Origin: a virus
Reading direction: 5' to 3' (one strand)
Virus genome (UHGV): UHGV-0311442
Length of the DNA stretch: 64,000 nucleotides
Shown here in pieces: positions 1 through 64,000 of the stretch; within the stretch, counting starts at the first letter, position 1; the number at the start of each line of letters is the position of its first letter. The notes under the pieces were generated by a model. The model was given only the letters and a program-made list of their open reading frames with translations, was not told the DNA's origin and ran no database searches. Made by a program: the position numbers and the translations under genes.

Positions 1-1
1 G

Positions 2-1849
2 CTCACAGGCTCTCTGTATTCGCGTACTGAGCCAATTCAGAGTATTGCAGTTGACCCTGAGCGCGGTTATATCGGCTACGTTGATATTGTTGCCGGTGAA
101 TCTTACTCGAATAAAACCGTGAGTTTTGAAACCACGTTTGATTTCGGGAAAAGTACCGAGGTTAGTGAGCACATCGACGCTCGTAAAGCACACGGACTCA
201 GTTCTGTAGACTGGACGTTAACGGATAACCCACGGTTGCCGTTATTAAATCGTGCGATTGCTGAACCGAGAACGTGTATTTTTAGAAAAGCGTTAACGGC
301 CGGTACTGGTGATGTTTTTCATCTGGTAAGTCGTGGTCTTTATACCTACGCACACAACCAAAACGTGAAGTCCAGTCTTCAATACGTTGTGATACCTGAG
401 GGTGCTACACCGTATTGCTGGTTTACACCGTTTAACCCGAAAGAAAACAACGCGCCGACGTTCGAAGGTTCGTTTGCGTTCGACGTTGACGATGTCGGTG
501 GAACACAAGCACTCACGGCTGCACCGGATTTGGTGCTGTGTACGTCAACACAAGGTAGCAGCGTTAAACGTCGTTACGTACGTATTGACCTAACTGCCAA
601 AGCGTGTAAGCTGGGGATTGGTTCTCGTTCAGATTCTGCTGTTACGGATATCCCGTTAGTGATGGAGGAATCTGGGGAAACGGCGGTGGTGGCAACGTTT
701 AAGGATGTGTTGTTCAACGGCGAGGAAACCAACGCAGCGATACTCGACTTGATAGGCTGGGGTCCAAATAAAGACAAAATCTCTGCAAACCATGCGCCAC
801 GTGGTATGATTCGTTATCGTTACAACGTAAACACTCGGGTATTACGTTTAGCACTCTCATTCTCACAGTTCGGAACGACAACAGTTAAGCAACGTCAGTT
901 GGAAATTCAATTCCCGTTTGATTTAGTGGATTACTTCACCGGTGACGGTGTAGGGTTGTCGTTTAAAGAACTGTCTGCGAAATGCCGTGTAACGATTAGC
1001 CACGCACTGATTGATCCGGTCACGACTAAAATCGATATTGATAAGTACCATTACTTACGCTCGTTATTTGAGTCGTATTTGGACGCATCTGTTGGTTATT
1101 TGGCTGATACCAAAGACGTCGACTTTAGTCAGTCTGTGATTGACCCAGCGACTTATGAGATTAGTCAGAAATACCGCGTTACCGAAAGCATTGCGCTGCC
1201 GACCGGCCAGGGAAGTGTTGCTGTTTCCCATGACGGCCAGTTACCTGCGCAGTTCTTTGACCGTAAGCTTTCTCGTGGTGCTTTGATGGCCAAGAAAGGT
1301 GAACTTCATGCCTCCTGGAACAATGAGTGGAGTACATCCAAAGCTGCCGCAAACCGGTATCGGCATAAACTCATTCTACGCTTTGCGCAAGGTGCTGATA
1401 AACAGCAGTACCGTGTTGCAAAAGTGGCAGGAACGGTGAAGTGTAACTGGCCGGGTAAGGTGATTATCGGCGATGCTGGGAAGGACGCGTATGTATCAGC
1501 TATTGATAGCGTGCCGTTTGCGCTTTCGACCAGCGCGGACACAGGTAAAGCAGTTACCCTTACGCCAAAGGATCTACGTGTAGGGCAGGATATTTATATT
1601 GTCTTAGAACCACCGGGTAATAATCCTGAAGGCTACGAGCTTAACTTTACCTGTTCGTTAGATGTCACTGACGAGAACGGTGTTCGTCAAGACCAACTCA
1701 ATGCGCAGAGCTTCGAACTCCGTAGCGGCGAAAGTCAATTCTTAATGGAGAAACGCAATCCGTACCACATCACGAGTAAAGCGTGGAAGTGGATTTTGGC
1801 TGTACTGAAACGAGAACTTAACGGGAAGCAGTTAGGGAATCGTACTTAG
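2..1849 (+). CDS. Virion structural protein, probably 5'-truncated by the window edge (ORF-track start 119 is a GTG without RBS; frame is open back to nt 2)
   Basis: Long ORF in same-strand late block; no in-frame stop between nt 2 and 119; terminator hairpin follows the stop. Confidence 0.6.
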   Translation, partial: LTGSLYSRTEPIQSIAVDPERGYIGYVDIVAGESYSNKTVSFETTFDFGKSTEVSEHIDARKAHGLSSVDWTLTDNPRLPLLNRAIAEPRTCIFRKALTAGTGDVFHLVSRGLYTYAHNQNVKSSLQYVVIPEGATPYCWFTPFNPKENNAPTFEGSFAFDVDDVGGTQALTAAPDLVLCTSTQGSSVKRRYVRIDLTAKACKLGIGSRSDSAVTDIPLVMEESGETAVVATFKDVLFNGEETNAAILDLIGWGPNKDKISANHAPRGMIRYRYNVNTRVLRLALSFSQFGTTTVKQRQLEIQFPFDLVDYFTGDGVGLSFKELSAKCRVTISHALIDPVTTKIDIDKYHYLRSLFESYLDASVGYLADTKDVDFSQSVIDPATYEISQKYRVTESIALPTGQGSVAVSHDGQLPAQFFDRKLSRGALMAKKGELHASWNNEWSTSKAAANRYRHKLILRFAQGADKQQYRVAKVAGTVKCNWPGKVIIGDAGKDAYVSAIDSVPFALSTSADTGKAVTLTPKDLRVGQDIYIVLEPPGNNPEGYELNFTCSLDVTDENGVRQDQLNAQSFELRSGESQFLMEKRNPYHITSKAWKWILAVLKRELNGKQLGNRT

Positions 1850-1887
1850 GACAGGCTGCCTGCGGGCAGTTGTGTGTCCGTAGGTAA

Positions 1888-1925
1888 CCCCTCCCTGTAA
1901 TGGGGAGGGGTATCCATTTTATTTA
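1888..1925 (+). terminator. Rho-independent terminator
   Basis: GC stem cccctccc / gggagggg with 7-nt loop followed by T-rich tract; lies between stop at 1849 and RBS aggag at 1931. Confidence 0.55.
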
Positions 1926-1943
1926 AAAGTAGGAGTCTTTACG

Positions 1944-4900
1944 ATGCCGAGAGAAGACGCGGCGCAGTTTAACGGTACGCTAAGCACAGCGACGTACCCT
2001 AACCGATTTAACGTGGTCATTCCGCCTGAAGGACCTTTTTATCGTATCGGATTAAAACTCACAGTAGCCGACGATACCGCGCCTAACGGACGTCGTACTC
2101 TGATTGAGGGGTTGGACTACTATTTAGGCTATTACTTTAAAGAACTCGCAGAAGCTGAGCAAGATCAGATTTACGGCGGGTTCATGTTGCTGACCGCAAC
2201 AGAAATCGAATATGAGATTTTAGGGGTAGCACGCCAGTATCGTGTACCACAATCTGAAATCGGAAAGTTCTTAGTTCGTACTGACCTGAAAGACCCACGT
2301 AACGTGGACTGGTCAGAGTTAATGGCGTATGCGCCAGTTATTCAACCCATCGATCCTCCTGCTAACTTAGAAGAAGCTATTCTGAGGGATGAGGTTGTTA
2401 AAGCGTTAAACGATATCCGTAAGAAAATCGTTCAACGTTCAACAGAGTTAGATGCAGCGTTTACCGAAGTCACTAACCTGATTTACGAGAACGGTAAAAA
2501 GGTTTTCGACGAGGAGTTATACCAACACCACCTTAATCCTAACGCACACCAGTATACGACCACTGATGTTGGTGCCCTTCCGGTTTTGGGACGTGCTGTC
2601 GACGCTACAAAAGCGTTTGGACTGACGATTGACGAATTGGCTACGCTGATGGGTTCGGCGGGTATTGAGCAATCAGACGTTGATCAGTTAATGGGTGAAG
2701 CCCTTGGTACCGTTTACGGTCGTTGGGGTAGCACAAACGGTAACGAGCTGACGTTTAAAACCGCAGGCGGACACATCATCAGTATCCGTGGTGATAAGTG
2801 GTTAATTACCTCACCGCAACCGTTGGTGATTAAAGCAGACCAGGACAACAACGAATCGGGTTTGGCGGTTGAATTTAGTGCGGGACTGAATACGCTTTGG
2901 GTGCACTCTGGGACAGAACAGGATGTATTAGCGCCGGTTTACAACTCTGTGTATTTGGTTACACCAGAAATGGTGAACATGTACCTGACGTCTGTAACGT
3001 TACTTGAAGCAAATGCCTATTTCAAACCATCAGACAGCGTAAAACCATACGGTACAGCGAAGCAGTCTAATCCGCTAACGTTGAACGCGAATATTCCCAC
3101 AGCAACCGAGTCGGTTTATGGGGTGTTTTCGATTACGAATATCGCAACCTCCGTAGCACTAGGCACTGCTATTTCCCAAAAGGCGGTGACCGAATTAAAA
3201 GACCGGTTAGACTTGTACGTTGACGATGACTACACGGTTAACGGTAAAGGGTTTGTTAAGACAGGCGATAAAATGGTGTTAACCTTAACGAAAACCGATT
3301 TCGGTATCGATAAGATGGATAACACCATGCCGATCGCTAAACCGGTAACAAAAGCGTTAGCGAATGTGCTGAAAAATAAAAGTGTGAAGGAGCACACGCA
3401 CACTACCGCCGATTTGGATAATGTCCCGATTGGTAGTGCGACTGTAGATGGTATTTTACAGTTGTGGGATGCGATTGATGCCACGAATGATAAAGCCGTC
3501 ACGTCTCGTCAAGGGTGGTTGTTCGCAAAAGAGATCAAGAAGGTTTCCGATAAACTGAATACCATCTTACCTGCGTGGACTGTCGGTGGGGCGAAGTTCG
3601 GTAACAAAAACTTCTTACCCATTCCGGCACTCGGTAATTATTCAGGTTTTACAAAGAACCAGTCCTATCAGAAAGGCGTTGTAGGATATCAACAAGGTAA
3701 AGTTTATTCGTTACGTAATGCTTCTAATGGTGTACCTGGTACAGAGGCTATTTATTACGGTTATGCTGATATCAATACGTCGAATGCATTTGAGAACCCT
3801 CAGCAAACTTCGGTGAAATACCATCCTGCTGGGATGAGTAAATATCCTGGAGTGACCTTAAAAGCTATTTTGATCGGTGGTCAGGAAGCGATTATTTGTC
3901 TGGGTTCTGACAATAACCGTTATCTGGTCTTGTTCAATGGCTCGATGGACCACAGTAAGCACACAGTGGTGTGCCGTGTTACAATGCCGAATTATCGCGA
4001 TAATAGTCCCACTGGTTCAAACGAGATTCCGTGGAATCCTCGGCCAGAATCTGACGATGTTGTTCTGGTTGACGACCACGTTTACCTTCTTCGCTCCACG
4101 GTAAATAACGCTGCTTATGCCGTGGCGGCATGGCGTTTACGTAAAGCCGATTTGTCTACTAATGTTGCGTTAGAATTTGAACGTGTAACGTTAAATGGTG
4201 AAATGGGACAATTCGGAGATAACCTCTGCCTAAGAATTGGCCAGAAGACCGAAGAGTCGCAGACTGGTCAATTCTTCACGTATTACCCACCCGAGGCACG
4301 GGCTAAATGGACAATCGGTCACAACTTTGTCCATGGTCCAGAATGTAACCATGCTTGTGCGGTGCGTGACAGTGTGATTCGTGTGAATCATGTACCCACT
4401 GTGTGGTTTGCGGCTGCCGACGGTTCGACGATTAATTTCCGTCAATGGTCAACAAGTTTCACAATCGATACGTTAACGGGTAGAGTTACGTTGGAGGGTG
4501 CCGAACGTTTCCCCATTAAGGCTGATACTACCACACTGACGTTCGCGGATGGTTCAACTGTAGAAACCAGTCGTAAGTGGGGCGGTGGTCAAGCAAACAA
4601 TCGTTGTTTTGCAACGTATGCTAAACCTAACGGCACCGGAATGATGCTTTCCTGTTGGCAGGTTAACGATGCGGACCAGATGCCGAATGTTTCTATTAAA
4701 GGAACGCAAGGCAAAGAGTTTTTCGATTATTTGCGTTACGATAACCCGAACAATACCTCAGGCGAAGGAACGTTTACTTGGGATAAAGGCCGTGGTTCTA
4801 TCTATACCATCGGTCTTTCTCATCCTGTCGGTATCGGTGGTTCGAATAAGGTTTGGCTATCCAATCCACGCAACCGTTATACGATCGAAGTAGAAGTTGA

Positions 4901-7127
4901 CCCAAGTAAACCTTATGACGTTCCTGGATATAGCGGTTATGGCCCGAACAACAACCGTCGAGAAGTTGATGCAACCCTTTACGAACAGTTAAGCTGTATG
5001 GCTGCTTGCATGACTCCAGAGGAGCGTCACGGCCAGTTAAACGGTTGGTATTTGACGAAAGCGGAAACCTTCCCATATCGAAACATCTACGGTAACTTTG
5101 CCCTGTCATCAGAACGGCTGACGTTAGAGGAAGCGGATCGCCAGAAGATGATTAGGATGATTGTCGATGGTGCACCATCTGGTCAGGCAAACGGTTACGC
5201 GAACGAGCGCATCAGCGCAGCACACCAAAGCGGTAACGCGTTGTTTGCGCTCTGGTTGCTAGGCATTAACACTGTTTGTGAGTTCGACTTATTACAAGTC
5301 TCATGCATGAAAATCTTGAGTAACGGACGTCGAGTTCTCGACATCTATTATTTCATGGTGAGTCCGACTAAAGAAAACGGTTATCTACGTTTTAACTCGG
5401 CTACTTTCAAACTCGTTGATTGGTTCTTAGACCTTGATTACGGCTTAAGTTATCAGTCTCTGAGGGAAGAAGCGGGTAATAAAACGCGACGTGTAGGCCA
5501 GCCAATTTTTGCTTCTGCCGACGGTGTAAACTTCGGTCTATGGCTACCTTATACGCTGACAATACGGAATATCGGGGACCTAAATGCTTTGGGTTACGCT
5601 GCGAAGTATACCTTCGACCCTGGGTCGGGTTGGACTCGCGTTCCCGGTAAGTCACAATTGCGTCGGATGGCCCCTGCTCATAATCCCGAAACAGGCTGCT
5701 ACATGGGTGCGGGTAATTGGGACAAGATGGCACTAATTTTCTCTAAAGCAGATCGTGTCTTCTGTTCAGGTAACGCATATACAGCCGAAGAGTTCGTTAA
5801 TGACACCAGATTCACAACTGGGGGACAGGCGGTTATTATCGCTGGTGTGGAAACTGCCGAAGGTTGGATTCTATATTTGACGGAAGAGGTCAGGTTAGAT
5901 TTCGGTAGTAATAGCTATACATTACCGACGTGGTTGGTGGATTTAAGCAATGAATTCCCAGAAAACCATGCTAACCAGACGTTCTATGTTCATGCTGCTC
6001 TTGTAGGTTCGAAAGCTCAATATCAGATCGGTCTGGAAAAGCTGCCGGATACGAGTTCGCGATTATTTGTTGGTACAGTTACAACCGATAAAAAGCGCAT
6101 AGTTGCTATTAACATCGATAAAGTGAAACGGTTAGGCAGGGTTCGTGAATTAGAAGAACACGCTGCTGTTAGAGATCAGCACGACGTTGCAGCGGCGTAC
6201 GATCGAAAAACGGGTCCACTCCAAACCTTGGTTAACCAACCGCTGAAAGCCCCCACGGCATCTGCGGGCAAGGGTGCAGGGTATGCCGATGGTCAGAGAT
6301 GGAATGCGTTGACCGGGATCACAACACGTCCCAAACTGCCGATACAGGAAACCTACGCAGGTTATAAAAGTATCGGTAGAGTAGCGTATGAGAACTGCGC
6401 TGATCAGTTCTGGCAGAAAGCGGTCGCTGCAAACGTTGCAGCGGCTACTGCGTCTGAGAACAGTCAAGCGGCAGCCGCGAACATGAAGTGGTTGGGCGCG
6501 TATACGAAACCGACTACAGGTGCGAATGCATATCTGGCGCTGAGTCTGCGTGTTAAAGTGCCTGGTAATCCCGGCACCGCTAATCGTAGACTAAAAATCA
6601 GGCTTGCGGCTCCGACAGGTATAACCCAAGTTCGTTACGGGTTAAACCAGTCTGGTGGCACGATGACTGAACAGACAGTAACGTTAACTGCTAACAGTTA
6701 TCTGGAAAAAGAACACGCCGGATTTAAGCCAGCCGAAGAAGTCCGTGTACATGCTACGTTTGTCATTCCAAAAAATGAATACGATAGCTACCGTACGAAG
6801 TTCGGTGCTGTTCAGCTGATTGACGTTGAGTCGAACACTGTCATTAAACAGACAGATATCGACACACCGTTTATCGTGTATACCGACACGGAGTTAGCAG
6901 CGCAATCTGGTTTGGTGTATAAAGCGGTTAAGGGTCAGTTCCATCAACTCCCGTCTCAACCTGTCGTCATTGTAACTGATGGACAGACAGGGACTACGCC
7001 ACCGGTGAAAACCTCGTTTGCTGACGGGACATTAACGGTCTACGTGGCAACCACGTACGATGCGGTTAACCCAGCACAAACCCGCGATATCGATAAGCTC
7101 CAGTTCAATCTTATGTTTACATCTTAA
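1944..7127 (+). CDS. Giant (1727 aa) tail fibre / virion structural protein
   Basis: Uninterrupted 5.2-kb ORF with RBS aggag 8 nt upstream of ATG; sits directly upstream of fibre genes; no catalytic motif recognised. Confidence 0.8.
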   Translation: MPREDAAQFNGTLSTATYPNRFNVVIPPEGPFYRIGLKLTVADDTAPNGRRTLIEGLDYYLGYYFKELAEAEQDQIYGGFMLLTATEIEYEILGVARQYRVPQSEIGKFLVRTDLKDPRNVDWSELMAYAPVIQPIDPPANLEEAILRDEVVKALNDIRKKIVQRSTELDAAFTEVTNLIYENGKKVFDEELYQHHLNPNAHQYTTTDVGALPVLGRAVDATKAFGLTIDELATLMGSAGIEQSDVDQLMGEALGTVYGRWGSTNGNELTFKTAGGHIISIRGDKWLITSPQPLVIKADQDNNESGLAVEFSAGLNTLWVHSGTEQDVLAPVYNSVYLVTPEMVNMYLTSVTLLEANAYFKPSDSVKPYGTAKQSNPLTLNANIPTATESVYGVFSITNIATSVALGTAISQKAVTELKDRLDLYVDDDYTVNGKGFVKTGDKMVLTLTKTDFGIDKMDNTMPIAKPVTKALANVLKNKSVKEHTHTTADLDNVPIGSATVDGILQLWDAIDATNDKAVTSRQGWLFAKEIKKVSDKLNTILPAWTVGGAKFGNKNFLPIPALGNYSGFTKNQSYQKGVVGYQQGKVYSLRNASNGVPGTEAIYYGYADINTSNAFENPQQTSVKYHPAGMSKYPGVTLKAILIGGQEAIICLGSDNNRYLVLFNGSMDHSKHTVVCRVTMPNYRDNSPTGSNEIPWNPRPESDDVVLVDDHVYLLRSTVNNAAYAVAAWRLRKADLSTNVALEFERVTLNGEMGQFGDNLCLRIGQKTEESQTGQFFTYYPPEARAKWTIGHNFVHGPECNHACAVRDSVIRVNHVPTVWFAAADGSTINFRQWSTSFTIDTLTGRVTLEGAERFPIKADTTTLTFADGSTVETSRKWGGGQANNRCFATYAKPNGTGMMLSCWQVNDADQMPNVSIKGTQGKEFFDYLRYDNPNNTSGEGTFTWDKGRGSIYTIGLSHPVGIGGSNKVWLSNPRNRYTIEVEVDPSKPYDVPGYSGYGPNNNRREVDATLYEQLSCMAACMTPEERHGQLNGWYLTKAETFPYRNIYGNFALSSERLTLEEADRQKMIRMIVDGAPSGQANGYANERISAAHQSGNALFALWLLGINTVCEFDLLQVSCMKILSNGRRVLDIYYFMVSPTKENGYLRFNSATFKLVDWFLDLDYGLSYQSLREEAGNKTRRVGQPIFASADGVNFGLWLPYTLTIRNIGDLNALGYAAKYTFDPGSGWTRVPGKSQLRRMAPAHNPETGCYMGAGNWDKMALIFSKADRVFCSGNAYTAEEFVNDTRFTTGGQAVIIAGVETAEGWILYLTEEVRLDFGSNSYTLPTWLVDLSNEFPENHANQTFYVHAALVGSKAQYQIGLEKLPDTSSRLFVGTVTTDKKRIVAINIDKVKRLGRVRELEEHAAVRDQHDVAAAYDRKTGPLQTLVNQPLKAPTASAGKGAGYADGQRWNALTGITTRPKLPIQETYAGYKSIGRVAYENCADQFWQKAVAANVAAATASENSQAAAANMKWLGAYTKPTTGANAYLALSLRVKVPGNPGTANRRLKIRLAAPTGITQVRYGLNQSGGTMTEQTVTLTANSYLEKEHAGFKPAEEVRVHATFVIPKNEYDSYRTKFGAVQLIDVESNTVIKQTDIDTPFIVYTDTELAAQSGLVYKAVKGQFHQLPSQPVVIVTDGQTGTTPPVKTSFADGTLTVYVATTYDAVNPAQTRDIDKLQFNLMFTS

Positions 7128-7167
7128 CGCCACGAGACAAGGACGTCTCGGATTAAGGAGAGTGGCC

Positions 7168-8367
7168 ATGGCCTCCATTGTATATCAGTACCCTTTAGAT
7201 TTAACGGGAACCCTAACCTCTAACGCCGTGGAGCGTCAGGTTACGTTAGGTACAGGTAAAGTTAACCGTGCGTTTGCTTTTCCTGACGGACCGTTTTATG
7301 CTGATACGTTCCGCTTGCGGGTTGCCAATCGACCCGACGCGACGTATGAACGCGGAACGGACTATGAGTTGATTTTTGCACACCCGGGTTACGAGAAATT
7401 GACGAAGAACCGGGAAGTGGTAATGGCGGTTGTTGTAACGAACACCGCGATTCCGACCGATATCACGGTATCGGCGCAAGTAGTCGGTGGTCCGCAGTCT
7501 GCAAACGTGACTGCGATAGAACAGGCGATTGCCGAGTTGAATCTCGATAATCGAACTGTTGGCTTTAAAGACTTGCGAAATGTGCCGGACACGTTTCCTT
7601 CGGCACCAACGTATAAAGACGTCGGCGATATTTACGGCTTCGAATATATCATTACAGTGCTCGCTGGCATCAAAGATGCGATAACGGCGGGTGATGCTGT
7701 ACAGCTTGAGAACATCAAAGCGATTCTCGAAAGCCTGAAAAACGATTTCCTGGACGCGCTGAACGCGCACATTAACGCCACGGGTAATGTCCACCATCTG
7801 GATATTCATCAGGTTAACGGGTTAACAGAAACGGAGATCCGTGCACTTATCCGTGACGTACAATCTGCCATCGATGCAACCATTACTGATATTAATGCGT
7901 TGAAGAAAGCAGACGAAGCGTTAGGAAAACGTATTGATGCTGTTGTCAAATCTTTGGAAGCGTGGAACGACCAACTTAACATCGTTGCCCAAAACTACCA
8001 GAAGATGGCATTGGCATTGGCGAACCTAAATTCGCTAGTGTTACAGTTACAGAAAAATATCAACGATCTGAACACCAAACTCAACCAAGCGATTCAGCGC
8101 ATTGCTGCGTTAGAACAACGGGGTAATGAGTCCGATCAGAAAATTGATAATCTGCAACAAAACCTGGATGCGCTTAAACAACAGGTTGCGAATAACACGA
8201 ACGCAATCAGTCAGGCGAATCAGAACCTACAAAACCATATTGCGGCGGATAACCCGCACACAGGTTATCTCCACAAGAAATACGGCGGTGTGGTTCAGGC
8301 TCCAGTGCACGTTAACGCTAACTTGACGTCCCGTGATGACGTTCAGGCAGAAGCGGGTACGAAATAA
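7168..8367 (+). CDS. Coiled-coil fibre protein (fibritin / tail-fibre-like)
   Basis: RBS aaggagag then ATG at 7168 (ORF-track start 7060 lies inside the upstream gene); C-terminal half is heptad-rich, Q/N/L coiled coil. Confidence 0.75.
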   Translation: MASIVYQYPLDLTGTLTSNAVERQVTLGTGKVNRAFAFPDGPFYADTFRLRVANRPDATYERGTDYELIFAHPGYEKLTKNREVVMAVVVTNTAIPTDITVSAQVVGGPQSANVTAIEQAIAELNLDNRTVGFKDLRNVPDTFPSAPTYKDVGDIYGFEYIITVLAGIKDAITAGDAVQLENIKAILESLKNDFLDALNAHINATGNVHHLDIHQVNGLTETEIRALIRDVQSAIDATITDINALKKADEALGKRIDAVVKSLEAWNDQLNIVAQNYQKMALALANLNSLVLQLQKNINDLNTKLNQAIQRIAALEQRGNESDQKIDNLQQNLDALKQQVANNTNAISQANQNLQNHIAADNPHTGYLHKKYGGVVQAPVHVNANLTSRDDVQAEAGTK

Positions 8368-8376
8368 CTTTATTAC

Positions 8377-8422
8377 AGGAGGAACTATGCTTATGGGCGT
8401 AGTCCTCCATTCTTTTTTATTT
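8377..8422 (+). terminator. Rho-independent terminator separating the fibre genes from the Cys-rich peptide genes
   Basis: Stem ggaggaactatgc / gcgtagtcctcc followed by ttcttttttatttt. Confidence 0.6.
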
Positions 8423-8434
8423 TAAGGATACGTG

Positions 8435-8830
8435 ATGGCGATCAGTGTTAAAAATGTACGTGACCGAATCACCAACGTAGAGAACCAAATGGCAACTGGC
8501 CCACGTGTTGATCCGCAAGTTGCGTCGAAAGCACATAATGCCGCCGACACTTTTTCGGGTTGGACGCCAAGTCGGTTAGACTGCGGGGGAAGCTGTAGCT
8601 GGACGTGCTCAAACGGTTGTACGCATGGCTGTACGAGTTGTTCGGGCACCTGTACGTCGGTGTGTGTAGGTAGCTGCTCCTCTGCGTGCGGTAACCAGTG
8701 TACTGGATGTAGTTCAACGTGTTCTGGTGGCTGTTCAGGTTGCAGTGGGACCTGTGGAGGTGCTTGCTCGGGCCGTTGTTCTACGGGTTGTTCTGGTGCT
8801 TGCTCCGGTGGCTGTTCTGGCCCAACCTAA
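8435..8830 (+). CDS. Cys-rich repeat peptide 1 (~131 aa, ~26 Cys in CxxxC / CxxC repeats of C-S/T/G); candidate RiPP precursor or crosslinked structural protein
   Basis: RBS aagga 6 nt upstream of ATG; N-terminal ~50 aa leader-like and Cys-free, then the motif Y/L-D-C-G-G-S-C-S-W-T-C-S begins the Cys repeat core. Confidence 0.75.
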   Translation: MAISVKNVRDRITNVENQMATGPRVDPQVASKAHNAADTFSGWTPSRLDCGGSCSWTCSNGCTHGCTSCSGTCTSVCVGSCSSACGNQCTGCSSTCSGGCSGCSGTCGGACSGRCSTGCSGACSGGCSGPT

Positions 8831-8840
8831 GAGGTGAAAA

Positions 8841-9239
8841 ATGGCAATTGGATTACCTGCGCTACAAGCGCGGCTAAATAACATTGACAACACTGCATTG
8901 AAGAATACGGGTGCAGTACAAAACTATATTCGTGGGAAAGCGACGAACAACGCAGACCTATTCGGTGGGCAAGCTCGCAACCACTATGACTGCGGGGGAA
9001 GCTGTAGCTGGACCTGTTCGAGCTGTTCTGGTGGTTGTACAGGGAACGCATCAGGCGGCTGTGGCTCTTCCTGTTCTGCAAACTGTGTATCAGGTTGTAG
9101 CGCGGGCTGTAGTGGATGTTCGAATACCTGTTCTGGTGGCTGCTCAGGAAGCTGTACGGGGAGTTGTTCTAACTCGTGTGTAGGAAACTGTTCTGCAGGC
9201 TGCTCTGGTGCTTGCTCCGGTGGCTGTTCTGGGAGGTAA
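8841..9239 (+). CDS. Cys-rich repeat peptide 2 (132 aa), paralog of peptide 1
   Basis: RBS gaggtg; shares the YDCGGSCSWTCS motif and a 29-bp identical 3' DNA segment (GCSGACSGGCSG) with peptide 1. Confidence 0.75.
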   Translation: MAIGLPALQARLNNIDNTALKNTGAVQNYIRGKATNNADLFGGQARNHYDCGGSCSWTCSSCSGGCTGNASGGCGSSCSANCVSGCSAGCSGCSNTCSGGCSGSCTGSCSNSCVGNCSAGCSGACSGGCSGR

Positions 9240-9241
9240 TT

Positions 9242-9448
9242 GTGATTAGCCTTAAGAACCTTCGTGATCGGTTAGTAACAGCGGAAGGGTATATTACGAC
9301 CGCTAACGCAAACAACTATATTGCAAACCAGGGCACCGTGTCTTCAACCAATAACCTTGCCGGTTTACCTTTAAGCCATTATAACTGTAACGGCGGATGT
9401 AGCTGGTCGTGCAGTGGTAGCTGTAGTAAAGGTGCGGGGGGAAGGTAA
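9242..9448 (+). CDS. Cys-rich peptide 3 (68 aa, GTG start), short paralog with 4 Cys
   Basis: RBS gggagg 5 nt upstream of GTG 9242; N-terminus ISLKNLRDRL parallels peptide 1 (ISVKNVRDRI); core YNCNGGCSWSCSGSCS. Confidence 0.6.
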   Translation: MISLKNLRDRLVTAEGYITTANANNYIANQGTVSSTNNLAGLPLSHYNCNGGCSWSCSGSCSKGAGGR

Positions 9449-9597
9449 CTAAGCCCTCCAGTGGTAGTATGTCTATTACGCAATAACCGAGTTAATCGTA
9501 CGGGTTTACTACTGAGTTTCAAGTTACCGGTAGGCAATGGTGCGGTGGTTTCTATACCCTGAATGTCCGTTTGACCGTGAAATAATTGGAGCAATCA

Positions 9598-10485
9598 ATG
9601 AAGAATGATTTACATTTAGCGTACAAAACAATTTTCAATCATCCACTTCACATTTCTTCCCCTGATTCCGTACGTGCACACTTAGCAGATGAAGTTCGTC
9701 TGTTGACTCAGTTGCCGGGCGAATGGCCTAAAGTGCGCGGACGTTTCTTTACCGATCGTAAAAACTATCGTGTGGAAAATACGTTTAAGATTCGTGATCT
9801 GACGGCAGAAAGTGTAGTGGTCTTTACCGGTGACTCCGAGTTGCGTGGTAAACTGGTTGCGGGTAAATATTTCTTTAGTGACGGGATTTTGAATAACTCC
9901 GTAGATATGGAATTGTTCTTTACCCCATTTGAAGAAATGGGCGCAAAACCAGTTGCCCGTCGTTGGTGGTCGCCGGATTACTTAGGCTCGTTCCCGTATT
10001 TCTTTACCCTGGTAACACCAGAAACGAAGAACTATTTCGATACGGAATCGTATATCGAAATTGAAGGGTACGAAGCGTTAGGGATTAATTGCTTAGCGGA
10101 TTTAATGGCGTATAGCTATAAGTTCGTGTGGGATCGTGAACGTTCCGTGTGGGTTGCCCTGACGGATGAACACGAAATTACAAAACGCATCCGTAAGCCT
10201 TGGATGCAGCATTTGATTCAAACGCGTATTGGCGAGCATCCGTCAACAGAAGCGGATCTGGCAAAACTCGTTAGTTTCTTAATGACGAAAGTCACGTTAA
10301 CTGACGAAGAGAAAGCAGCAGTGTCGGCGGTGTTGGACCGTAACGTAACGTTAGCGGATTTAGAACGTTTAAATGTCCGTTATAAAGACCTTAATCGTAT
10401 TTTGGAAGCGTATAACTCTCCATTCTTGTTAACCCCTGGTGCTAACGTAGACGACGATCCTTTGTTCGCCATTGATTATATTTAA
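9598..10485 (+). CDS. Hypothetical protein inside the Cys-peptide / radical-SAM cluster (possible accessory or recognition factor)
   Basis: ORF with RBS ggag 6 nt upstream of ATG 9598 (ORF-track TTG at 9586 overlaps the RBS). Confidence 0.65.
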   Translation: MKNDLHLAYKTIFNHPLHISSPDSVRAHLADEVRLLTQLPGEWPKVRGRFFTDRKNYRVENTFKIRDLTAESVVVFTGDSELRGKLVAGKYFFSDGILNNSVDMELFFTPFEEMGAKPVARRWWSPDYLGSFPYFFTLVTPETKNYFDTESYIEIEGYEALGINCLADLMAYSYKFVWDRERSVWVALTDEHEITKRIRKPWMQHLIQTRIGEHPSTEADLAKLVSFLMTKVTLTDEEKAAVSAVLDRNVTLADLERLNVRYKDLNRILEAYNSPFLLTPGANVDDDPLFAIDYI

Positions 10486-10506
10486 AAACGACCGGAGTCA
10501 CCTGCA

Positions 10507-11430
10507 ATGACAACCAATGCAGAACCAAGGTTATCGAATCGTTTATACGATAAACCCACCGTATTGTCCGTAGTCGCTACGTCCAAGTGTAACCTGGATT
10601 GTAGCTTCTGCGGTGGAGCCTATTACATGAATCGTGAAGATTCTCCGCGAGAGTTTCAACGTGAGCGAATTTTGGAAGCGCTGGAAGCTAATCCAACCAT
10701 TACCGAAATTCAGTGGACGGGTGGTGAGCCATTACTGGCAACCCGTAAAATTGAGGCGTTTGTTGACGAATTAAAAGTGATTCGTCCAGAACTCAAACAC
10801 CAGTTGTATACCAATGGCTTAAAGATGCGTAAATCGCATCTCCCGTTGCTAAAACAGTTTGACAATGTCTACGTTAGCATCGATGGGTTTAAGTCGTCTG
10901 AGCGCCCGTTTATGCGCTTTATTGACGAAGGCTGTTACGAAGCACTGGAAACGATCTACGAGCTGGATAATGTCCAGACTTGGGGTGTCCTGACACGGGA
11001 CCGTTTAGGGGACAAACGCTGGCACGAAGATATTATTCAGCTGCACAGCGCGATTTACCATTACGGTTTCCGTGCAATGACGTTACTCTTAGATGCGAAA
11101 ATGCCAAAACCTTTATCGCCTGACCACGTCATGAACTTTATTTACGGCTACTATCAGGTTCAGGACAACATTGAACGTCTGAATGTAGTAAATGGACGTG
11201 AATGTGGCTTTACGGTAAGTAAAGTGTTTGAAGAAGGGTGTAACGTTTGCAGCGAAAGTCTTTGGATTAATGCAGACGGTGGTGAGCACCAACTCCAGAA
11301 TGCACCTAACGTTCTGGAATCGGGATGTAACCAACTGGCCTTCTCTATCGGTGTAGAGGCGTACGAATATATTCGTCGCGTAGTGATGGCAGGACGTAAT
11401 AGAGGGGCGGCAAATGAGCCAAGCAAATGA
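10507..11430 (+). CDS. Radical SAM enzyme (CxxxCxxC), candidate peptide-modifying maturase
   Basis: N-terminal CNLDCSFCGG cluster; GGEPLL SAM-binding motif; YTNG and SIDG motifs; four C-terminal Cys (possible twitch-like auxiliary cluster). Confidence 0.8.
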   Translation: MTTNAEPRLSNRLYDKPTVLSVVATSKCNLDCSFCGGAYYMNREDSPREFQRERILEALEANPTITEIQWTGGEPLLATRKIEAFVDELKVIRPELKHQLYTNGLKMRKSHLPLLKQFDNVYVSIDGFKSSERPFMRFIDEGCYEALETIYELDNVQTWGVLTRDRLGDKRWHEDIIQLHSAIYHYGFRAMTLLLDAKMPKPLSPDHVMNFIYGYYQVQDNIERLNVVNGRECGFTVSKVFEEGCNVCSESLWINADGGEHQLQNAPNVLESGCNQLAFSIGVEAYEYIRRVVMAGRNRGAANEPSK

Positions 11431-12736
11431 ATTCCCTAAGCAGTTAACGTATCAGATCGTAACCAACCTTTCGTGTAACCTGGACTGCGAATATTGTTAC
11501 GAACGTAAGTACCCGCGTAACAACAAAGCGGCCGACATTGTTGATTTCTTACACGCCTGTTTTGAACGTGATAAAAACGAACCGAATGTTGAAGTTATTA
11601 TCGACATTATCGGCGGTGAACCGTTCATGCAGCCTAAGTTGCTGCTGGCAGCGTTTGAAACCGCAGAGCAGTTGTGTAAAGAACACAACCGTCCGTTTAT
11701 GTTTAGTATCTCCACGAACGGGACCTTGTTAGATCGTCCGTTGAACCGTGAGATTGTAGAACGTTGGAAAGACAAACTTTCGGTTGGGGTTTCGATTGAT
11801 GGCTTGCCTGAGTCCCATGACCGTTATCGTATCTTCACAACAACGCGCCAGGGTTCTTACGAAGCCGCAGTACGTGGCTATAATTACTTAAAAGAGGTTG
11901 GCATTGCAGAACTCGGCGTAAAAGCGACCTTTACGTTAGAAACACTGCCGTTCTATGCTGCAGGGATGAAGTCATTAATTGACATTACTGGCGGTGGGAC
12001 AATTTCTGGGAACGTAACCTTCGAAGACGTTATGCCACGTAGCATGGCGACGTCAATCGCTTTACAGATGATGGATGTGATAGATTATTGGGTTGAGAAA
12101 GGATTACACACCAACCCACGTAATATCTTATCGCACATCATTCCAGAAGGGTTGGATTTCGATACGATTTGGGAACCGAACTGGCGTGACCAGTTACTGT
12201 ATAATGACACCGTACGGTTGAACCCAGAACGTTTACGTCCGTTCTGTGGGACGTTAACGCACATGACGTGCTTAGGATTTGACCGTAAGATCTTTGGCTG
12301 TAACCGCTTTATGTCAACGGTAACGTCGCGTTCTGCGGTGTTTGAGTTGGTAGGTCGGGAATTCGTCAGTCTGGACAACGGTAAATTGTTAGAAGAGATT
12401 CAAACGCAATATACCAACTACCCAGAGACCTGTTTAGGTTGTCCGATGAAACACGCTTGTGGTAGCTGTGCGGCGGCTTCTTACGAGAACGGGGAAGGAA
12501 CGTTAGAAGACCGTAAAGCGTATCACGCTGAACGTCGTCAGTGTGGCTGGACGACAGCGAAACTGATGGTGGCGGAATACTGGAAACAGAAGATGGGTAC
12601 GACGTCAGCAAAAGCGTTCCACGACACGAGCATGTGTTATTGCCCACGCTGTGTTCGTGAACGTGCCCAAAAGGAAAAATTATTAAGAGAAGCCAAAGAT
12701 GAAACCAATTCTGATCAACAATATTACGAAGCGTAG
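11414..12736 (+). CDS. Radical SAM enzyme with SPASM-like C-terminal domain, candidate peptide maturase
   Basis: CNLDCEYCY cluster; GGEPFM; STNGTLL; SIDGLPESHDRYR (SxDGxxxxHDxxR as in PqqE/anSME/AlbA-type enzymes); C-terminal CLGCPMKHACGSC plus further Cys; start overlaps upstream rSAM gene by 17 nt. Confidence 0.85.
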   Translation: MSQANEFPKQLTYQIVTNLSCNLDCEYCYERKYPRNNKAADIVDFLHACFERDKNEPNVEVIIDIIGGEPFMQPKLLLAAFETAEQLCKEHNRPFMFSISTNGTLLDRPLNREIVERWKDKLSVGVSIDGLPESHDRYRIFTTTRQGSYEAAVRGYNYLKEVGIAELGVKATFTLETLPFYAAGMKSLIDITGGGTISGNVTFEDVMPRSMATSIALQMMDVIDYWVEKGLHTNPRNILSHIIPEGLDFDTIWEPNWRDQLLYNDTVRLNPERLRPFCGTLTHMTCLGFDRKIFGCNRFMSTVTSRSAVFELVGREFVSLDNGKLLEEIQTQYTNYPETCLGCPMKHACGSCAAASYENGEGTLEDRKAYHAERRQCGWTTAKLMVAEYWKQKMGTTSAKAFHDTSMCYCPRCVRERAQKEKLLREAKDETNSDQQYYEA

Positions 12737-13271
12737 AATTCGACTTCTGGATAAGTTTCTGGAAAACAGTAAGCTATTCGGTTGTTATGTGGTGATTAAC
12801 GGTGAAGATTTTACCGATGACGTAAAACGCTTACTGATTCGTCACGGTGTGACTGTAATCATCCCAATGTACTGCACCGAACTTACTGACCTGTCGGTCG
12901 CGGAAATTGAAAAACGTAACCCAGGGTTTGAAGAACGGGTATTGGATTTCCCACGTCACAAAATTGCGTTTCTACGCCGCTCTTTAAGCGAACCCAGCGC
13001 AGAATCTATCACTGTGTTGGCATTGTCCTTCCCCGGCATTACTATCTTCGCAACACGTAACCCGAACTCACCGATTGATGGGTTTTACGATGAGCGAGAG
13101 AAATTTAATACCGTGATTTTTCCTGAGCTAACGCCAGAAGAATGCCAGGGTATCCGTATCGATTGGGAATCGGACTTCGACACAAGATTCCGTCATATCG
13201 ATTTTGAACTGTTAATCGAATTAGGGTTGATTAAAGGAGACGATGAATGTCTGCTACTGGTGAAGGCTTAA
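12699..13271 (+). CDS. Hypothetical protein (cluster-associated)
   Basis: ORF overlapping the 3' end of the rSAM gene; same operon. Confidence 0.55.
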   Translation: MKPILINNITKRRIRLLDKFLENSKLFGCYVVINGEDFTDDVKRLLIRHGVTVIIPMYCTELTDLSVAEIEKRNPGFEERVLDFPRHKIAFLRRSLSEPSAESITVLALSFPGITIFATRNPNSPIDGFYDEREKFNTVIFPELTPEECQGIRIDWESDFDTRFRHIDFELLIELGLIKGDDECLLLVKA

Positions 13272-13918
13272 CGAAAGAAGAAATCCGTCGCCGTTATTTT
13301 GCGCACGATTTACCGATTGACCGTCATGGTAACTACATGGAGAAAATCGGTAGTGAAGATCACGGCCGTACAGGGTTTTGTGCGTTACTGCACTATAAGT
13401 TGATTGATGGGATGTCTGATCGCGAAGCATTGGAACAAATGCGTAACTACGACATGTCTGAAATCGAAGCACGGTTTACGCTACAGAAAGCGAAAGACTT
13501 TGTTAACGACACGTTGGGGATTGACCTGGAAGAAATTCGTGCAGGTTTACGTTCCACGGTGCGGTACATCTTTACCGATGTTCAGAAAATTCTAAGCGCT
13601 CTGGAATTCCGTTATCAGGATGCGCGCTATGCTGAGATTCAGGTAGGTGATTTCACTTTCCAGGCAGATGAGAAGTCACAGGTAGCACTGAGTCGTTATA
13701 TCCAGTCAGAAACTGCGCCAGCGTATTGGTTAACGGCTAACAACACCCGTATCGAACCGTTTACGTTAGAACAGTGCAAGACGTTGCTGGCAGCAATCGT
13801 TGAGCGCGATCAAAGACTACACCACGCAATGTCTGAGCAGAAAAGAGAAGTCAGAGCTTGGGCTGAAGCACGTGATTACGATTCAATTAAAGCGTTTGCG
13901 TTAGAGCAAGGGCTGTAA
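13247..13918 (+). CDS. Hypothetical protein (cluster-associated)
   Basis: RBS aaggaga 6 nt upstream of ATG; last gene before the bidirectional terminator. Confidence 0.65.
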   Translation: MSATGEGLTKEEIRRRYFAHDLPIDRHGNYMEKIGSEDHGRTGFCALLHYKLIDGMSDREALEQMRNYDMSEIEARFTLQKAKDFVNDTLGIDLEEIRAGLRSTVRYIFTDVQKILSALEFRYQDARYAEIQVGDFTFQADEKSQVALSRYIQSETAPAYWLTANNTRIEPFTLEQCKTLLAAIVERDQRLHHAMSEQKREVRAWAEARDYDSIKAFALEQGL

Positions 13919-13939
13919 TCGACAGCGAAAAAAAATAGT

Positions 13940-13981
13940 ATACCTACCTCCTATTACGGGAGGTAGGTATTTTTATTTTTT
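13940..13981. terminator. Bidirectional rho-independent terminator between convergent genes
   Basis: Perfect 12-bp stem atacctacctcc / ggaggtaggtat flanked by an A-run upstream and a T-run downstream. Confidence 0.65.
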
Positions 13982-13982
13982 C

Positions 13983-14513
13983 TTAGGACGTAAAACCGTC
14001 CAGCTCACCGTTGGTGGTGGCCAGGTCAATACGATTATCAACAACTTTCGGCGTAATTACGAAAGTTGCCATTACACCTGGTTTATAACGGAGGTTCTTT
14101 TCAGTAACGGTGCACGTTACCGTACGCAGAGTGACGTTTTCATGTTCGTCTTTCTGGTCTTCGGTGTTGTACACAACGTCGCCTGGTGCGATAGCATCGT
14201 TCGGTTTAACTTTATTGATGTAATATTGTAACCAAGCGCGCAGTTCATTTTCTTGAACCCAGCGAGACAGATCGTCAGTTAGTTCAATACGGCCTACAAC
14301 ACCCGGTTCCAGACGATCGTAATGCAGTTCGATTGCACCTTTGAAATTCTCAGAACCTGGTAGTGCAGTCATGGTAACTTTGGTATTCTTACCTTCGCCT
14401 TCCAGCGCAGTAGGGAGACCAAAGGACACTTCTTTATCAGTTACCTGATGTGGTAGCTCAGTGTTAGCAGCATTATAAAGCGCGACCAACATCATCTGGT
14501 TAGTAGCGGCCAT
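13983..14513 (-). CDS. Paralog family A protein (176 aa), probable fibre-associated virion protein
   Basis: Tandem paralog of 14579..15109; both share architecture and C-terminal GELDGFT. Confidence 0.7.
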   Translation of the reverse strand: MAATNQMMLVALYNAANTELPHQVTDKEVSFGLPTALEGEGKNTKVTMTALPGSENFKGAIELHYDRLEPGVVGRIELTDDLSRWVQENELRAWLQYYINKVKPNDAIAPGDVVYNTEDQKDEHENVTLRTVTCTVTEKNLRYKPGVMATFVITPKVVDNRIDLATTNGELDGFTS

Positions 14514-14548
14514 TATCTTAAATCCTCAATAGTACGAGTTAAAGAAAT

Positions 14549-14574
14549 ATCGGGGAGGTTACCCCCCCCCCGAT
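14549..14574 (-). terminator. Hairpin terminator containing a C10/G10 homopolymer
   Basis: Stem atcgggg / ccccgat with a 10-nt C run (14562-14571); T-rich on minus strand after the stem. Confidence 0.45.
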
Positions 14575-14578
14575 TTAA

Positions 14579-15109
14579 TTATTCTTTAGGAGACGGTGCG
14601 GTGAAGCCATCCAGTTCACCTTCCAAACCGCTCAGTGCTACTTTCTCAGGAGCCGGAGGAGTAACTTTATACGTCGCGACAGTACCAGGCAGGAACTTCA
14701 AGTGGCCAGCCACAACCGTTACCACGTAAATGGTTTTGCCTTCTTCTTCACGAGAAATAGTTTGCAGGTCGTTTTCACCGAACTCGTCATCGGTGTACCC
14801 TTTCTCAGCCATGGCTGCGTTAACTTTCGCCAGGATCTTCGTTGGTGAATCGAAATCGGTAGTAGGTGCAGTTACTTCAACTTCACCAACGATGTCGCAG
14901 GAAAGACGAGTATAGTGGAATTCTTTCTCGCCTTTGAAGTTCTGGCTTTCTGCCTTGGCGGTCAGAGTAATTTTAGTGTTGCGGCCAGCTTCTCCGGTGA
15001 ACTCAGCGACAGCACTAAAATTAACATCATTTACAGTCAACTTAGAAGCAGTTTGGTTGTTTTTAGCAATTACAATCTCGATAAGCTGCTGTTGAAAAGT
15101 TTTAGCCAT
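14579..15109 (-). CDS. Paralog family A protein (176 aa)
   Basis: Paralog of 13983..14513. Confidence 0.7.
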   Translation of the reverse strand: MAKTFQQQLIEIVIAKNNQTASKLTVNDVNFSAVAEFTGEAGRNTKITLTAKAESQNFKGEKEFHYTRLSCDIVGEVEVTAPTTDFDSPTKILAKVNAAMAEKGYTDDEFGENDLQTISREEEGKTIYVVTVVAGHLKFLPGTVATYKVTPPAPEKVALSGLEGELDGFTAPSPKE

Positions 15110-15248
15110 TGTTTTACCTCGTAAGTAGTATGGGTGGTTTGCATAGTATTGTTCGGATTATAGAAGTGTTGTTAATAGTTATGACAGACAGCAGTAAGGG
15201 TTGTCTGTAAAATTATTATTTTTTAACTTTTTATAGAAGGGTGAAAAC

Positions 15249-15728
15249 ATGCTAAAACGTTTTCTACTTGTTGTAACTGCAGCACTTTCGTTGGCAAGCT
15301 GTGCCCTACAACCCACCGCTAACGGTCAATTCTCGACTGTACCCGTAGAGCCACACGACATGGTTATTTACACCTGTATGGGTGTTGAGCAAGATTTTGC
15401 AAATTACAAACCTGTCGTCAGTTCGACTAACCTAATGTTAGGTTCAGTAACTGTAGTCGATACTGGTGCTAACTGGGTAGCCACTTGGCCAAACGGTAAG
15501 ATTGAATCACCACAACTTTATAAAGATCTATTAGGTAAAGTTAATGGGAATATCGATCCTATCACGGGACAACGTTACTACCGTGTAAATGGACTACTTT
15601 CAAAAACGCCAACATTTGCGTATTCTACTTTAGAATATAAAACGGGCGATGGTAAAGGCATTACTTTCTTCCACTGTAAGGAAGGTGTAGCTCCTGACAG
15701 TGGAACAATGCTCCATCCTGCGGAATAA
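15249..15728 (+). CDS. Predicted lipoprotein (159 aa), moron-like gene on the opposite strand
   Basis: Signal peptide MLKRFLLVVTAALSLASC with lipobox L-A-S-C; RBS gaagggtg; own terminator downstream; only plus-strand gene within the minus-strand block. Confidence 0.7.
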   Translation: MLKRFLLVVTAALSLASCALQPTANGQFSTVPVEPHDMVIYTCMGVEQDFANYKPVVSSTNLMLGSVTVVDTGANWVATWPNGKIESPQLYKDLLGKVNGNIDPITGQRYYRVNGLLSKTPTFAYSTLEYKTGDGKGITFFHCKEGVAPDSGTMLHPAE

Positions 15729-15737
15729 TAAAAACTA

Positions 15738-15773
15738 CCCTACTCCCGATAAGGAGTAGGGTATATTGATTTT
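15738..15773 (+). terminator. Rho-independent terminator of the lipoprotein gene
   Basis: Stem ccctactcc / ggagtaggg followed by tatattgatttt. Confidence 0.6.
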
Positions 15774-15846
15774 AACCGTCAAATCGTGCGTAAAACGCAT
15801 TCTAAGCGTCTTTATACAAAATAAGGTATAAACGCCTTAGAAATAG

Positions 15847-16362
15847 TTAAATCTCGACTAAAGCGCTCCAATCGATTGGTTTTTGCTTAACCACTTTCAC
15901 AGTACCACGATTTGGTGACCAGAAAGTAATGTTAGGTTGATTACGAACGTCGATGTGTAACCAGCTGATGTCACATTCAATAAAGTGAATGAACGGAAAC
16001 TCATCAGGGTTAGCAGCGATATAGTCGTGAACCTGTTTTACGGTGCTATCCAACAACGTTGCATCAATTGCGTTACCGAATTTGTGTTGACTTCCTGAAT
16101 CGGCGTAAAGCTGTAACGCACGTTGTTTATAACTACCGCCCTTAGGCTTTTCTTGATTAATAAAGAAATCTAAAGTTCTTAGTCCGCGTTGTTGCGCAGC
16201 GGTTGAGTTAATCACCATTCTACCGAAACGGTTACGAATCTGTTGCAGTGAAATCATTAGCAACGGGTTCATAAACCGGATTGCAGAATCGCCGTATTTG
16301 GCAATATAAGACTGTGGTACTAACTCTCTGAGTTTAAAATTACTCGGATTTGGATGAAACAT
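15847..16362 (-). CDS. Peptidase M15-family cell-wall hydrolase (L-Ala-D-Glu / D-Ala-D-Ala peptidase-like)
   Basis: SQHKFGNAID (H-x3-G-x-A-x-D zinc-ligand motif) and downstream WLHIDV histidine, as in T5-type endolysins and VanY-like enzymes. Confidence 0.6.
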   Translation of the reverse strand: MFHPNPSNFKLRELVPQSYIAKYGDSAIRFMNPLLMISLQQIRNRFGRMVINSTAAQQRGLRTLDFFINQEKPKGGSYKQRALQLYADSGSQHKFGNAIDATLLDSTVKQVHDYIAANPDEFPFIHFIECDISWLHIDVRNQPNITFWSPNRGTVKVVKQKPIDWSALVEI

Positions 16363-17014
16363 CTTCCCTCCCAGACAGAAAAGCGCGTTTGATGTTCAGG
16401 TATTTGACATTAACGGGCTGATCTGTGGTGATATCAATACGTTCGTGGTCAGGGATTGCAGGTTCCTTAAACTCGCGAACGAATAAATAGTTTCGATTAT
16501 AATCTAACGTACGAAACGCGTTAGTGTTGTAGGATGGCTTTGCATTAGGATCTACGTAGGAATCCCAGCCGAATTCAACGACGGCCTTATAAAATGTTTG
16601 GCAGATATAAGGTGAGATTTCCAACGACTGCATAATACGCAGGAACGTTAAATCAGAGAACTCTTTATCGATAATACGCGAAACGTTACCACCCGGTGTC
16701 ATGGGATAGCTACGCTCCGTGTTACATTTTTGATAGAGTAGGTCGTGAATGCAGGCCGCAGGTGCCCACGGTCCGTCAGGATGGAAAATTCCCTGGAGGT
16801 GTTCAGGAATTGACGCTAAATCGGTAACGAACCCTTTCGGTGCTGTTAACCACAGTTGCGTGTCAGGCAATACACCCGTTAAATAAACCGCACGGTCTAA
16901 GTGTACGTGGTCGTGATAAATCTCACGTAACGTAAACGGATAATGGTAATCCTCCGTTAATACAAACCACTTATTGTCTAAACGTTTATATTGAAACTTC
17001 TCCATTACCCACAC
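16340..17014 (-). CDS. Hypothetical protein; TDLASIP...HDLLY motifs are reminiscent of DUF1353-type proteins
   Basis: ORF; probable ATG at 17005 with RBS ggaagg upstream. Confidence 0.6.
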   Translation of the reverse strand: MWVMEKFQYKRLDNKWFVLTEDYHYPFTLREIYHDHVHLDRAVYLTGVLPDTQLWLTAPKGFVTDLASIPEHLQGIFHPDGPWAPAACIHDLLYQKCNTERSYPMTPGGNVSRIIDKEFSDLTFLRIMQSLEISPYICQTFYKAVVEFGWDSYVDPNAKPSYNTNAFRTLDYNRNYLFVREFKEPAIPDHERIDITTDQPVNVKYLNIKRAFLSGREDVSSKSE

Positions 17015-17020
17015 CTTCCC

Positions 17021-17125
17021 TTATAGAAACCAGAAAAATTCGCATCCACGCTTTTCGTCTTTACGTTTTCGTCCAGACGTTAACGCTTTCCACAATAGTG
17101 CTAAGAGTTTAGCAAACCAGTTCAT
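17021..17125 (-). CDS. Small ORF (34 aa, MNWFAKLLALLWKALTSGRKRKDEKRGCEFFWFL), possible lysis-associated membrane peptide
   Basis: ATG overlaps the endolysin stop codon (ATGA coupling); amphipathic/hydrophobic N-terminus and basic C-terminus; below the 60-aa ORF-track cutoff. Confidence 0.3.
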   Translation of the reverse strand: MNWFAKLLALLWKALTSGRKRKDEKRGCEFFWFL

Positions 17126-17712
17126 TTTACTAACCCCGCCTTCACTACATAATCCGGCATTTCCCTGAACACACGTGCGTACCAGCCGTAAGCGAATTTT
17201 TCATTCTTCTTACGCTTTTCGGAGATTTCTGTGTAGTAGGTTACCTGGTGTGAGATTAACGCAAAGATTAAGATGCCTAACCCCTCGTCTTTACGGTAAT
17301 TCAGATAAGCATTCAGGGCACCTAGCGTTTTAGGTCCCATACCGCCGTCGGTGTCAATATCTGCGTAAAGTTTCCCTTCGTTATTTAAAACGTTCAGAAT
17401 ACGTTGTAACGATTTCACACAGTTAACGCGGCCAGAGTTAATAGCAAAATCAAACATCCGGTCTGCGAGTAAGGGTGAAATAGCTAAAATCTCATCGAGT
17501 TTAAGTTTCTTCCACCAACCGCGATCGTAAATATCAAACGCCTGCGCACGGGTCAGATCCTTCATTTTTCCTTTATACCCGTATTCGCGTGCAGTTGTTA
17601 GTGTTACACCGTGACAGGTTTCCCCACCTTTATCGTCAGGGTCGTTTACGTACCCGCCTTCTAAATCTGTTTTCGAAGCAATAATACCTTCTTTAGTCCA
17701 ACGTTCGGCCAT
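17122..17712 (-). CDS. Endolysin: GH108-family muramidase with C-terminal peptidoglycan-binding domain
   Basis: N-terminal EGGYVNDPDDKGGETCHGVT signature of glycoside hydrolase family 108; C-terminal region typical of the PG_binding_3-type domain. Confidence 0.8.
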   Translation of the reverse strand: MAERWTKEGIIASKTDLEGGYVNDPDDKGGETCHGVTLTTAREYGYKGKMKDLTRAQAFDIYDRGWWKKLKLDEILAISPLLADRMFDFAINSGRVNCVKSLQRILNVLNNEGKLYADIDTDGGMGPKTLGALNAYLNYRKDEGLGILIFALISHQVTYYTEISEKRKKNEKFAYGWYARVFREMPDYVVKAGLVK

Positions 17713-17773
17713 TTTGTTTAACTCCTCTTTTACACAAAAAAAGAAAAGAGGGTGGGATTACCCCACCCTGTCG

Positions 17774-18250
17774 TTATTTCTTCTTAGCGCGTGATGGCTT
17801 AGCTGGCGGTGTTTCAACAGTCGGTTTACGCGCAACGCGCACTGTAAAACCACCGACCCAGGTTAGGCACTCAGGACGGAAGAAAATGCCGTGCTCGATT
17901 GCACTGCCGCCCAGCGGTAACTCACCAACCTGCTCTACCCATACGTCGTCTTCAGTAAGGGTTAAGCCATACTGTTCGTTAATTACAGGCAACAGGTCCG
18001 CAGTCGTGGTGGCTGTTTCAACTAACAGTTTCGGCAATACGTTGAGGAAATACAAACCGGCATCGATGCGGTTATACTGGAACGTTTGCTTATTAGCATA
18101 ACCGAGATTCTTAACCGCCACAACCGTAATTTCGGTATTGTACGCACCGGTACTTACGACGGGCTCACCCAATGTAACTTTGGCGGTGTCGAACTCAGCG
18201 TCTGGGTTAGCCTTTTTAATAAGGTCGAAGATAGTTTCTTGACTGGTCAT
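17774..18250 (-). CDS. Paralog family A protein (158 aa)
   Basis: Shares the FQYNRID and ADLLPVINEQYGLTLTEDDV motifs with the other family members. Confidence 0.65.
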   Translation of the reverse strand: MTSQETIFDLIKKANPDAEFDTAKVTLGEPVVSTGAYNTEITVVAVKNLGYANKQTFQYNRIDAGLYFLNVLPKLLVETATTTADLLPVINEQYGLTLTEDDVWVEQVGELPLGGSAIEHGIFFRPECLTWVGGFTVRVARKPTVETPPAKPSRAKKK

Positions 18251-18263
18251 TACTGTAATCCTC

Positions 18264-19112
18264 TTAATCTAAGAATCCCGGTAAGACCGAATTAGTTTTA
18301 GCTAATTCAATCTTCGACTTCGGACGATCGGTACCGTTAAAGTGGATTAACAGATTACCGGTCAGGTTAGCACACAGTCCACTGAGTGCGAGTACCAGCA
18401 CACGTGTGTACTTTGTGTTTGCGCCTTCGTAACCTGCGGTAGGCCCATCGTAGATAACCTTAGCACCGTAGAGGTTATTAGCAGCGTTCTTAGGTACGCT
18501 TACCCATATCTCATCAACGACGTTAGTCAGTTTAGTGGCTAACTCAGCCAGGTCGACGGTGTCGTTAATGGTAATCGGATCAAGGTAATCTTTTTCTGCT
18601 GTGAAATCAATTGGATAAGAATAAACCGCAGCGTTACCTTTCTTAGTGGACGGATACTCTACCAGGTTTTCTAATTGAGTAACAGGTAACAGTTTAGCCA
18701 GATCAATAGGATCGCGTAGCGTAAGTGTTACTTCGCCACACCACTCGTAGGATTTCTCGTTAGCGGTAAGCTGATGGGTTTCACCTTCAACTTTCGCATC
18801 AACGATATCCGACGGCAGAATATTTAAATCGTATTTTGCATTGATTGCATTAAGCAAATCTGCAGCGGTTACAACACCGTCGTTACCAAACACCAACTCA
18901 CCTGTTAGGTATTCGGGCAAATTACGACGATGGTAAGTCACAGTTAAAGTAGTAGACTCATCGCCTTTGAGTTTAGAAGTCAGAACCACCTGGGTATCAA
19001 CCCCAGTACCAGTAGGTTCGCCGATATCAACATCACTGAAGGTCAATGGCGGAACAATATTGTTTTCAGTGTTGATGAGTTTTAGCAGTTTCTGTTTTGA
19101 CGTAAGAGACAT
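18264..19112 (-). CDS. Paralog family A protein (282 aa, extended C-terminus)
   Basis: TYHRRNL and AADLLNAINAKYDLNILPSDIV motifs. Confidence 0.65.
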   Translation of the reverse strand: MSLTSKQKLLKLINTENNIVPPLTFSDVDIGEPTGTGVDTQVVLTSKLKGDESTTLTVTYHRRNLPEYLTGELVFGNDGVVTAADLLNAINAKYDLNILPSDIVDAKVEGETHQLTANEKSYEWCGEVTLTLRDPIDLAKLLPVTQLENLVEYPSTKKGNAAVYSYPIDFTAEKDYLDPITINDTVDLAELATKLTNVVDEIWVSVPKNAANNLYGAKVIYDGPTAGYEGANTKYTRVLVLALSGLCANLTGNLLIHFNGTDRPKSKIELAKTNSVLPGFLD

Positions 19113-19244
19113 CGCGTTAACTCACAATAAGTAAAAAGGTTTAAGAGGTCGTTTTACATCCCTCAGCCAGCATAGGAATAGTCGAGTAGAGGGTAAGCAA
19201 AGTAGTGTCGAAATAACAAAAAAGAAAAGGGAAAGAAAATTAAT

Positions 19245-19272
19245 TCCGCTATAGACCGAAGCCTATAGCGGA
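19245..19272 (-). terminator. Rho-independent terminator
   Basis: Stem ccgctatag / ctatagcgg; T-run on minus strand after the stem. Confidence 0.55.
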
Positions 19273-19278
19273 GAGAGG

Positions 19279-19710
19279 TTAGCGAACGTTATGTGCTAAG
19301 TACATCAGAGAACGAGTGTCGGTGTCACGATAAGTTTGTGACATCTGGCTCAGTAACTTGTTGGCGGTAGGATCGCTATAAAGACGTTTTAACCATTCGT
19401 CAACCATTTCTGGTACAGTGTCGACCAGCAGTGGATAGTTAAGATTTTCCAGTGTGTATTCAACGAATTCGTGCATCAGATTCTGGTCACGATGCATGGT
19501 GTCACCTAACTCACCTGCGGGATACTCTTCACGAGGACGTTTACCCCAGCTGCAAATCTCCATATAGGCCGTGTTTACAATCTCTTTGTATTCCTCTAAC
19601 TTAAGTAAATCGAAGCCAGCATTCGGGCGGCAGAAACCTACTAAAACGCTCAGAGCAATAGGGTTGTTACGAACGTAGTTACGGATTTCATCATTTAATA
19701 CGAAAAACAT
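19279..19710 (-). CDS. Hypothetical protein (paralog of 20914..21342)
   Basis: Similar N-terminus and length to 20914..21342. Confidence 0.65.
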   Translation of the reverse strand: MFFVLNDEIRNYVRNNPIALSVLVGFCRPNAGFDLLKLEEYKEIVNTAYMEICSWGKRPREEYPAGELGDTMHRDQNLMHEFVEYTLENLNYPLLVDTVPEMVDEWLKRLYSDPTANKLLSQMSQTYRDTDTRSLMYLAHNVR

Positions 19711-19779
19711 TTTAATACTCCTTTAGGTAAATACAATAATGGAGGGGTGGTTTACCACCCCTTGTACGATTTTAGTTAA

Positions 19780-20892
19780 TTAACGAAATTTTTGACAAGC
19801 AGGGCAATCGCAGCCTATGCCAGATGATATTTCTCTAAAGATCGCGTCGATCGAGTGCTCATTATTCTTAAGAAAACGAGCTCCCGCCAAGTCACGCAGA
19901 TGAGTTTTTAACTTTCCGATAATACCGGGTTCATAGTTGAGTAGAATGGTAAGTGTATTGTCTGTGTAAGTCCACTGACGGACTTTCTCAGGAAACCAAC
20001 GAGCGATATCACGCATAAACTTATCGGCATCTTCTTTCCCAATAGTAGTGATTGTCAGAAGACGTAGACGATTGTCAACAATCTCATTAATGAGGTTGCT
20101 AATTTCTTCGTCAAGAGCAGCGTCCCACCATTTCCATTTAATGATGAGTTTTTCGCCCTCGAGTTTAGTCTCTACTTTGGTAGGATAGAAAGCTGTCAAG
20201 GTATCATTAATCGCTTCGGCCTCTGGGCCAGTGTAAGTAAAGGAATACGGTTCTTCGAACCATTTAATAACGTCAGGATCATTATCAACAAGCACGGTTA
20301 GCGTGCCGTCGACATAATTAGACCCACGAATTTTCTCCTTGTATTCGTGAACAGCACTACGCATGAGTTCATCAGCGGTATCTTTTCCGATACCATGAAT
20401 CGAAATAAGTCGAACGGCATCGTTATCGATCAGCTCAGCGATAGAACTAATTTCTTCCATGAGATTACGATCGTCTTTCTTCAATCGAACGACGATCTTA
20501 TCGTTATCCGAATAAATGCCTAAATCGTCGGGATAGAGGGTCTCTAACGCTTCTTTAATTTCCTTAATCTTCTTACCTTCGTACCAGAGGACGTGTGGTT
20601 CGTCTTTCTGCTGTTCTTCTACTTTCGGTTGTTCAGTCTCGGTCGTTTCCACCCGAGTGTTCGTGGTACCTTCTGCTGGGTTGAGTAACTCACCGATTTC
20701 TTTCGCGATAGTGTCGCAAAGATAATCGTTGCAGTGAGTCCAGTAGAATACGATGCTTTCATCGTTGACCTGCTCTACACGGAAATGTACACCTTTATCC
20801 AGGAATATGCGATAAAGTTGATCAAGTAACTGTGCTTCAGGAACCGGACGGATTTCAGTTTTAACGAGCGGGGTAATTTCGATATTAAACAT
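19780..20892 (-). CDS. Hypothetical protein with internal tandem domain duplication
   Basis: Two ~110-aa repeats (..RLISIHGIGKDTADELMRSAVHEYKEKIR.. and ..RLLTITTIGKEDADKFMRDIARWFPEKVR..). Confidence 0.7.
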   Translation of the reverse strand: MFNIEITPLVKTEIRPVPEAQLLDQLYRIFLDKGVHFRVEQVNDESIVFYWTHCNDYLCDTIAKEIGELLNPAEGTTNTRVETTETEQPKVEEQQKDEPHVLWYEGKKIKEIKEALETLYPDDLGIYSDNDKIVVRLKKDDRNLMEEISSIAELIDNDAVRLISIHGIGKDTADELMRSAVHEYKEKIRGSNYVDGTLTVLVDNDPDVIKWFEEPYSFTYTGPEAEAINDTLTAFYPTKVETKLEGEKLIIKWKWWDAALDEEISNLINEIVDNRLRLLTITTIGKEDADKFMRDIARWFPEKVRQWTYTDNTLTILLNYEPGIIGKLKTHLRDLAGARFLKNNEHSIDAIFREISSGIGCDCPACQKFR

Positions 20893-20913
20893 GTCATTTT
20901 TCCTTTTGGTAAA

Positions 20914-21342
20914 TTAGCTGTAATTGTGCTTAAAGAACTCTAAAGCACGCTGGTCGTTTGTAATCGCCGTTGTGGACATTCGTTTTAACGCCTGGCGGCA
21001 GTAAGGGTCGTTCAGAATACGTTGCTGCCAAGCGTTGACTATTTCCGTCACTGTTTCCCCTTCTACAGCAGTGTTAAGTTTATCGAGGCAGTGCCGTCCT
21101 AACAGAAACGCAACTGCGTAATCGGTAAACATCTCGGTGCCGAAATCCCCGTCGGGATAATCGCAACGTTTACGTACCGACGTTGCGGTAATGGAGTTAT
21201 AAGCGGTTTTTATTATCTCGTGGAACTGTTCCACCGTTAAGATGTTAACGTCAGTACCTGAAAGCGTAAGCGATGCCAGTACAGGAATACTGGCTGGGTA
21301 CTGACGGATGTAATCACGCAAATCTGAATTGAGCGTTTTCAT
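20914..21342 (-). CDS. Hypothetical protein (paralog of 19279..19710)
   Basis: ORF. Confidence 0.65.
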   Translation of the reverse strand: MKTLNSDLRDYIRQYPASIPVLASLTLSGTDVNILTVEQFHEIIKTAYNSITATSVRKRCDYPDGDFGTEMFTDYAVAFLLGRHCLDKLNTAVEGETVTEIVNAWQQRILNDPYCRQALKRMSTTAITNDQRALEFFKHNYS

Positions 21343-22090
21343 TCATGAACCCTTTTGTTTTTATCCAATATAAGCAATTTGCACCAACCTGAACTGGCTC
21401 GATCCTATCAAGTTCTTCCATCAGAGCCAGATAAGTTTGCCAAACGGTTTGACGTTCGAAGAAAAATGATGTTGTGCCATTAGACCTAAGACATGCACGT
21501 ACTAAGTGCTCGGTTTGTGAAAACTGTATATTAACGTTGTTCAGGACACGTTGTATAGTATCAGAGTCGTAATGCGCGAAACGATCTTTGTGTACCAGAA
21601 CCATCTCTATAGGCGAGGAATCGTCATTGACTGAAAAAGGTTCGTCAATGCGAATAAGGTTATTCCGGTGAGGTACCCCATCGTAACCGAGCGTATAGAC
21701 ATCCATACCTTCCCCCGGGTTACAGTCGAAATACTCCAGAATTTTATCAGCGTTTTTCTCCGCCGAACGTTTAAAGTAAACAATATAAACGGTATGACTA
21801 ATCTTCTCAACTTCGTATACTTTTTCGGAGAACGATCTGAAAATTGCCATGACGTTTAATCTTCCTTTGTCTTTAGCAACGTAACTTGCAACTAAACACG
21901 TTGCTTCACCACGAAGAACATCGTCAATGAACTCTTTTGCTCGTTTTAATTCATCCTCGTTAAAACCACCGATAGTGAGCTCATTCCCATAAATCTGATA
22001 AGCAAGATGTGGAGTAACGTTTTTCAGGAAACTCGTAATGATGTGCGTGTATGCCCAAAGACTACTATTCTTAAACTCGATAGTTTTCAT
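21314..22090 (-). CDS. Hypothetical protein
   Basis: ORF in same-strand array. Confidence 0.6.
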   Translation of the reverse strand: MKTIEFKNSSLWAYTHIITSFLKNVTPHLAYQIYGNELTIGGFNEDELKRAKEFIDDVLRGEATCLVASYVAKDKGRLNVMAIFRSFSEKVYEVEKISHTVYIVYFKRSAEKNADKILEYFDCNPGEGMDVYTLGYDGVPHRNNLIRIDEPFSVNDDSSPIEMVLVHKDRFAHYDSDTIQRVLNNVNIQFSQTEHLVRACLRSNGTTSFFFERQTVWQTYLALMEELDRIEPVQVGANCLYWIKTKGFMNENAQFRFA

Positions 22091-22134
22091 TTTATTTTCC
22101 TTTTGGTTTTACAAGCTGAAACGTTAATTTACGC

Positions 22135-22629
22135 TTAGAGGTGTTTTCCGATAACTTCCGAAACTAATTCGTAAAGGTCATCGTCACTGCACACGTCTAC
22201 GCTAATTCCGATATCGATACTACGACTGCGGAACCCTACTTTGAGCGTTTTACCGAATTCGGTTTGTAGGGCTTTATAGAGTCTATTCTTATCTTCTTTA
22301 AAGAGAGGAACAGGTAGTCTAACAGTGAACTTGTAATGTTCTTTCGAAACAAGTTCGTTAGAATAATTAAAACGTTTAGCCACACGGGTTCCGACAATCT
22401 GTGTTATCAGCTTAAACATTTCTTCGTCACTATACGGAGTTGCGCCATAACCGATATCAATAGAATTTCTACGGAATCCTGCGCAGAATAATGCACCGAA
22501 TTGCTCACGGAATTCTTTGTATAGAACATCTTTTTCTACATCCCACAGCCCGTAACCCAAGTCAACAGTGAATTTGTATTTTTCTTTGTCAACTAATTCG
22601 TTAGTGTAATCAAGTCTAGTGAAGTTCAT
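22135..22629 (-). CDS. Hypothetical protein made of two tandem ~80-aa repeats
   Basis: Repeat NELVxKExYKFTVxL...FRxRSIDIG present twice; RBS ggag. Confidence 0.7.
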   Translation of the reverse strand: MNFTRLDYTNELVDKEKYKFTVDLGYGLWDVEKDVLYKEFREQFGALFCAGFRRNSIDIGYGATPYSDEEMFKLITQIVGTRVAKRFNYSNELVSKEHYKFTVRLPVPLFKEDKNRLYKALQTEFGKTLKVGFRSRSIDIGISVDVCSDDDLYELVSEVIGKHL

Positions 22630-22659
22630 GGTATATTCTCCTAAAATGGTTTTCGTTAA

Positions 22660-22713
22660 GTGAGAGCTTTTGTACTCTCACCTAAGTAATATATATCTGA
22701 AATTATTTTTATT
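22660..22713 (-). promoter_or_regulatory. Conserved promoter-like motif plus 5'-UTR hairpin (copy 1 of 4)
   Basis: Plus-strand gtgagag..ctctcac hairpin followed by CTAAGTAATATATATCTGAAATTATTTTT; near-identical motif at 26566-26623, 46526-46579 and 41221-41263. Confidence 0.45.
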
Positions 22714-22993
22714 AAAAACCCGCAATAAAACTGCCTAGCGAGACACGTTGCAAGTATTTTGGTTTGCGTGCCAGGTAACAGTTCTTAGGATTACCTATTG
22801 CCATCTGTGCAACTGCACGTTCTAAACGCGGCGCTTCTAAGATGGCACGATAGTTCCCTTCGTAGTGCATCAACCACGCACACTCTTCAACAAAACGTTT
22901 TGCTTCTCGGTATTCTAACGTACGAATTAACTTCTTGCCCCGGTATTGTTTTACATCACCGTTTTGACAAAATACAATAGTTTCACGCTTCAT
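22712..22993 (-). CDS. Hypothetical protein
   Basis: ORF. Confidence 0.55.
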   Translation of the reverse strand: MKRETIVFCQNGDVKQYRGKKLIRTLEYREAKRFVEECAWLMHYEGNYRAILEAPRLERAVAQMAIGNPKNCYLARKPKYLQRVSLGSFIAGF

Positions 22994-23330
22994 TGATAAT
23001 CTCCCAGTTCGCTCTTATAATCTCACGTTTACAGTCTTCAATATCTTTACGGTAAAACGTCGTTTTTTCTTTTAATAGCTTTAATATCTCCTCTTTAGGC
23101 AATTTCCCCTCACAACCCAATTCAGCAATAGCACAAACGAGAACAGTCAAATATTCTACTGAACCGGTTTTCGCACGATATTCAGAGATAAGTTCTTGTT
23201 GTGTTTCAACGGTTTCTTCTAATAACTTGATATATTCTTCGTGCTTTGCGCACGCTTTGCATTTTCCGAAACCTAGCAATTTAAAAACCACTATTACCTC
23301 CTTTGGCAATCCAGGTCGCCACACGCACAT
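22983..23330 (-). CDS. Hypothetical protein
   Basis: ORF. Confidence 0.55.
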   Translation of the reverse strand: MCVWRPGLPKEVIVVFKLLGFGKCKACAKHEEYIKLLEETVETQQELISEYRAKTGSVEYLTVLVCAIAELGCEGKLPKEEILKLLKEKTTFYRKDIEDCKREIIRANWEIINEA

Positions 23331-23592
23331 GAGCGTCTTGAAAAGACGATATGAGCAAGATCACACCGCCTAACGTACGAGGGACGCGTAAGGCTTCGTA
23401 ACGACGGCAGTAAGAACGTACGCAATACTCGGAACCTAAGATAACGATTTCGCAGTATTCTGAACGAATAGGTAGTAGTTGAGAAACGAGTTTATCGCAC
23501 GTTTCTTTATTGTCTTCTAACAACCCACCACGGAGAATATAGTTGACAATGTTCTCAGGTACCGATGTGTTTGTGATTTTACTTTCCATCAT
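23281..23592 (-). CDS. Hypothetical protein
   Basis: ORF. Confidence 0.5.
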   Translation of the reverse strand: MMESKITNTSVPENIVNYILRGGLLEDNKETCDKLVSQLLPIRSEYCEIVILGSEYCVRSYCRRYEALRVPRTLGGVILLISSFQDAHVRVATWIAKGGNSGF

Positions 23593-23978
23593 TAAACTCC
23601 TATAGTGATCTCCGTAATGTGCATTCTTCGCATCTCACGGGTCATTCTGTCTATTGCTCGTTGACACTCGAATAAATTGTCGTAGTATTTCTGGGCGGTA
23701 ACGTTGAATATAATCCGACCTTCTTTCAATTGTTTAGCAACGACTTTTGTAGTTTCCGATTCAAACAGCAAACCACCTTCCCTGCCGATCTTAACTAAAA
23801 CGTCACGAATGATAACGTTTATAAGCTCACCATTTGGGGAAACCACGATTTCCGTATACCAATCGCCCTCGCTAACGATACGTTGTACCCTTTCACCGCA
23901 TAGCCAGTTTTTAACTTTCCCGTTAACATACAGTTGGGCTTTCAGTAACAAACGTCTTTTAATGTAAGATAAACGCAT
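23592..23978 (-). CDS. Hypothetical protein (tandem paralog pair, member 1)
   Basis: Shares SGDWYTEI...GREGG...NGTAQ motifs with 23982..24356. Confidence 0.65.
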   Translation of the reverse strand: MRLSYIKRRLLLKAQLYVNGKVKNWLCGERVQRIVSEGDWYTEIVVSPNGELINVIIRDVLVKIGREGGLLFESETTKVVAKQLKEGRIIFNVTAQKYYDNLFECQRAIDRMTREMRRMHITEITIGV

Positions 23979-23981
23979 CTT

Positions 23982-24356
23982 TTAAACCTCCACCGTAGTT
24001 CGTTCAGTTTCTTTAATAAACTTACTAAGCGATTCATTTAAACGTTTTACTCTTTCACCAAACTTAACTACTGTATCGTAAAGGCATTGTGCTGTACCGT
24101 TAAATAAAATCGGACCGTTTTTTAACTCCAGGGCAGAAACTTGATAGTATTCAGAGTTGAAGATTGCTCCTCCCTCGCGTCCTATTCTAACAACTACGTT
24201 ACGAACTTGTATGTTTTGTAACCCACCGTTTGCTAACGTAATAATCTCTGTATACCAGTCACCCGATTTAACTACCGTTGTGACATTCTTGCCGCAAGCC
24301 CAGGTTTTAAACGAAGTGTCTAGCCAACATCTGAATTTGTATAACAGTAATGACAT
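23982..24356 (-). CDS. Hypothetical protein (tandem paralog pair, member 2)
   Basis: Paralog of 23592..23978. Confidence 0.65.
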   Translation of the reverse strand: MSLLLYKFRCWLDTSFKTWACGKNVTTVVKSGDWYTEIITLANGGLQNIQVRNVVVRIGREGGAIFNSEYYQVSALELKNGPILFNGTAQCLYDTVVKFGERVKRLNESLSKFIKETERTTVEV

Positions 24357-24398
24357 ATCGTTACTCCTCCCTCTCAGGATTTCCTGAGAGGGGTTATA

Positions 24399-24680
24399 TC
24401 ACAGTTTCTCTTCTATTGTATCTAATCGAACTAACGCATCGTGACTGACTTTCCGTGCGTGTCCGATTGTCCCACCGAGGGCTTTTGTTGTTGGGTCTAA
24501 GGTATTCAGACGGTGATACTGATAATCGATATCACGTATACAACGCGCCTGTTGTTTTACCATCCGAATTAATAGTCGTTTGGTTTGACGATTGTTACTA
24601 AGCTCCTGCCGTAATCGCGTGTTTTCTTTATAAAGCTCCTGTTGACGTGAGTTAATTAAACCCAACAACCAATCTAACAT
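24399..24680 (-). CDS. Hypothetical coiled-coil protein
   Basis: ORF. Confidence 0.55.
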   Translation of the reverse strand: MLDWLLGLINSRQQELYKENTRLRQELSNNRQTKRLLIRMVKQQARCIRDIDYQYHRLNTLDPTTKALGGTIGHARKVSHDALVRLDTIEEKL

Positions 24681-24682
24681 TT

Positions 24683-25198
24683 TTACCCCCGGTGCAAGAA
24701 AATACGGTTAGTGTTTTCGAATTTCGGTTCTGTCCACTCTAGTTCCCAGTAAGCCTGGTTAATATCGCGAGACGTGAGTTTCAAATTCGAAACACCGGGG
24801 ATATCGATCTGCTGCAGTAAATTAATAATCGTCACCAGCTCTTTACGAGGACGGTTCCAGATAACTTCAAGATACTCTTTCAGACGCTCCGGATAAGCGA
24901 CAGGTCGAATATAAACTAGTCCAGCGGGATACTCAATTGCTGAGGGTGTTCTAGGCACTAACCAAACCCAGTCTTTTAATAACGGTCCTGGGTGATAGTT
25001 AGAGAGTTGAGTAAGCGCGTTTGCGACCGAACAACAACGGAAGTAGGTGATATCCCAATCGTGTTCATGGCAATTTCGCGCAACGATAACTTTTAAACGG
25101 TCAATAGGTTTACCGTCGATGGTCGTAACACCAGGTTGATTCGCCAGAATCTGACGTTCACGTTTAGTGTAAAGATTCATGTTAATATTTACTGACAT
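24683..25198 (-). CDS. Hypothetical protein
   Basis: ORF. Confidence 0.6.
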   Translation of the reverse strand: MSVNINMNLYTKRERQILANQPGVTTIDGKPIDRLKVIVARNCHEHDWDITYFRCCSVANALTQLSNYHPGPLLKDWVWLVPRTPSAIEYPAGLVYIRPVAYPERLKEYLEVIWNRPRKELVTIINLLQQIDIPGVSNLKLTSRDINQAYWELEWTEPKFENTNRIFLHRG

Positions 25199-25244
25199 TT
25201 AATGCTCCTTTAGGTAAATGGTGGGGTAATTAAGCTACGGTTCC

Positions 25245-25688
25245 TTAAATCATGCCTGGGAATTCGAAATCGATTTTATCTAAAAGTTTGTAGTCGTCTT
25301 TTAGCTGAAGCATTAGCGTATTCTTAAACAGTTCAAGCGAACCGATAAAGTAAGCCGTATAGCAGCTACCACGAACAGAAGAGGAAAGACCCAAGTCTCT
25401 TAAACACTGTTTCAAGATTTCATGTTCTTCAGCGGTACCGAAAAGTTGGAAATTGATAACGGTAATCTGTTTATTAATGATTGCCGATAACCATTCTTTA
25501 ATTCTTCTCGTGGTTATTCTTTCTTTGAAATCACTAGCTTCTGGCAGCCAGGTAATGTGAACAAACGGTGCATCGTAATCCACGAGAACTTTCTGCTGCC
25601 AACGTACTTGCATCAAACCACGAATACGGTTTGCTAACGTTTCAGAATCACAAAGTAGCATAATGCCGTTGGTAGTATTTGGTTTCAT
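25245..25688 (-). CDS. Hypothetical protein
   Basis: ORF. Confidence 0.6.
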   Translation of the reverse strand: MKPNTTNGIMLLCDSETLANRIRGLMQVRWQQKVLVDYDAPFVHITWLPEASDFKERITTRRIKEWLSAIINKQITVINFQLFGTAEEHEILKQCLRDLGLSSSVRGSCYTAYFIGSLELFKNTLMLQLKDDYKLLDKIDFEFPGMI

Positions 25689-26536
25689 AATTGCCCTTCC
25701 TTCTTAATGTAATCTTCAACCAACTTATCAAACACGATTTTTATCTTCTCGCGTTCTTCTTCGCCCAATTCACCGGAACAGGTTAGTCCGTTTATCTTTC
25801 CGTACCGTAATTCCAACACATACTTCAACCGATGACGTAAGGCTTGTTCAAAATGCGTTGGAATATAAATTGGTTCGAAGTTGTGCAATAAAATAAAATC
25901 GTCTTCGGTGTGTTTAGGAGGTTCGAATTTTACTCTATCTAAGATAGTAAGCCAGCGTTGTCTGTCGACTAGCCGATCGTCCCAATAAACAGGTTTTGTC
26001 TTAGAGGGGGTAAGTGTATTGTAGTCACTGGAATCGGAGATACGGAAATTTGCTGTGACGTAAGTCTTCGAGAGTAACGAGAGAAGACAAATCGTGCCTT
26101 CTTTAGGGTAGCTTAAAAGCTCTCCGAGTACGTCTTTAGCTTTCTTGAAGTAGTCTCTAATATAGTCTTCAGCAATTGGTTGAATTTCTACTTCCATACA
26201 GCTAATTTGGGGCCCGTCTATCCGTAAAGGAATTTTTAGTTCAGCAATATACTGCCTATCAGATGTATAAGCTCGCGTAATAATAGGGTACGTAACAGGC
26301 TTGGCCAAATGACGATATTCATCATTTCTAATGACTGAGTAACGTCCAAACCCGCCTTTATTCGATTTTGAAAAAGCGTAAAGGTCTTTTAGATACTCTA
26401 GATACTGGTCATCGGTCATTTCGTCGGTATTAAATTCACGAATGTAAAGTCGTTCAACAAATCCCTTTGTTTGTTCGTAGTAATAACTGGGGTCCCTATT
26501 TGCTAGAATGTGCGGGAGATAATACGGGTGTGACAT
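25685..26536 (-). CDS. Hypothetical protein
   Basis: ORF with RBS aaaggagg; preceded by the conserved promoter-like motif. Confidence 0.65.
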   Translation of the reverse strand: MSHPYYLPHILANRDPSYYYEQTKGFVERLYIREFNTDEMTDDQYLEYLKDLYAFSKSNKGGFGRYSVIRNDEYRHLAKPVTYPIITRAYTSDRQYIAELKIPLRIDGPQISCMEVEIQPIAEDYIRDYFKKAKDVLGELLSYPKEGTICLLSLLSKTYVTANFRISDSSDYNTLTPSKTKPVYWDDRLVDRQRWLTILDRVKFEPPKHTEDDFILLHNFEPIYIPTHFEQALRHRLKYVLELRYGKINGLTCSGELGEEEREKIKIVFDKLVEDYIKKEGQL

Positions 26537-26565
26537 CTAATCCTCCTTTCGGCTATAACTAATGG

Positions 26566-26623
26566 AGTGAACGTAAATTTCACTCTCCCCTAGGTAATAT
26601 ATATCTGAGAAAAAATATAAAAA
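26566..26623 (-). promoter_or_regulatory. Conserved promoter-like motif plus 5'-UTR hairpin (copy 2)
   Basis: Hairpin gagtgaa..ttcactc then TAGGTAATATATATCTGAGAAAAAATATAAAAA. Confidence 0.45.
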
Positions 26624-26652
26624 CCGTAGGATGGACTTAGTCCATCCTACGG
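26624..26652 (-). terminator. Rho-independent terminator of the tailspike gene
   Basis: Perfect stem ccgtaggatggac / gtccatcctacgg; T-run follows on minus strand. Confidence 0.6.
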
Positions 26653-26658
26653 TTTAAA

Positions 26659-28785
26659 TTAAATAACTACCCAGCTTTTACCATCGGAGCCAACTTGCAT
26701 TAGCGTAATACTTTCAGTGGTCTCAATGGGTTTGGCAAGACCTTCCGTCCCACCCTTTGGAGTGATGAGAACGTTCGAATTTTGCGGTTTAACGGTGATC
26801 GAACCAGCCTTATTTGCCACGATCTGTATATTTCTACCCACGCTATATTCTAGATCAGGAATAGTAAGTTGGCCGCCACGGTTGGTGGCTGGGAAATACA
26901 CATAAGACGATACATCTTCCTCAGATAACACTATACTACCAGAATCACGATTGACCGAGATCTCAAACTTAGAAATATCGATATCGTAGGCAGTAACTTT
27001 CGTAATATCTGTCAGAACCAATTCGTTCAAATTGGTCTTAGCTGTACTGTTCGCCAGATCAAATGGAGTGCCATTCTTGCCGTCAAGCACAGGCGTGACT
27101 TTGATTTTATTGTCACCCGGATAAATGATTTCAAACGTATGCCAGTTATTATCGTACGCACCAAAAGTTCCTAATTGCACATTCTGCTTTTTATGATGCA
27201 TCAGATAAAGATTCGTACCGTCGGTCTGTAAGAAAAAAGACATTAAGTACGGGTTCGTATCAGCCACACCAGCGTCAGCAAGTGTAGTACCAGAAGGTAG
27301 GTCGGACGCGGAAATACGCCAATAAAGTCCTAATCCGAAACGATCTGCTGCTAAATCACCTTTTAGTCTAAAAGTAACGGTCAGACGTCCACCGTAACGT
27401 ATCATGTCCGCAGCAGATGTCATTGACTTAGTTACATTCCAAGGTTTCATCGTTACAGCCTTTCTTAATTCGACGAAATGCCCGTTTCCATCCTCAGAAT
27501 CTTGCACGGTTACGTTACAATCAACGATATTGTTCCAACCCTGCCCTTTCAGGGAACCATCTCCACGACGTCCGTTATAACCCACAGACTCTACTAATGG
27601 GGTATAGCTTCTTACCACATTCATATTGTCTTTGAGCTCTTTAGTGTCGTTCTTCGTCAGGAGCATTGCACCATTCGCTGTTCTTGATAATATCTCAGCA
27701 GCTATTCTCTCTGAGATAATACCGCGTCGTGCCCAAGAACTGAAATGGCTATTCCTTGTTTCAGACGTCCAGTTTTTATTACTACGGGTGGCAGCACCGT
27801 AGTAGGCAGCACCAGCGATATCAGGATCGTCAGTGGGATCATTAGTCGGTACACGTTGGCCATTATCGTCGTACATGAATGGAACAAAAAAGATATTTTT
27901 TTGTTCATTGTTACGATAATTACCGTATATGGTTTCATATTGAACAGGATATTTTTCCTTCCAATAGTAGGTAGTGTCCCCGCAGATCCATGGTACTTCG
28001 GCGGTGTCGTACTCGGGCATCTGAGAGAGATGGTCAGAGAGATCAGTTCGGAAACGCTCTACCATTGCCATAAATAACGCTGGTTGTTGTGCGTAACCTA
28101 CTTTAGTCAGATCATACTCCCCCTGCATCCACACTACAGCCAAGAGTTTATTTTTAGGATTAACGTCCAGAGCTTTTTTGGTCCGGCTAACTAAATCTTT
28201 ATAAAGAGGTTTTTCCACCCCCCATACCGATGACGTCGCAGAGGCTCCTGTGGCTTCATCGAAGGTACCTTCTGCACCACCCGTGAAAGCAGAACCGCCG
28301 CGTGCGCAGGGTACTAGTAAGATACCAGCGTTGCTAGGAATATACGGGAGAAGACGCTTCGCGATGTGTAGACCTTGACCCACACATCCGTATTCACCTT
28401 TGTCCAAATTGGCTTTGGGGTGCGAGAATACGGACATATCTTGCACGTCGTGCAGACAGTGATCCGCTGGAATGACGTCGTTATACTTACAATCAGCACC
28501 ATTAGGCGTTACCTTCGCACGGCGCGCCATTTGTTTAATCCGCGGATCGGGAGCGTCCAACGTCGCTGGTAAAGGCAATCCTTCACCATAACTCATCGCA
28601 TTAGATTGCCCGGCTATAGGGATCACGAAGTAATAATCCGGTTCCGTCACCCCCCCCCCTTGAAGTTCTGCAATATCAATTTTATATTCTTTTTCTTCCT
28701 TAGAAAGGAGAACTACCGCACCTTTGAGATCGCCAGAGAAATTGTCGAGTTCATGGATACGTTTCTTTCCAATTGGTTGAACCAT
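26659..28785 (-). CDS. Tail fibre / tailspike with N-terminal SASA/SGNH-type carbohydrate O-acetylesterase domain
   Basis: IAGQSNAMSYG (GQSN block of sialate-O-acetylesterase-like esterases) near the N-terminus; ~700 aa; RBS ggagg before ATG 28785 (ORF-track TTG at 28797); G10 tract in codons for QGGGV. Confidence 0.7.
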   Translation of the reverse strand: MVQPIGKKRIHELDNFSGDLKGAVVLLSKEEKEYKIDIAELQGGGVTEPDYYFVIPIAGQSNAMSYGEGLPLPATLDAPDPRIKQMARRAKVTPNGADCKYNDVIPADHCLHDVQDMSVFSHPKANLDKGEYGCVGQGLHIAKRLLPYIPSNAGILLVPCARGGSAFTGGAEGTFDEATGASATSSVWGVEKPLYKDLVSRTKKALDVNPKNKLLAVVWMQGEYDLTKVGYAQQPALFMAMVERFRTDLSDHLSQMPEYDTAEVPWICGDTTYYWKEKYPVQYETIYGNYRNNEQKNIFFVPFMYDDNGQRVPTNDPTDDPDIAGAAYYGAATRSNKNWTSETRNSHFSSWARRGIISERIAAEILSRTANGAMLLTKNDTKELKDNMNVVRSYTPLVESVGYNGRRGDGSLKGQGWNNIVDCNVTVQDSEDGNGHFVELRKAVTMKPWNVTKSMTSAADMIRYGGRLTVTFRLKGDLAADRFGLGLYWRISASDLPSGTTLADAGVADTNPYLMSFFLQTDGTNLYLMHHKKQNVQLGTFGAYDNNWHTFEIIYPGDNKIKVTPVLDGKNGTPFDLANSTAKTNLNELVLTDITKVTAYDIDISKFEISVNRDSGSIVLSEEDVSSYVYFPATNRGGQLTIPDLEYSVGRNIQIVANKAGSITVKPQNSNVLITPKGGTEGLAKPIETTESITLMQVGSDGKSWVVI

Positions 28786-28820
28786 TGTAACCTCCAATTT
28801 TTAAACCAATACTCTTCCGG

Positions 28821-29069
28821 TTAGCGCGACATGCCGTTCTGTGATAAGGCAGTACTAACGATAAGTTTAACCGGGGTTTGTTCTTCCGTAATAGGGATTT
28901 CATCGAGATTGTTGATATCAATAGTAACATCATGGACTTTAGGCATTGTTACCAAGATAGTCAACATTACCACCGATGCTTTTGTGGAAGTATCCGCAAC
29001 GTAATATTTAACGTCCAGTAATTCGTTACTTTCAGATAAGTAGAGTATTTGCGGATAGATTGTTATCAA
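28821..29069 (-). CDS. Possible small ORF (82 aa) in the 320-nt gap between fibre genes
   Basis: Only ORF filling the gap; TTG start without a clear RBS. Confidence 0.25.
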   Translation of the reverse strand: MITIYPQILYLSESNELLDVKYYVADTSTKASVVMLTILVTMPKVHDVTIDINNLDEIPITEEQTPVKLIVSTALSQNGMSR

Positions 29070-29106
29070 TGTAAAAAAAATACCAACGCCATTTAAGTTT
29101 TAGCCA

Positions 29107-29622
29107 TTAATGATCTCCGAAGGTTAATGCACAATTATCTGCGGTAACGATTAAATCGTCGTCTTTTGTTACTGCGGCTTCTTCACTGTTACCGAAAACC
29201 AGAACAGAGAATTGACCTTTATAACCTAATGAATTAGGTGATACCTGTAACGTTACCGCGTCTTTTCCTACAGTGAAAGAATCATCTGTTAGATCTTCAG
29301 CTTGTAAGTTACTGCCACAAGCTGCGTTAATCGCTTCGATTAAATCGTGTGTGGTAAACCCTTCCCCGGCTACTTTTACCAGAATAGGTTGCTGGTTTAA
29401 CCACCGCTCTGCGGTTAAACGGTTGTAATAGATCTGCAACGTTCTGTTTCCAGGACGCTTAATCTTTACAACGGCAGTGGTATCACGATTCATTTCTTCA
29501 GTAGGATTTACGTTGCTGAACTCAACCTCGTTTTCTTGCAGATCGAGCTGAAGGTCGTAGTTGATCAGCGATATAACCATGTTAGTTGAAGTTAATGATA
29601 AATCTGGTGTGAATTGCCCCAT
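29107..29622 (-). CDS. Paralog family A protein (~171 aa)
   Basis: PDLSLTS...LINYD...IYYNRL...HDLIEAINAACGSNLQAEDL motifs; RBS ggagg before ATG 29622. Confidence 0.65.
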   Translation of the reverse strand: MGQFTPDLSLTSTNMVISLINYDLQLDLQENEVEFSNVNPTEEMNRDTTAVVKIKRPGNRTLQIYYNRLTAERWLNQQPILVKVAGEGFTTHDLIEAINAACGSNLQAEDLTDDSFTVGKDAVTLQVSPNSLGYKGQFSVLVFGNSEEAAVTKDDDLIVTADNCALTFGDH

Positions 29623-29720
29623 AAAGTTTACCTCCAACGGTTAGGGGAGTCATAAAATGTTGGCTAAAACATTTCACCCCTCCCCCGATTATGTTTTCAG
29701 GCACTATGACTTGAAAATAA

Positions 29721-30224
29721 TTAACTAATTCTCAAATCACGTAGTGCGCCTGTTGACTTCATCACGTTTTGGAACGCAGCGCTGATGTTATTAGTCCAGT
29801 AGTAATGCTGTCCGTTAATAACCTGCTGATAGGCCAGCGCGCAGGTGTTGCCACCTAAATTTACGGTAATGTTAGAGGCTCTGCCTCCTTGTAAGTAAAC
29901 CGCTAAAGTAGGCTTTGCGTTGGTAAATATCGTCGTTAGCATTAACTCGATACCTATTAAAGTCCCCACCCCGCAGTTACCCGCGTTTTGAATGGTCCCC
30001 TGATTTTTCTGGTTTAACGGCCAGCTTGGTCCTACTGCGCCCCATTTATTACCTAAAGAATCGCTATATGCAGCGGTTGCAATTTTACAGCCCATAGATC
30101 GTCCCACCATTTGACTCATCATAAAAGGTCTACCCAATCCTAATTTACTACCCGCAGCGCTCATCCATTGTTGGCCAGTTTCATTCTTAGCTGAAGATCC
30201 GTCCCATCCTGACGCTACCCCCAT
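29721..30224 (-). CDS. Tail-fibre tip / receptor-binding protein sharing its N-terminal module with 30241..31032
   Basis: N-terminus GWDGSSAKNETGQQWMSAAGSKLGLGRPFMMSQMVGRS parallels the N-terminus of the Gly-rich protein. Confidence 0.6.
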   Translation of the reverse strand: MGVASGWDGSSAKNETGQQWMSAAGSKLGLGRPFMMSQMVGRSMGCKIATAAYSDSLGNKWGAVGPSWPLNQKNQGTIQNAGNCGVGTLIGIELMLTTIFTNAKPTLAVYLQGGRASNITVNLGGNTCALAYQQVINGQHYYWTNNISAAFQNVMKSTGALRDLRIS

Positions 30225-30240
30225 CTACCCTCCTTTTTAA

Positions 30241-31032
30241 TTAAACACGTGAACCGTATATTGCACCTACTGCGTCCCATCTTGGCGCATTACCAGTAAC
30301 AGCTGCACCAGCTGCTCCGCCGTTATATTCTGTACCGTTACCTTGAGTATTACATCTTCCTCCACCAGCACCGACATTACCACCCGAACCGCCTGTATAT
30401 GCACTAAGAGACCCCTCACCAACAGATCCTCTACCAGGAGCGGAAATAGTACCAGCAGCCGCACCGGAACTCATATGAGAGGAAGACCCACCAGCACCGA
30501 ATGGGCGACCACCGCCACCACCAAATATTAGTCTACCCCTGTTACCGCCGCCACCGCCGCCACCGCCTCCGGCAATAGCGCCACGGTTGGTTATACGCAG
30601 TCTGTTTCCTATTCCGTTCTGTACTGCGGTTCCACCTGCACCGCCTGGCGAGTTAGAACCACCGTTGCCTCCTCTGCCGTATACTGTAACCCCAGGATTG
30701 ATGATGAGTGTAATATACGAATTTGGAAGATTGCTAGGGAATTCTAAACAAGGAACCCCGCTACTATAAGACACTAAATCCCCTGTAATGGTCACAACGA
30801 CAGCAGTAGAGCCTAAAGAACGTAAATAGTTAATAAGCGTATCTTTATTGTAATTGTGATTAGCTCCGATCGAATACTGAACCTCTTTTGATTTTCCCGC
30901 CAATTGCGACATCCAGCCTGGAACCGGCACACCGAGTGTGCGCATCGCGCCAGACATCCAACCATTACCAGCTTCAGCTTTTGCTGAAGAACCAATCCAT
31001 CCGGGAGTCGCTGATACAGACAAAATAACCAC
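30241..31032 (-). CDS. Glycine-rich adhesin-like protein (gp38-like glycine-rich motifs)
   Basis: Multiple poly-Gly tracts (GGGGGGGGGNRG, FGGGGGRPFGAGG) separated by variable segments; shared N-terminal module. Confidence 0.65.
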   Translation of the reverse strand: MVILSVSATPGWIGSSAKAEAGNGWMSGAMRTLGVPVPGWMSQLAGKSKEVQYSIGANHNYNKDTLINYLRSLGSTAVVVTITGDLVSYSSGVPCLEFPSNLPNSYITLIINPGVTVYGRGGNGGSNSPGGAGGTAVQNGIGNRLRITNRGAIAGGGGGGGGGNRGRLIFGGGGGRPFGAGGSSSHMSSGAAAGTISAPGRGSVGEGSLSAYTGGSGGNVGAGGGRCNTQGNGTEYNGGAAGAAVTGNAPRWDAVGAIYGSRV

Positions 31033-31078
31033 CTTATAACGTACTTGTGAGTCAGTGAGGGGAACCCCTCACTGATAA

Positions 31079-32170
31079 TTATAACTTGTTCTCGATTATC
31101 TCCGCCAACTCCTTTATTGCCTCAATAAGTAGAGCTATTTGGGCAGAGTTAGAGACCGTTAAAACGTCCTCACCATTAGCGTCTTTATAAGTAGAAACTG
31201 CTTCAGGTAACACTTTTTGTAAGGTCTGTGCTACAACGCCAGCCTCACGATGAACATTAGTGGATTTAAAGTTCTCCTTTTTGTCGTATATTAAACCTGA
31301 CAATTCCTTTACCTTCTCCAATGCATTAGTTATTGGAGAGAAATTACTTTTCAGCCGGGCGTCAGATCGTATATAAACGTCGTTAAAGTTACCGTTCCCA
31401 CCACAAACCCAAGTACCGTCGTTTTGCAAATAAGCATTGGCATCGGTGCCATTATCAGTACGTGAGTTGTTTATCATGTAAAAGCCGAATTGATAGTTAC
31501 CTAAACCACCAACAAAAAATTTCCTATCAGCATGGTCTTGTCTTAACAATGCCTGAGCAGAACTGGTTCCTACCGGATTAAGACCAAAAATAACGTTATG
31601 GTCTCTCATGCTAATCCAAGAACCTGAGTTGCTGTTAATAGAATATCTATTTGCATAAACCCAAGTATTGGTTCTTATATCTCCGGTAACGTTGAGAGGT
31701 TTATTGCTTTGAACAGCCCCACTCGTAAAGCGTAAAACATGAGCATTATTGGCGTAAACATCTAGAACGCCATCCCCGTTCTGCTTAAAGCCGGTGTCAT
31801 TATCCCCTAAAACTATGGAGTTCCCACCTAAAGCATTGGCGGTTCCAATACCCAATGCTCCATTCAATTGACCGCCAGATAATGGCAACGCCCCAACGTC
31901 GGCAGCAGTTGGCTTGTTTCTCGTATTGTACACGCGACGCCAACCTGGTGAGTAAGTATCGCCGTTAAATACGTAGATAAACTCCGCATTAGTGAGTGCG
32001 CCGGAGACGCTCGTCGTTGTGGCGGTCGTTATACGGATCGTGTAGTTGTTTGTGCTATTGCCATTACTAATCACTTCTATAACGGCCCCAGCTAACGGAA
32101 TAGCCCCCACAACCCGTCTCGCTGTGTGGTATGTGCGCACTAGCGGCATAAGCCCATGCACAGCGAGCAA
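31079..32170 (-). CDS. Tail-fibre distal segment with C-terminal intramolecular-chaperone (peptidase S74-like) domain
   Basis: C-terminus SDARLKSNFSPITNALEKVKELSGLIYDKKE...VSNSAQIALLIEAIKELAEI matches the auto-cleaving chaperone domain of phage fibres and endosialidases; no RBS-supported start; overlaps the upstream fibre ORF by ~100 nt. Confidence 0.65.
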   Translation of the reverse strand: MLAVHGLMPLVRTYHTARRVVGAIPLAGAVIEVISNGNSTNNYTIRITTATTTSVSGALTNAEFIYVFNGDTYSPGWRRVYNTRNKPTAADVGALPLSGGQLNGALGIGTANALGGNSIVLGDNDTGFKQNGDGVLDVYANNAHVLRFTSGAVQSNKPLNVTGDIRTNTWVYANRYSINSNSGSWISMRDHNVIFGLNPVGTSSAQALLRQDHADRKFFVGGLGNYQFGFYMINNSRTDNGTDANAYLQNDGTWVCGGNGNFNDVYIRSDARLKSNFSPITNALEKVKELSGLIYDKKENFKSTNVHREAGVVAQTLQKVLPEAVSTYKDANGEDVLTVSNSAQIALLIEAIKELAEIIENKL

Positions 32171-35100
32171 CCCACGATCTTGTGGTAAATGCGCCGTTAT
32201 TTTTCAATAACGTCACTAGCTGTGCTGTAGTTATTGCAGCGCCATCAGCGCCAGTTTCTAACCAACCACTAGGTGATGCCGGGCAACCTATATCGGCAGG
32301 CCCTAACGATATATTTCTAGTGCCGTCAAATGCGATACCGTTAATGGTACGAGCTGTCTGCAACTTTGTGGCCGTGGCTGCGTTTCCGGTAGTCGACTGA
32401 TTACCAGTCTGGTTTACACCAGGTAAACTGATGTCTTTAGTACCATCAAAAGCCACACCGCCTATATTTCGCGCAGTCTGAAGTTTAGTCGCTGTCGCAG
32501 CATTACCTGACGTATTCTGGTTACCGGCTTGGTTAACCCCCGGTAAATTGATATCCCCAGTACCGTCAAAGGTAACGCCACCTATTCTTCGAGCGGTTTT
32601 CAGTTTCGTCGCGGTAGCGGCATTGCCGGTAGTATCTTGATTACCTGTGGCATTTACGCCAGGAATGCTGTCACGGGCAGTATAAACTTGTGCCCAATCT
32701 GACCACGGTGCATCGTTAGTGTCTCGACGACTACGAATATAAACTGGCGCGTGCGCACCGCTCGTGCCAGACCAACCGATTAACAGTTCACCTTCACCCA
32801 CTGCGGTAGAGCCACCCAAATGCAGCAAGTTACCATAAGCGGTCGGATAACCGTTATTGTAAACTTCGTACATCTGAATACCGGGTGTACCTTTGTTTGA
32901 ACCGGATAGAGCAGTAACCCGACCACGGCCCACCAGGGTGTTGATATTGATGTCAGCAGAACCATCGAATCTCACGCCGTTAATATTTCTGGCAGTTTGA
33001 AGTTTAGTGGCTGTACCAGCATTACCCGTGGTGTTTTGATTACCCTGTTGGTTAACACCTGGGAGGTTAACGTCGCCGCTACCATCGAAGGCGACCCCAC
33101 CAATTCTACGCGCCGTCTTTAATTTAGTGGCGGTTGAAGCGTTGCCTGTTAACTCACCTGCTAACCCTTTTGCAAAGGTCTGTTTTTCTGCCCAGGTGTG
33201 CGAAGCGCTCAATACAGGCATCTGCCGTGGAGTAATAGTACGGTTACCTGGATTACCCGCAAGGCGAACAGCAAAGAATCGATAGTTGGCGGTAGACACT
33301 GTACTACGCCAAACCAACATACTCCGACCTGAGGATGCGCCATCTGATGGACCAACCAGAATGCTAACTAAGTTACCGTCAATAACACCCCAATCCATTC
33401 CCGCAGGAATGTTTTTCATGGTGTTAAGTGGTGTACAGATTAACTCGCCCGGTTTAAAGTCATAGGTTTGCCAGTCTAAAGGATCAACATTCGCGCGTTC
33501 ACCGCCGATACCTAATACCAACGGAAGCGAATACGATGTGAAAACCTCACGCCAGTCACTCCAAGCGTTACCCGTACGGATACGTTGGAATTTACGACCT
33601 TTAGTTTCTGCACCCGTACCGTATGTAGTATAATTCTGTTCGACCCCTGTACCGTCTAAGCGTAAGGTAACTTCACAAACGCCTAATATGGTTTCGCCAG
33701 AAGAACCGGTAAGTGGGCCGTTAGTTGCCTCACCAGTAACACTGAAACGACCCGGTTTAACGAGATCGTTAAAATTGGCTTTAAAGAAAGCACCGTCAGT
33801 CTGATAACCAACCTGAATCCAATCTTCCCATTGTGGGTTTGATGAATCCCACGTTGCAGTCAAACCACGGACATACATTGTACCACGACGCGTAGTGTAT
33901 CGCTGCAACCGTCCGAAAAGACCACCTTCCATTACTTCTAGTACGCCTTGCGCACCACCACCTTCTTCAGGGTAATGTCTGCTAAACACAGCCAGCGAAC
34001 TGCTTGAGTTTCGCCAGTTACCCATATGCTCAGCGCCACCCAGAGAGTTCAAGTCTATAGAGGTAGATAACGGACGTACACCAGTAGTTACCATTCTCCA
34101 CGGTGACCAGGGTCCATTGGCACCATTCCACGCACCTGACAACATACGGTTGTACACGTTACCATTACGACAGGTAAAACGTTGCGCACCGCTATAATTA
34201 CCGGCTTTATACACTTCCAGATAACCGACCGCACCGTCTTCTGGGAAGTGTTTTGCCATCGACGCATTGGTTGATGTCGACTTAGCCCACGTTCCTGTGT
34301 AATTGGCATCTGGAGCAAATGTGTTAATATCAGCATCTACAGGCATTTCGCCACGGAAACGCAGATAGGTATCAGGAGATAGGCCGATGTTTCGAGCAAA
34401 AGTTTCTTTATCTGGGATATCAGCGCCGTTAGAGTTTTTCTGTAACGCACCATTCGCTTTATCTACGGTGGTTCTTAATCCCAAGAAATTGATGATATCC
34501 GCAGTTGACCCTTTCGCTAACAAGGATCTGGCCGTTTCTGTAAAATCCGTTAATCCGACATTATTACTGCCGGTGAAATACATGAGTTTGTTTGCCGCTG
34601 TGGTGACTGCGGCAATAGCGGTGAGTAACGGACTGAGAGGTTGTTTCTGCGCAAGCTCCTCAGTAATCGTTGTTGCGAAGTTAGGGTCATTACCTAACGC
34701 CTCAGCTAATTCCGCTAAGGTATTTAGCGTCTCGGGTGAAGAACCAACCAATTCCGCGATTGCGTCACGCACCCAGGACGTTGTGGAGATACTCGTGTCG
34801 TTCGAGTCCTTCGGCGGTTTTGGGGATGTCGGCTTACCCGTAAAATTCGGCGAATGTTTATTGGCTTTTAACTGTAATTCGTCGTTCAGCTGTTTAACCG
34901 TGGACGGTGTGGCGGCCTCAGTCACAGATTCGCTAGTCAGTGTATTGTTAAGTTTAACAATGCCTTTACCGGTTGTAGTAGCGTCAACTAAACCCTGTGC
35001 AGCGATTTTCTCCGCACGTAGGGCGGCTGATTCCGATCGCGTTGCTGCACCTTCTGAACTTTCCTTATCTTTCGTGACCTGTGCAGCAATCTTCTCCACT

Positions 35101-35639
35101 GCGCCTTTACTGGCCTCAACTGAAGCCGCAGTATTTTCAACGCTGGTAGCCGTCTGTTGAACTTGTCCGGCCTGTTGCGTAACCGTTTCTGCTTTCTTAG
35201 TTACATCAGCCGCTGCAGCCGTCACCGATTGTTCGCTTGTAGCGATAGCTTGAGCTTTCTCATTTACCGACTGTAATACACTATCTACGGCAGTTTTCGC
35301 GGCTAAAACTTCAGCGTGTTTTTTGCTAACCTCAGCAGTTTTAGTGGCAACGGTTCCCGCTTGCTCGCTAACTGTGGAAGCTAACGTGTCAGTTTGTTGC
35401 TTCGCTGTTTCTGCTAAGTCTTTTGCTTGTGTGGCTTCTGTTGCAGACTGTTGCGATTTGGCCGCCGCCGTTTGTGCGTCAGCAACCGCGTTTCTGACGG
35501 TGTCAATATCCGCAACAATCTCGCGGACAGGTAACTGATAATCCCTTTCGTCTTTCGAAAAAAGTAAAACGCCTTCACCGATATCCCCGGTGTATGGACG
35601 TAAATCGTGTAAACGAATTTTCTTTACCGCTTTAGCCAT
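32067..35639 (-). CDS. Long tail fibre protein (1190 aa)
   Basis: N-terminal coiled coil; HSPNFTGKPTSP...TSWVRDAI side-fibre motif; five or more GNAxTATKLxTAR-IGGVxFDGSxDI repeats typical of myovirus tail fibres. Confidence 0.8.
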   Translation of the reverse strand: MAKAVKKIRLHDLRPYTGDIGEGVLLFSKDERDYQLPVREIVADIDTVRNAVADAQTAAAKSQQSATEATQAKDLAETAKQQTDTLASTVSEQAGTVATKTAEVSKKHAEVLAAKTAVDSVLQSVNEKAQAIATSEQSVTAAAADVTKKAETVTQQAGQVQQTATSVENTAASVEASKGAVEKIAAQVTKDKESSEGAATRSESAALRAEKIAAQGLVDATTTGKGIVKLNNTLTSESVTEAATPSTVKQLNDELQLKANKHSPNFTGKPTSPKPPKDSNDTSISTTSWVRDAIAELVGSSPETLNTLAELAEALGNDPNFATTITEELAQKQPLSPLLTAIAAVTTAANKLMYFTGSNNVGLTDFTETARSLLAKGSTADIINFLGLRTTVDKANGALQKNSNGADIPDKETFARNIGLSPDTYLRFRGEMPVDADINTFAPDANYTGTWAKSTSTNASMAKHFPEDGAVGYLEVYKAGNYSGAQRFTCRNGNVYNRMLSGAWNGANGPWSPWRMVTTGVRPLSTSIDLNSLGGAEHMGNWRNSSSSLAVFSRHYPEEGGGAQGVLEVMEGGLFGRLQRYTTRRGTMYVRGLTATWDSSNPQWEDWIQVGYQTDGAFFKANFNDLVKPGRFSVTGEATNGPLTGSSGETILGVCEVTLRLDGTGVEQNYTTYGTGAETKGRKFQRIRTGNAWSDWREVFTSYSLPLVLGIGGERANVDPLDWQTYDFKPGELICTPLNTMKNIPAGMDWGVIDGNLVSILVGPSDGASSGRSMLVWRSTVSTANYRFFAVRLAGNPGNRTITPRQMPVLSASHTWAEKQTFAKGLAGELTGNASTATKLKTARRIGGVAFDGSGDVNLPGVNQQGNQNTTGNAGTATKLQTARNINGVRFDGSADININTLVGRGRVTALSGSNKGTPGIQMYEVYNNGYPTAYGNLLHLGGSTAVGEGELLIGWSGTSGAHAPVYIRSRRDTNDAPWSDWAQVYTARDSIPGVNATGNQDTTGNAATATKLKTARRIGGVTFDGTGDINLPGVNQAGNQNTSGNAATATKLQTARNIGGVAFDGTKDISLPGVNQTGNQSTTGNAATATKLQTARTINGIAFDGTRNISLGPADIGCPASPSGWLETGADGAAITTAQLVTLLKNNGAFTTRSWVARCAWAYAASAHIPHSETGCGGYSVSWGRYRSD

Positions 35640-35841
35640 GATATTTAATTCTCTATCGGGAGCTAAAAGATCTGAGGAAGTGTTTTACCCCTCAACATTT
35701 TTATAAGCGGATTATTATACTGGTTTTAATCCATCATCTTCTAACGTGAAAGTGATGCCCAACTCCGCGCTTCATGATTTGGGATTTTTAAGTTTTGATA
35801 AAAGTTTGCTTTGGCCTCCATTACCGGTAAAACGGTCAAGT

Positions 35842-36402
35842 TCATGTAGCCGGGTTTTCTTCAGCTGTGTCGTCATCTGGAACCTCAAAGGTAAGAACGG
35901 CATCATCACCAATACAGAAGATCGCATCATCTTCGTTTGCTAATGCTCGTTCTGTTGTATCGAATAACGTCACCATAAACGCATTCATCCACGCAGGAGA
36001 ATCGTCAGCAACGTTAACAGCAATGGGTTCGTTACCTAAGGTGATATCTGCAGCACGTAAATCTTCGGGTTGTAAGTTCGTTCCGCAGAATTCATTTACA
36101 ACACCTAAAATGTCACGAAGGTTGTCTTCAGTACCGTCTAACGAAATCAAAATAGGTTCAGACGCTAACACTTCGTCCGCATCCAAACGGTCGTAATAAA
36201 CAACCACAGAAGCACCATCAGGTTTCCTGATTTTTGTAATCTCTGTCAGTGTGTTACGACGCGAAGTGGTCGGGGACGGGTTTGCCATAGTGTTGCTAAT
36301 ACGGATTTCGTTTAGAGACAACCGTGAACCGTTATCGTGGTTGATTAAAGCGACCACTAATTCGGCTGAGGCCAGACTTAAATCAGGTACGTAAGTAGTC
36401 AC
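35842..36402 (-). CDS. Paralog family A protein (~186 aa, GTG start)
   Basis: RBS gggagg 5 nt before GTG 36402 (ORF-track ATG 36447 reads through the upstream terminator); VYYDRL and CGTNLQPEDL motifs. Confidence 0.65.
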   Translation of the reverse strand: MTTYVPDLSLASAELVVALINHDNGSRLSLNEIRISNTMANPSPTTSRRNTLTEITKIRKPDGASVVVYYDRLDADEVLASEPILISLDGTEDNLRDILGVVNEFCGTNLQPEDLRAADITLGNEPIAVNVADDSPAWMNAFMVTLFDTTERALANEDDAIFCIGDDAVLTFEVPDDDTAEENPAT

Positions 36403-36439
36403 TAAAACCTCCCAGATCAAAAAAAAATAAAAACACCTA

Positions 36440-36460
36440 CCGCCCATAGAATCGGGCGGT
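36440..36460 (-). terminator. Rho-independent terminator
   Basis: Stem ccgccc / gggcgg followed by T9 on minus strand. Confidence 0.5.
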
Positions 36461-36489
36461 AGGCGGTCATTTTACAGCTAAATATCAAA

Positions 36490-36864
36490 TCAGACCGTTA
36501 GTTCTCCACATAACTCAACGTCGATACCGAACGTCATTCCCACTTCTTGAAGTTTGTTCGCCAGTAGGTGACGATGACAAAACTTACCTGCGGGACAATA
36601 GCACATCAAAACCAAATCTTCGTGTCTAAGCAACGAGACCAACGTTTCGGCATCGGTATCTAACAGTCGTTCGAGTTTGTACAAATACTTTACCGTGTAT
36701 TCACGCTCAGCGGCAGCGTCTTGGGCAGAATTTTTATACGCCATTAGGAAATCCCAGTCGGGGGCGAGTTCCTTTCGCCCTGACTTCACAGTGATATCCA
36801 CTGCGTGAAATCCTTTTTGCTTAGCTAACCGCCACTTAGCGAGTTGTAGCGTCCAGATACGCAT
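36490..36864 (-). CDS. Small conserved hypothetical protein with CYCPAGKFCHR Cys/His motif
   Basis: ORF; motif suggests possible metal binding; family not assigned. Confidence 0.55.
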   Translation of the reverse strand: MRIWTLQLAKWRLAKQKGFHAVDITVKSGRKELAPDWDFLMAYKNSAQDAAAEREYTVKYLYKLERLLDTDAETLVSLLRHEDLVLMCYCPAGKFCHRHLLANKLQEVGMTFGIDVELCGELTV

Positions 36865-37064
36865 TAGGAACGAGTCTGCGATTCAGCCATCAGCGCACAA
36901 CTTTTTACAGCCTGTGCATGAAGCTCTGTACCTGGTGTGTAATCCTTTATACAATCCTGATACAATTCACGTTTTGTTTCTAGAACACGATTATCGTACT
37001 CAGCACTTGCTAGTGCACCTGCGATAAGGATAAAAACTAGAATCGGCAACCAAATTTTCATCAT
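36864..37064 (-). CDS. Small secreted/membrane protein (66 aa)
   Basis: N-terminal hydrophobic signal-like segment MMKIWLPILVFILIAGALASA; paralog of the adjacent 69-aa ORF. Confidence 0.5.
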   Translation of the reverse strand: MMKIWLPILVFILIAGALASAEYDNRVLETKRELYQDCIKDYTPGTELHAQAVKSCALMAESQTRS

Positions 37065-37270
37065 CCATCTCCCATACGTTTAGCGTATTCCGTACACGCC
37101 ATTACTAATTCGGCGTAACGTGGATTATCTACAGTAGTACCTGACATACATTCACGGTAAAGGGTCTCTCTACGTGATTCGTCAGACGTCTTAACGTAGA
37201 ACATCAGCATCGATACAATCAGCGCAGTTGAAACAATTGCCGAGATGATATATCCGTCATTTATTTTCAT
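37061..37270 (-). CDS. Small membrane protein (69 aa)
   Basis: TM segment IISAIVSTALIVSMLMFYV; shares the LY..C...(9-13)...A...AC..A pattern with the neighbour. Confidence 0.5.
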   Translation of the reverse strand: MKINDGYIISAIVSTALIVSMLMFYVKTSDESRRETLYRECMSGTTVDNPRYAELVMACTEYAKRMGDG

Positions 37271-37787
37271 CTATAAAACACCATGGTTCTGGATAAAACT
37301 CTGTAAGTAAATCAACGTAAAAACTATGTAAATTTGTTAGCGTTATAACACGCCCTAACAAATCATGCTCAGTACGGTGATAAATCACTACAGAAGTTTC
37401 TGATACACGTTTAACATGTATATGGCCCACATCTTTAATGCTCTGATACAATCGTCCGAAATCGACCGTACCGACCGCATCAGATGAGTCCGTAACCGAG
37501 TACCGTATACGTGGGGTTTCATTCCCCACCATCGATAAAAATTCCGCTGCTGTTATTGCATAAACCTGCCCTGAAAAGGATAGGTGGGGAATTACCTCTT
37601 TACGTAATGCACTACTTGAAATCTTAGCAAAGACCTGAGTTTCCTTTAGGCGCATTATTTCGCCCAATTTCTTCAAGTCTTTGTTATAATTCAGAAAAGC
37701 AACCACCTTTTCATCGTGCGTAATCGGCGGCCATTCGACCGCCTTTGCCCGACATTGCCTAAACCAACTCACAAGTCGCGCTATCAC
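37257..37787 (-). CDS. Hypothetical protein
   Basis: ORF. Confidence 0.6.
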   Translation of the reverse strand: MIARLVSWFRQCRAKAVEWPPITHDEKVVAFLNYNKDLKKLGEIMRLKETQVFAKISSSALRKEVIPHLSFSGQVYAITAAEFLSMVGNETPRIRYSVTDSSDAVGTVDFGRLYQSIKDVGHIHVKRVSETSVVIYHRTEHDLLGRVITLTNLHSFYVDLLTEFYPEPWCFIDENK

Positions 37788-37789
37788 GT

Positions 37790-38482
37790 TTAGTAATCCT
37801 CTTCCTGATTCACTACCGATTGGATACGGGTTGCGACTTCGTTAGTGTCCAGGTCAGTTTCGTCTACTTTATCCACGAGCTTCTGTACTTTACGTACATG
37901 GGATTCAGTAACATCAAAACGACCACGATCGGCTAACAGCAACGTTACCATATCCTTACGCGAAACCATCAGTTCTTCTTCAGGTAAGTGTAAGGATTTG
38001 TCTAACAGACCCGAATGCATGAAGTTTTCCAGTAAGCGTTCTTCTCCCTGGTCAAAATCATAACGTTCGTTAGGTGCAGCAACAAAAGCGTAACCGAAGT
38101 AGTTTTCTTCCGTCTCACGTAGCGACTTGATGATCTTGTCACCGTGTTGACAGAAATCACTTAACGTGTAGTCGTCAAGCGTTGCCACGATGGTTTCTGC
38201 TTGCACGCCGTTATCTGTTTCGTACAGATGCGCAACCCAGAGTTTCCAGTTACGTGGCTCGTCAAACAAACCACCGATTAACATATCGGTAGCCGCCATG
38301 CGCATACGCGGTGACGTTGTAAACTGGAAACCACGACCTGCGTACGGACCGATAGGACGAATAGAGCTACCGACGAAAGTAATGCGGTTTAACGCATTCT
38401 CAGCAATAGTGTGCGCAGTGCGCTTAGCGGCTGCTTTCGGGTTATACTTTTTGTTACGAGGTTTCTTTTGTTTGGTAGCCAT
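37790..38482 (-). CDS. Hypothetical protein (basic N-terminus)
   Basis: ORF. Confidence 0.6.
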   Translation of the reverse strand: MATKQKKPRNKKYNPKAAAKRTAHTIAENALNRITFVGSSIRPIGPYAGRGFQFTTSPRMRMAATDMLIGGLFDEPRNWKLWVAHLYETDNGVQAETIVATLDDYTLSDFCQHGDKIIKSLRETEENYFGYAFVAAPNERYDFDQGEERLLENFMHSGLLDKSLHLPEEELMVSRKDMVTLLLADRGRFDVTESHVRKVQKLVDKVDETDLDTNEVATRIQSVVNQEEDY

Positions 38483-38964
38483 TATTTATTCTCAACTAAT
38501 ACGGTGTGAAATGCTTTATAAAGAGCTTGACGTGTCTCAACTAACGCAGGGCGATTAATCAAGCACATGTATCCGATTTTCCAAGACCAGTAAGAAGTGT
38601 CATCGGTATTTAATCCATAGTCAGGTTCAAGATATACCAAATCCGTGTATGCATCTGGTATATAAAGACGACACAAACTAAGATTCCAGAAATTCGGTAA
38701 ATCTGATTTTGCAAGTTCGGTCATAACCTGCATTGGAATCTGACTTCCAATAGCGTCTGTTGCAAAAACGATATGCAAATTTCCAGGTGACTTAGAATAC
38801 ATACCGTGACCTTCACAACTCCACATTGTCGCCAAGTGCGGATGGTCGTTGATTAGCTTGCAGGTGTCACGAACACCTTTTTCAATATAGCCGTTTTTAA
38901 CTGCAAACTGAGCACGCTCTTTAAATGACGCCAACCTTTCTGCATCAACAGAAAATTGATTCAT
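38482..38964 (-). CDS. Hypothetical protein
   Basis: ORF. Confidence 0.6.
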   Translation of the reverse strand: MNQFSVDAERLASFKERAQFAVKNGYIEKGVRDTCKLINDHPHLATMWSCEGHGMYSKSPGNLHIVFATDAIGSQIPMQVMTELAKSDLPNFWNLSLCRLYIPDAYTDLVYLEPDYGLNTDDTSYWSWKIGYMCLINRPALVETRQALYKAFHTVLVENK

Positions 38965-39467
38965 GTTGGGTTCTTCCCTAAAATTATCTCACGCATTTCC
39001 AGGTAGGTGTCAAACGGCACCACGGTGTCTTTATAACGTAGCGTTACGTAGGTTACAAAATGTTGGGGTGCCAGGAAAGGACGTTTTGGTGACCCGTCGT
39101 GATTGTAATACTGCTTCGGACGATATTTGTTGAAAATATCTTCCCGTGGGAACAATGATTTCTGAATAACCACTTCCCAACGGTGTGGCGTTTCCAAGAG
39201 CCCAATACGGATCAGCATACCGTCTACCCACCGGCTCATGTTTTCGGTTAATACGAAACTGACGTGGTGGTGCTGTACCTCTGCTAACGCGACTTCGGGT
39301 TCTTTATCCAGTCGCATTAATACCGCAAACAGTGGGCGATAATCAGAATCGTACAAGTCACGGAAAGCAGTTTTCTCACGCTGTTTAAACAACTCAACAA
39401 TTTCTTTAGATTCGAAGTAATTCATTTTGAAATCCCCAATTCGTAAGTAACTAAATCGAACAAACAC
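38961..39467 (-). CDS. Hypothetical protein
   Basis: ORF. Confidence 0.6.
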   Translation of the reverse strand: MFVRFSYLRIGDFKMNYFESKEIVELFKQREKTAFRDLYDSDYRPLFAVLMRLDKEPEVALAEVQHHHVSFVLTENMSRWVDGMLIRIGLLETPHRWEVVIQKSLFPREDIFNKYRPKQYYNHDGSPKRPFLAPQHFVTYVTLRYKDTVVPFDTYLEMREIILGKNPT

Positions 39468-39817
39468 ATTTCCAGCATCGCTTGATACAACGTGTGTTCC
39501 CCATTACCCACAAAACCATTGTTCAACATTTTATACGTATCTATTCCAAACATCGTCTTTACGTCTATAGGACGTTTTTCGAGAATACGTAATAGCGATA
39601 TTTCCATTACAATCCAATAAGCAGGCTCAACCTTAATTCTGAATAACGGATTGATTTTACTTATTGTTTTATCCCAAATATTAAACCAGCGAACCCATTC
39701 TGTGCTATTCTGGGGTTTACGCAATCTAAGACGCGTATACGGTGAGTTGTTATATTGGTCGATAAATGTCCTAACGACATCAGCTTTTCTTGACATTATA
39801 CCTATTATTGCGGTCAT
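39422..39817 (-). CDS. Hypothetical protein
   Basis: ORF. Confidence 0.55.
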   Translation of the reverse strand: MTAIIGIMSRKADVVRTFIDQYNNSPYTRLRLRKPQNSTEWVRWFNIWDKTISKINPLFRIKVEPAYWIVMEISLLRILEKRPIDVKTMFGIDTYKMLNNGFVGNGEHTLYQAMLEMCLFDLVTYELGISK

Positions 39818-39863
39818 CTCTATATTCTCCTAATCATTAAAATAGCCGCAGTTGTAAAAAAGA

Positions 39864-40385
39864 CTACGGGTTAAAAGGCAGCGGTTTGCAATCCCGCTTT
39901 TTCAACTCCTCTACTAACTCAGGTAATGTACACCAACGTTTAAATTGGTTGTTAGCTTTAAAGTGGCTGAGAATCTCCTCAATGCGCTCAATAGACCACT
40001 TCCCTTTCCCTACGTTGTCTAGATCCTTACGTACCGAGAGCGTCTCAATGGTAAACGCTAACTCTGAACTATCCGAGTGGTCGTACAACAATCTTACTGG
40101 TGTTGGTTGGTGTAGCGTAACACGCCACCCTGACTCTTTAGCCCAGTAGACGTCTTTAATTCGACCGCTGACGTCAATTACGGAACTGATATAAGTCCAA
40201 TCACTATCCAGTTTGTTCTTTTCGGCGGTTAATGCATCTTCTAATCGTAAGGAGTTAGGGGACGGAATCCACCAACCGTACTTACCGTAATAATCGTCTA
40301 TTACAGTAATACCTTCGTAATACAAATATTGTGTTTTTGTATTAACGAATATTTCATCGCCAATTAAAACCGCGTTTATCTTCAT
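39864..40385 (-). CDS. Hypothetical protein
   Basis: ORF. Confidence 0.6.
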   Translation of the reverse strand: MKINAVLIGDEIFVNTKTQYLYYEGITVIDDYYGKYGWWIPSPNSLRLEDALTAEKNKLDSDWTYISSVIDVSGRIKDVYWAKESGWRVTLHQPTPVRLLYDHSDSSELAFTIETLSVRKDLDNVGKGKWSIERIEEILSHFKANNQFKRWCTLPELVEELKKRDCKPLPFNP

Positions 40386-40870
40386 CGTAAGTGCTTCCTG
40401 TAAAACAAGTCATAGGCGGTCGAGCTAGATGGATCAATAGAACCTACCAATGGCATAATTTTCTTTTCTGATATTCCAGTTGCCCAAGCAGCTCGCGCAA
40501 AACCTCCGCCAGAACCCGTTGTCCAAACCGCATTTTTATTTATTACAAACGTTTTAAACTTATCTGCTACTAATGTCAGCCAATGTGTTTCTTTAGCCGT
40601 AAAAATGACGATTTGATCGTATATTCGCTCTTTTTCGATAAGATCCGCAAGCAAGGGCTCAACCTTCTTACGTTTATCCTCGTCTAAATATTCTTCTATA
40701 GCAGCGGTAATCGACATTTTCCAAAACTCGGTGTCCAGTACACGTTCACCTGTATAGAAAACAAACTTGTTTTTGTGTTTATGCAGTTTGGGCAATTCTT
40801 TAACCGTACCAGCATAATCCACAAGTCGGTCAGCTAAAATGTAATCCTTTGTTACCAATACCGTTGTCAT
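40382..40870 (-). CDS. HslV-like Ntn-hydrolase (proteasome beta-subunit homolog)
   Basis: RBS gaggtg before ATG 40870 gives N-terminus MTTVLV (Thr at +2 as in HslV MTTIV); C-terminal TGSGGGFARAAWATG matches HslV IGSGGPYAQAAARAL; ORF-track start 40984 reads through the upstream terminator. Confidence 0.55.
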   Translation of the reverse strand: MTTVLVTKDYILADRLVDYAGTVKELPKLHKHKNKFVFYTGERVLDTEFWKMSITAAIEEYLDEDKRKKVEPLLADLIEKERIYDQIVIFTAKETHWLTLVADKFKTFVINKNAVWTTGSGGGFARAAWATGISEKKIMPLVGSIDPSSSTAYDLFYRKHLR

Positions 40871-40897
40871 CACACACCTCGAAGAAAAATAAAAGTA

Positions 40898-40922
40898 CCC
40901 TCTCTCCAGACGGAGAGAGGGG
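40898..40922 (-). terminator. Rho-independent terminator (repeated hairpin, copy 1)
   Basis: ccctctctccagacggagagaggg palindrome with T-run on minus strand; near-identical copy at 41963-41988. Confidence 0.6.
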
Positions 40923-40928
40923 CACTGC

Positions 40929-41198
40929 TTAAATCTTACGGCTGCTACCGTAGCAGCCACAACCTGCTGTCGTTTTCGCAGCACTGACCGGTGCTAACGC
41001 AGCCATCGTACCATCGGCCTTAACAATGTGTAAGTTATTTACGCGAGTCAGACCTTTAAAGGTAATCTTCACACCCTTGCGTAAACTCTTCACATCAAAA
41101 CCGTCGAGTTTGAGTGTTTTAACCTTTTCAGGTTTACCTTCTTCGTAATAGGAAAGAACATTACCTGCACGTTTTTCAACAATATAAATCTTACCCAT
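40929..41198 (-). CDS. Hypothetical protein (89 aa)
   Basis: ORF preceded by the promoter-like motif. Confidence 0.55.
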   Translation of the reverse strand: MGKIYIVEKRAGNVLSYYEEGKPEKVKTLKLDGFDVKSLRKGVKITFKGLTRVNNLHIVKADGTMAALAPVSAAKTTAGCGCYGSSRKI

Positions 41199-41220
41199 TT
41201 TAGATTACTCCATTTAGTTA

Positions 41221-41263
41221 AGTGAGAATTCTCACATAGATGAAATATATCTTAAATTTTTTA
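41221..41263 (-). promoter_or_regulatory. Conserved promoter-like motif plus hairpin (copy 4, diverged)
   Basis: gtgagaattctcac palindrome then ATAGATGAAATATATCTTAAATTTTTT. Confidence 0.35.
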
Positions 41264-41271
41264 GACAATTA

Positions 41272-41592
41272 TCAGCATAGCGCGATGTTAACCGACTTAC
41301 CAGGTAGCGGGAAATGCTGAAGTTCTATCGATAGAAGTTTCCTGTCAATAGTCAGTATTTCATCAACGTTGGGCGTAAGACGGAATACAGCGCGCGGTAA
41401 CGTGAATGGCACATTCGACGAGCAGTTGTTTAACAGTATCTGATCCTGAGAATAGTCAATTTCTACCACCCTCGCAATTACCCAACGTTCGTGAATCTCA
41501 CCACCTAGAGGTGCGGCGAGTACCCGTTGCAAGCGCTGTGAATTCGTTTCATCGGTATTAGTGTGGTTTTGGTTCGACATAAGTTTCCCCAA
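41272..41592 (-). CDS. Hypothetical protein
   Basis: ORF. Confidence 0.55.
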   Translation of the reverse strand: MGKLMSNQNHTNTDETNSQRLQRVLAAPLGGEIHERWVIARVVEIDYSQDQILLNNCSSNVPFTLPRAVFRLTPNVDEILTIDRKLLSIELQHFPLPGKSVNIALC

Positions 41593-41893
41593 ACACGTAT
41601 ACGTGTTCAGTCACGTATGCAGATTCTGTTTCAAGCGTCGGTTTAGCGACACGCCACTTCCATGCGCCGGTTTCAGGATCTTGCCAGGACAACAAAAGAG
41701 AACCCTCACAAATTTCAGAGGTATCGACCTCAGGGTGGAACAACATGAATTCGTTTTCGTTGTCGTCCACTACGACGAATTGGCCTTCTTCTACCCTTTC
41801 GAACTTAGCAACACCTACTACAGTTGCCGGTTCCCCAACGGTAAACACCATTTCTTGTTTTGGTAAATCACGGTGAATCGCACTTAACCACAT
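41558..41893 (-). CDS. Hypothetical protein
   Basis: ORF. Confidence 0.55.
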   Translation of the reverse strand: MWLSAIHRDLPKQEMVFTVGEPATVVGVAKFERVEEGQFVVVDDNENEFMLFHPEVDTSEICEGSLLLSWQDPETGAWKWRVAKPTLETESAYVTEHVYVFGETYVEPKPH

Positions 41894-41962
41894 TTAAGCT
41901 GTTCCTCAATTAATTTTTGTTTACGTGTGCATAATTAGACACGAAAGCGTAAAAATAAATAC

Positions 41963-41988
41963 TCCCTCTCTCCAAACGGAGAGAGGGA
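41963..41988 (-). terminator. Rho-independent terminator (repeated hairpin, copy 2)
   Basis: tccctctctccaaacggagagaggga with T-run on minus strand. Confidence 0.6.
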
Positions 41989-41992
41989 AAGT

Positions 41993-42499
41993 TTACAGTA
42001 CGTTTTCTTCGCGATCGTCTACTAAAATAGAAGTAATCACATAGCGCGCTAAGCGACTGCGTGCTTCTTCCGTTTCTTCTTCAGAAGGTAGCTGTTCGCC
42101 CGCAGGTGCACACAACGTTAGCCCAGACTCACGAAGCTGTTCGGTATAGTCTTCCACGGCGGAGTCGAACGTACCGCGAATACCTGCTACCGCATCCATA
42201 ATCTCGTCGTTCGGAATAATGGATTCTTTTAGCACAGCGTGAGCATCCGTAGGCTCTACCATTTGCAGGTTCTGTTCTACCAGCAACGCCTGTTTCGCTA
42301 AGCTGTCGGTGATAAAGCAAGACAGAATCTTTTCGAAATCGTCTAACGAGAATTCGGTGTCTTCAGATGCCCCGGTAATCAGTTGCCCGTAGCGATTAAA
42401 GAATTCTTTACAACGTGTTTCGTAGTCAGCTTCTAAGTCGCGAACACCGAGATCAAAATCGTGCTGCTCAAGCTGATTAAAATCCAGAGTCTCTTTCAT
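41993..42499 (-). CDS. Hypothetical acidic protein
   Basis: ORF. Confidence 0.6.
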   Translation of the reverse strand: MKETLDFNQLEQHDFDLGVRDLEADYETRCKEFFNRYGQLITGASEDTEFSLDDFEKILSCFITDSLAKQALLVEQNLQMVEPTDAHAVLKESIIPNDEIMDAVAGIRGTFDSAVEDYTEQLRESGLTLCAPAGEQLPSEEETEEARSRLARYVITSILVDDREENVL

Positions 42500-42537
42500 C
42501 TCTAAGTCTCCAGTTAAGAGGTCATATTACCTGCTGG

Positions 42538-42765
42538 TTAGAGTGCCAACGTTAACCCGGTATGGGTTTCTACTGAACCAACACCGTCACGCGCTTTTGC
42601 TTTGGCGATGAGTTTGTCAATCACGCGCTGATGGCTACGAGTAATGACTTTACCTGGATAACCGATAATCAGCACGTTCTCAGTATTAATAACCGCCGAG
42701 AATTCGTTATCACCTGCGACGTAAGTAATCTTTTTGTCTTTGGTTACAATACGTTTGATTTCCAT
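42538..42765 (-). CDS. Hypothetical protein (75 aa)
   Basis: ORF. Confidence 0.5.
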   Translation of the reverse strand: MEIKRIVTKDKKITYVAGDNEFSAVINTENVLIIGYPGKVITRSHQRVIDKLIAKAKARDGVGSVETHTGLTLAL

Positions 42766-42774
42766 TCAATGTCC

Positions 42775-43548
42775 TTAAAAGATAAAATGGCCAGTTAATG
42801 CTTCTACTTCAACACCAGACATTGCTGGAGGTGCTGAGTATGGAAAAGTAAGACGCACGGTTGCACCCTTTAAATACGCAATACGGCAGTATGCGGTCAA
42901 GAGCGCATTCCCGTAAGTACGGTCGTTATAGAAGAAACCTTCGGTTGCAAACGTCTTTTCGTTGATTTTCGAATAGACTAAAATACCTTCAACTTTACCG
43001 TCTTTACGACAGCACAGCCCTTCGGCAGCCCCAATAGCTAACAATCCCAGGGAGTACGTATCCAAACTGACATTAGCCACCTTAGGAATCGTAAACGTTT
43101 CTTCTAACGTTAGAGATTCAATGTCAACTACATCAGGTAAATCGGTGGGAACTTCGGGTTCTTCAGTAAACGTCAGGTCATAGTCGATAGACGTCGGCTG
43201 CATACCCAAAAACGCCATTAACTGATCACGATGATTTAGGTCATTGGCAGGGTAGGCGACATCAAACATCTCCACATTTAACAACCGTTTGAGTTGTGCG
43301 AAATTGATGTTCTTCTTCGCAAACACAACGATTGCTGACATGTAGAAAATCTTACCGTCAGTGCGGCCGGAGAAGATTCCTTGCAGCTGATTCGTGTTCG
43401 AAAGAATGATAAAGGTCGGATCTTCAGATTCGCGAATGACGTCCTTTTCCAGTAACCCTTTCCGTACACGGGTTAGTGAAACCATTTTCCCGTCCACACC
43501 AATTGCTAAATGGTCATTACGATAATCGTGGATATCCACTATGCGCAT
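42775..43548 (-). CDS. Hypothetical protein
   Basis: ORF. Confidence 0.6.
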   Translation of the reverse strand: MRIVDIHDYRNDHLAIGVDGKMVSLTRVRKGLLEKDVIRESEDPTFIILSNTNQLQGIFSGRTDGKIFYMSAIVVFAKKNINFAQLKRLLNVEMFDVAYPANDLNHRDQLMAFLGMQPTSIDYDLTFTEEPEVPTDLPDVVDIESLTLEETFTIPKVANVSLDTYSLGLLAIGAAEGLCCRKDGKVEGILVYSKINEKTFATEGFFYNDRTYGNALLTAYCRIAYLKGATVRLTFPYSAPPAMSGVEVEALTGHFIF

Positions 43549-44363
43549 TAGAGCACTCCCAGTAATTCAGTCACTGTTTTCCGAGCGGCACCAGACGCAC
43601 CCATATAGCGACCAACTTCAATACTACGCCACTCAAAACCGTAATAAATTTCTCGGGTGAGTAGGGTGTCTGCATTTGACAAAACGACGCTGTTGCCACG
43701 TTCCACCTGCTGCTGTAGTAACTTGGCTAATTCACGATGATCCGTTTGTGAGAATTCTTTACGGTGGTATTGCGCATGTTTCGCGGTATCCGATAACGGA
43801 ATATAAGGAGGATCAGCATAAATCACGGCATCCTCAGGTGTCCGTGCTAATACAGAACGAAAGTCCTCACAAACAATTTCCAGATACTCAACTTCTGCGC
43901 AACGTTTAGCCCAATCCCGAATTTCTTCTAATGGATAATAAACGCCGTTCGGGTAACGTCCAAACGGAACATTGAACCCACCACTACTGTTATAACGACA
44001 CATCCCGTTATAACCGTGACGCATTAAGTATAAAAACATTGCAGCACGTTCAACTTCGGTCATCGTTTTACCGCTATTAAACAGTTCACGACGTTCCATA
44101 TACTTTACAGTGGTATTGCCGTCTAAGAACAACGGTTGCGATGCAGCGATCAGTTCTTCAGGCTGTTCACGCGCAACACAAAGTAAGCGTATCAAATCGG
44201 GGTTAGAATCCGATAGAATATACCGGCTGTAATTCGTATTTAGGAAAACAGACCCTGCGCCCACAAACGGTTCTACAAAGGTTGTACGTTTAGGTAAGAC
44301 CTTTTGTAATTCACCCAAAACGCGCGTTTTCCCACCCATCCATTTAATTATCGGTTTCCGCAT
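43548..44363 (-). CDS. dam: DNA adenine methyltransferase (Dam-type, GATC N6-adenine MTase)
   Basis: VEPFVGAGSVFLNT (SAM binding), LFLYLMRHGYNGMCRYNSSGGFNVPFGRY and catalytic DPPY motifs, co-linear with E. coli Dam. Confidence 0.9.
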   Translation of the reverse strand: MRKPIIKWMGGKTRVLGELQKVLPKRTTFVEPFVGAGSVFLNTNYSRYILSDSNPDLIRLLCVAREQPEELIAASQPLFLDGNTTVKYMERRELFNSGKTMTEVERAAMFLYLMRHGYNGMCRYNSSGGFNVPFGRYPNGVYYPLEEIRDWAKRCAEVEYLEIVCEDFRSVLARTPEDAVIYADPPYIPLSDTAKHAQYHRKEFSQTDHRELAKLLQQQVERGNSVVLSNADTLLTREIYYGFEWRSIEVGRYMGASGAARKTVTELLGVL

Positions 44364-45342
44364 TATATCCGCCTTGTAACGATGACACTTCGTCGACTAA
44401 CACCAATTTGACATGATTTTTCTGACGCTCCCAACTGACGACGTTTTCGTCACGCACTAAAACAAATTCGTATTCGTAGGGGCGGAATTTAAATAATTCG
44501 ACGGCCAGGTGCCTGAATGCAGGGTTGTTATTGAAACACCCTATCTCTAATGGTGCCGCTGTTGTCGATGCAATTTGTAGAGCACGATACAATAAAGTCC
44601 GTCCGATACCACGACCCCGATGTGTCTCACTTACCGCAATGGCTTTTAATTCACATTCGTTAAGATTACGCAATTTAACTTGCACCGCGCCCACAACATC
44701 GTTGCCGTCCATCCAAACGTAGGTGTGGTGGTTGACATGACGTACTAACTCCACCAACGTTTCGACTTGTGGCATGATTTGACGTGAGCGACTCACAGGG
44801 TCAGCGTTGATGTTTTCAACGACACTCGTACCCAAAAGCAACATAAGCTGTTCACGTTGTGCAGCGGTTAGCTCTTTATAAAAATCGCCGGAAATGTTCT
44901 TCACGTTTGTTGGTAGAGCGATATCCAATAACGAGCGTGTACCTAAACGATACGTAGTGTGGGTGTGTCTAAATCCTAAGTCATTAAGCTCAGCGATTTC
45001 TTCTACACCACTGGCGATTCGATTAAGATACGTAAAACCGGTATAGTCGAGTACCAGTAGCAGGTTCAGTTTGTTCAAACAACCCGGTACAATTTCATGC
45101 ATATACAAACAGTGTAACGTTGGGTCGCCGTAAATGTGTTTTGTGATGATAAACCCTTGGATTGTTTTTCCTTTTTGTAAAGAGAACGTATTCAGTTCAC
45201 TATTGCACAACGCCTCACGAATCACCGCGCCGTTAGGGCCCGATAAACATGCCTGAAGTTGAGGGTTGCGAATATCTCTACGTGCTAACCGACCTACTGT
45301 TAAATCCGTGGCGGTATGTTTTATAATCTTCATAAAAGCCAT
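44344..45342 (-). CDS. Protein with C-terminal GNAT acetyltransferase domain
   Basis: HRGRGIGRTLL acetyl-CoA binding motif (R/Q-x-x-G-x-G/A) near the C-terminus. Confidence 0.6.
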   Translation of the reverse strand: MAFMKIIKHTATDLTVGRLARRDIRNPQLQACLSGPNGAVIREALCNSELNTFSLQKGKTIQGFIITKHIYGDPTLHCLYMHEIVPGCLNKLNLLLVLDYTGFTYLNRIASGVEEIAELNDLGFRHTHTTYRLGTRSLLDIALPTNVKNISGDFYKELTAAQREQLMLLLGTSVVENINADPVSRSRQIMPQVETLVELVRHVNHHTYVWMDGNDVVGAVQVKLRNLNECELKAIAVSETHRGRGIGRTLLYRALQIASTTAAPLEIGCFNNNPAFRHLAVELFKFRPYEYEFVLVRDENVVSWERQKNHVKLVLVDEVSSLQGGYNAETDN

Positions 45343-45406
45343 GTTAATTACTCCTTAAAAGGTCGTCTCAAAACAATACGCTAAAGTTGTAAAAACAAAA
45401 AAGAAA

Positions 45407-45424
45407 GGGGAACCGAAGTTCCCC
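45407..45424 (-). terminator. Rho-independent terminator
   Basis: ggggaaccgaagttcccc hairpin with T-run on minus strand. Confidence 0.55.
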
Positions 45425-45436
45425 AATTATTAAACA

Positions 45437-46108
45437 TCATGCAGAAGGGGCAGAGTTTGTAAAAGCAAGATTGGGTGTCAAGCCAGCTTTCCCTAATTTT
45501 TCATACAGGTAATTGAAAAATCTGAGATGGGCGTCGTAGTGGCCAGCCGCTACTCGCTGACCGTAAACTTCTACCAAGTCAGGCGAAAACTTAATATGGC
45601 AGTTTTGTCTAGAGAACAAAGGTTGTTGCACCCCACCCTTAATTAAGATGCGATACTTTTTACCGTCGTCTGTTACGGCGTGAAGAATATTTGTACTGAA
45701 ATGGAAATAGATAGAAGGGTTAAAACACAACCAGGTGGCGGCAGTGATTAGTAAGTCAGCTAACTTAACAGCGATTTTGTCAAGTTCAGGCCCTTCAAAC
45801 TTATGCATTAACCGCAGAAGAATTTCAGTAATAACCGTGCCTGTAAGTAATTTGTCTCTATTGAGACCAGGTGCAACCGCCAAAACATCACCATTATAAG
45901 TGCAGACAAGTGTGAATAAGTTGAAAGGCTGGTCTTGATAAAGTTCGAAAACCAGGTCAGTATACGGGCTAAAAGTTAAGAATTTCACCCCGAGTATTTC
46001 ATTAACGCAGGGTAAAAGCTCAACTTTCACAGGCGGTTGTGCTTCGTTAACTTTAGTCTCGTTCTTTACAGTTTCTTCAATTACAGTTTTACCAATTTTC
46101 GGTGGCAT
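45437..46108 (-). CDS. Hypothetical protein
   Basis: ORF. Confidence 0.6.
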   Translation of the reverse strand: MPPKIGKTVIEETVKNETKVNEAQPPVKVELLPCVNEILGVKFLTFSPYTDLVFELYQDQPFNLFTLVCTYNGDVLAVAPGLNRDKLLTGTVITEILLRLMHKFEGPELDKIAVKLADLLITAATWLCFNPSIYFHFSTNILHAVTDDGKKYRILIKGGVQQPLFSRQNCHIKFSPDLVEVYGQRVAAGHYDAHLRFFNYLYEKLGKAGLTPNLAFTNSAPSA

Positions 46109-46129
46109 GATAATACTCCTTCAGGTTGA

Positions 46130-46489
46130 TTAGTGCGTTGCGGTGTTAGTGATAAAACGCACATTCTTCGTGGTGCGTTTAATGGACGTGTTTGCAACGT
46201 AGTCCAACGCTGATTCTACGTGAACGGTTACTGAGCAACGACCCTTAACGGAATTAAAACTAATCTGGTATTTCAGACGAATCGCATCAGCAACTTTCAT
46301 CATAATCGGCAAGCTTAAACGTTCTGAGTGATCGTTCTTAATAGACGAGATAACAGGTTGTGAAACTTTCGCAAGCTGGGCAAGTTCACGCTGGGTAATG
46401 TCTTTTGTGGTCAAGTGACGAATTACGTAAGACAAGTGAAGACCGAATTTACGTTTTGCCAGAACGATGGAATTGTGATTGTAAGCCAT
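46130..46489 (-). CDS. Putative HTH DNA-binding protein
   Basis: ITQRELAQLAKVSQPVISSIKN resembles an XRE-type helix-turn-helix; preceded by the promoter-like motif. Confidence 0.5.
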   Translation of the reverse strand: MAYNHNSIVLAKRKFGLHLSYVIRHLTTKDITQRELAQLAKVSQPVISSIKNDHSERLSLPIMMKVADAIRLKYQISFNSVKGRCSVTVHVESALDYVANTSIKRTTKNVRFITNTATH

Positions 46490-46525
46490 TGTAAATACTC
46501 CTTTAGGTTAACAAGTCGGTGTAAA

Positions 46526-46579
46526 GAGTTAGTTGTAACTCTCATCTAAGTAAAATATATCTGAGAAAAAATAAAATAT
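46526..46579 (-). promoter_or_regulatory. Conserved promoter-like motif plus 5'-UTR hairpin (copy 3)
   Basis: Hairpin gagtta..taactc then TCTAAGTAAAATATATCTGAGAAAAAATAAAATAT. Confidence 0.45.
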
Positions 46580-46603
46580 AGGTACCACCCAACGGTGGTA
46601 CCT
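46580..46603 (-). terminator. Rho-independent terminator
   Basis: aggtaccaccc / gggtggtacct hairpin with T-run on minus strand. Confidence 0.55.
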
Positions 46604-46609
46604 AAGCGG

Positions 46610-47233
46610 TTAGTTTGCTAAAATGTGCGTAACAATCTCAGCGGCTTTCAAACGGTAATCGTCATTCTGCGTTACTGGTAATAATGCGTGAAGACAACCA
46701 CCTTCTGTTAAGATGTGATGCGCGAAACGATAATGGTCGCGTAGGCCATCCCAACATTGATTGTCCATTAGATACTTAACCGTAAGTACCTCATCGTCCC
46801 AATTCTTACCTTGTTCTTCTACACGTTTCTTAAATCGCGCTAACGCTGTTGGGTAATCAACATCAGTCCAAACATAAAGGTCGGGTGCGTGGAAATGACG
46901 AGTTAGCTTACGTTGGAAAACTACGTCCTTGCCATCTGTCCCCTGATAAACAATCGTTGAAGGGCAAAAACGATCGAAAATGACGACATCGTACTCGTCA
47001 ACAACATGGTCTAACGTGTGAAGGAAGTCATCACACATTGCTTCAGCAATTTTTGTTTTCGAAGCAGACTGTACAACCAAGCTACGTGCACGAATACCCG
47101 CCTCGGTTTCAGACGTCGGATGGTTCCGAATACACACTTTTAATCCTGCGGACTCCAACATCGCTTTTACCATTTTACACAACGTTGATTTCCCAGAAAA
47201 ATCAGGACCATCAATAGACACGGTCTTAAGCAT
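46610..47233 (-). CDS. P-loop nucleoside-monophosphate (thymidylate-type) kinase
   Basis: Walker A IDGPDFSGKST and DRF (TMK DRY-like) motif. Confidence 0.6.
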   Translation of the reverse strand: MLKTVSIDGPDFSGKSTLCKMVKAMLESAGLKVCIRNHPTSETEAGIRARSLVVQSASKTKIAEAMCDDFLHTLDHVVDEYDVVIFDRFCPSTIVYQGTDGKDVVFQRKLTRHFHAPDLYVWTDVDYPTALARFKKRVEEQGKNWDDEVLTVKYLMDNQCWDGLRDHYRFAHHILTEGGCLHALLPVTQNDDYRLKAAEIVTHILAN

Positions 47234-47295
47234 TATTGTTTTACCTTTACGCGCTTTTAGATAAAAGGGGTGTAAAAAACACCCCTTAGTTTTAC

Positions 47296-47910
47296 TTACA
47301 ATTCAAAATATGTGGAAATTAAGCTCTCAAGGTTACGTTCTTCGTACACTTCCTTACTCGTAGGGTAACCGACGGTATGGTATTTCGCTGTAAAAGAAAT
47401 GGCCTTGTTTGCAACGACGTACCGGTCATCGATACTCACCTTTTCAGGATGCTTGAGGCTGAGCGTGACGGTACGTATATGGGTCACCTCAAAATCTTTG
47501 ATGATAACGCGATCTCTGTGTCGTGAGATAGCAAAATTGCTACTGCCCGCCACGAACTCCTCATAACCGCCGACCAATTTAAGAGCTGCTAAACATGCAG
47601 TATAAGCGGGATATTTATCAGCCAATAGTTGTTCTTTTGTTACAAAGAGTTTATAGTCTTCCTCATCGCGAAGGTATCTCAGCAATAATTGGGAACGGAA
47701 TTTCGACAACAGTCTTTCGTACTGCGATTCCCAGAGTTTTCCATTTTCAGTGAAGAGATGACCAACGGTATACTTTAATTTCTCACCTTCATAAATCAAA
47801 AGCGAATTTTTCGAGACAAAGCCCGCATTCTTTCTATTTTCGCCAATTTCATTTTCAGCAACTTCAACTAAAGTGTAGTTGTTAGGGAGTTCAAAGCGCT
47901 TAATTTCCAT
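47296..47910 (-). CDS. Hypothetical protein
   Basis: ORF. Confidence 0.6.
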   Translation of the reverse strand: MEIKRFELPNNYTLVEVAENEIGENRKNAGFVSKNSLLIYEGEKLKYTVGHLFTENGKLWESQYERLLSKFRSQLLLRYLRDEEDYKLFVTKEQLLADKYPAYTACLAALKLVGGYEEFVAGSSNFAISRHRDRVIIKDFEVTHIRTVTLSLKHPEKVSIDDRYVVANKAISFTAKYHTVGYPTSKEVYEERNLESLISTYFEL

Positions 47911-48038
47911 AATTTATCTCTCTTTAAATTGGTGAGTTACCGACTCACTACGGTTGTCACATTGATAATATCAATCTGTAATAAAATTTAGGGTAAAAAA
48001 AAAGAAACCCGCCCCTACCGTTAAGTAGGGGTAAGGTT

Positions 48039-48644
48039 TTATTGGTGATCAACAATCGGACCACTCCACACTTCTGACGTTTGTGGTGCGGTGAGGTTAG
48101 CAGCCTGTGCAGACGTTACGCACAGCAAGACTAACCCTTGTTTAGCAAGATAGTGTTGCATTCTTGCTGCCTCCACGGAGGTGTCCACAATAACGAGCTC
48201 AGCGCCACGTAGAAGCGTTAGAGCCGCTTGTCCCTCCTGTGGCGTGGTTAAAGCATCACTGTCGTCCAGAATGCGTTTAAGGCGGTTATACGCCAACCCA
48301 GTTACATTACTCCGACCTGCACGAAGATCAACAACCATATCGTTATATTCCCCCACCACTTGTTGCGTCGAATTGGGATAAAATCGAAACGCGGCACGGC
48401 GGCGTTTACGACGCACCTCAGAAATCGCGCGTTGTAAAACCAGCAAAACGTATTTCGGTGCCGCTTCGCTATTCGGTCGACGCATCTTGGCTAAACGCGC
48501 AGCTAAATCCAAAATTTTCGTTAAGGGATAGCGATGTTTAAACCCGTCACGTTCGATAGTAACGCCACGTTTAGGCAACTTGCCCGTTTTGTTGATATAC
48601 GATACTGTAATCAATAGTAATGAATCGAGAATCATCTCTGACAT
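48039..48644 (-). CDS. Hypothetical protein
   Basis: ORF followed by a terminator hairpin (48011-48030). Confidence 0.6.
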   Translation of the reverse strand: MSEMILDSLLLITVSYINKTGKLPKRGVTIERDGFKHRYPLTKILDLAARLAKMRRPNSEAAPKYVLLVLQRAISEVRRKRRRAAFRFYPNSTQQVVGEYNDMVVDLRAGRSNVTGLAYNRLKRILDDSDALTTPQEGQAALTLLRGAELVIVDTSVEAARMQHYLAKQGLVLLCVTSAQAANLTAPQTSEVWSGPIVDHQ

Positions 48645-48658
48645 TACAAGGCCCTCTC

Positions 48659-49030
48659 TTAGAACCCCTCAAGAACAGCTTTCACAAATTCGTAAACCGT
48701 GCGTCGGTGTTCTTCAAGCGGATAAACAAACTTAGAATAATCGTTGTTCCAGACAACCGGATAGAGGTCGCCATCACAACTTAAATAGCTCTTACGAACC
48801 ATGTAATAATCTAAACCTACACGGAAGTTTAACGACAGACTACCGTGTTTACTACAAACGTGTAACTGGAGCGATTTCACACCGTCGTGAGTTGGTGATT
48901 CAATCGTTTCCGCATACAATACATCCGAACACTGTTCTATAGCGCTAACGACATCTCTGAGGTTGTTGTCTGCATCGATGGTCGCTTTTCGGAGAGCGTC
49001 GGTGTATTGCTGAAGTTCTCGATAGAACAT
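48659..49030 (-). CDS. Hypothetical protein
   Basis: ORF; overlaps upstream gene by 94 nt. Confidence 0.5.
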   Translation of the reverse strand: MFYRELQQYTDALRKATIDADNNLRDVVSAIEQCSDVLYAETIESPTHDGVKSLQLHVCSKHGSLSLNFRVGLDYYMVRKSYLSCDGDLYPVVWNNDYSKFVYPLEEHRRTVYEFVKAVLEGF

Positions 49031-49569
49031 CCTGCTAATCTCCTGTCTCTACCGTATGGCAGAGGAAATGCTTTGTGTTCAAATTCTGCAACGACATACG
49101 CAGGATAGAACAAAAGGTATTTATAGAACGTAGACAACGTAACGTTTTTCTGGGTGGCTAAAAAGTAATTAAGATCGGGGTTGTCTGGAAAAGCAAAATG
49201 CAACCCTGTGTATACCTGACCTTTATACTCCCCATTAAAGGGTGTGACTGCACATCGTGGGTGTGTCGGCTCGACGTGTAACCAACGACTTCTTACGTGA
49301 TAAACGCCACGGACTGTCGCGTTTCGTGTTTTACCCAAATAACGGCAACGGATATTCTTTTCCCACGCCGCACGTTGAGTGGGTGAACCCAGAGAAACAA
49401 ACCGCGTTAAAGCTTCAGGTGTAAAGTAATCAAAAATGCCGGTCGGTAAACACCAACACGCTTTATCGATTCGTACCACTCTCCAACCAGGACGAAAACC
49501 CACAGCGTAACGCTCTACACCAAAAGTATATCTAGACCCGTCATGAAACGGTACTAATCTTGCAGCCAT
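48937..49569 (-). CDS. Hypothetical protein
   Basis: ORF. Confidence 0.55.
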   Translation of the reverse strand: MAARLVPFHDGSRYTFGVERYAVGFRPGWRVVRIDKACWCLPTGIFDYFTPEALTRFVSLGSPTQRAAWEKNIRCRYLGKTRNATVRGVYHVRSRWLHVEPTHPRCAVTPFNGEYKGQVYTGLHFAFPDNPDLNYFLATQKNVTLSTFYKYLLFYPAYVVAEFEHKAFPLPYGRDRRLAGCSIENFSNTPTLSEKRPSMQTTTSEMSLAL

Positions 49570-49570
49570 T

Positions 49571-50038
49571 TTAGATTTCCTTTATCATTTCCCTGCATTC
49601 GGTACGGAATCCCATTTTCTCATACAAGGAGATAGCTTTAACGTTGTTGTCTAACACATCCAGACTCATCCAACCACAACCTTTGGACTTTCCGTATTCA
49701 CGAACTTTGTCCATAAGCGCACGTCCTACCCCTTGAGAACGTGCTTCGGGAATCACATAGTAGTTCCCAATATAAACAAATGTGTCCTTCGAGCAAGAAC
49801 CTATTGAGAACGTCATGAAACCCAGAAGTTGTTCGTTGTCATCCACGGCACACGCACAGAGATAATCTTGGGGCCAAATCTCTTCTAAGTGTTCAATTGG
49901 GTTGAACGTGTCGCGACCGGTTAACTGACTAATACGCACTTTTTCTTCTGCGAACAGCATGTTGTGCAGTTTGAGTACCTGGTCGCCGTATAACTTTCCG
50001 TATTTACTGTCGGGTTTGAGAATAATAGTAATACGCAT
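49571..50038 (-). CDS. GNAT-family N-acetyltransferase
   Basis: ARSQGVGRALM motif A and typical ~155-aa length. Confidence 0.7.
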   Translation of the reverse strand: MRITIILKPDSKYGKLYGDQVLKLHNMLFAEEKVRISQLTGRDTFNPIEHLEEIWPQDYLCACAVDDNEQLLGFMTFSIGSCSKDTFVYIGNYYVIPEARSQGVGRALMDKVREYGKSKGCGWMSLDVLDNNVKAISLYEKMGFRTECREMIKEI

Positions 50039-51171
50039 TATTTAACCTCAATCAGCGACAACCTGCACCACACCAGTAACCCTTCCGCAACGCGCACTAA
50101 CGAGGTAGTAAACGCATCTTCTAAACGCAGTGCGTTTTTATAACGTACGGTAGCGTCGCGTAACTCCCGCCCTTCAAGCGACTTAAGTTCCTTACGCATA
50201 CGCTGAATTTCGTCATAAATTCCTGTATACCCTACACTACGTCGTTTCGCACCACGCTGACGTAACGCTCGGATAATGTTTCTAACGGCGTCGAGTGCTG
50301 AACCGATTTCGTGCAAGTTCAGAGATTTGATTGTGTGGCCAAAATCACCGTCGCGAGCAATCGCCCACTCAATCTTACCGTTGTTGTGTTCAACGACCAC
50401 CACGTTACCTGGCCACGGGTATGCTTTCACCGTTTTAAACGGATCGATAATACCGAACAGCCCTGCGCTTCGTTTAATCGCCCAGTTCGTTGACCGGCCC
50501 ACTTTCTCCAAACCACTCTCGGTAACTTTCTTGCTCTTACCGATTAACGTACGTGTTTTAACAGTATACTCGTTGACCATCGCATCCATTGCACTCAGGT
50601 TCTTACTGAACTCAATACATGCTTTTACGTTAGGCTTGTCTTCTAAACAAACTTTGGTTGTCCAACTTCCCGTGTCACAGTCAACCGGTTCTAAAGTGTC
50701 CTTGATACCGAGTAAACTTAAACGTGCTTCTAACTTCTGTAGCTTGCGCTCTAACGACGATGCTTTGGACGTCGCTTCTTTCAGTTCATTAATAACTTCT
50801 TTACCGGCGGCTTCCGCGAAGTCGATAAAACGTAAGGCCAATTGCTTAGAATGTTTACCTGCGAATTTTCCAGACGCTTTGGCTCCCGCCACTGCTGCTT
50901 TTCCAGCAACGCGTCCAACTCCCTTAACCGCTCTGCCGGTCGCACGCGCGACCGCTTTACCTACCCCTGCGTAAGGCTCGGTGTCCGCAACAAATTGCGC
51001 GCGTTCCATCATCGCTGCAGACTCCAACGCAACGTGGACATCATCTAAAGCCCACCGTTTTCGGATAGCGACAACCGCCGGATAATTGTCTTTAACATTA
51101 AGCGATTCTAACGCGACCAAACGATCGTAGTCATCGCAAAGGACTTCTAAATCGGAATCTAATGTTGACAT
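50038..51171 (-). CDS. Hypothetical protein
   Basis: ORF. Confidence 0.6.
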   Translation of the reverse strand: MSTLDSDLEVLCDDYDRLVALESLNVKDNYPAVVAIRKRWALDDVHVALESAAMMERAQFVADTEPYAGVGKAVARATGRAVKGVGRVAGKAAVAGAKASGKFAGKHSKQLALRFIDFAEAAGKEVINELKEATSKASSLERKLQKLEARLSLLGIKDTLEPVDCDTGSWTTKVCLEDKPNVKACIEFSKNLSAMDAMVNEYTVKTRTLIGKSKKVTESGLEKVGRSTNWAIKRSAGLFGIIDPFKTVKAYPWPGNVVVVEHNNGKIEWAIARDGDFGHTIKSLNLHEIGSALDAVRNIIRALRQRGAKRRSVGYTGIYDEIQRMRKELKSLEGRELRDATVRYKNALRLEDAFTTSLVRVAEGLLVWCRLSLIEVK

Positions 51172-51221
51172 CCTTTACCCCATTTTAAGCTAAAGCGGGG
51201 AGAAGCCCGCCCTGACTAACT

Positions 51222-51770
51222 TCATAATAAGCGTAGGTCTTCTAACCACTTAGATGCATCCGTAACATGATAATAACAAGGGATGTTCAGTGACTGTGCG
51301 TAGCGGACACCCATCGCCGTACCCCCTTTTGGATTTCCCTTTTTATCATGCTCAGCGTAATAATAGACGGCGTCTACATGATCGTCCAAAGAATCACCTG
51401 ATACAATATTTAAGTTTCGTCCATGCAACACCCAAGCTATTTCCGATAGCTTATCAGGATTAGGGTGAAGCGATGCCACAATCCCACGATAACGGACGTC
51501 TTGTGGAATAACGCGAAAATCCACATTCGGATGTAACTTACGTAACCACAACTTACGTTCGTCAGGCAAATAACAAATATGTGGTCCTGGTTCAGTACGT
51601 GCTAACATAAACTGTAATTGGTCTGGTCCTTTGTAACAACCGCCTGACCGCGTTTCGATACTGTGCTGTTTATTACGAAGAATTTTGAACCCGCGTTGCA
51701 ACACATCCAACATTTCATGCATCGTGTCTTCGGGCGTTTCTCGAGAACCAATAATAGCAATTTTATACAT
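51222..51770 (-). CDS. Hypothetical protein with N-terminal IAIIGSR Rossmann-like motif (SLOG/DprA-like fold?)
   Basis: ORF; motif only; followed by terminator hairpin 51816-51843. Confidence 0.4.
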   Translation of the reverse strand: MYKIAIIGSRETPEDTMHEMLDVLQRGFKILRNKQHSIETRSGGCYKGPDQLQFMLARTEPGPHICYLPDERKLWLRKLHPNVDFRVIPQDVRYRGIVASLHPNPDKLSEIAWVLHGRNLNIVSGDSLDDHVDAVYYYAEHDKKGNPKGGTAMGVRYAQSLNIPCYYHVTDASKWLEDLRLL

Positions 51771-51857
51771 TTGTCACCTCCATACTGAAGTTGTGAAGTG
51801 AAAAAAAAAGAAAGCAGGAGAGAACCTTTTCAGGGTTCTCTCCTATCGGTGATGTTA

Positions 51858-52520
51858 TCACGCTTCTAAACCACTTAAAACGACGGTCTCGAGTAACGCT
51901 TTGCCCATCCAGACGTCCAACTCACCATCTAAGCCCCCTAAAGGACGTTTATTCAGTTCGTTGTTGTAATTAAGTCCGTCAAGGGTTTTATTCGTAATAA
52001 TTTGCCCAATATGAAGCGGTAGAATAAATCGATTTCGTGCGCTATAAATAAACGAATCACATTCGTAAATTACCACATAGCGCTCGAGATCCTCATCATA
52101 CTCAACGTGACACTGCGAGCCCGTGTCCCATGCACGCGACAAAACCATACCACGGTCTTGACACATCTTCTCCACCGACACTTTCGCGGACTCTGCCCAT
52201 TTATCGTAATTTTTAGGTTGGCCGTTTTCGAAATCGAACCAATCCAGATACTTACCGGGAATATCAAGAAAGTCGTTCAATTGAAGTTTCGTGTAAGATA
52301 TCATCACCGCGTCGTTAATATCATTGCGGTTAGTTAACTTTACTCGATACCGACCTTCCGGTGTGGGTGCGCCTATTAAAGAAACATCCACTTTCTCAGC
52401 CGAAAGCTTTTTACGTACACTGCCGCTATTACAGTAACTAACGAGGTTGAGTAAGTTCTGTCTATGACCAACTTCAAAATCAATTACAAAAGACATACAA
52501 ACTCCGCGGGGGTTAATCAC
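51858..52520 (-). CDS. Hypothetical protein
   Basis: ORF. Confidence 0.6.
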   Translation of the reverse strand: MINPRGVCMSFVIDFEVGHRQNLLNLVSYCNSGSVRKKLSAEKVDVSLIGAPTPEGRYRVKLTNRNDINDAVMISYTKLQLNDFLDIPGKYLDWFDFENGQPKNYDKWAESAKVSVEKMCQDRGMVLSRAWDTGSQCHVEYDEDLERYVVIYECDSFIYSARNRFILPLHIGQIITNKTLDGLNYNNELNKRPLGGLDGELDVWMGKALLETVVLSGLEA

Positions 52521-52912
52521 TAATACCCGTATAATGGGTACCGTGCGGTGATCTCATCACCAACATAGAAAGTTAAACGTTGAACATTAATACTTTTATT
52601 TGCGTAGGGTACAGTTTCTAACGTTACCTTTACACTGGCAGAACAACTACCCGGATCAACAAACTGATATGTACGCCGTTTGATGTTTACCAAATAGTAG
52701 CCGCCTGCCGGGCACAATTCGGTTTTACCGTAATTTACCGTGGCGAACTCATCGTTTTGAACTGCAACAACTGGCTGGTCGGTAGATTTAAAAACGACGG
52801 GTTTATCGCCCGGCACTGTAGGTTCAAAACGACTAATATCGTGCGGTTTAAATTCCGCGAACGCGGAAAATGAAAGTAACGTTAGAAATAGGGTAATGAC
52901 AGTTCGTTTCAT
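52520..52912 (-). CDS. Secreted protein (signal peptide)
   Basis: N-terminus MKRTVITLFLTLLSFSAFA is a typical Sec signal peptide. Confidence 0.6.
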   Translation of the reverse strand: MKRTVITLFLTLLSFSAFAEFKPHDISRFEPTVPGDKPVVFKSTDQPVVAVQNDEFATVNYGKTELCPAGGYYLVNIKRRTYQFVDPGSCSASVKVTLETVPYANKSINVQRLTFYVGDEITARYPLYGY

Positions 52913-53388
52913 CGGTCTACCTCATCAAGATGATCGCGTAGCCATGGCATCGACTCTAAGCGCGGAATCATATTCCGTGTGTTCGGCGAAAACCATAGCG
53001 CTTCACGATATTTCTTTTTGAAACGTTCCCAGTGATACGAGAAAGGTTTGGGTGTAAAACCGCGCTCTTTTAGCACCTCCTCCCAAACCAAGTCTTTAAT
53101 AAAATCGTCCACTAAAATTAATACCAACACTTTCCATTTACTGCGTCGGTAGTGCCGTGTAAAAGATTTGCGGAGATCAGAAAAGTCCTCTCGACGACGA
53201 GAACGTACTGCTGGAGTTGCCTTCTCTTTAAATTGCGAACAAGGATTATGTTGTAGTATCGTTACAGGAACTCCCCGAACACGGCCTGTACGTAAATCAA
53301 CCTCGTGTGCGGGGATAACTTCAACGCAACGTAACACTTTTGCTTTATTGCCTTCCAAGCACCGCGTCTCATATTCGACACGAATCAT
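52909..53388 (-). CDS. Hypothetical basic protein
   Basis: ORF. Confidence 0.55.
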   Translation of the reverse strand: MIRVEYETRCLEGNKAKVLRCVEVIPAHEVDLRTGRVRGVPVTILQHNPCSQFKEKATPAVRSRRREDFSDLRKSFTRHYRRSKWKVLVLILVDDFIKDLVWEEVLKERGFTPKPFSYHWERFKKKYREALWFSPNTRNMIPRLESMPWLRDHLDEVDR

Positions 53389-53407
53389 TTTGGGCTCTCA
53401 ACTGTTT

Positions 53408-53884
53408 CTAATAAATCTTATCCGCAACAGAGAGAAAGATGGGGGTGTTTTCAATAAAATCCACCAAATATCCTTCTTCCGGCGGGGCGTATGACGAATC
53501 AACGTTACTGTTCGTCATACGAAAATACCGACGGGAGTCACTGGCAATAAACCATCGGTCTATTTGGAAGCCTTTTTTGGAAAAGAAACACAGTCCGTCA
53601 ATGTTTGAGGGATGCACACGACACATCACCATTTGACGATCTGAATTAAGTTGAACGTATTTCAGTAAAAAGGAACCTACACCGCTACGACGAGAACCTT
53701 CGGCCACTACCAGATAGATAAGATTCCCCGGCTCCCAGATTGCAACCCCATGTGTAATATCATCTTCAACGGCCAACGTAATTTTAACTGGCGTTTCTCG
53801 AATCGAATTTAAGTCTTTGACGTATTCACGTAATTCAGGAAATTTAGCGGAAATTTTGTCTTCGGTAATATCTAACTGCTGCAT
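53408..53884 (-). CDS. GNAT-family N-acetyltransferase
   Basis: RRSGVGSFLL motif A. Confidence 0.6.
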   Translation of the reverse strand: MQQLDITEDKISAKFPELREYVKDLNSIRETPVKITLAVEDDITHGVAIWEPGNLIYLVVAEGSRRSGVGSFLLKYVQLNSDRQMVMCRVHPSNIDGLCFFSKKGFQIDRWFIASDSRRYFRMTNSNVDSSYAPPEEGYLVDFIENTPIFLSVADKIY

Positions 53885-54564
53885 TATTGTTCCCCTATCG
53901 ATAAAACGTTTTTAACAAATTCATCCCACGTGGTGTTCCCACCAGAAGTAAATAAACTGCTAAGTGGAACGTTTCGATGCTGTGGAATAATCGCATCGAG
54001 TTTCGTTACTGGAACTTCGGCCCATAAAGCCCAACCGTACAACCCCTCCACTGTTTTTCTCTCACCACGTAGGGACGGCACCCACCAGGTAAACTGTATG
54101 AATCTTTTACCACGACAGATTTTAAGGCTGGTAGTAAAACCGTGGTCTAACATCCGAACGTCGTCAAACTTACAATTAATCGAGAAAAGACCATAACGGG
54201 CAAGCAATCTCCTTATCTGTAACATTAGGTCGTTTTGGTATTTGTTCAGTGTGACAGTGTCTACAAAAACCTGTCCCTTCCCGACCCCAAACCCTTTCTT
54301 TTCTAAATGCTCCGCCATTAAGGCAGACGTACTCCCCTCTACACCCGGACAATCTAGACTGCCGGATAAAGGTACTGCACGATAATAGCGATGGAGCGTC
54401 TCTTGAAAAGCCGCCGTAACAATTTTTTCCTCTTTAACGAAATCAACAATTTCCCCATTGGAGGTGACCAACGGTCCAACCTTCAGATCCTGAATAGGTA
54501 TCAGTAACGTTCTGGTCATTAAGCGTAATGGTTCCACAATAGCACTCCTTCTTTTAAGTCTCAC
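53884..54564 (-). CDS. Hypothetical protein
   Basis: ORF. Confidence 0.6.
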   Translation of the reverse strand: MRLKRRSAIVEPLRLMTRTLLIPIQDLKVGPLVTSNGEIVDFVKEEKIVTAAFQETLHRYYRAVPLSGSLDCPGVEGSTSALMAEHLEKKGFGVGKGQVFVDTVTLNKYQNDLMLQIRRLLARYGLFSINCKFDDVRMLDHGFTTSLKICRGKRFIQFTWWVPSLRGERKTVEGLYGWALWAEVPVTKLDAIIPQHRNVPLSSLFTSGGNTTWDEFVKNVLSIGEQ

Positions 54565-54626
54565 AGTATGTTTAAAAATTGTAAAAATAAAAAGAAGTAA
54601 CCTCTACCCGAAGGTAGAGGTTAATG

Positions 54627-55205
54627 TTATTTCGTTGTTGGGCTTTCTGTCTTCGACTTAAGCTGGCCTGATTTCTCAAGCTTCTTCTCAACAACTTTTG
54701 TGGCTATCTCAAGAGACTTATAAGCCAACGTTTTAATCGGCCAAGTCGCAAAAACAACCAATGCAAAGAACGGTACCAATGTCACAATCAGAACATCTAA
54801 ACTGTCTTCTGGAAAATGCTGGTGCGTGTCGTAACCCAGGAACCCGGTTACAATAACCGTCGCCAACGTCAGGAGGACAATAATGAACTTCTGGGGACCG
54901 GCTAATTTCGGCCATAAGGTTAGCATGGTTTCTTTGCTAATCTCATCCCCTAGAGATTCCACAGCGTCAGTTGCCTGCTGATGGAATTGTTCTGATATTT
55001 TGCCTAAGTTATCGATTAGCGTCGGGCGTAAGTCGGAAAGAATCTTTGTTCCCGAACGGGTAACGTCAACGTCGACGTCATCCCCATACGCCGCTTTCAA
55101 GAGTTTCGTTAACTGTTCAGACTGTTCTTTACTTAACTTTCTGTTTCCAGCTTGGATCAATAAGTCAAGTATTTCAGTGGGTAGTGCTTGTGTGCTCGGT
55201 TCCAT
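54627..55205 (-). CDS. Membrane protein (2 predicted TM helices)
   Basis: Hydrophobic segments FIIVLLTLATVIVTGFLGY and IVTLVPFFALVVFATWPI; terminator hairpin 54601-54620 downstream. Confidence 0.6.
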   Translation of the reverse strand: MEPSTQALPTEILDLLIQAGNRKLSKEQSEQLTKLLKAAYGDDVDVDVTRSGTKILSDLRPTLIDNLGKISEQFHQQATDAVESLGDEISKETMLTLWPKLAGPQKFIIVLLTLATVIVTGFLGYDTHQHFPEDSLDVLIVTLVPFFALVVFATWPIKTLAYKSLEIATKVVEKKLEKSGQLKSKTESPTTK

Positions 55206-55849
55206 TATCGTTTTCTCCGACGCCTTCTCCGCCTGGAGGTCTTAGTCGACTTTTGTTTAGGCGGTAGCAGGCTGTTTAAGTTTAACAGATTTACCCTGAC
55301 GAAAATATTTCCCACCGCCACAGCATCAATACTGTGCTCATCTAACGTTGTAATATCAAACAAAGCATGTTCGCGATAGAGCTTGGTCACGGCCCGAAAC
55401 ATATCGGTTTTATCCGTCCCCTTCGCTTCCACCCCAACGAATGATTTTACAATGATAGGATTGAAGCCGTGTAAAATTTTCTCCGGGTAAACGTCCCACA
55501 AAGTACGTCGCAACATTAATTGTAGTTCGACACCAGATTCATAAGCGGAGAGTTTTGCTCTCCGCATAAACGGTGTCTCTGTTGCAACGAAAGTTGGGCA
55601 GGCAATCCGAAGAAATTCACGGTAACAAGCTTCGAGCTTAACTAAACGATCGTCACGTTTACCGACACACTCTGCAAACGCATTTGGATGCGTTGGGTCT
55701 AATACATGCATGGTATCAGCCCAAACCACTTCGGCTTGATCGCTGCCGTATTCCCAATCCAATACTGCCATACCAAGATGGCTCGTACCGGGGTCTATTG
55801 CCGCGATTCTTACCATCTTATCTGGAAGTCTCGGCTCGGGTATCAACAT
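55205..55849 (-). CDS. RuvC-like Holliday-junction resolvase with poly-Arg C-terminal tail
   Basis: N-terminal RIAAIDPGTSHLGMAVL (RuvC-fold xIDPGxxxxGxAV motif); C-terminus KTSRRRRRRRKR. Confidence 0.65.
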   Translation of the reverse strand: MLIPEPRLPDKMVRIAAIDPGTSHLGMAVLDWEYGSDQAEVVWADTMHVLDPTHPNAFAECVGKRDDRLVKLEACYREFLRIACPTFVATETPFMRRAKLSAYESGVELQLMLRRTLWDVYPEKILHGFNPIIVKSFVGVEAKGTDKTDMFRAVTKLYREHALFDITTLDEHSIDAVAVGNIFVRVNLLNLNSLLPPKQKSTKTSRRRRRRRKR

Positions 55850-56736
55850 CAGTTAGCTGTCCCCAGGAAGAACGGTGCAGGCTGTCCGATACGAATGGTC
55901 AAAGACAATTTGTCATTCGTCTGTGCCAGGTTGGTAAACATCGAAATATAGTACAACGCCTGAACACCGATCGCCTCGTTATAGCTGAATTTAGACCCAG
56001 TTGCAGAATCCCCGGACGCGACCTGGTCTAACCCTGAGCAGAGCGCCAGTTCAGAGATAATTGAACTACGCGGGCTACCACGCATAATGCTCGTTACGTT
56101 CATATATTCCTGAACATCAAAGTCTGTCCACGGAATAACCAGGTCAGCACCTGACTCCACATAACGGCCATCTGGGATTGCAACGGTACCATCGTCGTCG
56201 TAATCGTAGTCCGGCAATACTTTCGGTACGGGGTTTAATTCCGTGTCTGTGTACACAAAGTCTTCGACGGTCTCAACACCGTTCTCACGCCTGATATCGT
56301 AATCGGTGGTTTTTACAGCGCGCATGTCGATGCGTTTTAAATAATACGCCCAGTATTCGCGTTTGTTAAACGTTTCCAAAGTACGAAAAGCGTAGTTCTT
56401 ACGTTGTTCGTCAGACAGATCATTGTCTTTTGTACGCAGGACAAACGGAACGCGGGAAAACATCCCGGAAGCAATAGGTTCTTTACCTACAGGCACAACG
56501 TCAGCCACCACATCAGAGGTGTCGACCATATGGCCACGGTTGCCAATTGCCATGTACTGCAAATGAGGACGCGCTTTACCGTCCGGCACTGGCGTTTGCA
56601 TGAGTTTATAAAACTCATTCAGTGTGGATTTTTGCGGGTATTGCACGTCAGCACCGGTAATTAATGCGGTAGCCAAACGCATCGCATTAAGCGTTACCGT
56701 CGAGAGTTTACCGTCGTAAACTTTGACATTAGACAT
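55849..56736 (-). CDS. Hypothetical protein, possibly virion structural
   Basis: ORF adjacent to a family A paralog. Confidence 0.55.
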   Translation of the reverse strand: MSNVKVYDGKLSTVTLNAMRLATALITGADVQYPQKSTLNEFYKLMQTPVPDGKARPHLQYMAIGNRGHMVDTSDVVADVVPVGKEPIASGMFSRVPFVLRTKDNDLSDEQRKNYAFRTLETFNKREYWAYYLKRIDMRAVKTTDYDIRRENGVETVEDFVYTDTELNPVPKVLPDYDYDDDGTVAIPDGRYVESGADLVIPWTDFDVQEYMNVTSIMRGSPRSSIISELALCSGLDQVASGDSATGSKFSYNEAIGVQALYYISMFTNLAQTNDKLSLTIRIGQPAPFFLGTAN

Positions 56737-57256
56737 TGATTAATTCTCCTGGGCGGAACCCATCCAACGCCAATTTCGTCACAAGAGACGCCAATTTGCG
56801 TGGGGTGGAATCAGTAAATACGACCGGAATCGTTCCTTTAAAAGACAAATGATTCGGGACGAGACGAACATCATAAGAATCCAGCTCCTCTGAAATCGGC
56901 TCAATCATAATGTCGTCGGCACGCAGGTCAATCCCTGTTTGCGCAACGATATAATCAGCCAACTCTTCGCTGGACGTTACTGCGCCTTTCGGTACACTCA
57001 CCGGTTCATCGGCCAGGAACGTTGCCAAATCAACGCGAGTTAAAATGAATTCCTGGTTTCCGACAACGCCGTTACGGAAGACGGCAGCAACCTTTGATTC
57101 TAGTCCGTAACGTTGACGTTCTGCTAAAGTTAGTGGTTGAACGCCGTTTGCGTTAAACTCGATGTTATCAGCAGTATAGGATAGACTAAATACGTAGTTA
57201 ATCCGGTCTACTAAAATTTGTTTAGGTGCTTTCGTTAAATCGACACGATATGCCAT
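56729..57256 (-). CDS. Paralog family A protein (175 aa)
   Basis: FILTRVDL and SSEELADYIVAQTGIDLRADDIM motifs. Confidence 0.6.
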   Translation of the reverse strand: MAYRVDLTKAPKQILVDRINYVFSLSYTADNIEFNANGVQPLTLAERQRYGLESKVAAVFRNGVVGNQEFILTRVDLATFLADEPVSVPKGAVTSSEELADYIVAQTGIDLRADDIMIEPISEELDSYDVRLVPNHLSFKGTIPVVFTDSTPRKLASLVTKLALDGFRPGELINV

Positions 57257-57263
57257 GATTCTC

Positions 57264-59447
57264 TCACTTAGGTAGCTGGTCTAACGTAAACCCTTCGAGA
57301 TCGTTAATTTTCACCTGTTCGTTTAACGCCCAGTCGTCAAGTGAAGACTTGACCTTAACAACCCCGGTGGTCGGTTCATTAATATCCACCACGACTTGCT
57401 GATTCACTCTCACACGGATACCCATGTAAATGTTCATCCGTAGTTTGATGTGTTGCGGCATGGACAACTCTTTAATCACCGGCGCAGCGGGAAGCACTTT
57501 GTCCGTCGTCATGTGTTGATGTCGCGTAACTGACTGTACGCCTAAGAGAGGTTCAATGATGGTAACTGTACCCTCCCCACTCATAGGGATATCCCCTAAG
57601 ATCGGACAAAGCGGGTCCATAACGTCGTAAGAATCTGACCCCATCCGCGCAGCAAAATGTACGGTATACGACGAAAGCTTGGTCATCAATCGAACCATCG
57701 CGCGCTGTATTTCAGATTGCGAAATGGTTGCACGCGTTTCAAGGTTTGTTGCGGTGTTCAATGCATCGACTGCAATATCTTGCCACGTCTCTGCAGAGAC
57801 CAACGTATAGTCTAACCCAAAGGTCTTAAAGAACTCGTCGTAGTTACGATACTTTAACTTTAAATCACAGCGATAATCGCGATAATGGTAATCGAACAGC
57901 ATTAAACCCGCAGCACGATCGGGAATCTTACGGCGGTTTTGGCTGTAACGCCAACGGCGTCGCTTCTGTAAGATAATTTCATTAATCGTATCGTAAAGTT
58001 CGTCGGCACTGAGAATGGTCCCGACTACCTCGGTGTGGGTGTCGGTGTAGTAGTTAATCAGCGCATCGAAACGGTGTTCCCAACTCGGGATAAGATGTTG
58101 TTCCATTTCATCGAAGGGCACCCAACGTTTAATCAACACATCAAAAACGTTAAATACGGGGATTTCTTCAAGGGCAACATCGGAGTAACCTTTATACGCC
58201 GCGTACAAAAACAGTGCCAACAGTTCTTTCGAACTTAACTTTAATGTATCGCCGTTCGTTGGGTTAAGAATCTCGTGGTAGATGTTGTATTTTCCCTTCG
58301 CTACCAAATGTACCCATTCATTAAAGAGGTTATGTGTGTATTCAAAACGCTCAATAGCTTCTGGGTCAACGGCGGTTACTTCTACGAGCTTCGTCGTTAA
58401 GTTAGGATATTGTGTCAGACTCAGTCGCGTGTCTAAGTCTTCTTGGTACTCTGGTTCGTACGCCGGGTTGTTATACGCTAACCCCACCTCTTTTTGGATT
58501 ATGTCCGTAGTGGTAACAATATCCAAATCGCGTCCAGAGTCTTTCTCTGTGTAGTTTAAAGATTGCTGATAACCGATAGGCAACGGTGTTAAGGTTGAAT
58601 CGTCATCATCTTTCGGTTCGTGAATCTGCTGCGCAACATTATACCCAACCGCAGGCATTCCCCAGCCTGTCAGTAGCGCATCGATTTGCCAATCGAAGAT
58701 CTCCTCTTTCCCTGAATTGCGTTCCCAGTATCGAATATTTCGATAAAGAATGAATTTTTGTTTCTGAGTCAGGTACGGCATAAACTCATGCAGTTCCTGG
58801 TGCGAAGCTAAAAATTCGGTAACGAAGAAAGAGTGTGTTTCTGTCGTATGCTGTAAAGAAGAACGAATATAACCAATTATGCCCGGTAGCTGCGGAAACA
58901 ACATGCAGTAGAAAGCTAACACAAACGCATCGTTGTGGACCTTCCAACCCTCAGCCATGTACCGGACGTGGGCTGCACGAATTCTCGCTTCCAGTCGGCT
59001 AATCAATGACGTCTCTTGTGATTCTACTAACGAACTGTCGTAGTACAAAATAGAACAATCGTCTACACGTAACGCGTAATTTAAATCGATTGGCGTAAAG
59101 ACGCCGCGAATATAAACCGCGTATTCGGGATAAGTTGCGATCAACGCCTCGATATACTCGACATTCGAACGAAAAACGTTAGAGGTCTTTTTATGACGGG
59201 ACAGGTTGGCTGTCGTTAATTCTATCTGCTCTTGCGTGTCGAGCGACGTGATGTAAATGGGTTTATCCATTTCGTGACGTTGTCCTGCTAAATGCAGGTA
59301 GTATCGCCACGTACTACGGTTATCGGAAACGAAACCGCCGTTCTCGGTTATTGCCAGATTCATCTGTTGTGCGATTGATTCTGATTTAATAATCAGCGAT
59401 TTCGCCAACGCGATGTTCTGATCACGAAATATGTTAAATCTCTGCAT
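57264..59447 (-). CDS. Hypothetical large protein (~727 aa), possibly virion structural
   Basis: ATG at 59447 (ORF-track TTG at 59459); 11 nt from the divergent plus-strand gene. Confidence 0.65.
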   Translation of the reverse strand: MQRFNIFRDQNIALAKSLIIKSESIAQQMNLAITENGGFVSDNRSTWRYYLHLAGQRHEMDKPIYITSLDTQEQIELTTANLSRHKKTSNVFRSNVEYIEALIATYPEYAVYIRGVFTPIDLNYALRVDDCSILYYDSSLVESQETSLISRLEARIRAAHVRYMAEGWKVHNDAFVLAFYCMLFPQLPGIIGYIRSSLQHTTETHSFFVTEFLASHQELHEFMPYLTQKQKFILYRNIRYWERNSGKEEIFDWQIDALLTGWGMPAVGYNVAQQIHEPKDDDDSTLTPLPIGYQQSLNYTEKDSGRDLDIVTTTDIIQKEVGLAYNNPAYEPEYQEDLDTRLSLTQYPNLTTKLVEVTAVDPEAIERFEYTHNLFNEWVHLVAKGKYNIYHEILNPTNGDTLKLSSKELLALFLYAAYKGYSDVALEEIPVFNVFDVLIKRWVPFDEMEQHLIPSWEHRFDALINYYTDTHTEVVGTILSADELYDTINEIILQKRRRWRYSQNRRKIPDRAAGLMLFDYHYRDYRCDLKLKYRNYDEFFKTFGLDYTLVSAETWQDIAVDALNTATNLETRATISQSEIQRAMVRLMTKLSSYTVHFAARMGSDSYDVMDPLCPILGDIPMSGEGTVTIIEPLLGVQSVTRHQHMTTDKVLPAAPVIKELSMPQHIKLRMNIYMGIRVRVNQQVVVDINEPTTGVVKVKSSLDDWALNEQVKINDLEGFTLDQLPK

Positions 59448-59458
59448 CGGAGACCCCA

Positions 59459-62176
59459 ATGGACGATATTAGTAAATTAACGGGCGACCCCGCCGTAGCT
59501 GCAATTCTTCGTAAAACTACGGGCCCAGCACCCCAGCAACAACGCGGTACGCGTAGCGAGGGTGGTTCTACGCCAACACGTCAGGAACTTGCAGGAATTG
59601 TAAGTTCGCGTATTCGTACTATCAAAAATGCGGAACGTATCTTTGATGCGTTACCTGAACTCGAAACGATTGTTACCATTGCAACTTCGAGCTTGCTGTC
59701 GACAAAAGACTTAATCAACACCACGTTGATTTACGACAACATCGCAGACATTCCAATTGACTTACGCAATGACCTACTGACACCAACGCGTGATTATCAT
59801 GATAACGTACGTCAATTACCTAAGAAATTATATCAGTGGATTTACGACGCGTTAAAAACAAAAGGCGCAAGTCCAGTGATGATAATCTCGGACAACGGAT
59901 TTGACCAGTTGTTCGGTTTAGACGCCAAAGTCGCTACCGAGTCCGTACGTCGTTCTCAAGCTGCCTTTTTCGAAGACCAGCTCGGTATTCTCGGCCCAAT
60001 CAACGGGCAAGAAGACGGGCAACGCGTAGGTGTGGAATCTATACTGAGTCGTGTTCGTGGCCCTGTTAAAGGACCACAGTCGCTGAAAATCAATTTCAGT
60101 AACCACGATAAGATGTTCTCAGATAAGTTCGAAATGGACATCTCGATCACCGACAACCCACGTATCACGTTACTACCCCATGCTTATCGTCGAATCGCTC
60201 ATGAGAACGCACGTACTGGTCTCTACGGCCAATTAGAGCAAGCCGCATATGAAAAGCCTGCCACACCGACAGGTGCTACGCCGTATGAAGTTAATCAACA
60301 GTTTAACGATCGTCAGCGTGACGCGGCTGAAAAAGGCTTCATTAACTTAGGCGATCTGAACGAAGCGTACAAAGGTACACCAAAAACTCAGACTTATGGT
60401 GATATTCCGATTATTTCGATGAATGAAAACAACCAAATCGAATATTTCGAATGTCTATTGCCTGCTGAGTCTACCGCACCGTTGGTTATCGGCGACGACG
60501 TTCGTAACCCTATTGGGTTTCTGACCATTATTGACGATATGGGTAACTTCATCAACTCACGTTCTTCACTTTACGGGGACGCGAACTTTATGAACTACCT
60601 TAATAACGATGGCATGACGGACAGTATTATCAACCGCTCTAATTTAGGTTTGGGTAATACCTCTCGTATAACGCCAGAGATCGCCAACCGTTTAAGTGCC
60701 CGTTGTAGCGAGATTGCTGAGAACGAATTTACCCGTGCGTTAAGCCAGGCATTGGGTGGAGCTGAAATCAGCATGAAAATTACCGAAACTTTCGGTCGTA
60801 TTCTGCTGGCACGTCACCTCGCAAAACGTCACACACAGGTTGTCTATATCCCGGCTAATAACTTGTGCTACTTTGCAACGGACTTTAACGAAGATGGTAT
60901 TGGGGTGTCTATCACCGAACGTTCCTTTATCATCTCTACGGTCAGGATGGCACTGTTGTTCGCAACGATGAACTCCTCAGTGTTGAACTCAGCACGTCAC
61001 ATGCAATACGACATTGAGTTATCGCCAGACGATATGAACGGTCAGAAAACGGTTGACCAAGTTAAATCAGATATTCTCAACTCCTATAACCGTCGTTTAC
61101 CGATGTGGGGTGATATCAATGACGCTTGGTCAATGGGGGCTAATGCCGGGATTGCATTTAACGTGACGGGTAACGAATACTACGCCAGTCATAAAGTGTC
61201 GGTTTCGGACACAACGCCTGAGTATAAAGTGCCCGATCAACAAATCGATGAAAACTTACTCCGTCGTACTTGTCACATCGCGTGTGTAGACCCGGATCTT
61301 GTTTTGACGCCGGAAAACCTGGAATTTGCTTCACAGATTTATTCCAAGTCACTGCTGGTGACTCAGCAAATCGTGAAAAAACAAGAAATTCTGTCTACGC
61401 CGTTAACACGCTACGTGACAAACAGTTTGCAAGCCTCTCCTAAGTTACAAGCAGAGCTGATTCGTGTTATCGTTGAATATATTCGCAATCAAAATCCTAA
61501 TGTAACAGGTGAAGACTTGACCAAACAAACGTCAGAGTATCTGGCGAAGTTCATCAATGGCATGAAGGTCACCTTACCACCACCAGACACATCAGCTTCT
61601 TCTTCACAAGCGGATCTGTTTGATAAACGCTATGAGTTCATTGAGAAACTGGCGGATCTGGTTGTTACCGACGATATTTCGAATATGCTTCAGAATGAAG
61701 GTATCGAAATGCAGCCTGATGATCTCAAGACGATGATTAAATCGTTCTATACGCGTAACTGGCTACGCAATCAGGGCATCGAAACCGATCTGTTTGATTT
61801 GATCTACGACGAAGATAAGCGTGGTGAAAACGTCAAGATGATTTCTGATGAAATCGCAGCAGCATCGAAGACGCTGATTCAGTTAGCTAAGCGAACAACA
61901 GGTAAAGTTGAAACCTTAGCAAAAGCGGCTGATTTGAATCCTGAGGACGCCAATAGCTTCGGCGGGGGTAGCGACTTCGGTGGCGGCTCTGAAGACGACG
62001 GTGGCTTAGGGGGCGATGAGGACTTAGGTGGCGACGATATGGGCGGTGATGAAGACTTGGACATGTCTGATGATGAAACGACGGAAACCGATACGACAAC
62101 GGAAGAAGACGTTTCTGCTGAAGACACAGACGAGACGGATACCGGTACAGACGACAACGCCGACGAAACTCTCTAA
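59459..62176 (+). CDS. Large protein (905 aa) with poly-acidic Gly/Asp/Glu/Thr C-terminal tail
   Basis: Long ORF; last ~90 aa are GGGSDFGGGSEDDGGLGGDEDLGGDDMGGDEDLDMSDDETTETDTTTEEDVSAEDTDETD; bidirectional terminator follows. Confidence 0.75.
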   Translation: MDDISKLTGDPAVAAILRKTTGPAPQQQRGTRSEGGSTPTRQELAGIVSSRIRTIKNAERIFDALPELETIVTIATSSLLSTKDLINTTLIYDNIADIPIDLRNDLLTPTRDYHDNVRQLPKKLYQWIYDALKTKGASPVMIISDNGFDQLFGLDAKVATESVRRSQAAFFEDQLGILGPINGQEDGQRVGVESILSRVRGPVKGPQSLKINFSNHDKMFSDKFEMDISITDNPRITLLPHAYRRIAHENARTGLYGQLEQAAYEKPATPTGATPYEVNQQFNDRQRDAAEKGFINLGDLNEAYKGTPKTQTYGDIPIISMNENNQIEYFECLLPAESTAPLVIGDDVRNPIGFLTIIDDMGNFINSRSSLYGDANFMNYLNNDGMTDSIINRSNLGLGNTSRITPEIANRLSARCSEIAENEFTRALSQALGGAEISMKITETFGRILLARHLAKRHTQVVYIPANNLCYFATDFNEDGIGVSITERSFIISTVRMALLFATMNSSVLNSARHMQYDIELSPDDMNGQKTVDQVKSDILNSYNRRLPMWGDINDAWSMGANAGIAFNVTGNEYYASHKVSVSDTTPEYKVPDQQIDENLLRRTCHIACVDPDLVLTPENLEFASQIYSKSLLVTQQIVKKQEILSTPLTRYVTNSLQASPKLQAELIRVIVEYIRNQNPNVTGEDLTKQTSEYLAKFINGMKVTLPPPDTSASSSQADLFDKRYEFIEKLADLVVTDDISNMLQNEGIEMQPDDLKTMIKSFYTRNWLRNQGIETDLFDLIYDEDKRGENVKMISDEIAAASKTLIQLAKRTTGKVETLAKAADLNPEDANSFGGGSDFGGGSEDDGGLGGDEDLGGDDMGGDEDLDMSDDETTETDTTTEEDVSAEDTDETDTGTDDNADETL

Positions 62177-62202
62177 ATAGCAAAAAAAATAATTCGAGCT
62201 TA

Positions 62203-62243
62203 CTCCGACCCTTCTGGGGTCGGAGTGGCTTTTCTTTTTTTTC
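62203..62243. terminator. Bidirectional rho-independent terminator
   Basis: Stem ctccgaccc / gggtcggag flanked by an A-run upstream and T-run downstream. Confidence 0.6.
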
Positions 62244-62541
62244 ACCACGCTATCTCGTCTTTCTTAATAGCAAGGTCTAGCATCACTCCTATTGCTAAGG
62301 GATCGTTATCGTACGCCGTCAGTTTCGCTAACAGTTCCGACTGACCTGATTTCTTGACGGCTTTCAGTAGCTCATTACGGGCATTATAGTAGATAAGCCA
62401 GTATCTACCGTGATTGATTTTGGTGTTTGAATGCTCTAATAAGTAGCGATTAAACTCCATGGTTGCTTTGGTTTCAGGTAACTCAAAACGAAAACGTGGG
62501 CTACGTTCGTAGTCTACATTAATAACGACATATTTAATCAT
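62242..62541 (-). CDS. Hypothetical protein
   Basis: ORF. Confidence 0.55.
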   Translation of the reverse strand: MIKYVVINVDYERSPRFRFELPETKATMEFNRYLLEHSNTKINHGRYWLIYYNARNELLKAVKKSGQSELLAKLTAYDNDPLAIGVMLDLAIKKDEIAW

Positions 62542-62628
62542 TTCCTCATTCCCTCACTATAGTGGGCGGCTATAATAAATTGGGGAATAAAAATAAAGGA
62601 GGAGAGCCGAAGCTCTCCTGTGGGGCGA

Positions 62629-62913
62629 TTAGACAATAGCGGCAATACGTTCTTCTAACAACAACTTCTCTGCGGCCATTACCTCCAGTTCCGCAGTGAT
62701 CAGTTTCACTTGGCGATCGTCAATGAAAATTGGGCGTTTTTCAATGAACTGTTCGCGTTCGTGCATCCGAACTTGGAGTTGGTATAATTCCAGATTAAGT
62801 TGTTGCTTTAAACGAGCGGCGGTATCAATCTCCTTTAACTCAATTTTTGTATTACTATAATCAACATAGGCTGCCATGTTACTGTCCTGTGGTGTCTGTA
62901 GATTAGGGGGCAC
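62629..62913 (-). CDS. Hypothetical coiled-coil protein
   Basis: ORF (GTG start with aagggg RBS); terminator hairpin 62598-62619 downstream. Confidence 0.55.
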   Translation of the reverse strand: MPPNLQTPQDSNMAAYVDYSNTKIELKEIDTAARLKQQLNLELYQLQVRMHEREQFIEKRPIFIDDRQVKLITAELEVMAAEKLLLEERIAAIV

Positions 62914-62921
62914 GAAGCCCC

Positions 62922-63968
62922 TTAGTAACGCACTGGTGCGGTAATTTCACCATTGCTAAGCAGTGTATACGATGCCGACGGGGTAGCCAGCTTCACAATA
63001 GCTTCAGGTGCGCGTTGGTTAATTGCTTCATAGATACCGACAATAGGTTCAAACGCATTACCGAAGGAGGAAATCTCTACGATATTGCGTCCTTTTGCAG
63101 ACGGGTAATCCGCAGGCAGCTGGATAGTGTAAGTTACGCGGCAAATTTCAATAGCACGATCGTTAGATTTCAGACGGAAGTGCAGCTTACGAACAGAACG
63201 TGCAACCAGCAAGCACAGTTCGCGGAAGAAATCCGCAGCCGTGGTTACGCCATTTTCACCGATAGTGCGCGGGAACAGCGTGTCACGGAAGTATTCGAGA
63301 TCGCTTAAGTTACAATCGAATTGTACAAATTTCGTACCTGGAATTCCTTTACCGTAGTTTGTCGCAACAGAAATCGCGTTATGAACCAAAACCGTGAGTG
63401 TTGCGTTAAACTGCTGACAAAACTCCACACAGCTTTGTTTCAGTGTATCCGGCTCCTCTGCCTGAGTATTGAAATATTGCAGTAGGCGCTCAGACATTTT
63501 ACGGATGCGGAACACCTCATCGATCGTACGCTTCAGCATTTCTTCCGGATCGTCAATATCGCGAATATCTTCGATACCATCGATTGCCTGGCGGGTGGCA
63601 GTATAAAATTCTTGAAGGTAAGTTTTGCTCGAATCCGTACTCACCATCGGGAACAATTTATACTCGCTTTCGGTTTTCACCATCACATCCGCTTCATCAT
63701 AAACGCAATAATCGACGTCTTCATTATCGATGATTTCGTCAACCTTTTCTGACCAATTGTGATGGCTAGAATACGGTGAATTTTTGATGCGTTCATTGAG
63801 TTCTTTCGGCGTAAGAATATTTTTCTTAATCTGTTCTCTAAGTTCGTGATCTAAATAGTCTTCCACAATTTCCACCCGGAAATGATCGATGATAGGTTTA
63901 TTGTAACGTTCGACAAGTTCTTCGATAGTTTTCTCGTCGAGCTCACGCGGCTTGTTAGCTTCCACCAT
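62922..63968 (-). CDS. Hypothetical protein, possibly virion structural; may extend past the window end
   Basis: ATG at 63968 lacks a clear RBS and the frame stays open to nt 64000. Confidence 0.6.
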   Translation of the reverse strand: MVEANKPRELDEKTIEELVERYNKPIIDHFRVEIVEDYLDHELREQIKKNILTPKELNERIKNSPYSSHHNWSEKVDEIIDNEDVDYCVYDEADVMVKTESEYKLFPMVSTDSSKTYLQEFYTATRQAIDGIEDIRDIDDPEEMLKRTIDEVFRIRKMSERLLQYFNTQAEEPDTLKQSCVEFCQQFNATLTVLVHNAISVATNYGKGIPGTKFVQFDCNLSDLEYFRDTLFPRTIGENGVTTAADFFRELCLLVARSVRKLHFRLKSNDRAIEICRVTYTIQLPADYPSAKGRNIVEISSFGNAFEPIVGIYEAINQRAPEAIVKLATPSASYTLLSNGEITAPVRY

Positions 63969-64000
63969 AGACTGCGAAACAGTCGGTTTAGGCTGTGCCT

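Follow-up and report, generated by a model that had tools for sequence, protein, structure and literature searches.

The tail-fiber locus of a jumbo phage of enterobacteria encodes two adjacent adhesins of the Gp38_N type, here termed gpA and gpB, which share a homologous N-terminal attachment domain and carry unrelated C-terminal domains behind a single long tail-fiber gene. The reading favored here, with slightly better than even confidence, is that the two proteins compete for one docking site at the fiber tip, which would yield mixed virions of dual specificity. The individual parts belong to known families, and the locus is thus not a new system but a variation on an established tip-adhesin system, found in a host genome that is unusual for it. 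No description of paired gp38-type adhesins was found in the literature, and the arrangement appears to be undescribed though it is present in deposited genomes.

The window, the whole stretch of DNA analyzed, is 64 kb in length and covers part of a genome of ∼225 kb. A 905-aa virion protein encoded in it shows 73 to 74% identity with its counterparts in the Erwinia phage phiEaH2, Stratton, Asesino, the Salmonella phage SEGD1, and the SPFM phages, and further open reading frames (ORFs) match jumbo-phage virion families; as judged from these proteins, the phage is related to phiEaH2 and to the SEGD1/SPFM group. At the DNA level, gpA and one 38-nt element are the only parts of the window with a match in the phage collection, and the exact sequences of gpA (with both possible starts) and gpB gave no match in public assemblies. 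No tRNA genes were found in the window, and scans for promoters and terminators returned matches no more numerous than those in shuffled sequence. On the minus strand, the locus reads in the order long tail-fiber gene (two ORFs), gpA, gpB, and the gene of a DUF7941 virion protein. The stop codon of the fiber gene is separated from gpA by 46 nt, a spacer holding a perfect 10-bp hairpin read from the sequence (positions 31053 to 31074, minus strand; CAGTGAGGGG-TT-CCCCTCACTG), which lies directly 3′ of the stop codon with no T-run after it. The spacer between gpA and gpB measures 16 nt and contains the motif AAGGAGG. The DUF7941 virion structural protein (positions 29107 to 29637, minus strand; Pfam DUF7941, 4.9e-17; PHROG 2935) is encoded by a constant downstream neighbor found at the same position in all related loci, and by this gene order, the variable slot for adhesins ends here.

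A first-pass annotation of the locus had proposed that two neighboring receptor-binding candidates share an N-terminal module for anchoring, and the comparison of the two proteins bears this out. BLASTP aligns them in a single significant segment, residues 11 to 48 of gpA with residues 6 to 43 of gpB (21 of 38 identical; E value of 1e-8), with no significant similarity outside this segment. The Pfam profile Gp38_N (PF21721), with a curated cutoff of 25 bits, recognizes gpA at 45.1 bits (9.9e-12) and gpB at 67.5 bits (1e-18), and these are the only Gp38_N ORFs within the window. Since the genes lie 16 nt apart, the likeness reflects homology and neither chance nor overlapping annotation, the artifact against which the first-pass annotation had cautioned. 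Trp9, Trp22, and Trp37 of gpA align with invariant positions of the attachment domain. The corresponding residues in the attachment domain of gpB (aa 1 to 45) are Trp7, Trp20, and Met35, with methionine in place of the third tryptophan. This methionine is a point against docking at a shared site; the same position is occupied by tyrosine in RB49 and by leucine in another homologue. In the tip structure of Salmonella phage S16 (PDB 6F45; Dunne et al. 2018), as summarized in PMC6851490, the Gp38_N attachment domain docks one gp38 monomer onto the gp37 trimer, and three conserved tryptophans at the apices of three attachment-domain helices fill three symmetry-equivalent pockets. On alignment, the invariant tryptophan, tryptophan, and hydrophobic positions of the shared module correspond to these three docking tryptophans of S16 gp38.

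gpA (positions 30241 to 31023, minus strand; 260 aa) is a gp38 adhesin of the T2/S16/RB49 type with the Gp38_N domain, a β-helix, and a polyglycine sandwich composed of glycine-rich motifs (GRMs) and hypervariable loops. It matches the Pfam family GP38 (PF05268) at 5.8e-69 over profile positions 1 to 218 of 218 as well as PHROG 2056 at 4.5e-91, and it aligns with S16 gp38 (6F45_D) from the N-domain to the C terminus with an E value of 7e-50. RB49 gp38 is 74% identical, with nearly identical C-terminal loops, and the gene shows 78 to 90% DNA identity with the gp38 genes of many T-even phages and with one phage CMS-2020a record. With its three-aromatic attachment domain, its C-domain of GRMs and hypervariable segments, and a Peptidase_S74 fiber encoded upstream (frameshifted here), gpA is by these matches a member of the gp38 adhesin family; the glycine-rich protein previously said to resemble T-even tip adhesins is thus itself one of them. 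The reported receptors of RB49-type gp38 are certain O antigens and OmpA (PMC9569957), and by analogy, gpA probably recognizes what RB49-type gp38 recognizes. An alternative ORF of 263 aa starts at a GTG codon (positions 30241 to 31032). The TTG codon at position 31023 is more probably the start, because the GTG at position 31032 falls inside the ribosome-binding site AAGGTGG and because the TTG start gives the same nine-residue lead to the first tryptophan as that in the ATG-started orthologue of the related contig L028.

gpB (positions 29721 to 30224, minus strand) is a short Gp38_N adhesin of 167 aa that starts at an ATG codon with the strong ribosome-binding site AAGGAGG. Its attachment domain is followed by a predicted β-sandwich (aa 45 to 167). 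The protein matches PHROG 1121, the family of short "tail fiber adhesins," at 6.7e-44 over profile positions 1 to 173 of 181, and it has the Gp38_N domain, the C-domain of this family, and a gene position after a fiber bearing an intramolecular chaperone (IMC). The name "adhesin" of this family rests on the N-domain and the gene position. gpB does not match PF05268 and contains no polyglycine sandwich or GRMs of the kind found in gp38 adhesins; it had been described as glycine poor, yet its glycine content after residue 48 amounts to 11.8%, albeit without glycine-rich motifs. No PDB chain matches the gpB sequence at an E value of ≤1, and the AF2 model predicts a β-sandwich with one helix and has no solved relative. 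At ∼60% identity, the best annotated relatives comprise ORF66 from P13374, an Stx2 phage of E. coli O104:H4, together with its counterparts in phi191 and 75/02 Stx and a second phage CMS-2020a record; SSU5_022 is more distant, with 31% identity. The NCBI names of close homologues derive from Salmonella enterica assemblies, and one homologue comes from a contig of 224.8 kb. A word-indexed search for homologues of gpB returned 9 proteins; with HMMER, an exhaustive search across 1.84 billion representative proteins returned 53 clusters, most of which have the N-domain alone in common with gpB. Their lengths run from 53 to 309 residues, with one outlier of 798 residues. The plug domain is thus combined with many different C-domains. 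No experimental work on short adhesins of the gpB type was found in the literature, nor was a function or structure of any member. The Pet-CM3-4 adhesin, considered as an example of the short type, was rejected, as it is of the GRM type.

The fiber gene preceding the two adhesins is present as two ORFs on the minus strand. The proximal ORF (positions 32067 to 35639; 1,190 aa) encodes a clade-specific N-terminal anchor, which is shared with a 712-aa esterase protein of the window, and a mosaic shaft of P2 H-like and P1 S-like modules; in tblastn searches, aa 388 to 859 show ∼60% identity with the P2 fiber, with further matches to the P1 S and Goslar fibers. The distal ORF (positions 31079 to 32170; 363 aa) encodes a Mu gpS-like tip domain followed by the C-terminal self-cleaving IMC (Pfam Peptidase_S74, aa 269 to 325, 2e-15), with a predicted cleavage site at NDVYIRS|DARLK. 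This ORF matches the Mu tail fiber protein S (PDB 5YVQ) with an E value of 2.3e-36 and S16 gp37 (6F45_A) with an E value of 7e-11, the chaperone being the part that aligns with S16 gp37, and is 61% identical to the SSU5 fiber. It is the sole IMC-bearing ORF of the window. An extra base in a G5 run (positions 32104 to 32108, minus strand) splits the gene into the two ORFs: the window reads GGTTGTGGGGGCTATTCC, compared to GGTTGT-GGTGTTATTCC in L028, whose fiber reads through in frame at this position (...SETGCGVIPLAGAVIEV...). The orthologues in L003, L005, L012, L028, and L040 are single ORFs of 1,493 to 1,555 aa. The +1 frameshift may be a sequencing error in the homopolymer. If it is real, this genome may fail to produce the docking site, as the frameshift lies upstream of the tip. 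The related phage Goslar carries a P1 S-like fiber with a Caudo_TAP chaperone gene at the equivalent position, indicating that the tip system is an exchangeable cassette.

These assignments suggest that a jumbo phage has acquired a fiber-tip cassette of the T2/S16 type. The C-terminal Peptidase_S74 chaperone would aid trimerization of the fiber and then cut itself off, leaving three symmetric hydrophobic pockets on the exposed trimer end. In RB49-type phages, docking of gp38 likewise comes after removal of the self-cleaving chaperone (PMC9569957). A single Gp38_N monomer would plug the pockets via hydrophobic residues at the apices of three short helices. Both proteins would bring homologous plugs with unrelated receptor-binding domains, an RB49-like polyglycine sandwich in gpA and a small β-sandwich in gpB. 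All three pockets are filled by one monomer, so that a fiber carrying gpA should have no room for gpB, and vice versa. Given that the genes run in the same direction with 16 nt between them and that gpB starts at an ATG behind a strong ribosome-binding site, the two proteins are probably made together and not alternately; from this, we infer virions with mixed tips. Any given fiber would end in gpA or in gpB, the virion would carry a mixture, and two receptor specificities would arise from a single fiber gene.

Eight related contigs were compared with the window (L003, L004, L005, L012, L028, L040, L041, and L042). The order fiber, gpA, gpB, and DUF7941 is found in five of them (L003, L005, L012, L028, and L040), and the remaining three (L004, L041, and L042) show the order fiber, gpB, and DUF7941 without gpA; gpA without gpB was seen in none of the eight. 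The position of gpB directly after the fiber gene in L004, L041, and L042 indicates that gpB can serve this fiber alone. All four pairings of the two types of fiber tip with the two variants of gpB (∼62% identical to each other) are represented. Identity between these variants reaches 91 to 94% in the N-domain, compared to ∼50% in the C-domain, and the gpA of L040 shows swapped hypervariable segments between unchanged GRMs. Exchange of hypervariable segments is the classical mode of gp38 evolution and a signature of specificity domains (Trojet 2011, PMC3157838); the conserved N-domain and diverged C-domain of gpB and the loop swaps of gpA conform, as far as sequences go, to this known signature. 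Pairwise dN/dS values of 0.08 to 0.29 for gpB and 0.14 to 0.34 for gpA show purifying selection on both genes. The dS values are 0.02 to 0.14 for gpA, in contrast to >1 and up to >2 between variants of gpB, which suggests a recent insertion of gpA between the fiber gene and a resident gpB. In this picture, gpB was probably resident in the clade, and gpA appears to have been inserted recently, with a T-even phage or some other phage that has a gp38 as the source.

The same pattern feeds the main rival of a shared tip, namely, that only one adhesin per genome is functional and that a replacement is in progress, with the other adhesin as a passenger. In one version, gpA has displaced gpB, which persists as a relic that has not yet decayed; in the other, gpB does the work and gpA is a recent, poorly fitting import. 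The recent arrival of gpA and its lack in three relatives fit this explanation, as does the weak TTG or GTG start of gpA in the window compared to the ATG and AAGGAGG of gpB. Furthermore, 48 aa are deleted in frame from the gpA of L005, a loss that lies between two GGAGG motifs and removes GRMs; gpA is thus dispensable in at least one relative, which also counts against a shared tip. However, all six genomes with gpA have an intact gpB, with ω values indicating constraint, and gpA is constrained as well and undergoes loop swapping in L040. Both gpB variants accompany gpA, and gpA is found with both tip types, so that recombinants keeping both genes have persisted; paired adhesins also recur in two other lineages. 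A single functional adhesin per genome, by replacement in either direction, is considered unlikely on this balance.

Competition would be absent if gpA or gpB docked onto another IMC-bearing fiber encoded outside the window, giving two fibers with one adhesin each. The 64 kb seen of the ∼225-kb genome leave room for such a fiber, and jumbo phages of this group have several fiber-like proteins, as illustrated by the esterase with the fiber anchor. Against this stand the position of gpB directly after this fiber in the relatives with gpB only, that of gpA directly after the same fiber in the relatives with two genes, and the lack of any other Peptidase_S74 ORF within the window. Moreover, the Gp38_N genes of all other phages examined each follow an IMC fiber of their own, which makes a second docking partner quite improbable.

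It is very unlikely that one of the two proteins binds no receptor and instead serves in assembly, as a cap, or as a soluble decoy, such as a free adhesin blocking the receptors on lysed or infected cells. This explanation draws on the label "distal long tail fiber assembly catalyst" given to some GenBank homologues and on the C-domain of gpB, which has no characterized relative. The label, however, is inherited from T4 gp38, a different protein (PMC6851490), neither gpA nor gpB matches Caudo_TAP, and the fiber has its own chaperone. The C-domain of gpB evolves like a specificity domain, and gpB is the sole adhesin candidate in three relatives. A tail-fiber assembly chaperone of the T4 gp38, lambda Tfa, or Caudo_TAP type was rejected, as neither protein shows a chaperone match at an E value of ≤0.1.

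The first-pass annotation had read the locus as a design for host-range switching. The comparative data agree with one part of this reading, a common adaptor with alternative tips, but a switch was not found. The Mu G and P1 C systems express one tip at a time by means of an invertase and inverted repeats. Here, only three short imperfect inverted pairs (17 to 26 nt; 73 to 82% complementary) were found, none bracketing the adhesin genes, which lie on the same strand, and none of the neighboring genes has a recorded recombinase family; an invertible tail-fiber switch was rejected on these grounds.

A second route to variation had been seen in the polyglycine tract of gpA, taken to be encoded by a slippage-prone trinucleotide repeat. 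The tract of nine glycines (G9; positions 30544 to 30570, minus strand; GGA GGC GGT GGC GGC GGT GGC GGC GGT) is the equivalent of GRM 3 of S16 gp38. Tandem Repeats Finder confirms the repeat, with a period of 9 at positions 30544 to 30567 (ACCGCCGCC; 2.7 copies; 100% matches) and an imperfect period of 3 at positions 30545 to 30571. The comparison of repeat lengths speaks against slippage, as G9 is found in all eight homologues examined (the window, L003, L012, L028, L040, RB49, CMS-2020a, and the Tequatrovirus 310Ecol104PP), followed in each by a run of five glycines after seven residues (twelve in L040), with codons that differ synonymously. The tract aligns with the run of eight glycines in S16 gp38; GRM 3 forms the central polyglycine-II helix of the sandwich according to the summary of that structure in PMC6851490. 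The identical length across homologues despite different codons indicates a fixed structural element instead of a slippage tract, and by this comparison, G9 is a constrained part of the fold. A contingency locus modulating the adhesin by slippage in the (GGN)9 tract, for which the perfect period-9 and imperfect period-3 repeats speak, is close to negligible in probability and was rejected, since no repeat-number polymorphism occurs among the eight homologues from four phage groups with their different codons, S16 has eight glycines at the same structural position, triplet slippage would keep the frame and alter the length of the helix, and the sole length change observed is the deletion in L005.

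Among characterized systems, gpA is alike over its full length to the gp38 of S16, T2, T6, and RB49, with the three-tryptophan domain, GRMs, central glycine run, and hypervariable loops, and the preceding fiber likewise bears a self-cleaving chaperone. In contrast to these phages, the genome here belongs to a phiEaH2/SEGD1-related jumbo phage outside the Straboviridae, a Mu gpS-like tip precedes the chaperone, and a second Gp38_N gene follows. gpB is alike over its full length to P13374 ORF66, its counterparts in phi191 and 75/02 Stx, and SSU5_022, the gene likewise lying after a Peptidase_S74 fiber; in these phages, however, it is the single adhesin gene after the fiber. The Mu G and P1 C segments also provide two receptor specificities from one shaft, and the fiber here is partly P1 S- and Mu S-like, but the alternatives here are separate small proteins without flanking inverted repeats. 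The LtfA and LtfB proteins of the T5-like phage DT57C similarly broaden the host range by more than one receptor-binding protein per virion; a branched two-protein fiber is proposed there, compared to the single shared site and mutual exclusion that we infer here (PMC4728585).

A scan of IMG/VR with the Gp38_N profile yielded 79 loci, and two Gp38_N genes are present in 7 of the 77 newly fetched ones: four from the jumbo clade, the genome of PEi20, and the contigs L104 and L075. The Edwardsiella phages PEi20 and PEi26, L104, and L075 are alike to the window in having two Gp38_N genes with unrelated C-domains after one IMC fiber. The pair of PEi20 (T4-like, Kanagawavirus) has 34 of 45 N-terminal residues identical and nothing else in common. 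L104 is a 171-kb T4-like contig related to PEi20, and L075 is a 107-kb contig with an SSU5-type fiber tip. In PEi20 and L104, two short adhesins are paired, unlike the combination in the window, whereas in L075, a short adhesin comes first after the fiber and a GRM-type gp38 follows 1.4 kb downstream. The seven fibers compared from other phages, among them those of P13374, SSU5, PEi20, L075, and L104, each lie ahead of a Gp38_N gene, and all of them end in Peptidase_S74. This recurrence extends the competition of gpA and gpB for one tip to a wider proposal, in which at least three unrelated lineages (the jumbo phages, Kanagawavirus, and the contig with the SSU5-type tip) cap identical fibers at random with different adhesins. 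Such multiplexing is a tentative proposal, somewhat short of even probability, and under it, the C-domain of gpB would be an uncharacterized receptor-binding fold.

The host range of T-even phages is determined mainly by their gp38 adhesins, which are a favored target of host-range engineering. As the locus shows, the gp38 tip cassette is mobile across very different phages, namely, T-even phages, short-tailed Stx phages, phages of the SSU5 group, and jumbo phages. The locus also points to an uncharacterized family of short adhesins, the closest annotated members of which belong to the Stx2 phage from the E. coli O104:H4 outbreak strain. If multiplexing holds true, it would amount to built-in phenotypic mixing, with two specificities per virion without a switch, a branch, or a second fiber. 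If competition for a shared tip is correct, the addition of a second small gene would be a very cheap natural means of widening the receptor range, one that could be copied in therapeutic phages.

The tail-fibre gene directly upstream of gpA, the gp38-type adhesin, is a single ORF of 1493 to 1555 amino acids in all five full-length relatives. The window carries one G more than the in-frame orthologue of contig L028 in a G5 run on the minus strand (32104-32108), and this extra G splits the gene into two ORFs of 1190 and 363 amino acids. The additional nucleotide may stem from a sequencing error in the homopolymer, or it may be a genuine mutation, either inactivating or of the slippage type. Immediately 3' of the fibre stop codon, the window contains a perfect 10-bp hairpin (CAGTGAGGGG TT CCCCTCACTG; 31053-31074), which is not followed by a T-run in the window sequence. 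The related contigs L003 and L012, with a type-1 fibre tip, have a fibre-to-gpA spacer of ∼46 nt, similar to that of the window, the hairpin itself having been examined in the window only. In L005 and L028, which carry the type-2 tip, gpA lies directly against the fibre stop or overlaps with it.

In the gpA orthologue of L005 (7340-7978; 212 amino acids), 48 residues are missing between two GGAGG motifs (…NSPGGAGG|SSSHMSS…), a loss that removes the long glycine run together with adjacent glycine-rich motifs. Either glycine-rich motifs recombined with each other to produce this deletion, or the metagenome assembly collapsed at this point. In RB49, the third "Trp" position of the gp38 N-domain is occupied by Tyr. 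In this phage and other Krischvirus phages, gp38 lies about 55 kb away from gp37, and its usual slot is filled by another small ORF.

gpB, the short Gp38_N adhesin, has its closest annotated relatives, with about 60% identity, in Escherichia phage P13374 (ORF66, a "tail fibre adhesin"; 4001-4513) and its kin. The strain behind the 2011 E. coli O104:H4 outbreak carries P13374 as its Stx2 phage; in P13374, the ORF66 gene is preceded by a collagen-repeat fibre likewise ending in Peptidase_S74. A 798-aa protein, P0017, shows five matches to residues 50 to 87 of gpB, which suggests that part of the gpB C-domain is present there as a tandem repeat.

An N-terminal anchor motif is common to the fibre and a 712-aa protein (26659-28797) that contains DUF6645 and a sialate O-acetylesterase (SASA) domain. 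In its place, the four relatives inspected, L003, L004, L005, and L028, contain a 206-aa protein bearing this anchor. Just upstream of the esterase gene lies an 82-aa ORF (28821-29069) similar to the C-terminal end of this 206-aa protein, a resemblance suggesting that the ORF is the leftover of a module replacement.

An AT-rich stretch of 38 nt (22674-22711; …TCAGATATATATTACTTAGG…), located upstream of the gene whose start is at 22629, matches an unannotated region of Erwinia phage phiEaH2 with 100% identity, compared to a protein identity of only about 73% between the two phages. This stretch may function as a conserved promoter or regulatory element within this jumbo-phage group.

Follow-up and report, generated by a model that had tools for sequence, protein, structure and literature searches.

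In the bacterial HslVU system, HslU is encoded alongside HslV, and E. coli HslV on its own, without HslU, is a very poor peptidase. Removal of the initiator Met ahead of Thr follows the penultimate-residue rule and occurs in E. coli HslV. Enterobacteriaceae carry hslVU. To our knowledge, no function has been demonstrated for any of the proteasome-like genes of phages, and our literature search turned up no functional work on HslV-like proteins of phages. Genes of the proteasome-like type are frequent in phages, with 35 viral structure clusters in BFVD sharing the proteasome fold at an E value of <1e-3, most of them labeled "uncharacterized," and several groups were named in 2021 (PMC8665760), including the phage-borne proteasome homologs PPH, AAH, and CPH described by Fuchs, Alva, and Lupas. 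Two HslV genes have been reported from the single genome of phage pSal-SNUABM-04 (PMC7823757), and the HslU-like protein gp116 of Erwinia phage RAY is reported to localize to the phage nucleus (bioRxiv 10.1101/2023.02.24.529968). Relatives of the protein described here are already annotated as "peptidase HslV family" in Erwinia jumbo phages.

The window, a stretch of 64,000 nucleotides from virus genome UHGV-0311442, derives from a phiKZ-like jumbo phage. Its closest nucleotide matches, in SPN3US-like Salmonella phages and in Erwinia jumbo phages, were short stretches with approximately 73% identity, and no close relative of the lineage was found in the GenBank phage collection. The stretch most conserved at the nucleotide level (9586..12736, plus strand) comprises a radical SAM gene pair and its neighbors and is 72.6% identical to SPN3US-like Salmonella phages of the SPFM series. 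The lineage itself is represented by contigs of approximately 222 to 226 kb in metagenomes and in Salmonella enterica assemblies (Javiana, Dublin, and Enteritidis), as well as by a circular record, "plasmid unnamed1" of Enterobacter ludwigii 51A:C (NZ_CP134650.1; 222,441 bp), which is 84.5% identical to the window over the locus. This is the only annotated record of the lineage, and its HslV-like protein is listed as a "hypothetical protein." The plasmid record and the contigs from Salmonella isolates suggest a carrier state, pseudolysogeny, or a phage carried along in cultures.

Genes near the HslV-like gene encode a phiKZ_IP-type protein, a GNAT acetyltransferase, a Dam methylase, a thymidylate kinase, and tail fibers. 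The gene order is shared with Erwinia phages and runs from the GNAT (44344..45342) and Dam (43548..44363) genes through small genes to the HslV-like gene and a gene encoding a 173-amino-acid (aa) protein; further downstream, small genes are followed by homologs of Phobos gp125 and gp132. The tail fiber gene (31079..35639, minus strand) is split into open reading frames (ORFs) of 1,190 and 363 aa that overlap by approximately 100 nt. A near-identical contig (L021) encodes an intact tail fiber of 1,559 aa, which aligns with the window at 35639..32106 (frame -3) and then at 32110..31082 (frame -1); a frameshift or sequencing error near positions 32106 to 32110 is therefore indicated. Downstream of the tail fiber genes, a 712-aa protein (26659..28797, minus strand) with a SASA-type carbohydrate esterase domain and DUF6645 (phrog_143) is probably a receptor-modifying tail spike enzyme.

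The HslV-like gene occupies positions 40382..40870 on the minus strand and encodes a protein of 162 aa with the N terminus MTTVLVTKDY. A Shine-Dalgarno sequence, GAGGT (40880..40876, minus strand), is located 5 nt before the ATG (40870..40868). The mechanically called ORF starts at a GTG at position 40984 and is 200 aa long; the 38 residues added in this way overlap the upstream gene (40929..41198) and cross an intrinsic terminator-like hairpin, CCCTCTCTCC-GTCT-GGAGAGAGGG followed by a T-tract (40888..40921, minus strand). The stem-loop (40921..40898) comprises 10 bp, 7 of which are G-C, and lies on the same strand as the HslV-like gene. Within a collection of 5.8 billion proteins, all 45 full-length homologs belonging to this lineage were exactly 162 aa long, and the start supported by the Shine-Dalgarno sequence agrees with this homolog length. 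The short start, Thr2, and the GSGGGFARAA block are therefore as described in the sequence-only reading of this DNA, which began the protein at MTTVLV and regarded the 38 extra residues as reading through a terminator.

The HslV-like gene follows directly after this terminator within a long minus-strand block, which is flanked by nucleotide metabolism and DNA modification genes on one side and by tail fiber genes on the other. The upstream gene (40929..41198, minus strand; phrog_12339) encodes an 89-aa product, the N-terminal part of which has a counterpart in pEa_SNUABM_43, and it ends before the terminator. No sigma-70-like promoter was found between the terminator and the HslV-like start.

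Single-sequence searches were nearly blind to the relationship with HslV. The window protein scored below all curated family thresholds (Pfam PF00227 and NCBIfam HslV): the Pfam search returned no PF00227 match and only a spurious DUF2863 hit (E value of 0.1), the NCBIfam search returned neither HslV (TIGR03692) nor any other relevant family, and phmmer against the PDB gave no match. Likewise, a megablast search of the phage collection with the locus gave no match, and when a 20-sequence alignment was compared by hhalign with E. coli HslV as a lone sequence, nothing beyond the GSGG block was aligned (probability of 6.5%). Matches were obtained to phrog_23394 ("unknown function"; E value of 2.7e-10, residues 1 to 162) and phrog_1040 ("peptidase HslV family"; E value of 1.2e-5, residues 1 to 158). 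In GenBank phages, tblastn detected full-length homologs with 25 to 30% identity in 17 jumbo phage records, 16 of which are Erwinia phages (including Phobos, EarlPhillipIV, Derbicus, Machina, Huxley, and Parshik), the other being Salmonella phage pSal-SNUABM-04. Three of these 17 records carry the label "peptidase HslV family," and one carries the label "putative HslV-like ATP-dependent protease." By sequence, the window protein can be assigned to the phage-specific family phrog_23394, whose members in Erwinia phages are already annotated as HslV-like.

Homology to HslV becomes clear through a family profile and a structure model. When 1.84 billion cluster representatives were searched exhaustively with a profile, 112 related clusters were recovered (E value of ≤1e-3), with members mostly 130 to 210 aa long. 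A profile built from 63 family sequences and searched against the PDB matched 14 distinct HslV sequences with E values of 5e-11 to 4.5e-4, while beta subunits of the 20S proteasome ranked after HslV; the Pfam Proteasome model (PF00227) was reached by only 2 of the 63 members. The AlphaFold2 model based on 20 homologs (pLDDT of 87.4, pTM of 0.84) displays the strand order and the two helix pairs of the proteasome fold, including H1 (residues 48 to 62) and H2 (residues 67 to 79), and thus the alpha-beta-beta-alpha arrangement of proteasome-type Ntn hydrolases. Foldseek against the PDB placed HslV of Trypanosoma brucei, E. coli, and Haemophilus influenzae among the top eight matches, amid 20S beta subunits, with an identity to HslV of approximately 18% in the structure matches. 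The likeness to HslV is far beyond chance. Both the profile and the Foldseek matches bear out the original suggestion of an HslV-like, proteasome-type Ntn hydrolase, and on the strength of profile, predicted fold, and residue alignment, the gene product is very probably a divergent member of the HslV/proteasome beta branch of this superfamily.

The residues expected of an active enzyme could be traced with the same profile. Profile-guided alignment paired T1, D17, K33, and S124 of E. coli HslV with T2, D14, K28, and S120 of the window protein, and a HMMER alignment with HslV of T. brucei independently produced the same correspondence. The G119-S120-G121-G122 segment aligned to G-S124-G-G of HslV, in agreement with the proposal that the GSGG block lies close to its HslV position (GSGGGFARAA at residues 119 to 128 compared to GSGGPYAQAA in E. 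coli HslV). Across 110 family sequences, position 2 was occupied by Thr in 96 and by Ser in 12 (108/110), position 14 by Asp in 109, and position 28 by Lys in 106. Gly was invariant at positions 119 and 121 (110/110 each), and Ser or Thr was found at position 120 in 104 sequences; conservation was also seen for Asp at position 146 (95/110) and for Ser or Thr at position 149 (89/110). The putative catalytic set thus comprises T2 (Thr1 after Met removal), D14, K28, G119-S120-G121, D146, and S149.

Two of the three HslV residues singled out in the sequence-only reading, Thr1 and Lys33, accordingly have conserved counterparts, and the MTT start would provide an N-terminal Thr once Met is removed, as is to be expected. 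The third, Gly45, was not recovered. The residue aligned to this Gly of the oxyanion hole (Gly45 in HslV, Gly47 in the 20S proteasome) is Tyr39, in a strand where the alignment is less certain. The corresponding column contains Gly in 42, Ala in 41, Phe in 9, and Tyr in 3 of the 110 sequences; Gly or Ala is thus present in 83 family members, while the closest subfamilies have Tyr or Phe. Tyr at this position could impair or alter catalysis. As the oxyanion hole of the 20S proteasome uses a backbone NH, Tyr39 need not abolish catalysis, but it remains a real departure from HslV.

The gene immediately downstream (39864..40385, minus strand; phrog_25529) encodes the 173-aa protein, and its start codon shares an ATGA (40385..40382) with the stop codon of the HslV-like gene. 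A gene encoding 173 to 182 aa adjoins the HslV-like gene in all 21 loci carrying the latter and is its only invariant genomic partner. Profile searches of the 173-aa protein against Pfam and the PDB gave no match, and a single-sequence structure prediction was unusable (pLDDT of 36.5). The 173-aa protein is probably a partner, regulator, or substrate of the HslV-like protein.

Most of the HslV-like homologs in Erwinia jumbo phages are located only a few genes away from an HslU-like ATPase gene of the phage. In several relatives, a gene for an AAA+ HslU-like ATPase of 578 to 730 aa is located 2.5 to 3 kb downstream of the HslV-like gene. This arrangement was found in Phobos, Derbicus, CR5, pEa_SNUABM_43, Huxley, and two metagenomic phages (L024 and L111). 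The best NCBIfam match of the phage HslU-like protein was TIGR00390 hslU (E value of 3.8e-62), ahead of ClpX. Comparison of four loci (L001:8832-10880, L002:8965-10701, L024:10001-12193, and L020:10001-12193) showed that phage HslU-like proteins are 578 to 742 aa long and that a long insert of low conservation lies between a conserved N-terminal and a conserved C-terminal AAA+ part. This insert is presumably much longer than the I-domain of bacterial HslU. Several phages bearing an HslU-like gene have no HslV-like gene in the 4 to 6 kb to either side of the HslU-like gene.

In the relatives, the HslU-like gene and a gene encoding 314 to 341 aa share a slot between gp125-like and DUF488-N3a genes. 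The corresponding slot in the window (36865..37789, minus strand) is flanked by homologs of Phobos gp125 (37790..38482) and gp132 (36490..36864) and contains only a 176-aa ORF (37257..37787) together with noncoding or small-ORF sequence. No similarity of this ORF to either the HslU-like ATPase or the 314- to 341-aa gene product was detected, which argues for replacement rather than decay in place.

By tblastn and hidden Markov model searches, the HslU-like gene was absent from the window and from seven other loci of the lineage with 10-kb flanks. The absence was settled on the complete 222-kb E. ludwigii element: tblastn for HslU-like proteins across its 222,441 bp returned nothing significant, and a profile of 11 phage HslU-like proteins, searched against the whole of NZ_CP134650.1, returned none at an E value of ≤1. 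In scans of IMG/VR for HslU-like proteins, contigs of this lineage were not among the matches listed. Two HslU-like proteins on contigs of approximately 225 kb (P0208 and P0199) were considered as the lineage's own and proved to belong to other phages, and a 731-aa ORF of the window (57264..59459, minus strand, TTG start) equals P0208 in length yet is unrelated to it. This lineage has thus lost the phage HslU-like unfoldase that its relatives carry. An HslU-like gene is likewise absent from the vicinity in a further lineage (L110). The HslU-like gene is therefore dispensable in at least two lineages, and the 173-aa neighbor in none. Within the HslU-less lineage, pairwise dN/dS values for the HslV-like gene were about 0.1, with a range of 0.05 to 0.34; the gene is under purifying selection.

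As it is the HslU-like gene that is dispensable and the neighbor that is always retained, we favor a two-gene module, consisting of a Thr1 Ntn peptidase and a translationally coupled 173-aa protein, that operates with no phage-encoded unfoldase. As a whole, we would give this reading an even chance. Cleavage of Met1 by host methionine aminopeptidase would leave Thr in place as the N-terminal nucleophile. The roles of Asp17 and Lys33 would then fall to Asp14 and Lys28, while the G119-S-G121 loop together with D146 and S149 would act in roles of the Ser129(124)/Asp166/Ser169 type. By analogy with HslV, the protein most likely assembles into rings that enclose the active sites and cleaves peptides or unfolded proteins during infection, and in this lineage it would do so independently of any phage-encoded ATPase. 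A bolder version holds that a Thr peptidase with an altered oxyanion hole and its obligate, coupled partner of 173 to 182 aa, either free of any AAA+ protein or capturing host HslU, make up a two-component proteolytic module of a new kind and degrade specific host proteins, such as defense or stress response factors, in the course of jumbo phage infection; we consider it rather unlikely in this specific form.

Given how poorly HslV performs without HslU, an unfoldase-less relative may need another activator, which could include host HslU. The phage peptidase would in this case dock onto the HslU hexamer of its Salmonella or Enterobacter host in place of the lost phage HslU-like protein, so that a redirected unfoldase feeds substrates into a phage-encoded proteolytic chamber. 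All hosts of the lineage are Enterobacteriaceae, the peptidase gene was kept under purifying selection when the HslU-like gene was lost, and HslV is the closest relative of the family among solved structures. In addition, the pore-loop region aligned to residues 86 to 91 of HslV is as short as in HslV, a feature interpreted as typical of unfoldase-gated forms (PMC8665760). However, at approximately 18% identity to HslV, the residues that dock the C-terminal tail of HslU cannot be reliably aligned. Moreover, the phage HslU-like proteins end in ...LRKSLRG or ...LRKN, which we take to be unlike the C terminus of host HslU; the ancestral docking surface therefore need not fit the host protein. The L110 lineage, which also has no HslU-like gene nearby, is a further point against this explanation, and we judge it to be unlikely.

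A second proteasome/HslV-like paralog is encoded in NZ_CP134650.1 at 88426..88926 (L106:38426-38926). This 166-aa protein was found only with the family profile (E value of 8e-11) and was missed both by pairwise BLASTP comparison with the window protein and by a phmmer search of the PDB. It has more canonical motifs (MTTIVFDG, CDGQ, K, GLAG, GSG, and YDLYSGG, corresponding to D-x-x-SGG), and its homologs occur in 67 phage records, often labeled "peptidase HslV family," from SPN3US-like phages, phage EL, phiEaH2, and some phages of 40 to 50 kb. The 64-kb window contains one paralog only. The presence of a second paralog in the complete relative matches the two HslV genes reported for pSal-SNUABM-04 (PMC7823757), and both observations would fit a heteromeric, proteasome-like phage particle that combines the window-type subunit with the second paralog. 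However, the two genes lie approximately 93 kb apart in separate transcription units, the second paralog often occurs without the window-type one (67 compared to 17 records), and each paralog retains its own catalytic residues, so that homo-oligomers are possible. We therefore regard a mixed particle as improbable.

A nonproteolytic Ntn enzyme is similarly doubtful. Possibilities include a protein ligase or a transpeptidase of the connectase kind and an amidase directed at a small molecule or at one particular partner, for instance the 173-aa neighbor. However, the model contains H1 and H2 and no extra domain and does not match connectase, which is monomeric and which lacks the first helix pair and carries an additional C-terminal domain (PMC8665760). 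The profiles match HslV and 20S beta subunits rather than connectase, and the association with an HslU-like unfoldase gene in relatives is in keeping with proteolysis. Finally, a decoy devoid of catalytic activity that sequesters host HslU or some other host factor would suit the Tyr in the oxyanion hole, the loss of the phage unfoldase, and the failure to match any curated HslV model, but it is highly improbable, as a side chain change need not disable a hole formed by a backbone NH and as the retention of Thr/Ser, Asp, Lys, and GSG in 104 to 110 of 110 diverse members, this lineage included, would be unexpected for a pseudoenzyme.

The lineage provides a natural experiment: relatives pair the putative peptidase with an HslU-like unfoldase, while this lineage keeps only the peptidase and its partner. 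Whether the phage peptidase needs an unfoldase, and what role the invariant neighbor plays, thereby become testable questions. In practical terms, the gain is modest: a better annotation for a protein listed as "hypothetical" in RefSeq and a well-defined candidate for work on phage-directed proteolysis.

HslV (ClpQ; MEROPS T1 subfamily B; TIGR03692; PRK05456; PF00227) is among the closest known systems. Judged from sequence, the window protein appears to be HslV-like but not an HslV ortholog: its identity of approximately 18% leaves it below the curated cutoffs, Gly45 is replaced by Tyr, and the linkage to HslU is missing. The C-terminal D146-P-S-S149, which we take to resemble the active-site pattern of 20S beta subunits (D166-x-x-S169), is closer to that pattern than to HslV. 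Unlike the HslVU system, this lineage has no HslU-like gene, although related phages do, and its obligate 173-aa neighbor has no counterpart in hslVU operons.

With PPH, AAH, and CPH, the window protein shares a compact group I architecture without propeptide, occurrence in tailed phages, residues equivalent to Thr1, Asp17, and Lys33, and the lack of a known unfoldase (PMC8665760). By description, PPH are set apart, with approximately 140 aa and no helix H2 (PMC8665760), while the window protein has 162 aa and both H1 and H2. Weaker matches of the family profile were to proteins of 132 to 160 aa aligned in two stretches, as expected for PPH-like proteins, in which one helix is missing. BPH (beta-proteobacteria proteasome homologue), which can be listed with Anbu among the closest known systems, differ in that the profile prefers HslV (E values of 5e-11 to 4.5e-4) over BPH (E value of 0.77) and in their long, acidic pore loop (PMC8665760), as the aligned loop of the window protein is as short as that of HslV.

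Close relatives are also found in the jumbo phage members of phrog_23394, including Phobos gp123, the proteins of EarlPhillipIV and Derbicus, and ORF125 of pEa_SNUABM_43, which are full-length homologs at 25 to 30% identity. They share with the window the synteny of GNAT, Dam methylase, small genes, and the 173- to 182-aa neighbor, and the same residues are invariant in them. The HslU-like ATPase gene situated 2.5 to 3 kb downstream in those phages is absent in this lineage. Beyond the existing annotation of its relatives, this locus is therefore distinguished by the loss of the HslU-like gene in the lineage, the invariant coupled neighbor, and the Tyr at the Gly45 position.

Follow-up and report, generated by a model that had tools for sequence, protein, structure and literature searches.

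A predicted Dam methyltransferase of an SPN3US-like jumbo phage appears to be a long-resident orphan gene in a putative five-gene operon

The closest described relatives of the adenine methyltransferase studied here are the Dam of the Salmonella jumbo phage SPN3US (RefSeq ACQ60_gp161) and its orthologues in the SPFM phages, the Erwinia phages Asesino, phiEaH2 and Stratton and the E. coli phages EC001 and Lh1B, which match it in length and are 67-72% identical to it. Their annotations already read DNA adenine methylase or DNA methyltransferase. For the SPFM phages, a defence against restriction-modification has been proposed as the role of Dam (PMC6614189); experimental work on the Dam of SPN3US-like phages was not found in the literature searched. 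In the Erwinia phages of the Caitlin, Machina and Wellington groups, the identity to our protein is 50-53%. Outside the jumbo phages, its nearest relatives are found in prophages of Enterobacterales (for example the 'phage DNA adenine methylase' of Pectobacterium atrosepticum, and Salmonella phages SW3 and SI7), at 44-50% identity. These are likewise orphan phage Dams, but they belong to temperate phages of 30-40 kb, are often 280-320 aa long and group in a clade of their own. The functional class is shared with the Dam of T4/T2 and with P1 Dmt, the former encoded by virulent phages and the latter by a plasmid-prophage. Both methylate GATC on phage DNA in Dam-positive hosts, and they provide the precedents for protection (T4) and for pac methylation (P1) (PMC12707154). 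T4 Dam is about 25% identical to our protein over roughly two thirds of its length (residues 6-188), and the solved T4 Dam structures are matched with E=1e-10.

We analysed a 64-kb stretch of viral DNA (UHGV-0311442; hereafter the window), which represents about a quarter of a phage genome. A metagenome scaffold of 224 kb shares about 97% identity with the window, and its size is comparable to the 240-250 kb or so of the SPN3US-type relatives. Its gene order is co-linear with SPN3US from 78 to 110 kb, and comprises virion proteins, a phiKZ-type internal head protein, a small GNAT, tmk, HTH, GNAT, Dam and tail genes, which identifies the phage with good reason as an SPN3US-like ('Seoul-like', Chimalliviridae) jumbo phage of Enterobacteriaceae. 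The lineage is an uncultivated one. No nucleotide match of 85% or more was obtained in the phage collection, and the nearest complete genomes, which share 82% nucleotide identity, have been deposited as 'plasmids' belonging to E. coli 98232 and Enterobacter ludwigii. A chimallin gene is absent from the 64-kb window. Since chimallin has been reported in SPN3US and in all 299 Seoul-like genomes surveyed (PMC9365700; 10.1101/2024.12.31.630880), relatedness to SPN3US suggests that this phage would also form a nucleus. A chimallin accession given in a preprint, YP_009153538, corresponds in RefSeq to a virion protein of 240 aa and is unusable as a chimallin query. Across the whole window, neither Rfam nor tRNA scans gave a match. 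The window also contains a NanS gene which, unlike dam, appears to have been imported.

The features of the locus are collected in Table 1. The earlier note had placed a Dam-type adenine methyltransferase here, and the open reading frame proved to be exact. The protein matches the Pfam family PF02086 (MethyltransfD12) with E=3.4e-57 and 194.5 bits against a cut-off of 22, over profile positions 1-248 of 253, and scores 254.2 bits with the 'dam' subfamily model TIGR00571, well above its cut-off of 114.85. The best PADLOC model was 'orphan methyltransferase' (E=3e-86). Residues 3-269 align with residues 5-266 of the solved E. coli Dam structure (2g1p; E=1e-64). The two proteins share fold family and motif order and are co-linear over about 265 residues, while ours lacks the 10-residue C-terminal tail of EcoDam. 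The order of motifs is that of the D12 class, with an FxGxG motif (F33-V-G35-A-G37), a recognition hairpin from Y118 to Y137 and a catalytic D184-P-P-Y187. As for the start codon, all but one of the 121 aligned Dams keep the K7-W8 motif, and we accepted the start at 44363 because it is the sole in-frame start upstream of this motif. A start at M9, which would abolish the overlap with the GNAT gene, was rejected since the conserved K7-W8 lies upstream of it.

Table 1. Minus-strand features at and around dam, in window coordinates
Feature	Position	Strand	Evidence or remarks
Strong terminator-like hairpin (12 pairs) with T-run	41962..41989	(-)	4 nt past the stop of the 168-aa gene
168-aa conserved hypothetical protein (phrog_8221)	41993..42499	(-)	last gene ahead of the terminator
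75-aa conserved hypothetical protein (phrog_7896)	42538..42765	(-)	9 nt downstream of the 257-aa gene
257-aa protein, function uncharacterised (phrog_9941)	42775..43548	(-)	ATG shares 1 nt with the dam TAA stop (TAATG)
dam, 271-aa D12-class (alpha-type) N6-adenine DNA methyltransferase, predicted GATC-specific	43548..44363	(-)	ORF with ATG; Pfam, NCBIfam and PDB matches; motifs
Overlap of GNAT 3' end and dam 5' end, 20 nt; dam in +1 frame relative to the GNAT gene	44344..44363	(-)	sequence ...GGATATAATGCGGAAACCGATAATTAA
332-aa protein, C-terminal GNAT acetyltransferase domain (about residues 195-285), N-terminal half uncharacterised; first gene of the predicted operon	44344..45342	(-)	PF00583, E=1.9e-12, above cut-off
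TTTTTAC, candidate phage promoter element	45389..45395	(-)	47 nt upstream of the GNAT start codon; invariant in 7/7 aligned phages
Terminator-like hairpin GGGGAAC-TTCG-GTTCCCC with T-run, closing the preceding unit	45407..45424	(-)	just upstream of the GNAT gene

No restriction enzyme or nuclease partner was detected by Pfam or PADLOC within four genes upstream and three genes downstream of dam, and we accordingly refer to it as an orphan methylase. The relatives share this arrangement of neighbouring genes. The context also differs from that of E. coli dam (damX-dam-rpe-gph-trpS), the phage gene lying among GNAT-like genes. Upstream, the RGRGIG of the 332-aa protein fits the acetyl-CoA-binding motif of GNAT enzymes, and a profile search of the PDB returned generic GNATs only, RibT, streptothricin acetyltransferases and RimI among them. 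In SPN3US (gp162), SPFM3, Caitlin and three metagenome contigs, an orthologue immediately precedes dam; Asesino, unlike the window, has no GNAT gene. The overlap of dam with the end of the GNAT gene, described in the earlier note, is real: the TAA stop of the GNAT gene (44346-44344) falls 20 nt inside the dam ORF. The spacing varies among the relatives, with an 8-nt overlap, direct abutment, or gaps of 3, 6 (in SPN3US), 8 and 79 nt, showing that the overlap itself is not conserved although tight linkage is mostly kept. We ruled out that a programmed frameshift joins GNAT to Dam, since dam is in the +1 frame, a slippery site is missing, and relatives lack the overlap.

Downstream of dam, the 257-aa protein belongs to a family found in one to three tandem copies in the relatives, SPN3US-type phages included. 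Pfam scans of all 14 members and a PDB profile search gave no credible match; the sole signal came from a profile-profile comparison (hhalign) with the family of the 332-aa GNAT protein, with a probability of 90.9% and E=1e-6 over 229 columns. This points to the 257-aa protein being a remote paralogue of the GNAT protein, one that is devoid of the acetyl-CoA-binding motif. AlphaFold2 models of the GNAT-containing and 257-aa proteins were unusable (mean pLDDT of 39 and 40.5, respectively, with 4-7 near-identical homologues as input). The GNAT protein, Dam and the 257-aa protein form a conserved triad.

Two hairpin terminators flank the five genes from GNAT to the 168-aa gene, an arrangement that suggests a single operon; the prediction also draws on the overlaps, the short gaps and the conserved upstream element. 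The hairpin ahead of the GNAT gene is kept in six relatives, in which the stem sequences differ and the pairing is preserved. Conservation of TTTTTAC makes it a candidate promoter. A second copy occurs at 41955, after the downstream hairpin, and 8 of the 13 minus-strand sites in the window lie in intergenic spacers, as do two of the three in SPN3US, where the intergenic fraction is 5.5%. A scan for sigma-70 promoters gave 6 sites against 12.3 in shuffled sequences, a result of little relevance here, as phages of this type use their own RNA polymerases; early promoters have been described for them (PMC7598289). Co-expression of dam with the GNAT gene, which had been suggested earlier from the overlap, is thus plausible in view of the conserved adjacency and the location of both genes between the two terminators.

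In addition, the GATC content of the phages was compared. In a Markov model, the observed/expected ratio of GATC was 0.61 in the window (z=-6.4), 0.38 in SPN3US and 0.44 in an E. coli-borne relative, while the Dam-less phages phiKZ and Goslar gave 0.89 and 0.69. By base composition, the ratios for phiKZ and Goslar were 1.27 and 1.24. GATC ranks first or second among the depleted 4-mer palindromes of the SPN3US-like lineage; it is depleted in the lineage that carries Dam, and less so in Dam-less phiKZ and Goslar. The co-occurrence of Dam with GATC purging was seen in Seoul-like genomes and not in these two Dam-less chimalliviruses. MutH is known to counterselect GATC in enterobacteriophages (PMC5014478).

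The most likely role of this Dam, judging from its sequence, would be to methylate the phage's GATC sites in enterobacterial hosts that are themselves Dam-positive. As an overall explanation, we consider it reasonably probable that the locus encodes a lineage-specific orphan Dam, produced from the five-gene unit, which methylates the phage's own GATC sites. According to this scheme, dam would be transcribed as the second gene of the unit, between the conserved terminator/TTTTTAC element and the strong terminator, and its translation is probably coupled to that of the GNAT gene through the 20-nt overlap. Dam would then methylate the phage GATC sites, already reduced to about 40-65% of expectation, and the progeny DNA would bear the same mark as the Dam-positive enterobacterial host. 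The mark would shield phage DNA from MutH and from DpnII/MboI-type enzymes, nucleases that cut unmethylated GATC. Such protection would matter most at entry into the next cell, ahead of the phage nucleus, and it has been suggested that the methylases found in nucleus-forming phages may shield the DNA immediately after entry (PMC7824862). The host Dam may fail to keep pace with DNA that replicates within the nuclear shell, or may have no access to it. The need is not a general one: Goslar, a nucleus-forming phage of E. coli, has no Dam at all, from which it follows that a phage Dam is not generally required in this lifestyle. For the same reason, we discarded the notion that a nucleus-forming phage must supply its own Dam whenever its host is Dam-positive. 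The roles in restriction-protection, packaging and expression that the earlier note had suggested for a phage Dam are generic ones.

If methylation fully protected GATC, strong avoidance of the site would seem unnecessary. The presence of Dam together with GATC avoidance may instead indicate that GATC becomes a liability once methylated, or that the sites left in the genome have a regulatory function. Along the latter line, Dam might mainly regulate the phage cycle, by way of packaging initiation as at P1 pac, replication timing or promoter switching, rather than protect. Phage P1 does need methylation of its pac GATC (review PMC12707154), and genome-wide purging with some sites retained would fit the remaining ones being signals. 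However, no GATC cluster of the pac or ori type above random expectation was found in the 64-kb window, about a quarter of the genome, and GATC was not conserved in the two promoter-like regions that were aligned across relatives. We hold this regulatory role to be unlikely, though still one of the better-placed alternatives. Equally improbable, in our estimate, is that the Seoul-like Dam and the diverged GNAT-like paralogues on either side of it make up one conserved, possibly early operon that marks the phage chromosome beyond the reach of the host Dam, the combination of Dam and GATC purging then reflecting a specific function or liability of methylated GATC and not generic anti-restriction. 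Methylated GATC may in that case act as a self/non-self mark or a packaging mark, or may expose the DNA to methyl-dependent nucleases or SeqA.

Dam could also be aimed at host DNA or host processes. Excess cytoplasmic Dam could, for example, abolish hemimethylation-dependent sequestration by SeqA as well as the strand discrimination of mismatch repair, the phage genome meanwhile being protected by its nucleus. The shell is indeed thought to enclose the phage genome and to keep many proteins out, and dam lies in a block of small non-structural genes behind a conserved AT-rich motif that resembles early promoters (PMC7598289). The hosts, however, are Dam-positive already and little gain is evident, and the depletion of GATC argues that the phage DNA itself is under GATC-directed selection. 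We regard a host target as rather improbable, and give it less weight than either of the two preceding possibilities.

Self-methylation of the phage DNA presupposes an enzyme that is active and reads GATC, and the contact residues bear on this directly. K7, Y118, N119, R123, P133 and Y137 correspond in the alignment to K9, Y119, N120, R124, P134 and Y138 of EcoDam and are all identical; the roles of the EcoDam contact residues in reading GATC have been described (PMC4417163). The AdoMet-binding and DPPY residues are identical as well. The one exception among the GATC contacts is L122 of EcoDam, a residue touching the third base pair, which is replaced conservatively by M121. Drift to a non-GATC specificity, or loss of catalysis, is conceivable on account of this substitution, and no experimentally characterised member of the clade of 27 Dams to which our protein belongs was found in the literature searched. 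Against this, M, V and I are frequent at the position among the 121 aligned Dams (M is found in 13 others), all other base-contact and catalytic residues are those of EcoDam, and GATC is the palindrome that the lineage specifically depletes. In addition, dam is under strong purifying selection, with dN/dS = 0.02 against the 97%-identical scaffold, and dN of 0.13 with saturated dS against the relative at 82% nucleotide identity; compared with Asesino and SPFM3, Dam is 72% and 67% identical, and the neighbouring genes 25-63%. A drifted or dead enzyme is therefore very unlikely, and homology predicts an intact AdoMet-dependent N6-adenine methyltransferase with activity and GATC specificity.

The earlier note had called the protein closely co-linear with E. 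coli Dam and had read this as recent acquisition from, or adaptation to, an enterobacterial host. The comparison with the host protein that it had proposed was carried out with E. coli K-12 Dam by BLASTP, and gave 115 identities in 269 positions (43%; 7 gapped positions in three small gaps; E=3e-74). The co-linearity holds motif by motif over the full length, but at 43% identity 'closely' is an overstatement. With the equivalog model of the enterobacterial chromosomal Dam (NF008152 / PRK10904), the protein scores 256.9 bits, below the cut-off of 441. In a neighbour-joining tree it groups with other jumbo-phage-associated Dams in a clade of 27 members (bootstrap 100/100), with E. coli Dam outside; the named phages and the long contigs in this clade are jumbo phages. 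Its identity is 67-72% to the Dams of SPN3US and Asesino, and reaches 82% among other jumbo-phage Dams. The locus recurs in at least 50 jumbo-phage records, dam occupies a constant slot at about 97-106 kb in genomes of about 240 kb from at least four phage genera, and the synteny tmk-HTH-...-GNAT-Dam-X is shared with jumbo phages of Salmonella, Erwinia and E. coli. The GC content of dam is 0.447 against a window mean of 0.446, and its codon usage is phage-like. Compared with the 82% relative, the window shows more divergence in dam than in the neighbouring genes, which suggests exchange of alleles among related phages and not strictly vertical descent.

Taken together, these data point to dam being a long-resident, lineage-specific gene of SPN3US-like jumbo phages. 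A recent horizontal capture of a host dam, for which the shared motifs, the full-length co-linearity and the position of Enterobacterales genomes and their prophages as the nearest non-jumbo relatives might speak, is already effectively refuted by the modest identity to E. coli Dam beside that to other jumbo-phage Dams, the monophyly of the clade, the score below the equivalog cut-off, the syntenic slot fixed across several genera, and a composition free of the anomaly seen in NanS. Adaptation to an enterobacterial host, the other half of the earlier suggestion, is reasonable, as the isolated phages carrying the locus all infect Enterobacterales and GATC is depleted as in classical enterobacteriophages (PMC5014478).

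The origin of dam is thus corrected to that of an old resident of the phage lineage. The gene is recognisable, its SPN3US-type orthologues are already annotated, and as it stands little changes in that respect. It is, however, embedded in a conserved, predicted operon of GNAT-like paralogues, and in the small sample of chimalliviruses compared, GATC is avoided by the same lineage that has Dam. If this link between Dam and GATC avoidance holds across the family, it would offer a testable handle on why a phage shielded by a nucleus invests in host-like methylation.

The 271-aa product of dam matched the whole PF02086 profile of Pfam (D12-class N6-adenine methyltransferase, E=3.4e-57) and scored 254 bits with the TIGR00571 'dam' subfamily model of NCBIfam, which requires 115; its top PADLOC model was 'orphan methyltransferase' (E=3e-86). 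Its best match among solved structures was E. coli Dam (2g1p, E=1e-64; residues 3-269 of the window Dam against 5-266), followed by DpnM (1e-39) and T4 Dam (1e-10). BLASTP against the E. coli K-12 Dam reference sequence from NC_000913.3 gave 115/269 identities (43%) with 7 gapped positions. The earlier note had called the two proteins closely co-linear. Since both alignments are full-length and motifs are shared, co-linearity holds, but at 43% identity the window Dam is not a close copy.

In order to read specificity, an alignment of 121 Dams was inspected at the GATC-recognition residues of E. coli Dam. In that enzyme R124 reads the fourth base pair, L122 and P134 the third, and K9 and Y138 the first, while Y119 intercalates and N120 also belongs to the recognition residues (PMC4417163). 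K7, Y118, N119, R123, P133 and Y137 of the window Dam were identical to these readers; M121 replaces L122, at a position where M, V and I are frequent in the family. The AdoMet loop (FVGAG) and the catalytic motif (DPPY, 184-187) are both preserved, and dN/dS against the closest scaffold was 0.02, indicating purifying selection. The sequence strongly implies an enzyme that would be GATC-specific and catalytically competent, rather than one altered in specificity. We also observed that the deposited dam starts of SPN3US (RefSeq, at the MGGK methionine) and Asesino (GenBank, 29 codons in) lie too far downstream; both omit the conserved K-W motif contacting the first base pair, and full-length ORFs are available in both genomes.

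Features of the dam region and related loci (window positions unless marked; L010, SPN3US 75-125 kb; L013, another SPN3US piece; L001, Asesino)
Feature	Position	Strand	Remark
GNAT ORF	44344..45342	minus	332 aa, upstream of dam
dam	43548..44363	minus	ATG-initiated, 271 aa
257-aa ORF	42775..43548	minus	ATG shares one base with dam TAA
75-aa ORF		minus	9 nt after 257-aa ORF
168-aa ORF		minus	38 nt after 75-aa ORF
Hairpin + T-run terminator	45424-45407	minus	just upstream of GNAT gene
Hairpin + T-run terminator	41989-41962	minus	just after 168-aa gene
Hairpin/TTTTTAC units	54587, 47999, 45395, 41955, 39860, 29077, 19137	minus	window
Hairpin/TTTTTAC units	L010 19187, 20794		SPN3US
223-aa ORF	45437-46108	minus	just upstream of GNAT operon
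Additional stretch	47248-47995		~700 nt
204-aa ORF	47296-47910		within additional stretch
Small GNAT gene	49571-50038	minus	155 aa
Internal head protein gene	50038-51171	minus	phiKZ-type
Esterase gene	26659-28797	minus	712 aa
SPN3US dam	L010 21852-22670
Asesino dam	L001 5001-5819
YP_009153538.1	L013 20024-20746		240 aa

A Dam differing in one residue (99.6% identity) was found on a 224,230-bp ENA metagenome scaffold whose DNA is 96.7-98.2% identical to the window. Genes near dam include those for a phiKZ-type internal head protein, virion structural proteins, thymidylate kinase and long tail fibres, and SPN3US 78-110 kb is co-linear in gene order with the window. The closest isolates by Dam were Erwinia phage Asesino (72%) and the Salmonella SPN3US/SPFM phages (67%); the phage collection held no long near-identical DNA, its sole match being 122 nt within dam (81% to Asesino). 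Relatives at 82% nucleotide identity are filed as complete circular 'plasmids' of ~222 kb, from a human urinary E. coli isolate (NZ_CP173450.1) and Enterobacter ludwigii from a gull (NZ_CP134650.1), and a Shigella sonnei assembly contains a related contig and a gene 94% identical to the one that follows dam. These records are consistent with the reported persistent infection by virulent Seoul-like jumbo phages, which persist in Escherichia assemblies and all encode chimallin (preprint 10.1101/2024.12.31.630880). The chimallin of SPN3US and its lattice have been described (PMC9365700). No chimallin gene lies within the 64-kb window, so it is relatedness that suggests that this phage may form a nucleus. 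The SPN3US chimallin accession quoted by a preprint, YP_009153538.1, is a 240-aa 'virion structural protein' in RefSeq, which looks like a citation or numbering mismatch.

Recent acquisition of dam from an enterobacterial host, as proposed earlier, is essentially refuted by five results. Dam identity declines stepwise (82, 72, 68, 58, 50-53%) through a series whose sources, where known, are jumbo phages or contigs of 168-251 kb; beyond it lie Dams of Enterobacterales genomes and prophages (44-50%) and that of E. coli (43%). All 27 Dams of the series formed one clade (bootstrap 100/100) in a neighbour-joining tree of 54 sequences, with E. coli Dam outside, and the window Dam, at 257 bits, fell short of the 441 required by the E. 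coli Dam equivalog model. At least 50 jumbo-phage records, covering SPN3US-, Asesino-, Caitlin/Machina- and Wellington-type groups, contain the gene, in many of them at about 97-106 kb, and its neighbours were the same at every locus inspected. Its GC content is 0.447 against a window gene mean of 0.446 ± 0.032, and codon usage, too, is phage-like, whereas E. coli dam scores opposite. Against the 82% relative, synonymous divergence of dam is saturated while neighbouring genes have a dS of 0.6-0.9; alleles have thus probably been exchanged among related jumbo phages.

The start of dam overlaps the end of the GNAT gene, whose TAA lies 20 nt inside dam. The GNAT domain is genuine and occupies the C-terminal third of the 332-aa protein (PF00583, E=1.9e-12), for which a PDB profile search returned generic GNATs only. 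GNAT enzymes have a known acetyl-CoA-binding motif, and RGRGIG within this segment fits it. The order GNAT protein (about 315-332 aa), Dam, and one to three proteins of about 245-276 aa recurs in SPN3US (gp162-gp161-gp160/159), SPFM3, Caitlin and three metagenome contigs; Asesino, unlike the window, has no GNAT gene upstream of dam. The downstream family had no Pfam or PDB match, but in profile-profile comparison an alignment of 229 columns linked it to the GNAT-containing family (90.9% probability, E=1e-6). Dam therefore lies within an array of diverged paralogues, and the upstream member alone has kept the cofactor motif. A second, small GNAT gene directly follows the internal head protein gene, the two ORFs sharing one base, and SPN3US has a matching pair (gp171 and gp172). 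The 223-aa ORF is hypervariable (38% identity to the 82% relative, flanking genes 87-93%), had no family match and may be a diversifying or exchanged gene.

Hairpin terminators bracket the five genes, and a further one follows tmk. Six relatives retain the hairpin that precedes the GNAT gene, its stems varying in sequence yet pairing; behind it, the aligned relatives show an invariant TTTTTAC and a TGTGA-like element. Of the 13 minus-strand TTTTTAC sites in the window, eight fall in spacers between genes, ahead of a gene, several directly behind hairpins; in 50 kb of SPN3US, two of three sites fall in the 5.5% that is intergenic, and one of these precedes the GNAT gene. A related TATAT(A/T)TTAC...GTGAGAG element precedes the HTH gene, and the unit is conserved upstream of both the GNAT and HTH genes in all aligned relatives. 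The recurring intergenic unit comprises a GC-rich hairpin, a T-run, TTTTTAC and, in many cases, (T)GTGAGA before the ribosome-binding site, and could serve a phage RNA polymerase as a terminator/promoter cassette. Broadly similar AT-rich early-promoter motifs are conserved in jumbo phages that have their own RNA polymerases (PMC7598289). The terminators and conserved element make it plausible that the five genes form one operon, possibly early, and these sequence patterns support the suggested co-expression of the GNAT gene and dam. The additional stretch, missing from the otherwise 97-98% identical ENA scaffold, carries a 204-aa ORF with no family match and, with its flanking hairpin/TTTTTAC units, looks like a moron-like insertion.

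GATC usage in jumbo phages
Sequence	Sites	Obs/exp composition	Obs/exp Markov	z
Window, 64 kb	161	0.66	0.61	-6.4
SPN3US, 50 kb	86	0.44	0.38	-9.2
E. coli-borne relative, 44 kb	79	0.47	0.44	-7.5
phiKZ (Pseudomonas host), 50 kb	219	1.27	0.89	-1.7
Goslar, whole genome (237 kb)	1138	1.24	0.69

GATC was the second most depleted 4-mer palindrome in the window, behind CTAG, and the most depleted in the SPN3US sample; the window held no GATC clusters beyond chance. Goslar, a nucleus-forming E. coli phage, had no Dam homologue by tblastn or profile search, even though the host is Dam-positive. Depletion is weaker in the comparison chimalliviruses phiKZ and Goslar than in the Dam-encoding Seoul-like genomes. 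In this sample, which is small and non-independent, with Goslar the comparison phage searched for Dam, the Dam-carrying lineage is the GATC-purging one. GATC avoidance is a classical trait of enterobacteriophages, and MutH action on phage DNA that is under-methylated has been put forward as its cause (PMC5014478). Most simply, a reduced number of sites and self-methylation would both answer one liability, unmethylated GATC, set in a Dam-positive, MutH-positive host; alternatively, methylated GATC may itself be costly or regulatory. The esterase gene, of the NanS/NanS-p type for 9-O-acetyl-sialic acid (E. coli NanS 3pt5, E=1e-121; NanS-p C-terminal domain 6yp6, E=5e-37), is GATC-rich (14 sites in 2.1 kb against one per 398 bp overall). 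Among the phage-collection matches listed, all were lambdoid or Stx prophages, about 50% identical, and nearly every matching record was an E. coli/Shigella phage. These features suggest that the gene was imported fairly recently and that the host is a gut E. coli/Shigella.

Orthologues of dam already carry the annotation DNA adenine methylase in SPN3US, the SPFM phages, Asesino and the E. coli and Enterobacter 'plasmid' records, and the adjoining gene as GNAT acetyltransferase in SPN3US and both 'plasmids'; an anti-restriction role was already proposed in the SPFM paper (PMC6614189). The paralogue array, the conserved terminator/TTTTTAC element and the association of Dam with GATC purging are not described in the literature searched. 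Pfam and PADLOC detected no nuclease or restriction component among the neighbours of dam. The gene is intact and under selection, an orphan of the Dam family that is specific to the lineage of SPN3US-like jumbo phages. Its rival roles are a P1-like regulatory or packaging function and action on host DNA. We favour methylation of the phage's own GATC sites, which would protect or mark its DNA chiefly on entry, before a nucleus forms, as has been proposed for methylases of nucleus-forming phages (PMC7824862), and may do so also during replication within a shell from which host Dam may be excluded.

Follow-up and report, generated by a model that had tools for sequence, protein, structure and literature searches.

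Three genes for acetyltransferases of the GNAT family are an already known, conserved feature of the SPN3US-like giant phages, which are nucleus-forming jumbo phages; in SPN3US itself the three are gp88, gp95 and gp104 (SPN3US_0088, SPN3US_0095 and SPN3US_0104). SPN3US gp95 (17.6 kDa) is present in purified virions (17, 12 and 11 spectra) and in tailless heads (6 spectra) (Thomas 2016, Table S4), and in wild-type virions it is represented by 8 peptides and 15 spectra at 56% coverage; its SC/M is 0.85, where the 12-copy portal has 0.93 (Front Microbiol 2017). Neither gp88 nor gp104 appears in the two virion protein lists (Thomas 2016; Front Microbiol 2017). For the G2 lineage, that of gp95, virion localisation is recorded in SPN3US only, at low spectral counts. 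According to Li et al. 2023 (PMC9992855), the gp95 orthologues of the Erwinia phages phiEaH2 (YP_007237670) and Caitlin (YP_009292176) made N-acetylspermidine in E. coli delta-speG, no N-acetylspermidine was obtained from SPN3US gp95 in that same assay, and the phiEaH2-type enzymes have no BLAST-detectable similarity to the SPBc2-type phage spermidine N-acetyltransferases. The sequence of PDB 7DQG ('Crystal structure of Salmonella phage acetyltransferase') is identical to SPN3US_0088, and the title of the accompanying paper, as cited in PMC12328618, gives a complex with acetyl-CoA (Ki et al., J Microbiol 2022).

Results

The DNA analysed here is a 64,000-nucleotide stretch of the virus genome UHGV-0311442 (the window), which has no match in the phage collection at a nucleotide identity of at least about 85%. 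An earlier note, made from the sequence, had reported three separate GNAT genes, and three minus-strand open reading frames lie exactly where it placed them: G1 (44344..45342, 332 aa), G2 (49571..50038, 155 aa) and G3 (53408..53884, 158 aa), the syntenic orthologues of SPN3US gp104, gp95 and gp88. The same gene order is found in SPN3US, Asesino, phiEaH2, Caitlin, Wellington, a 225-kb metagenome scaffold and a 222-kb E. coli 'plasmid'. The Erwinia phages Caitlin and Wellington have counterparts of all three genes, Asesino and phiEaH2 of G2 and G3 only. The SPN3US orthologues share order, orientation, neighbours (gp87-like/G3, internal head protein/G2, G1/Dam), lengths and motif A with the window, but their identity to the window proteins is only 30% (G1), 48% (G2) and 61% (G3), and the small gp93 gene is missing from the window. 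The window phage would appear to be a nucleus-forming, phiKZ-related jumbo phage of the SPN3US / phiEaH2 / Caitlin / Wellington group, with Salmonella or E. coli as its probable host.

Motif A (R/Q-x-x-G-x-G/A) is found in each of the three proteins, intact and of the form R-x-x-G-x-G. On HMM classification G1 and G2 are members of Acetyltransf_1, at E-values far beyond chance (1.9e-12 and 1.4e-19), and G3 is a GNAT by PHROG 7861. The earlier note had named a lack of conserved acetyl-CoA-binding residues as the observation that would count against it; in alignments G1, G2 and G3 conserve motif A, and since the acetyl-CoA-binding motifs are kept in three genuine GNATs, the identification withstands the note's own refutation test. 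When the family HMMs were run against every one of the 227 ORFs in the window that reach 50 aa, no fourth GNAT came up. As judged by their sequences, the three belong to separate GNAT lineages and are not recent duplicates: their family HMMs match one another at E=5e-5 or weaker at most, and hhalign gives probabilities of 92–96% for the G2 family against the other two (95.6% for the C-terminal domain of G1, 92% for G3) and 8–21% for the G1 C-terminal domain against G3.

G1 (PHROG 8663, E=3.5e-47) is a two-domain protein, with 30% identity to its counterparts in SPN3US-like phages across 92% of its length. The GNAT domain (aa 198–280; 44503..44751, minus strand) carries motif A as RGRGIG (aa 242–247; 44602–44619, minus strand), in the C-terminal half as the note had claimed; the orthologues of the Erwinia phages have an arginine in place of the first glycine of the motif. 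The N-terminal domain (about aa 1–165; 44848..45342, minus strand) is a clade-specific orphan: out of 1.84 billion representatives, only some 8 clusters carry it, and it has no sequence match in the PDB. Its AF2 model (pLDDT 39) is too low in confidence to be used. Its alignments to GNAT profiles by hhalign are in register but weak (E=0.045–0.1), and it is possibly a degenerate GNAT domain that has no CoA motif. Next to G1 lies a gene for a Dam-like N6-adenine DNA methyltransferase (43548..44363, minus strand; Pfam MethyltransfD12, E=3.4e-57), whose ATG falls 20 nt within the 3′ end of G1. This adjacency is kept in all six of the loci that carry G1.

G2 is a canonical GNAT (PHROG 3810, E=1.6e-44), 46–51% identical to its orthologues (47.7% to SPN3US gp95, 49.7% to the phiEaH2 and 45.8% to the Caitlin enzyme), with motif A as RSQGVG at aa 100–105 (49724–49741, minus strand). 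Its start overlaps the stop (TAATG) of the gene for an internal head protein of the phiKZ_IP family (50038..51171, minus strand; PF12699, E=4.2e-7; PHROG 2497, E=5.2e-74), the orthologue of SPN3US gp94, and the two genes are adjacent in every one of the eight loci examined. The best PDB sequence matches to G2 are diamine acetyltransferase 2 (SSAT2; 2bei, E=4.9e-10, the best among solved structures), nourseothricin acetyltransferase, AAC(6′) and a polyamine acetyltransferase. It has the catalytic tyrosine in common with human SSAT1 and SSAT2 and bacterial SpeG, as well as a core made up of beta4 / motif A / alpha3 / beta5 / alpha4. The general acid Tyr140 of hSSAT1 is kept as Tyr139 (49622–49624, minus strand). 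The general base Glu92 of the human enzymes has no equivalent in G2. The position is occupied by histidine in the two phage enzymes active on spermidine, by tyrosine in the inactive gp95 and by Gly91 in G2 (49766–49768, minus strand). G2 reaches no NCBIfam equivalog, the PaiA model scoring 25.8 bits against a cut-off of 250.

G3 is a divergent GNAT with motif A as RRSGVG (aa 65–70; 53675–53692, minus strand), whose start overlaps the stop of the gene upstream (TAATG). It scores under the Pfam gathering cut-off (Acetyltransf_7, 22.9 against 27 bits, E=1.1e-4) but is clearly a GNAT nonetheless: it matches the 'acetyltransferase' family PHROG 7861 at E=1.7e-70 and 7DQG at E=1.4e-61 and about 61% identity, and its Foldseek matches are exclusively GNATs. 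The C-terminal extension is conserved between G3 and 7DQG, its SPN3US orthologue. We would describe G3 as a GNAT that binds acetyl-CoA and that has, besides this conserved extension, a short arm at the N terminus. The protein of 7DQG is reportedly a C-terminal helix-swapped dimer of narrow substrate specificity, and the substrate range of G3 is probably narrow.

Strong hairpins followed by T-runs in the intergenic gaps split the three genes into three transcription units, as predicted from consensus scans alone. In the direction of transcription, a terminator-like hairpin and T-run at 54598..54623 (11-bp stem, 5 GC pairs) forms the upstream boundary of the gp87-like/G3 unit; a hairpin at 51815..51845 (12-bp stem) ends that unit and precedes the one comprising a DprA-like gene, the internal head protein gene and G2, which ends with a hairpin at 48012..48031; and hairpins at 45407..45424, directly upstream, and 41962..41989 (12-bp stem, 7 GC pairs) enclose the G1/Dam unit, all on the minus strand. 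After the hairpin at 45407..45424 come a TTTTTACA element and then a strong Shine-Dalgarno sequence, AAGGAG. The T-rich TTTTTACA element, a possible phage promoter, lies upstream of both the G1 and the G3 units. The three do not make up a functional cluster: they are of unrelated lineages and lie in separate predicted units.

The phrase 'early region' in the title of the earlier note was an interpretation, not an observation. The location does not bear it out: the block is co-oriented with the virion structural genes and directly downstream of them, it carries orthologues of the SPN3US virion proteins gp84, gp91, gp94, gp95 and gp97, and within it G2 is coupled in translation to the gene for the internal head protein and has a head protein, gp95, as its SPN3US orthologue.

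Discussion

We lean, with moderate confidence, towards a joint reading of the trio in which G2 is a packaged amine acetyltransferase, G3 acts inside the cell and G1 shares an mRNA with the Dam-like gene. The three would be unrelated GNAT N-acyltransferases, conserved and syntenic as a trio, each most likely with a substrate of its own. G1 would consist of its clade-specific N-terminal domain, probably recognising the target, fused to a GNAT catalytic domain, and would be translated from one mRNA with the Dam-like methyltransferase. G3 would be made in the infected cell; its SPN3US counterpart is not a virion protein.

G2 would be an N-acetyltransferase that acts on small amines, of the SSAT-like (diamine/polyamine) type. 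Polyamine modification, one of the activities suggested by the earlier note, is backed by experiment for the lineage through the phiEaH2 and Caitlin enzymes, which are syntenic orthologues of G2 located immediately 3′ of the internal head protein gene and keep both motif A and the equivalent of Tyr139, but the orthologue of SPN3US, ecologically the nearest of the characterised phages, was inactive on spermidine (PMC9992855). Because gp95 is inactive on spermidine, this function is uncertain for the window phage, and because the equivalent of Glu92 is a glycine, spermidine may not be the substrate of G2, whose activity is itself a prediction. By analogy with the two Erwinia-phage enzymes, spermidine or a related amine is the most likely substrate, though a doubtful one for this phage.

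It is improbable, in our view, that G2 is an ordinary cytoplasmic spermidine N-acetyltransferase and that the detection of gp95 in SPN3US virions reflects adventitious carry-over. The spectral counts are low (6–17), the authors of the virion proteomes urge caution over low-abundance proteins, and Li et al. (PMC9992855) propose an intracellular role in which spermidine is depleted. However, gp95 was present in every reported preparation, tailless heads included, at 45–66% coverage, its SC/M is about the same as those of the portal and the neighbouring head protein gp94, and 8/8 loci keep G2 coupled to the gene for the internal head protein.

Rac of phiKMV-type phages is a GNAT that triggers the cutting of the alpha subunit of RNA polymerase; it is an early product of a host-RNAP-dependent phage, and SPN3US-like phages carry their own RNAP. 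Comparative-genomics reviews have proposed it as a model, predicting for the GNATs of jumbo phages a role like that of Rac or RimI (PMC7824862; PMC13282480). All three enzymes could, in line with the host takeover suggested by the earlier note, be expressed early and modify proteins of the host, RNA polymerase or ribosomal proteins for instance, by acetylation. For both G1 and G2 the top NCBIfam match is RimI, among the structural neighbours of G3 are PA4794 and two protein N-terminal acetyltransferases, Ard1 and NatC, and the possible promoter element precedes two of the units. Yet the RimI scores (26.6 and 51.2 bits) are far under the cut-off of 86.4, and tblastn with the three proteins matched no phiKMV-like phage at E<=1e-5, so that no sequence relationship to Rac is detectable at that threshold. 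Structural genes adjoin the region, the orthologue of G2 is a protein of the head whose coupling partner is the gene for an internal head protein, and for two orthologues of G2 the substrate is a small molecule (PMC9992855). We therefore consider this host-takeover role unlikely, about as much so as carry-over of gp95.

That G2 or another of the trio detoxifies an antibiotic or amine toxin (an aminoglycoside or streptothricin), protecting the infected host, is very unlikely. The earlier note had listed antibiotic modification, and there are weak matches to nourseothricin acetyltransferase, AAC(6′) and STAT/Sat4 models, but the NCBIfam models for AAC and streptothricin fall far short of their curated cut-offs (41.7 bits where 140 is required and 35.3 where 420 is, for example), such cross-matches are typical of any small-molecule GNAT, and the activity offers no obvious gain to a jumbo phage that is strictly lytic. 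We give still less weight to a Mom-like acyl modification of adenine in DNA by G1 together with the adjacent methyltransferase. Mom, an enzyme with the GNAT fold, modifies N6 of adenine (PMC13219725), and the translational coupling is conserved in 6/6 loci with G1, but G1 has no detectable similarity to Mu Mom (hhalign probability <1%) and matches Acetyltransf_1, an acetyl-CoA-type model, and Erskineviruses, which have no G1, still retain Dam. Equally remote is a TacT/AtaT-like toxin that acetylates aminoacyl-tRNA and shuts off host translation, as the earlier note had also envisaged: GNAT toxins are likewise small, single-domain proteins of similar size, which is nothing specific, and no TacT, AtaT, KacT or ItaT chain is among the PDB sequence matches of G1, G2 or G3, the Pfam scan found no DUF1778 or RHH antitoxin-like neighbour, PADLOC gave no match, and the accessible text of PMC9992855 does not mention toxicity of the G2 orthologues expressed in E. 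coli for the spermidine assay. For the trio, a role of the toxin-like, Rac-like, Mom-like or antibiotic-resistance kind is unsupported.

Returning to G2 as a packaged enzyme, we suggest that it would be co-translated with the internal head protein, packaged in the capsid at low copy number and delivered together with the DNA. A functional analogue, and only that, is Alt of T4, a host-modifying ADP-ribosyltransferase that is produced late, enclosed in the head and brought into the cell along with the DNA (PMC5694885, introduction). The fold and chemistry of Alt differ from those of G2, and its ejection and host targets are established whereas the delivery of gp95 and G2 is inferred. An enzyme packaged and delivered with DNA would act at the very start of infection and need not be an early gene for this; any early action of G2 would be that of an enzyme made beforehand and packaged, not of an early gene product. 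A capsid-delivered amine acetyltransferase, which G2 may prove to be, is the single unexplored angle among the trio.

Three separate GNAT lineages

The earlier note had described three GNAT acetyltransferase genes in this part of the genome, and that observation is borne out exactly. The open reading frames G1 (44344-45342, 332 amino acids), G2 (49571-50038, 155 amino acids) and G3 (53408-53884, 158 amino acids) all lie on the minus strand, and are orthologous to gp104, gp95 and gp88 of Salmonella phage SPN3US, respectively. Motif A (Q/R-x-x-G-x-G/A, between β4 and α3) reads RGRGIG in G1, RSQGVG in G2 and RRSGVG in G3, so the conserved acetyl-CoA-binding residues are present in all three; the motif is also kept in the orthologues of G2 and G3. 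Classification with HMMs agrees. G1 scores 47.9 bits against Pfam Acetyltransf_1 (cut-off 20.7, E = 1.9e-12), the match covering residues 198-280 only and thus the C-terminal half, as had been claimed, and G2 scores 70.9 bits against its Pfam GNAT profile (cut-off 20.7, E = 1.4e-19). The best score of G3, 22.9 bits against Acetyltransf_7, falls under the 27-bit gathering score. Even so, the assignment of G3 to the GNATs is secure: PHROG 7861 ‘acetyltransferase’ (E = 1.7e-70) and the sequence of PDB 7DQG (E = 1.4e-61) are both matched, its family profile aligns with that of G2 with an hhalign probability of 92%, and a Foldseek search with its AlphaFold model (pTM 0.58) returns 7DQG first (TM 0.64), followed by GNATs only. 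This model is of moderate quality and was used for fold class, not for substrate.

Wherever the two sequences align, SPN3US_0088 shows no difference from the 7DQG entry (‘Crystal structure of Salmonella phage acetyltransferase’, released 2021-12-29). We infer that its publication is the paper by Ki et al. (2022), which is cited for SPN3US in PMC12328618 and whose title, as given there, places the G3 orthologue ‘in complex with acetyl-CoA’. The N-terminal arm of G3 is short, motif A being reached at residue 65, and the C-terminus carries a conserved extension of ~45 residues with invariant YFRMTN, PxEE and PIFLS motifs; the position usually held by the general-acid tyrosine is an invariant phenylalanine.

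When family HMMs were run against all 227 open reading frames of at least 50 amino acids in the window, including that at 42775-43548, no fourth GNAT was found, and the G1, G2 and G3 families matched one another only marginally. The three genes are therefore separate GNAT lineages and not duplicates. SPN3US-like phages have a further GNAT-like gene elsewhere in the genome, encoding ~150 amino acids with 30% identity to G2 and a match to PF13508 (P0012, Salmonella phage SPFM8_00187; second tblastn places in EC001, Lh1B, 1252 and JN03), which has no counterpart within the 64-kb window.

When 1.84 billion cluster representatives were searched exhaustively with a G1 profile, the full two-domain arrangement was recovered in only ~8 clusters, the remaining 123 matches being to the C-terminal GNAT only. 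The N-terminal 165 residues, searched as a profile against PDB sequences, gave nothing under E = 0.9, and the AlphaFold model, built from a five-sequence alignment, is unusable (pLDDT 39). The N-domain profile does align in register with GNAT profiles, weakly (E = 0.045-0.1) and with no motif A or other CoA motif, and it is therefore possible, but unproven, that this domain is a degenerate second GNAT, in a tandem arrangement like that of MshD or Eis. Motif A of G1 is canonical in members from Salmonella and E. coli phages. In the Erwinia-phage orthologues its first glycine is replaced by arginine (QNQRIG, QNKRHG; related-phage loci L005 16218-17162 and L006 18571-19524, in local coordinates, and related proteins P0031-P0034), and cofactor binding may be weakened or altered in that branch.

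Relatives and gene order

At the DNA level, megablast against 50,697 phage records returned nothing beyond one 55-bp match. Protein-level orthologues of all three genes belong to a single group of jumbo phages with genomes of ~240 kb, comprising SPN3US and its relatives (Seoulvirus), the Erwinia phages phiEaH2, Asesino and Stratton (Erskinevirus), Caitlin (Machinavirus), and Wellington and Kwan. SPN3US carries a virion RNA polymerase of its own inside the head and also has a chimallin homologue (PMC9365700); the clade is therefore one of nucleus-forming, phiKZ-related phages. Closer relatives, with 95-98% protein identity, occur on contigs of 220-225 kb, some of them metagenomic and others belonging to Salmonella and E. 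coli assemblies. An element with 82.6% DNA identity and the same gene order is recorded as a circular ‘plasmid’ of 221,873 bp in the complete genome of a urinary E. coli isolate (strain 98232, urine, Egypt; NZ_CP173450.1 59292-74291, locus L009, matching 44000-54600 of the window). This element has the look of a jumbo-phage genome that assembly turned into a plasmid, and possibly reflects pseudolysogeny or a carrier state; in its PGAP annotation G1 and G2 are GNATs and the G3 orthologue is ‘hypothetical’. In SPN3US-like phages the three genes have been annotated before, and their annotation as such is routine.

A common gene order is found in SPN3US, Caitlin, Wellington and two close relatives: virion structural genes, a gp87-like gene and G3, then a DprA-like gene, the internal head protein gene (IHP, orthologue of SPN3US gp94) and G2, and further downstream thymidylate kinase, an HTH gene, G1 and a Dam-like N6-adenine DNA methyltransferase gene (Dam). 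Asesino and phiEaH2 keep the SPN3US order but lack G1, with the Dam-like gene retained (L002 15054-15343 and L004 12863-13063), and G1 is therefore dispensable for the methyltransferase. Two smaller differences were seen. The gene for SPN3US gp93 (~90 amino acids, between the DprA-like gene and IHP) is absent from the window, its place being taken by a 50-nt gap with only a GC-rich hairpin (51172-51221). The phiEaH2 orthologue of G3 (L004 2444-2923, record 12443-12922) is annotated as a truncated CDS of 369 nt (record 12554-12922); since tblastn aligns all 158 residues from record position 12443, the annotated start is probably wrong.

Predicted transcription units and the ‘early region’

The earlier note assigned the three genes to an early region, and here the evidence points the other way. 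The block that carries them (~42-57 kb) reads in the same direction as the orthologues of the SPN3US virion proteins gp82-gp84 and follows immediately downstream of them, and itself holds orthologues of the virion proteins gp91, gp94, gp95 and gp97. If early genes are taken as those transcribed by the virion RNA polymerase from a conserved AT-rich early promoter, with products absent from virions, G2 would probably fall outside the class, as its orthologue is a virion protein; G1 and G3 may or may not belong to it. Interleaved with the GNATs are genes at 55205-55849 (minus strand), whose orthologue in Wellington (gp105) is annotated as a RuvC-like crossover junction endonuclease, and at 51222-51770 (minus strand), whose orthologues in related phages are annotated as a DprA-like recombination mediator; virion genes thus stand side by side in this block with genes for DNA metabolism and for modification.

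Predicted intergenic terminators with a strong hairpin and T-run on the coding strand, at 54598-54623, 51815-51845, 48012-48031, 46579-46604, 45407-45424 and 41962-41989, split the block so that the three GNATs fall into three different predicted units: gp87-like, G3 and gp89-91-like genes; DprA-like, IHP, G2 and gp96-98-like genes; and G1, Dam and three small genes. Within these units the coding sequences are tightly packed, TAATG being shared by the stop codon of IHP and the start of G2, and likewise by the gp87-like stop and the start of G3, while the ATG of Dam lies 20 nt inside G1. We conclude that the three genes are not to be treated as one functional module. The G3 unit also contains a 130-residue open reading frame (52520-52912, minus strand; orthologue of SPN3US gp90) with a start typical of signal peptides (MKRTVITLFLTLLSFSAFA), which is predicted to encode a small exported protein among genes for cytoplasmic and virion products.

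A TTTTTAC(A) element is found on the minus strand in several intergenic regions (54587, 47999, 45395, 41955, 39860, 29077 and 19137), just past terminator T-runs and 8-89 nt upstream of start codons. It precedes the G1 and G3 units and not the DprA-like/IHP/G2 unit, which has TTTCAC...TATG upstream instead. This T-rich element (TTTTTACA) may represent a class of phage RNA polymerase promoter. TTTTTAC(A) is not enriched across the window (18 matches against 23.8 expected), and was therefore not used to assign timing. A scan for sigma-70-like promoters found 19 sites, compared with 26 in shuffled sequence, in line with a phage that encodes RNA polymerases of its own.

Candidate roles

The earlier note had suggested that multiple GNATs serve host takeover, by acetylation of host proteins, toxin-like acetylation of tRNA, or modification of antibiotics or polyamines. 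Taken as a whole the observation is confirmed and this interpretation is only partly supported. Polyamine modification has experimental support in the G2 lineage, and is considered below. Acetylation of host proteins by G1 and G3 is possible, and comparative-genomics reviews predict such a role for jumbo-phage GNATs generally (PMC7824862, PMC13282480). The best score against the NCBIfam model for RimI was 51.2 bits, well short of the curated cut-off of 86.4, and tblastn with the three proteins gave no match to Rac of phiKMV-like phages at E ≤ 1e-5.

The remaining suggestions are not supported. Toxin-like acetylation of tRNA is disfavoured because no TacT, AtaT, KacT or ItaT chains occur among the PDB sequence matches of the three GNATs, no RHH/DUF1778 antitoxin domain is encoded in the neighbouring genes, and no PADLOC defence model is matched. 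Antibiotic modification fails on its models, which all score far under their curated NCBIfam cut-offs (AAC_6p_group_E 41.7 bits against 140, the streptothricin model STAT 35.3 against 420). Because the overlap of G1 with the Dam-like methyltransferase gene is conserved, a relationship of G1 to the Mom protein of phage Mu was also considered; hhalign gave a probability below 1% for the full length and for each domain, and a phmmer search with Mom against all open reading frames of the window found nothing.

G2 as a putative amine acetyltransferase and virion protein

Of the three proteins G2 is understood best, since its orthologues are covered by two independent lines of published work. The first is biochemical. 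In the study of Li et al. (2023; PMC9992855), candidate phage spermidine N-acetyltransferases were expressed in E. coli BL21 ΔspeG; N-acetylspermidine was made by phiEaH2 YP_007237670 and Caitlin YP_009292176, and not by SPN3US YP_009153389 (gp95). All three are syntenic orthologues of G2, with 49.7%, 45.8% and 47.7% identity respectively, so that two of three G2 orthologues were positive; the phiEaH2 protein corresponds to NC_019929 17618-18082, a tblastn match of G2 in the same gene context, and the Caitlin protein likewise lies in that context. The nearest solved-structure sequences to G2 itself are diamine acetyltransferase 2, nourseothricin acetyltransferase, AAC(6') and a polyamine acetyltransferase, and no NCBIfam equivalog cut-off was reached by G2.

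We compared catalytic positions with those of human SSAT1, in a sequence checked to have Glu92 and Tyr140 in place. In this alignment the general-acid Tyr140 of SSAT1 corresponds to Tyr139 of G2, invariant in 13 family members. The position of the general base Glu92 is occupied by glycine in the window protein (Gly91, 49766-49768), as in close relatives of it, by histidine in both active phage enzymes and by tyrosine in the inactive SPN3US gp95 (aligned positions in loci L001, L004 and L005). Among three assayed proteins the relation between this residue and activity is a correlation only, and would provide an explanation that is cheap to test. Gly91 lowers our confidence in spermidine as the substrate of G2 in this phage. 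Polyamine modification is backed for the lineage by the two active orthologues, and is doubtful for the window protein in view of Gly91 and of the inactivity of SPN3US gp95.

The second line places the SPN3US orthologue of G2 in virus particles. SPN3US gp95 (17.6 kDa) is listed among virion proteins, with 17, 12 and 11 spectra from purified particles of two amber mutants and 6 spectra from tailless heads (Thomas, 2016, Table S4). Wild-type virions gave 8 peptides, 15 spectra, 56% coverage and an SC/M of 0.85, and coverage was 45-66% in other mutant preparations (Front Microbiol 2017 supplements). The wild-type SC/M equals that of gp94 (0.84), the head protein encoded next to it, and is near that of the 12-copy portal (0.93), which points to a low-copy head component. 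Neither virion proteome list contains gp88 or gp104. The coupling of G2 to IHP is conserved in the window phage, where the junction was checked.

The spermidine activity of the lineage and the capsid presence of the orthologue together suggest an amine acetyltransferase delivered by the virion. We infer that G2 is made together with IHP and packaged in a few copies (packaging has been seen in SPN3US only), and that it would enter the cell with the DNA and acetylate a small amine. In a bolder form of this reading, which we regard as unlikely, G2 would be the first virion-delivered acetyltransferase. It would act as a pre-made enzyme within seconds of DNA entry, possibly in the early infection compartment of nucleus-forming phages, and could neutralise spermidine, or some other amine that either condenses the DNA as it arrives or is needed by host nucleases and CRISPR integrases. 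Histidine, tyrosine and glycine at the general-base position would then be the trace of a change of substrate from one host genus to another.

The wider interest of these genes is limited to this conjunction, within one orthologous group, of spermidine N-acetyltransferase activity with presence in the capsid, each of them demonstrated. The two literatures concerned, on spermidine acetylation (Li et al., 2023) and on SPN3US heads, whose protein lists name gp95 without comment (Thomas, 2016, and the 2017 follow-up), are not linked in the work cited here. Should both properties hold for a single phage, an enzyme of metabolism or modification would reach the cell along with the DNA of jumbo phages, in parallel with T4 Alt but by a different chemistry. 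This would also be relevant to the protection of the genome in the time before a phage nucleus is present.
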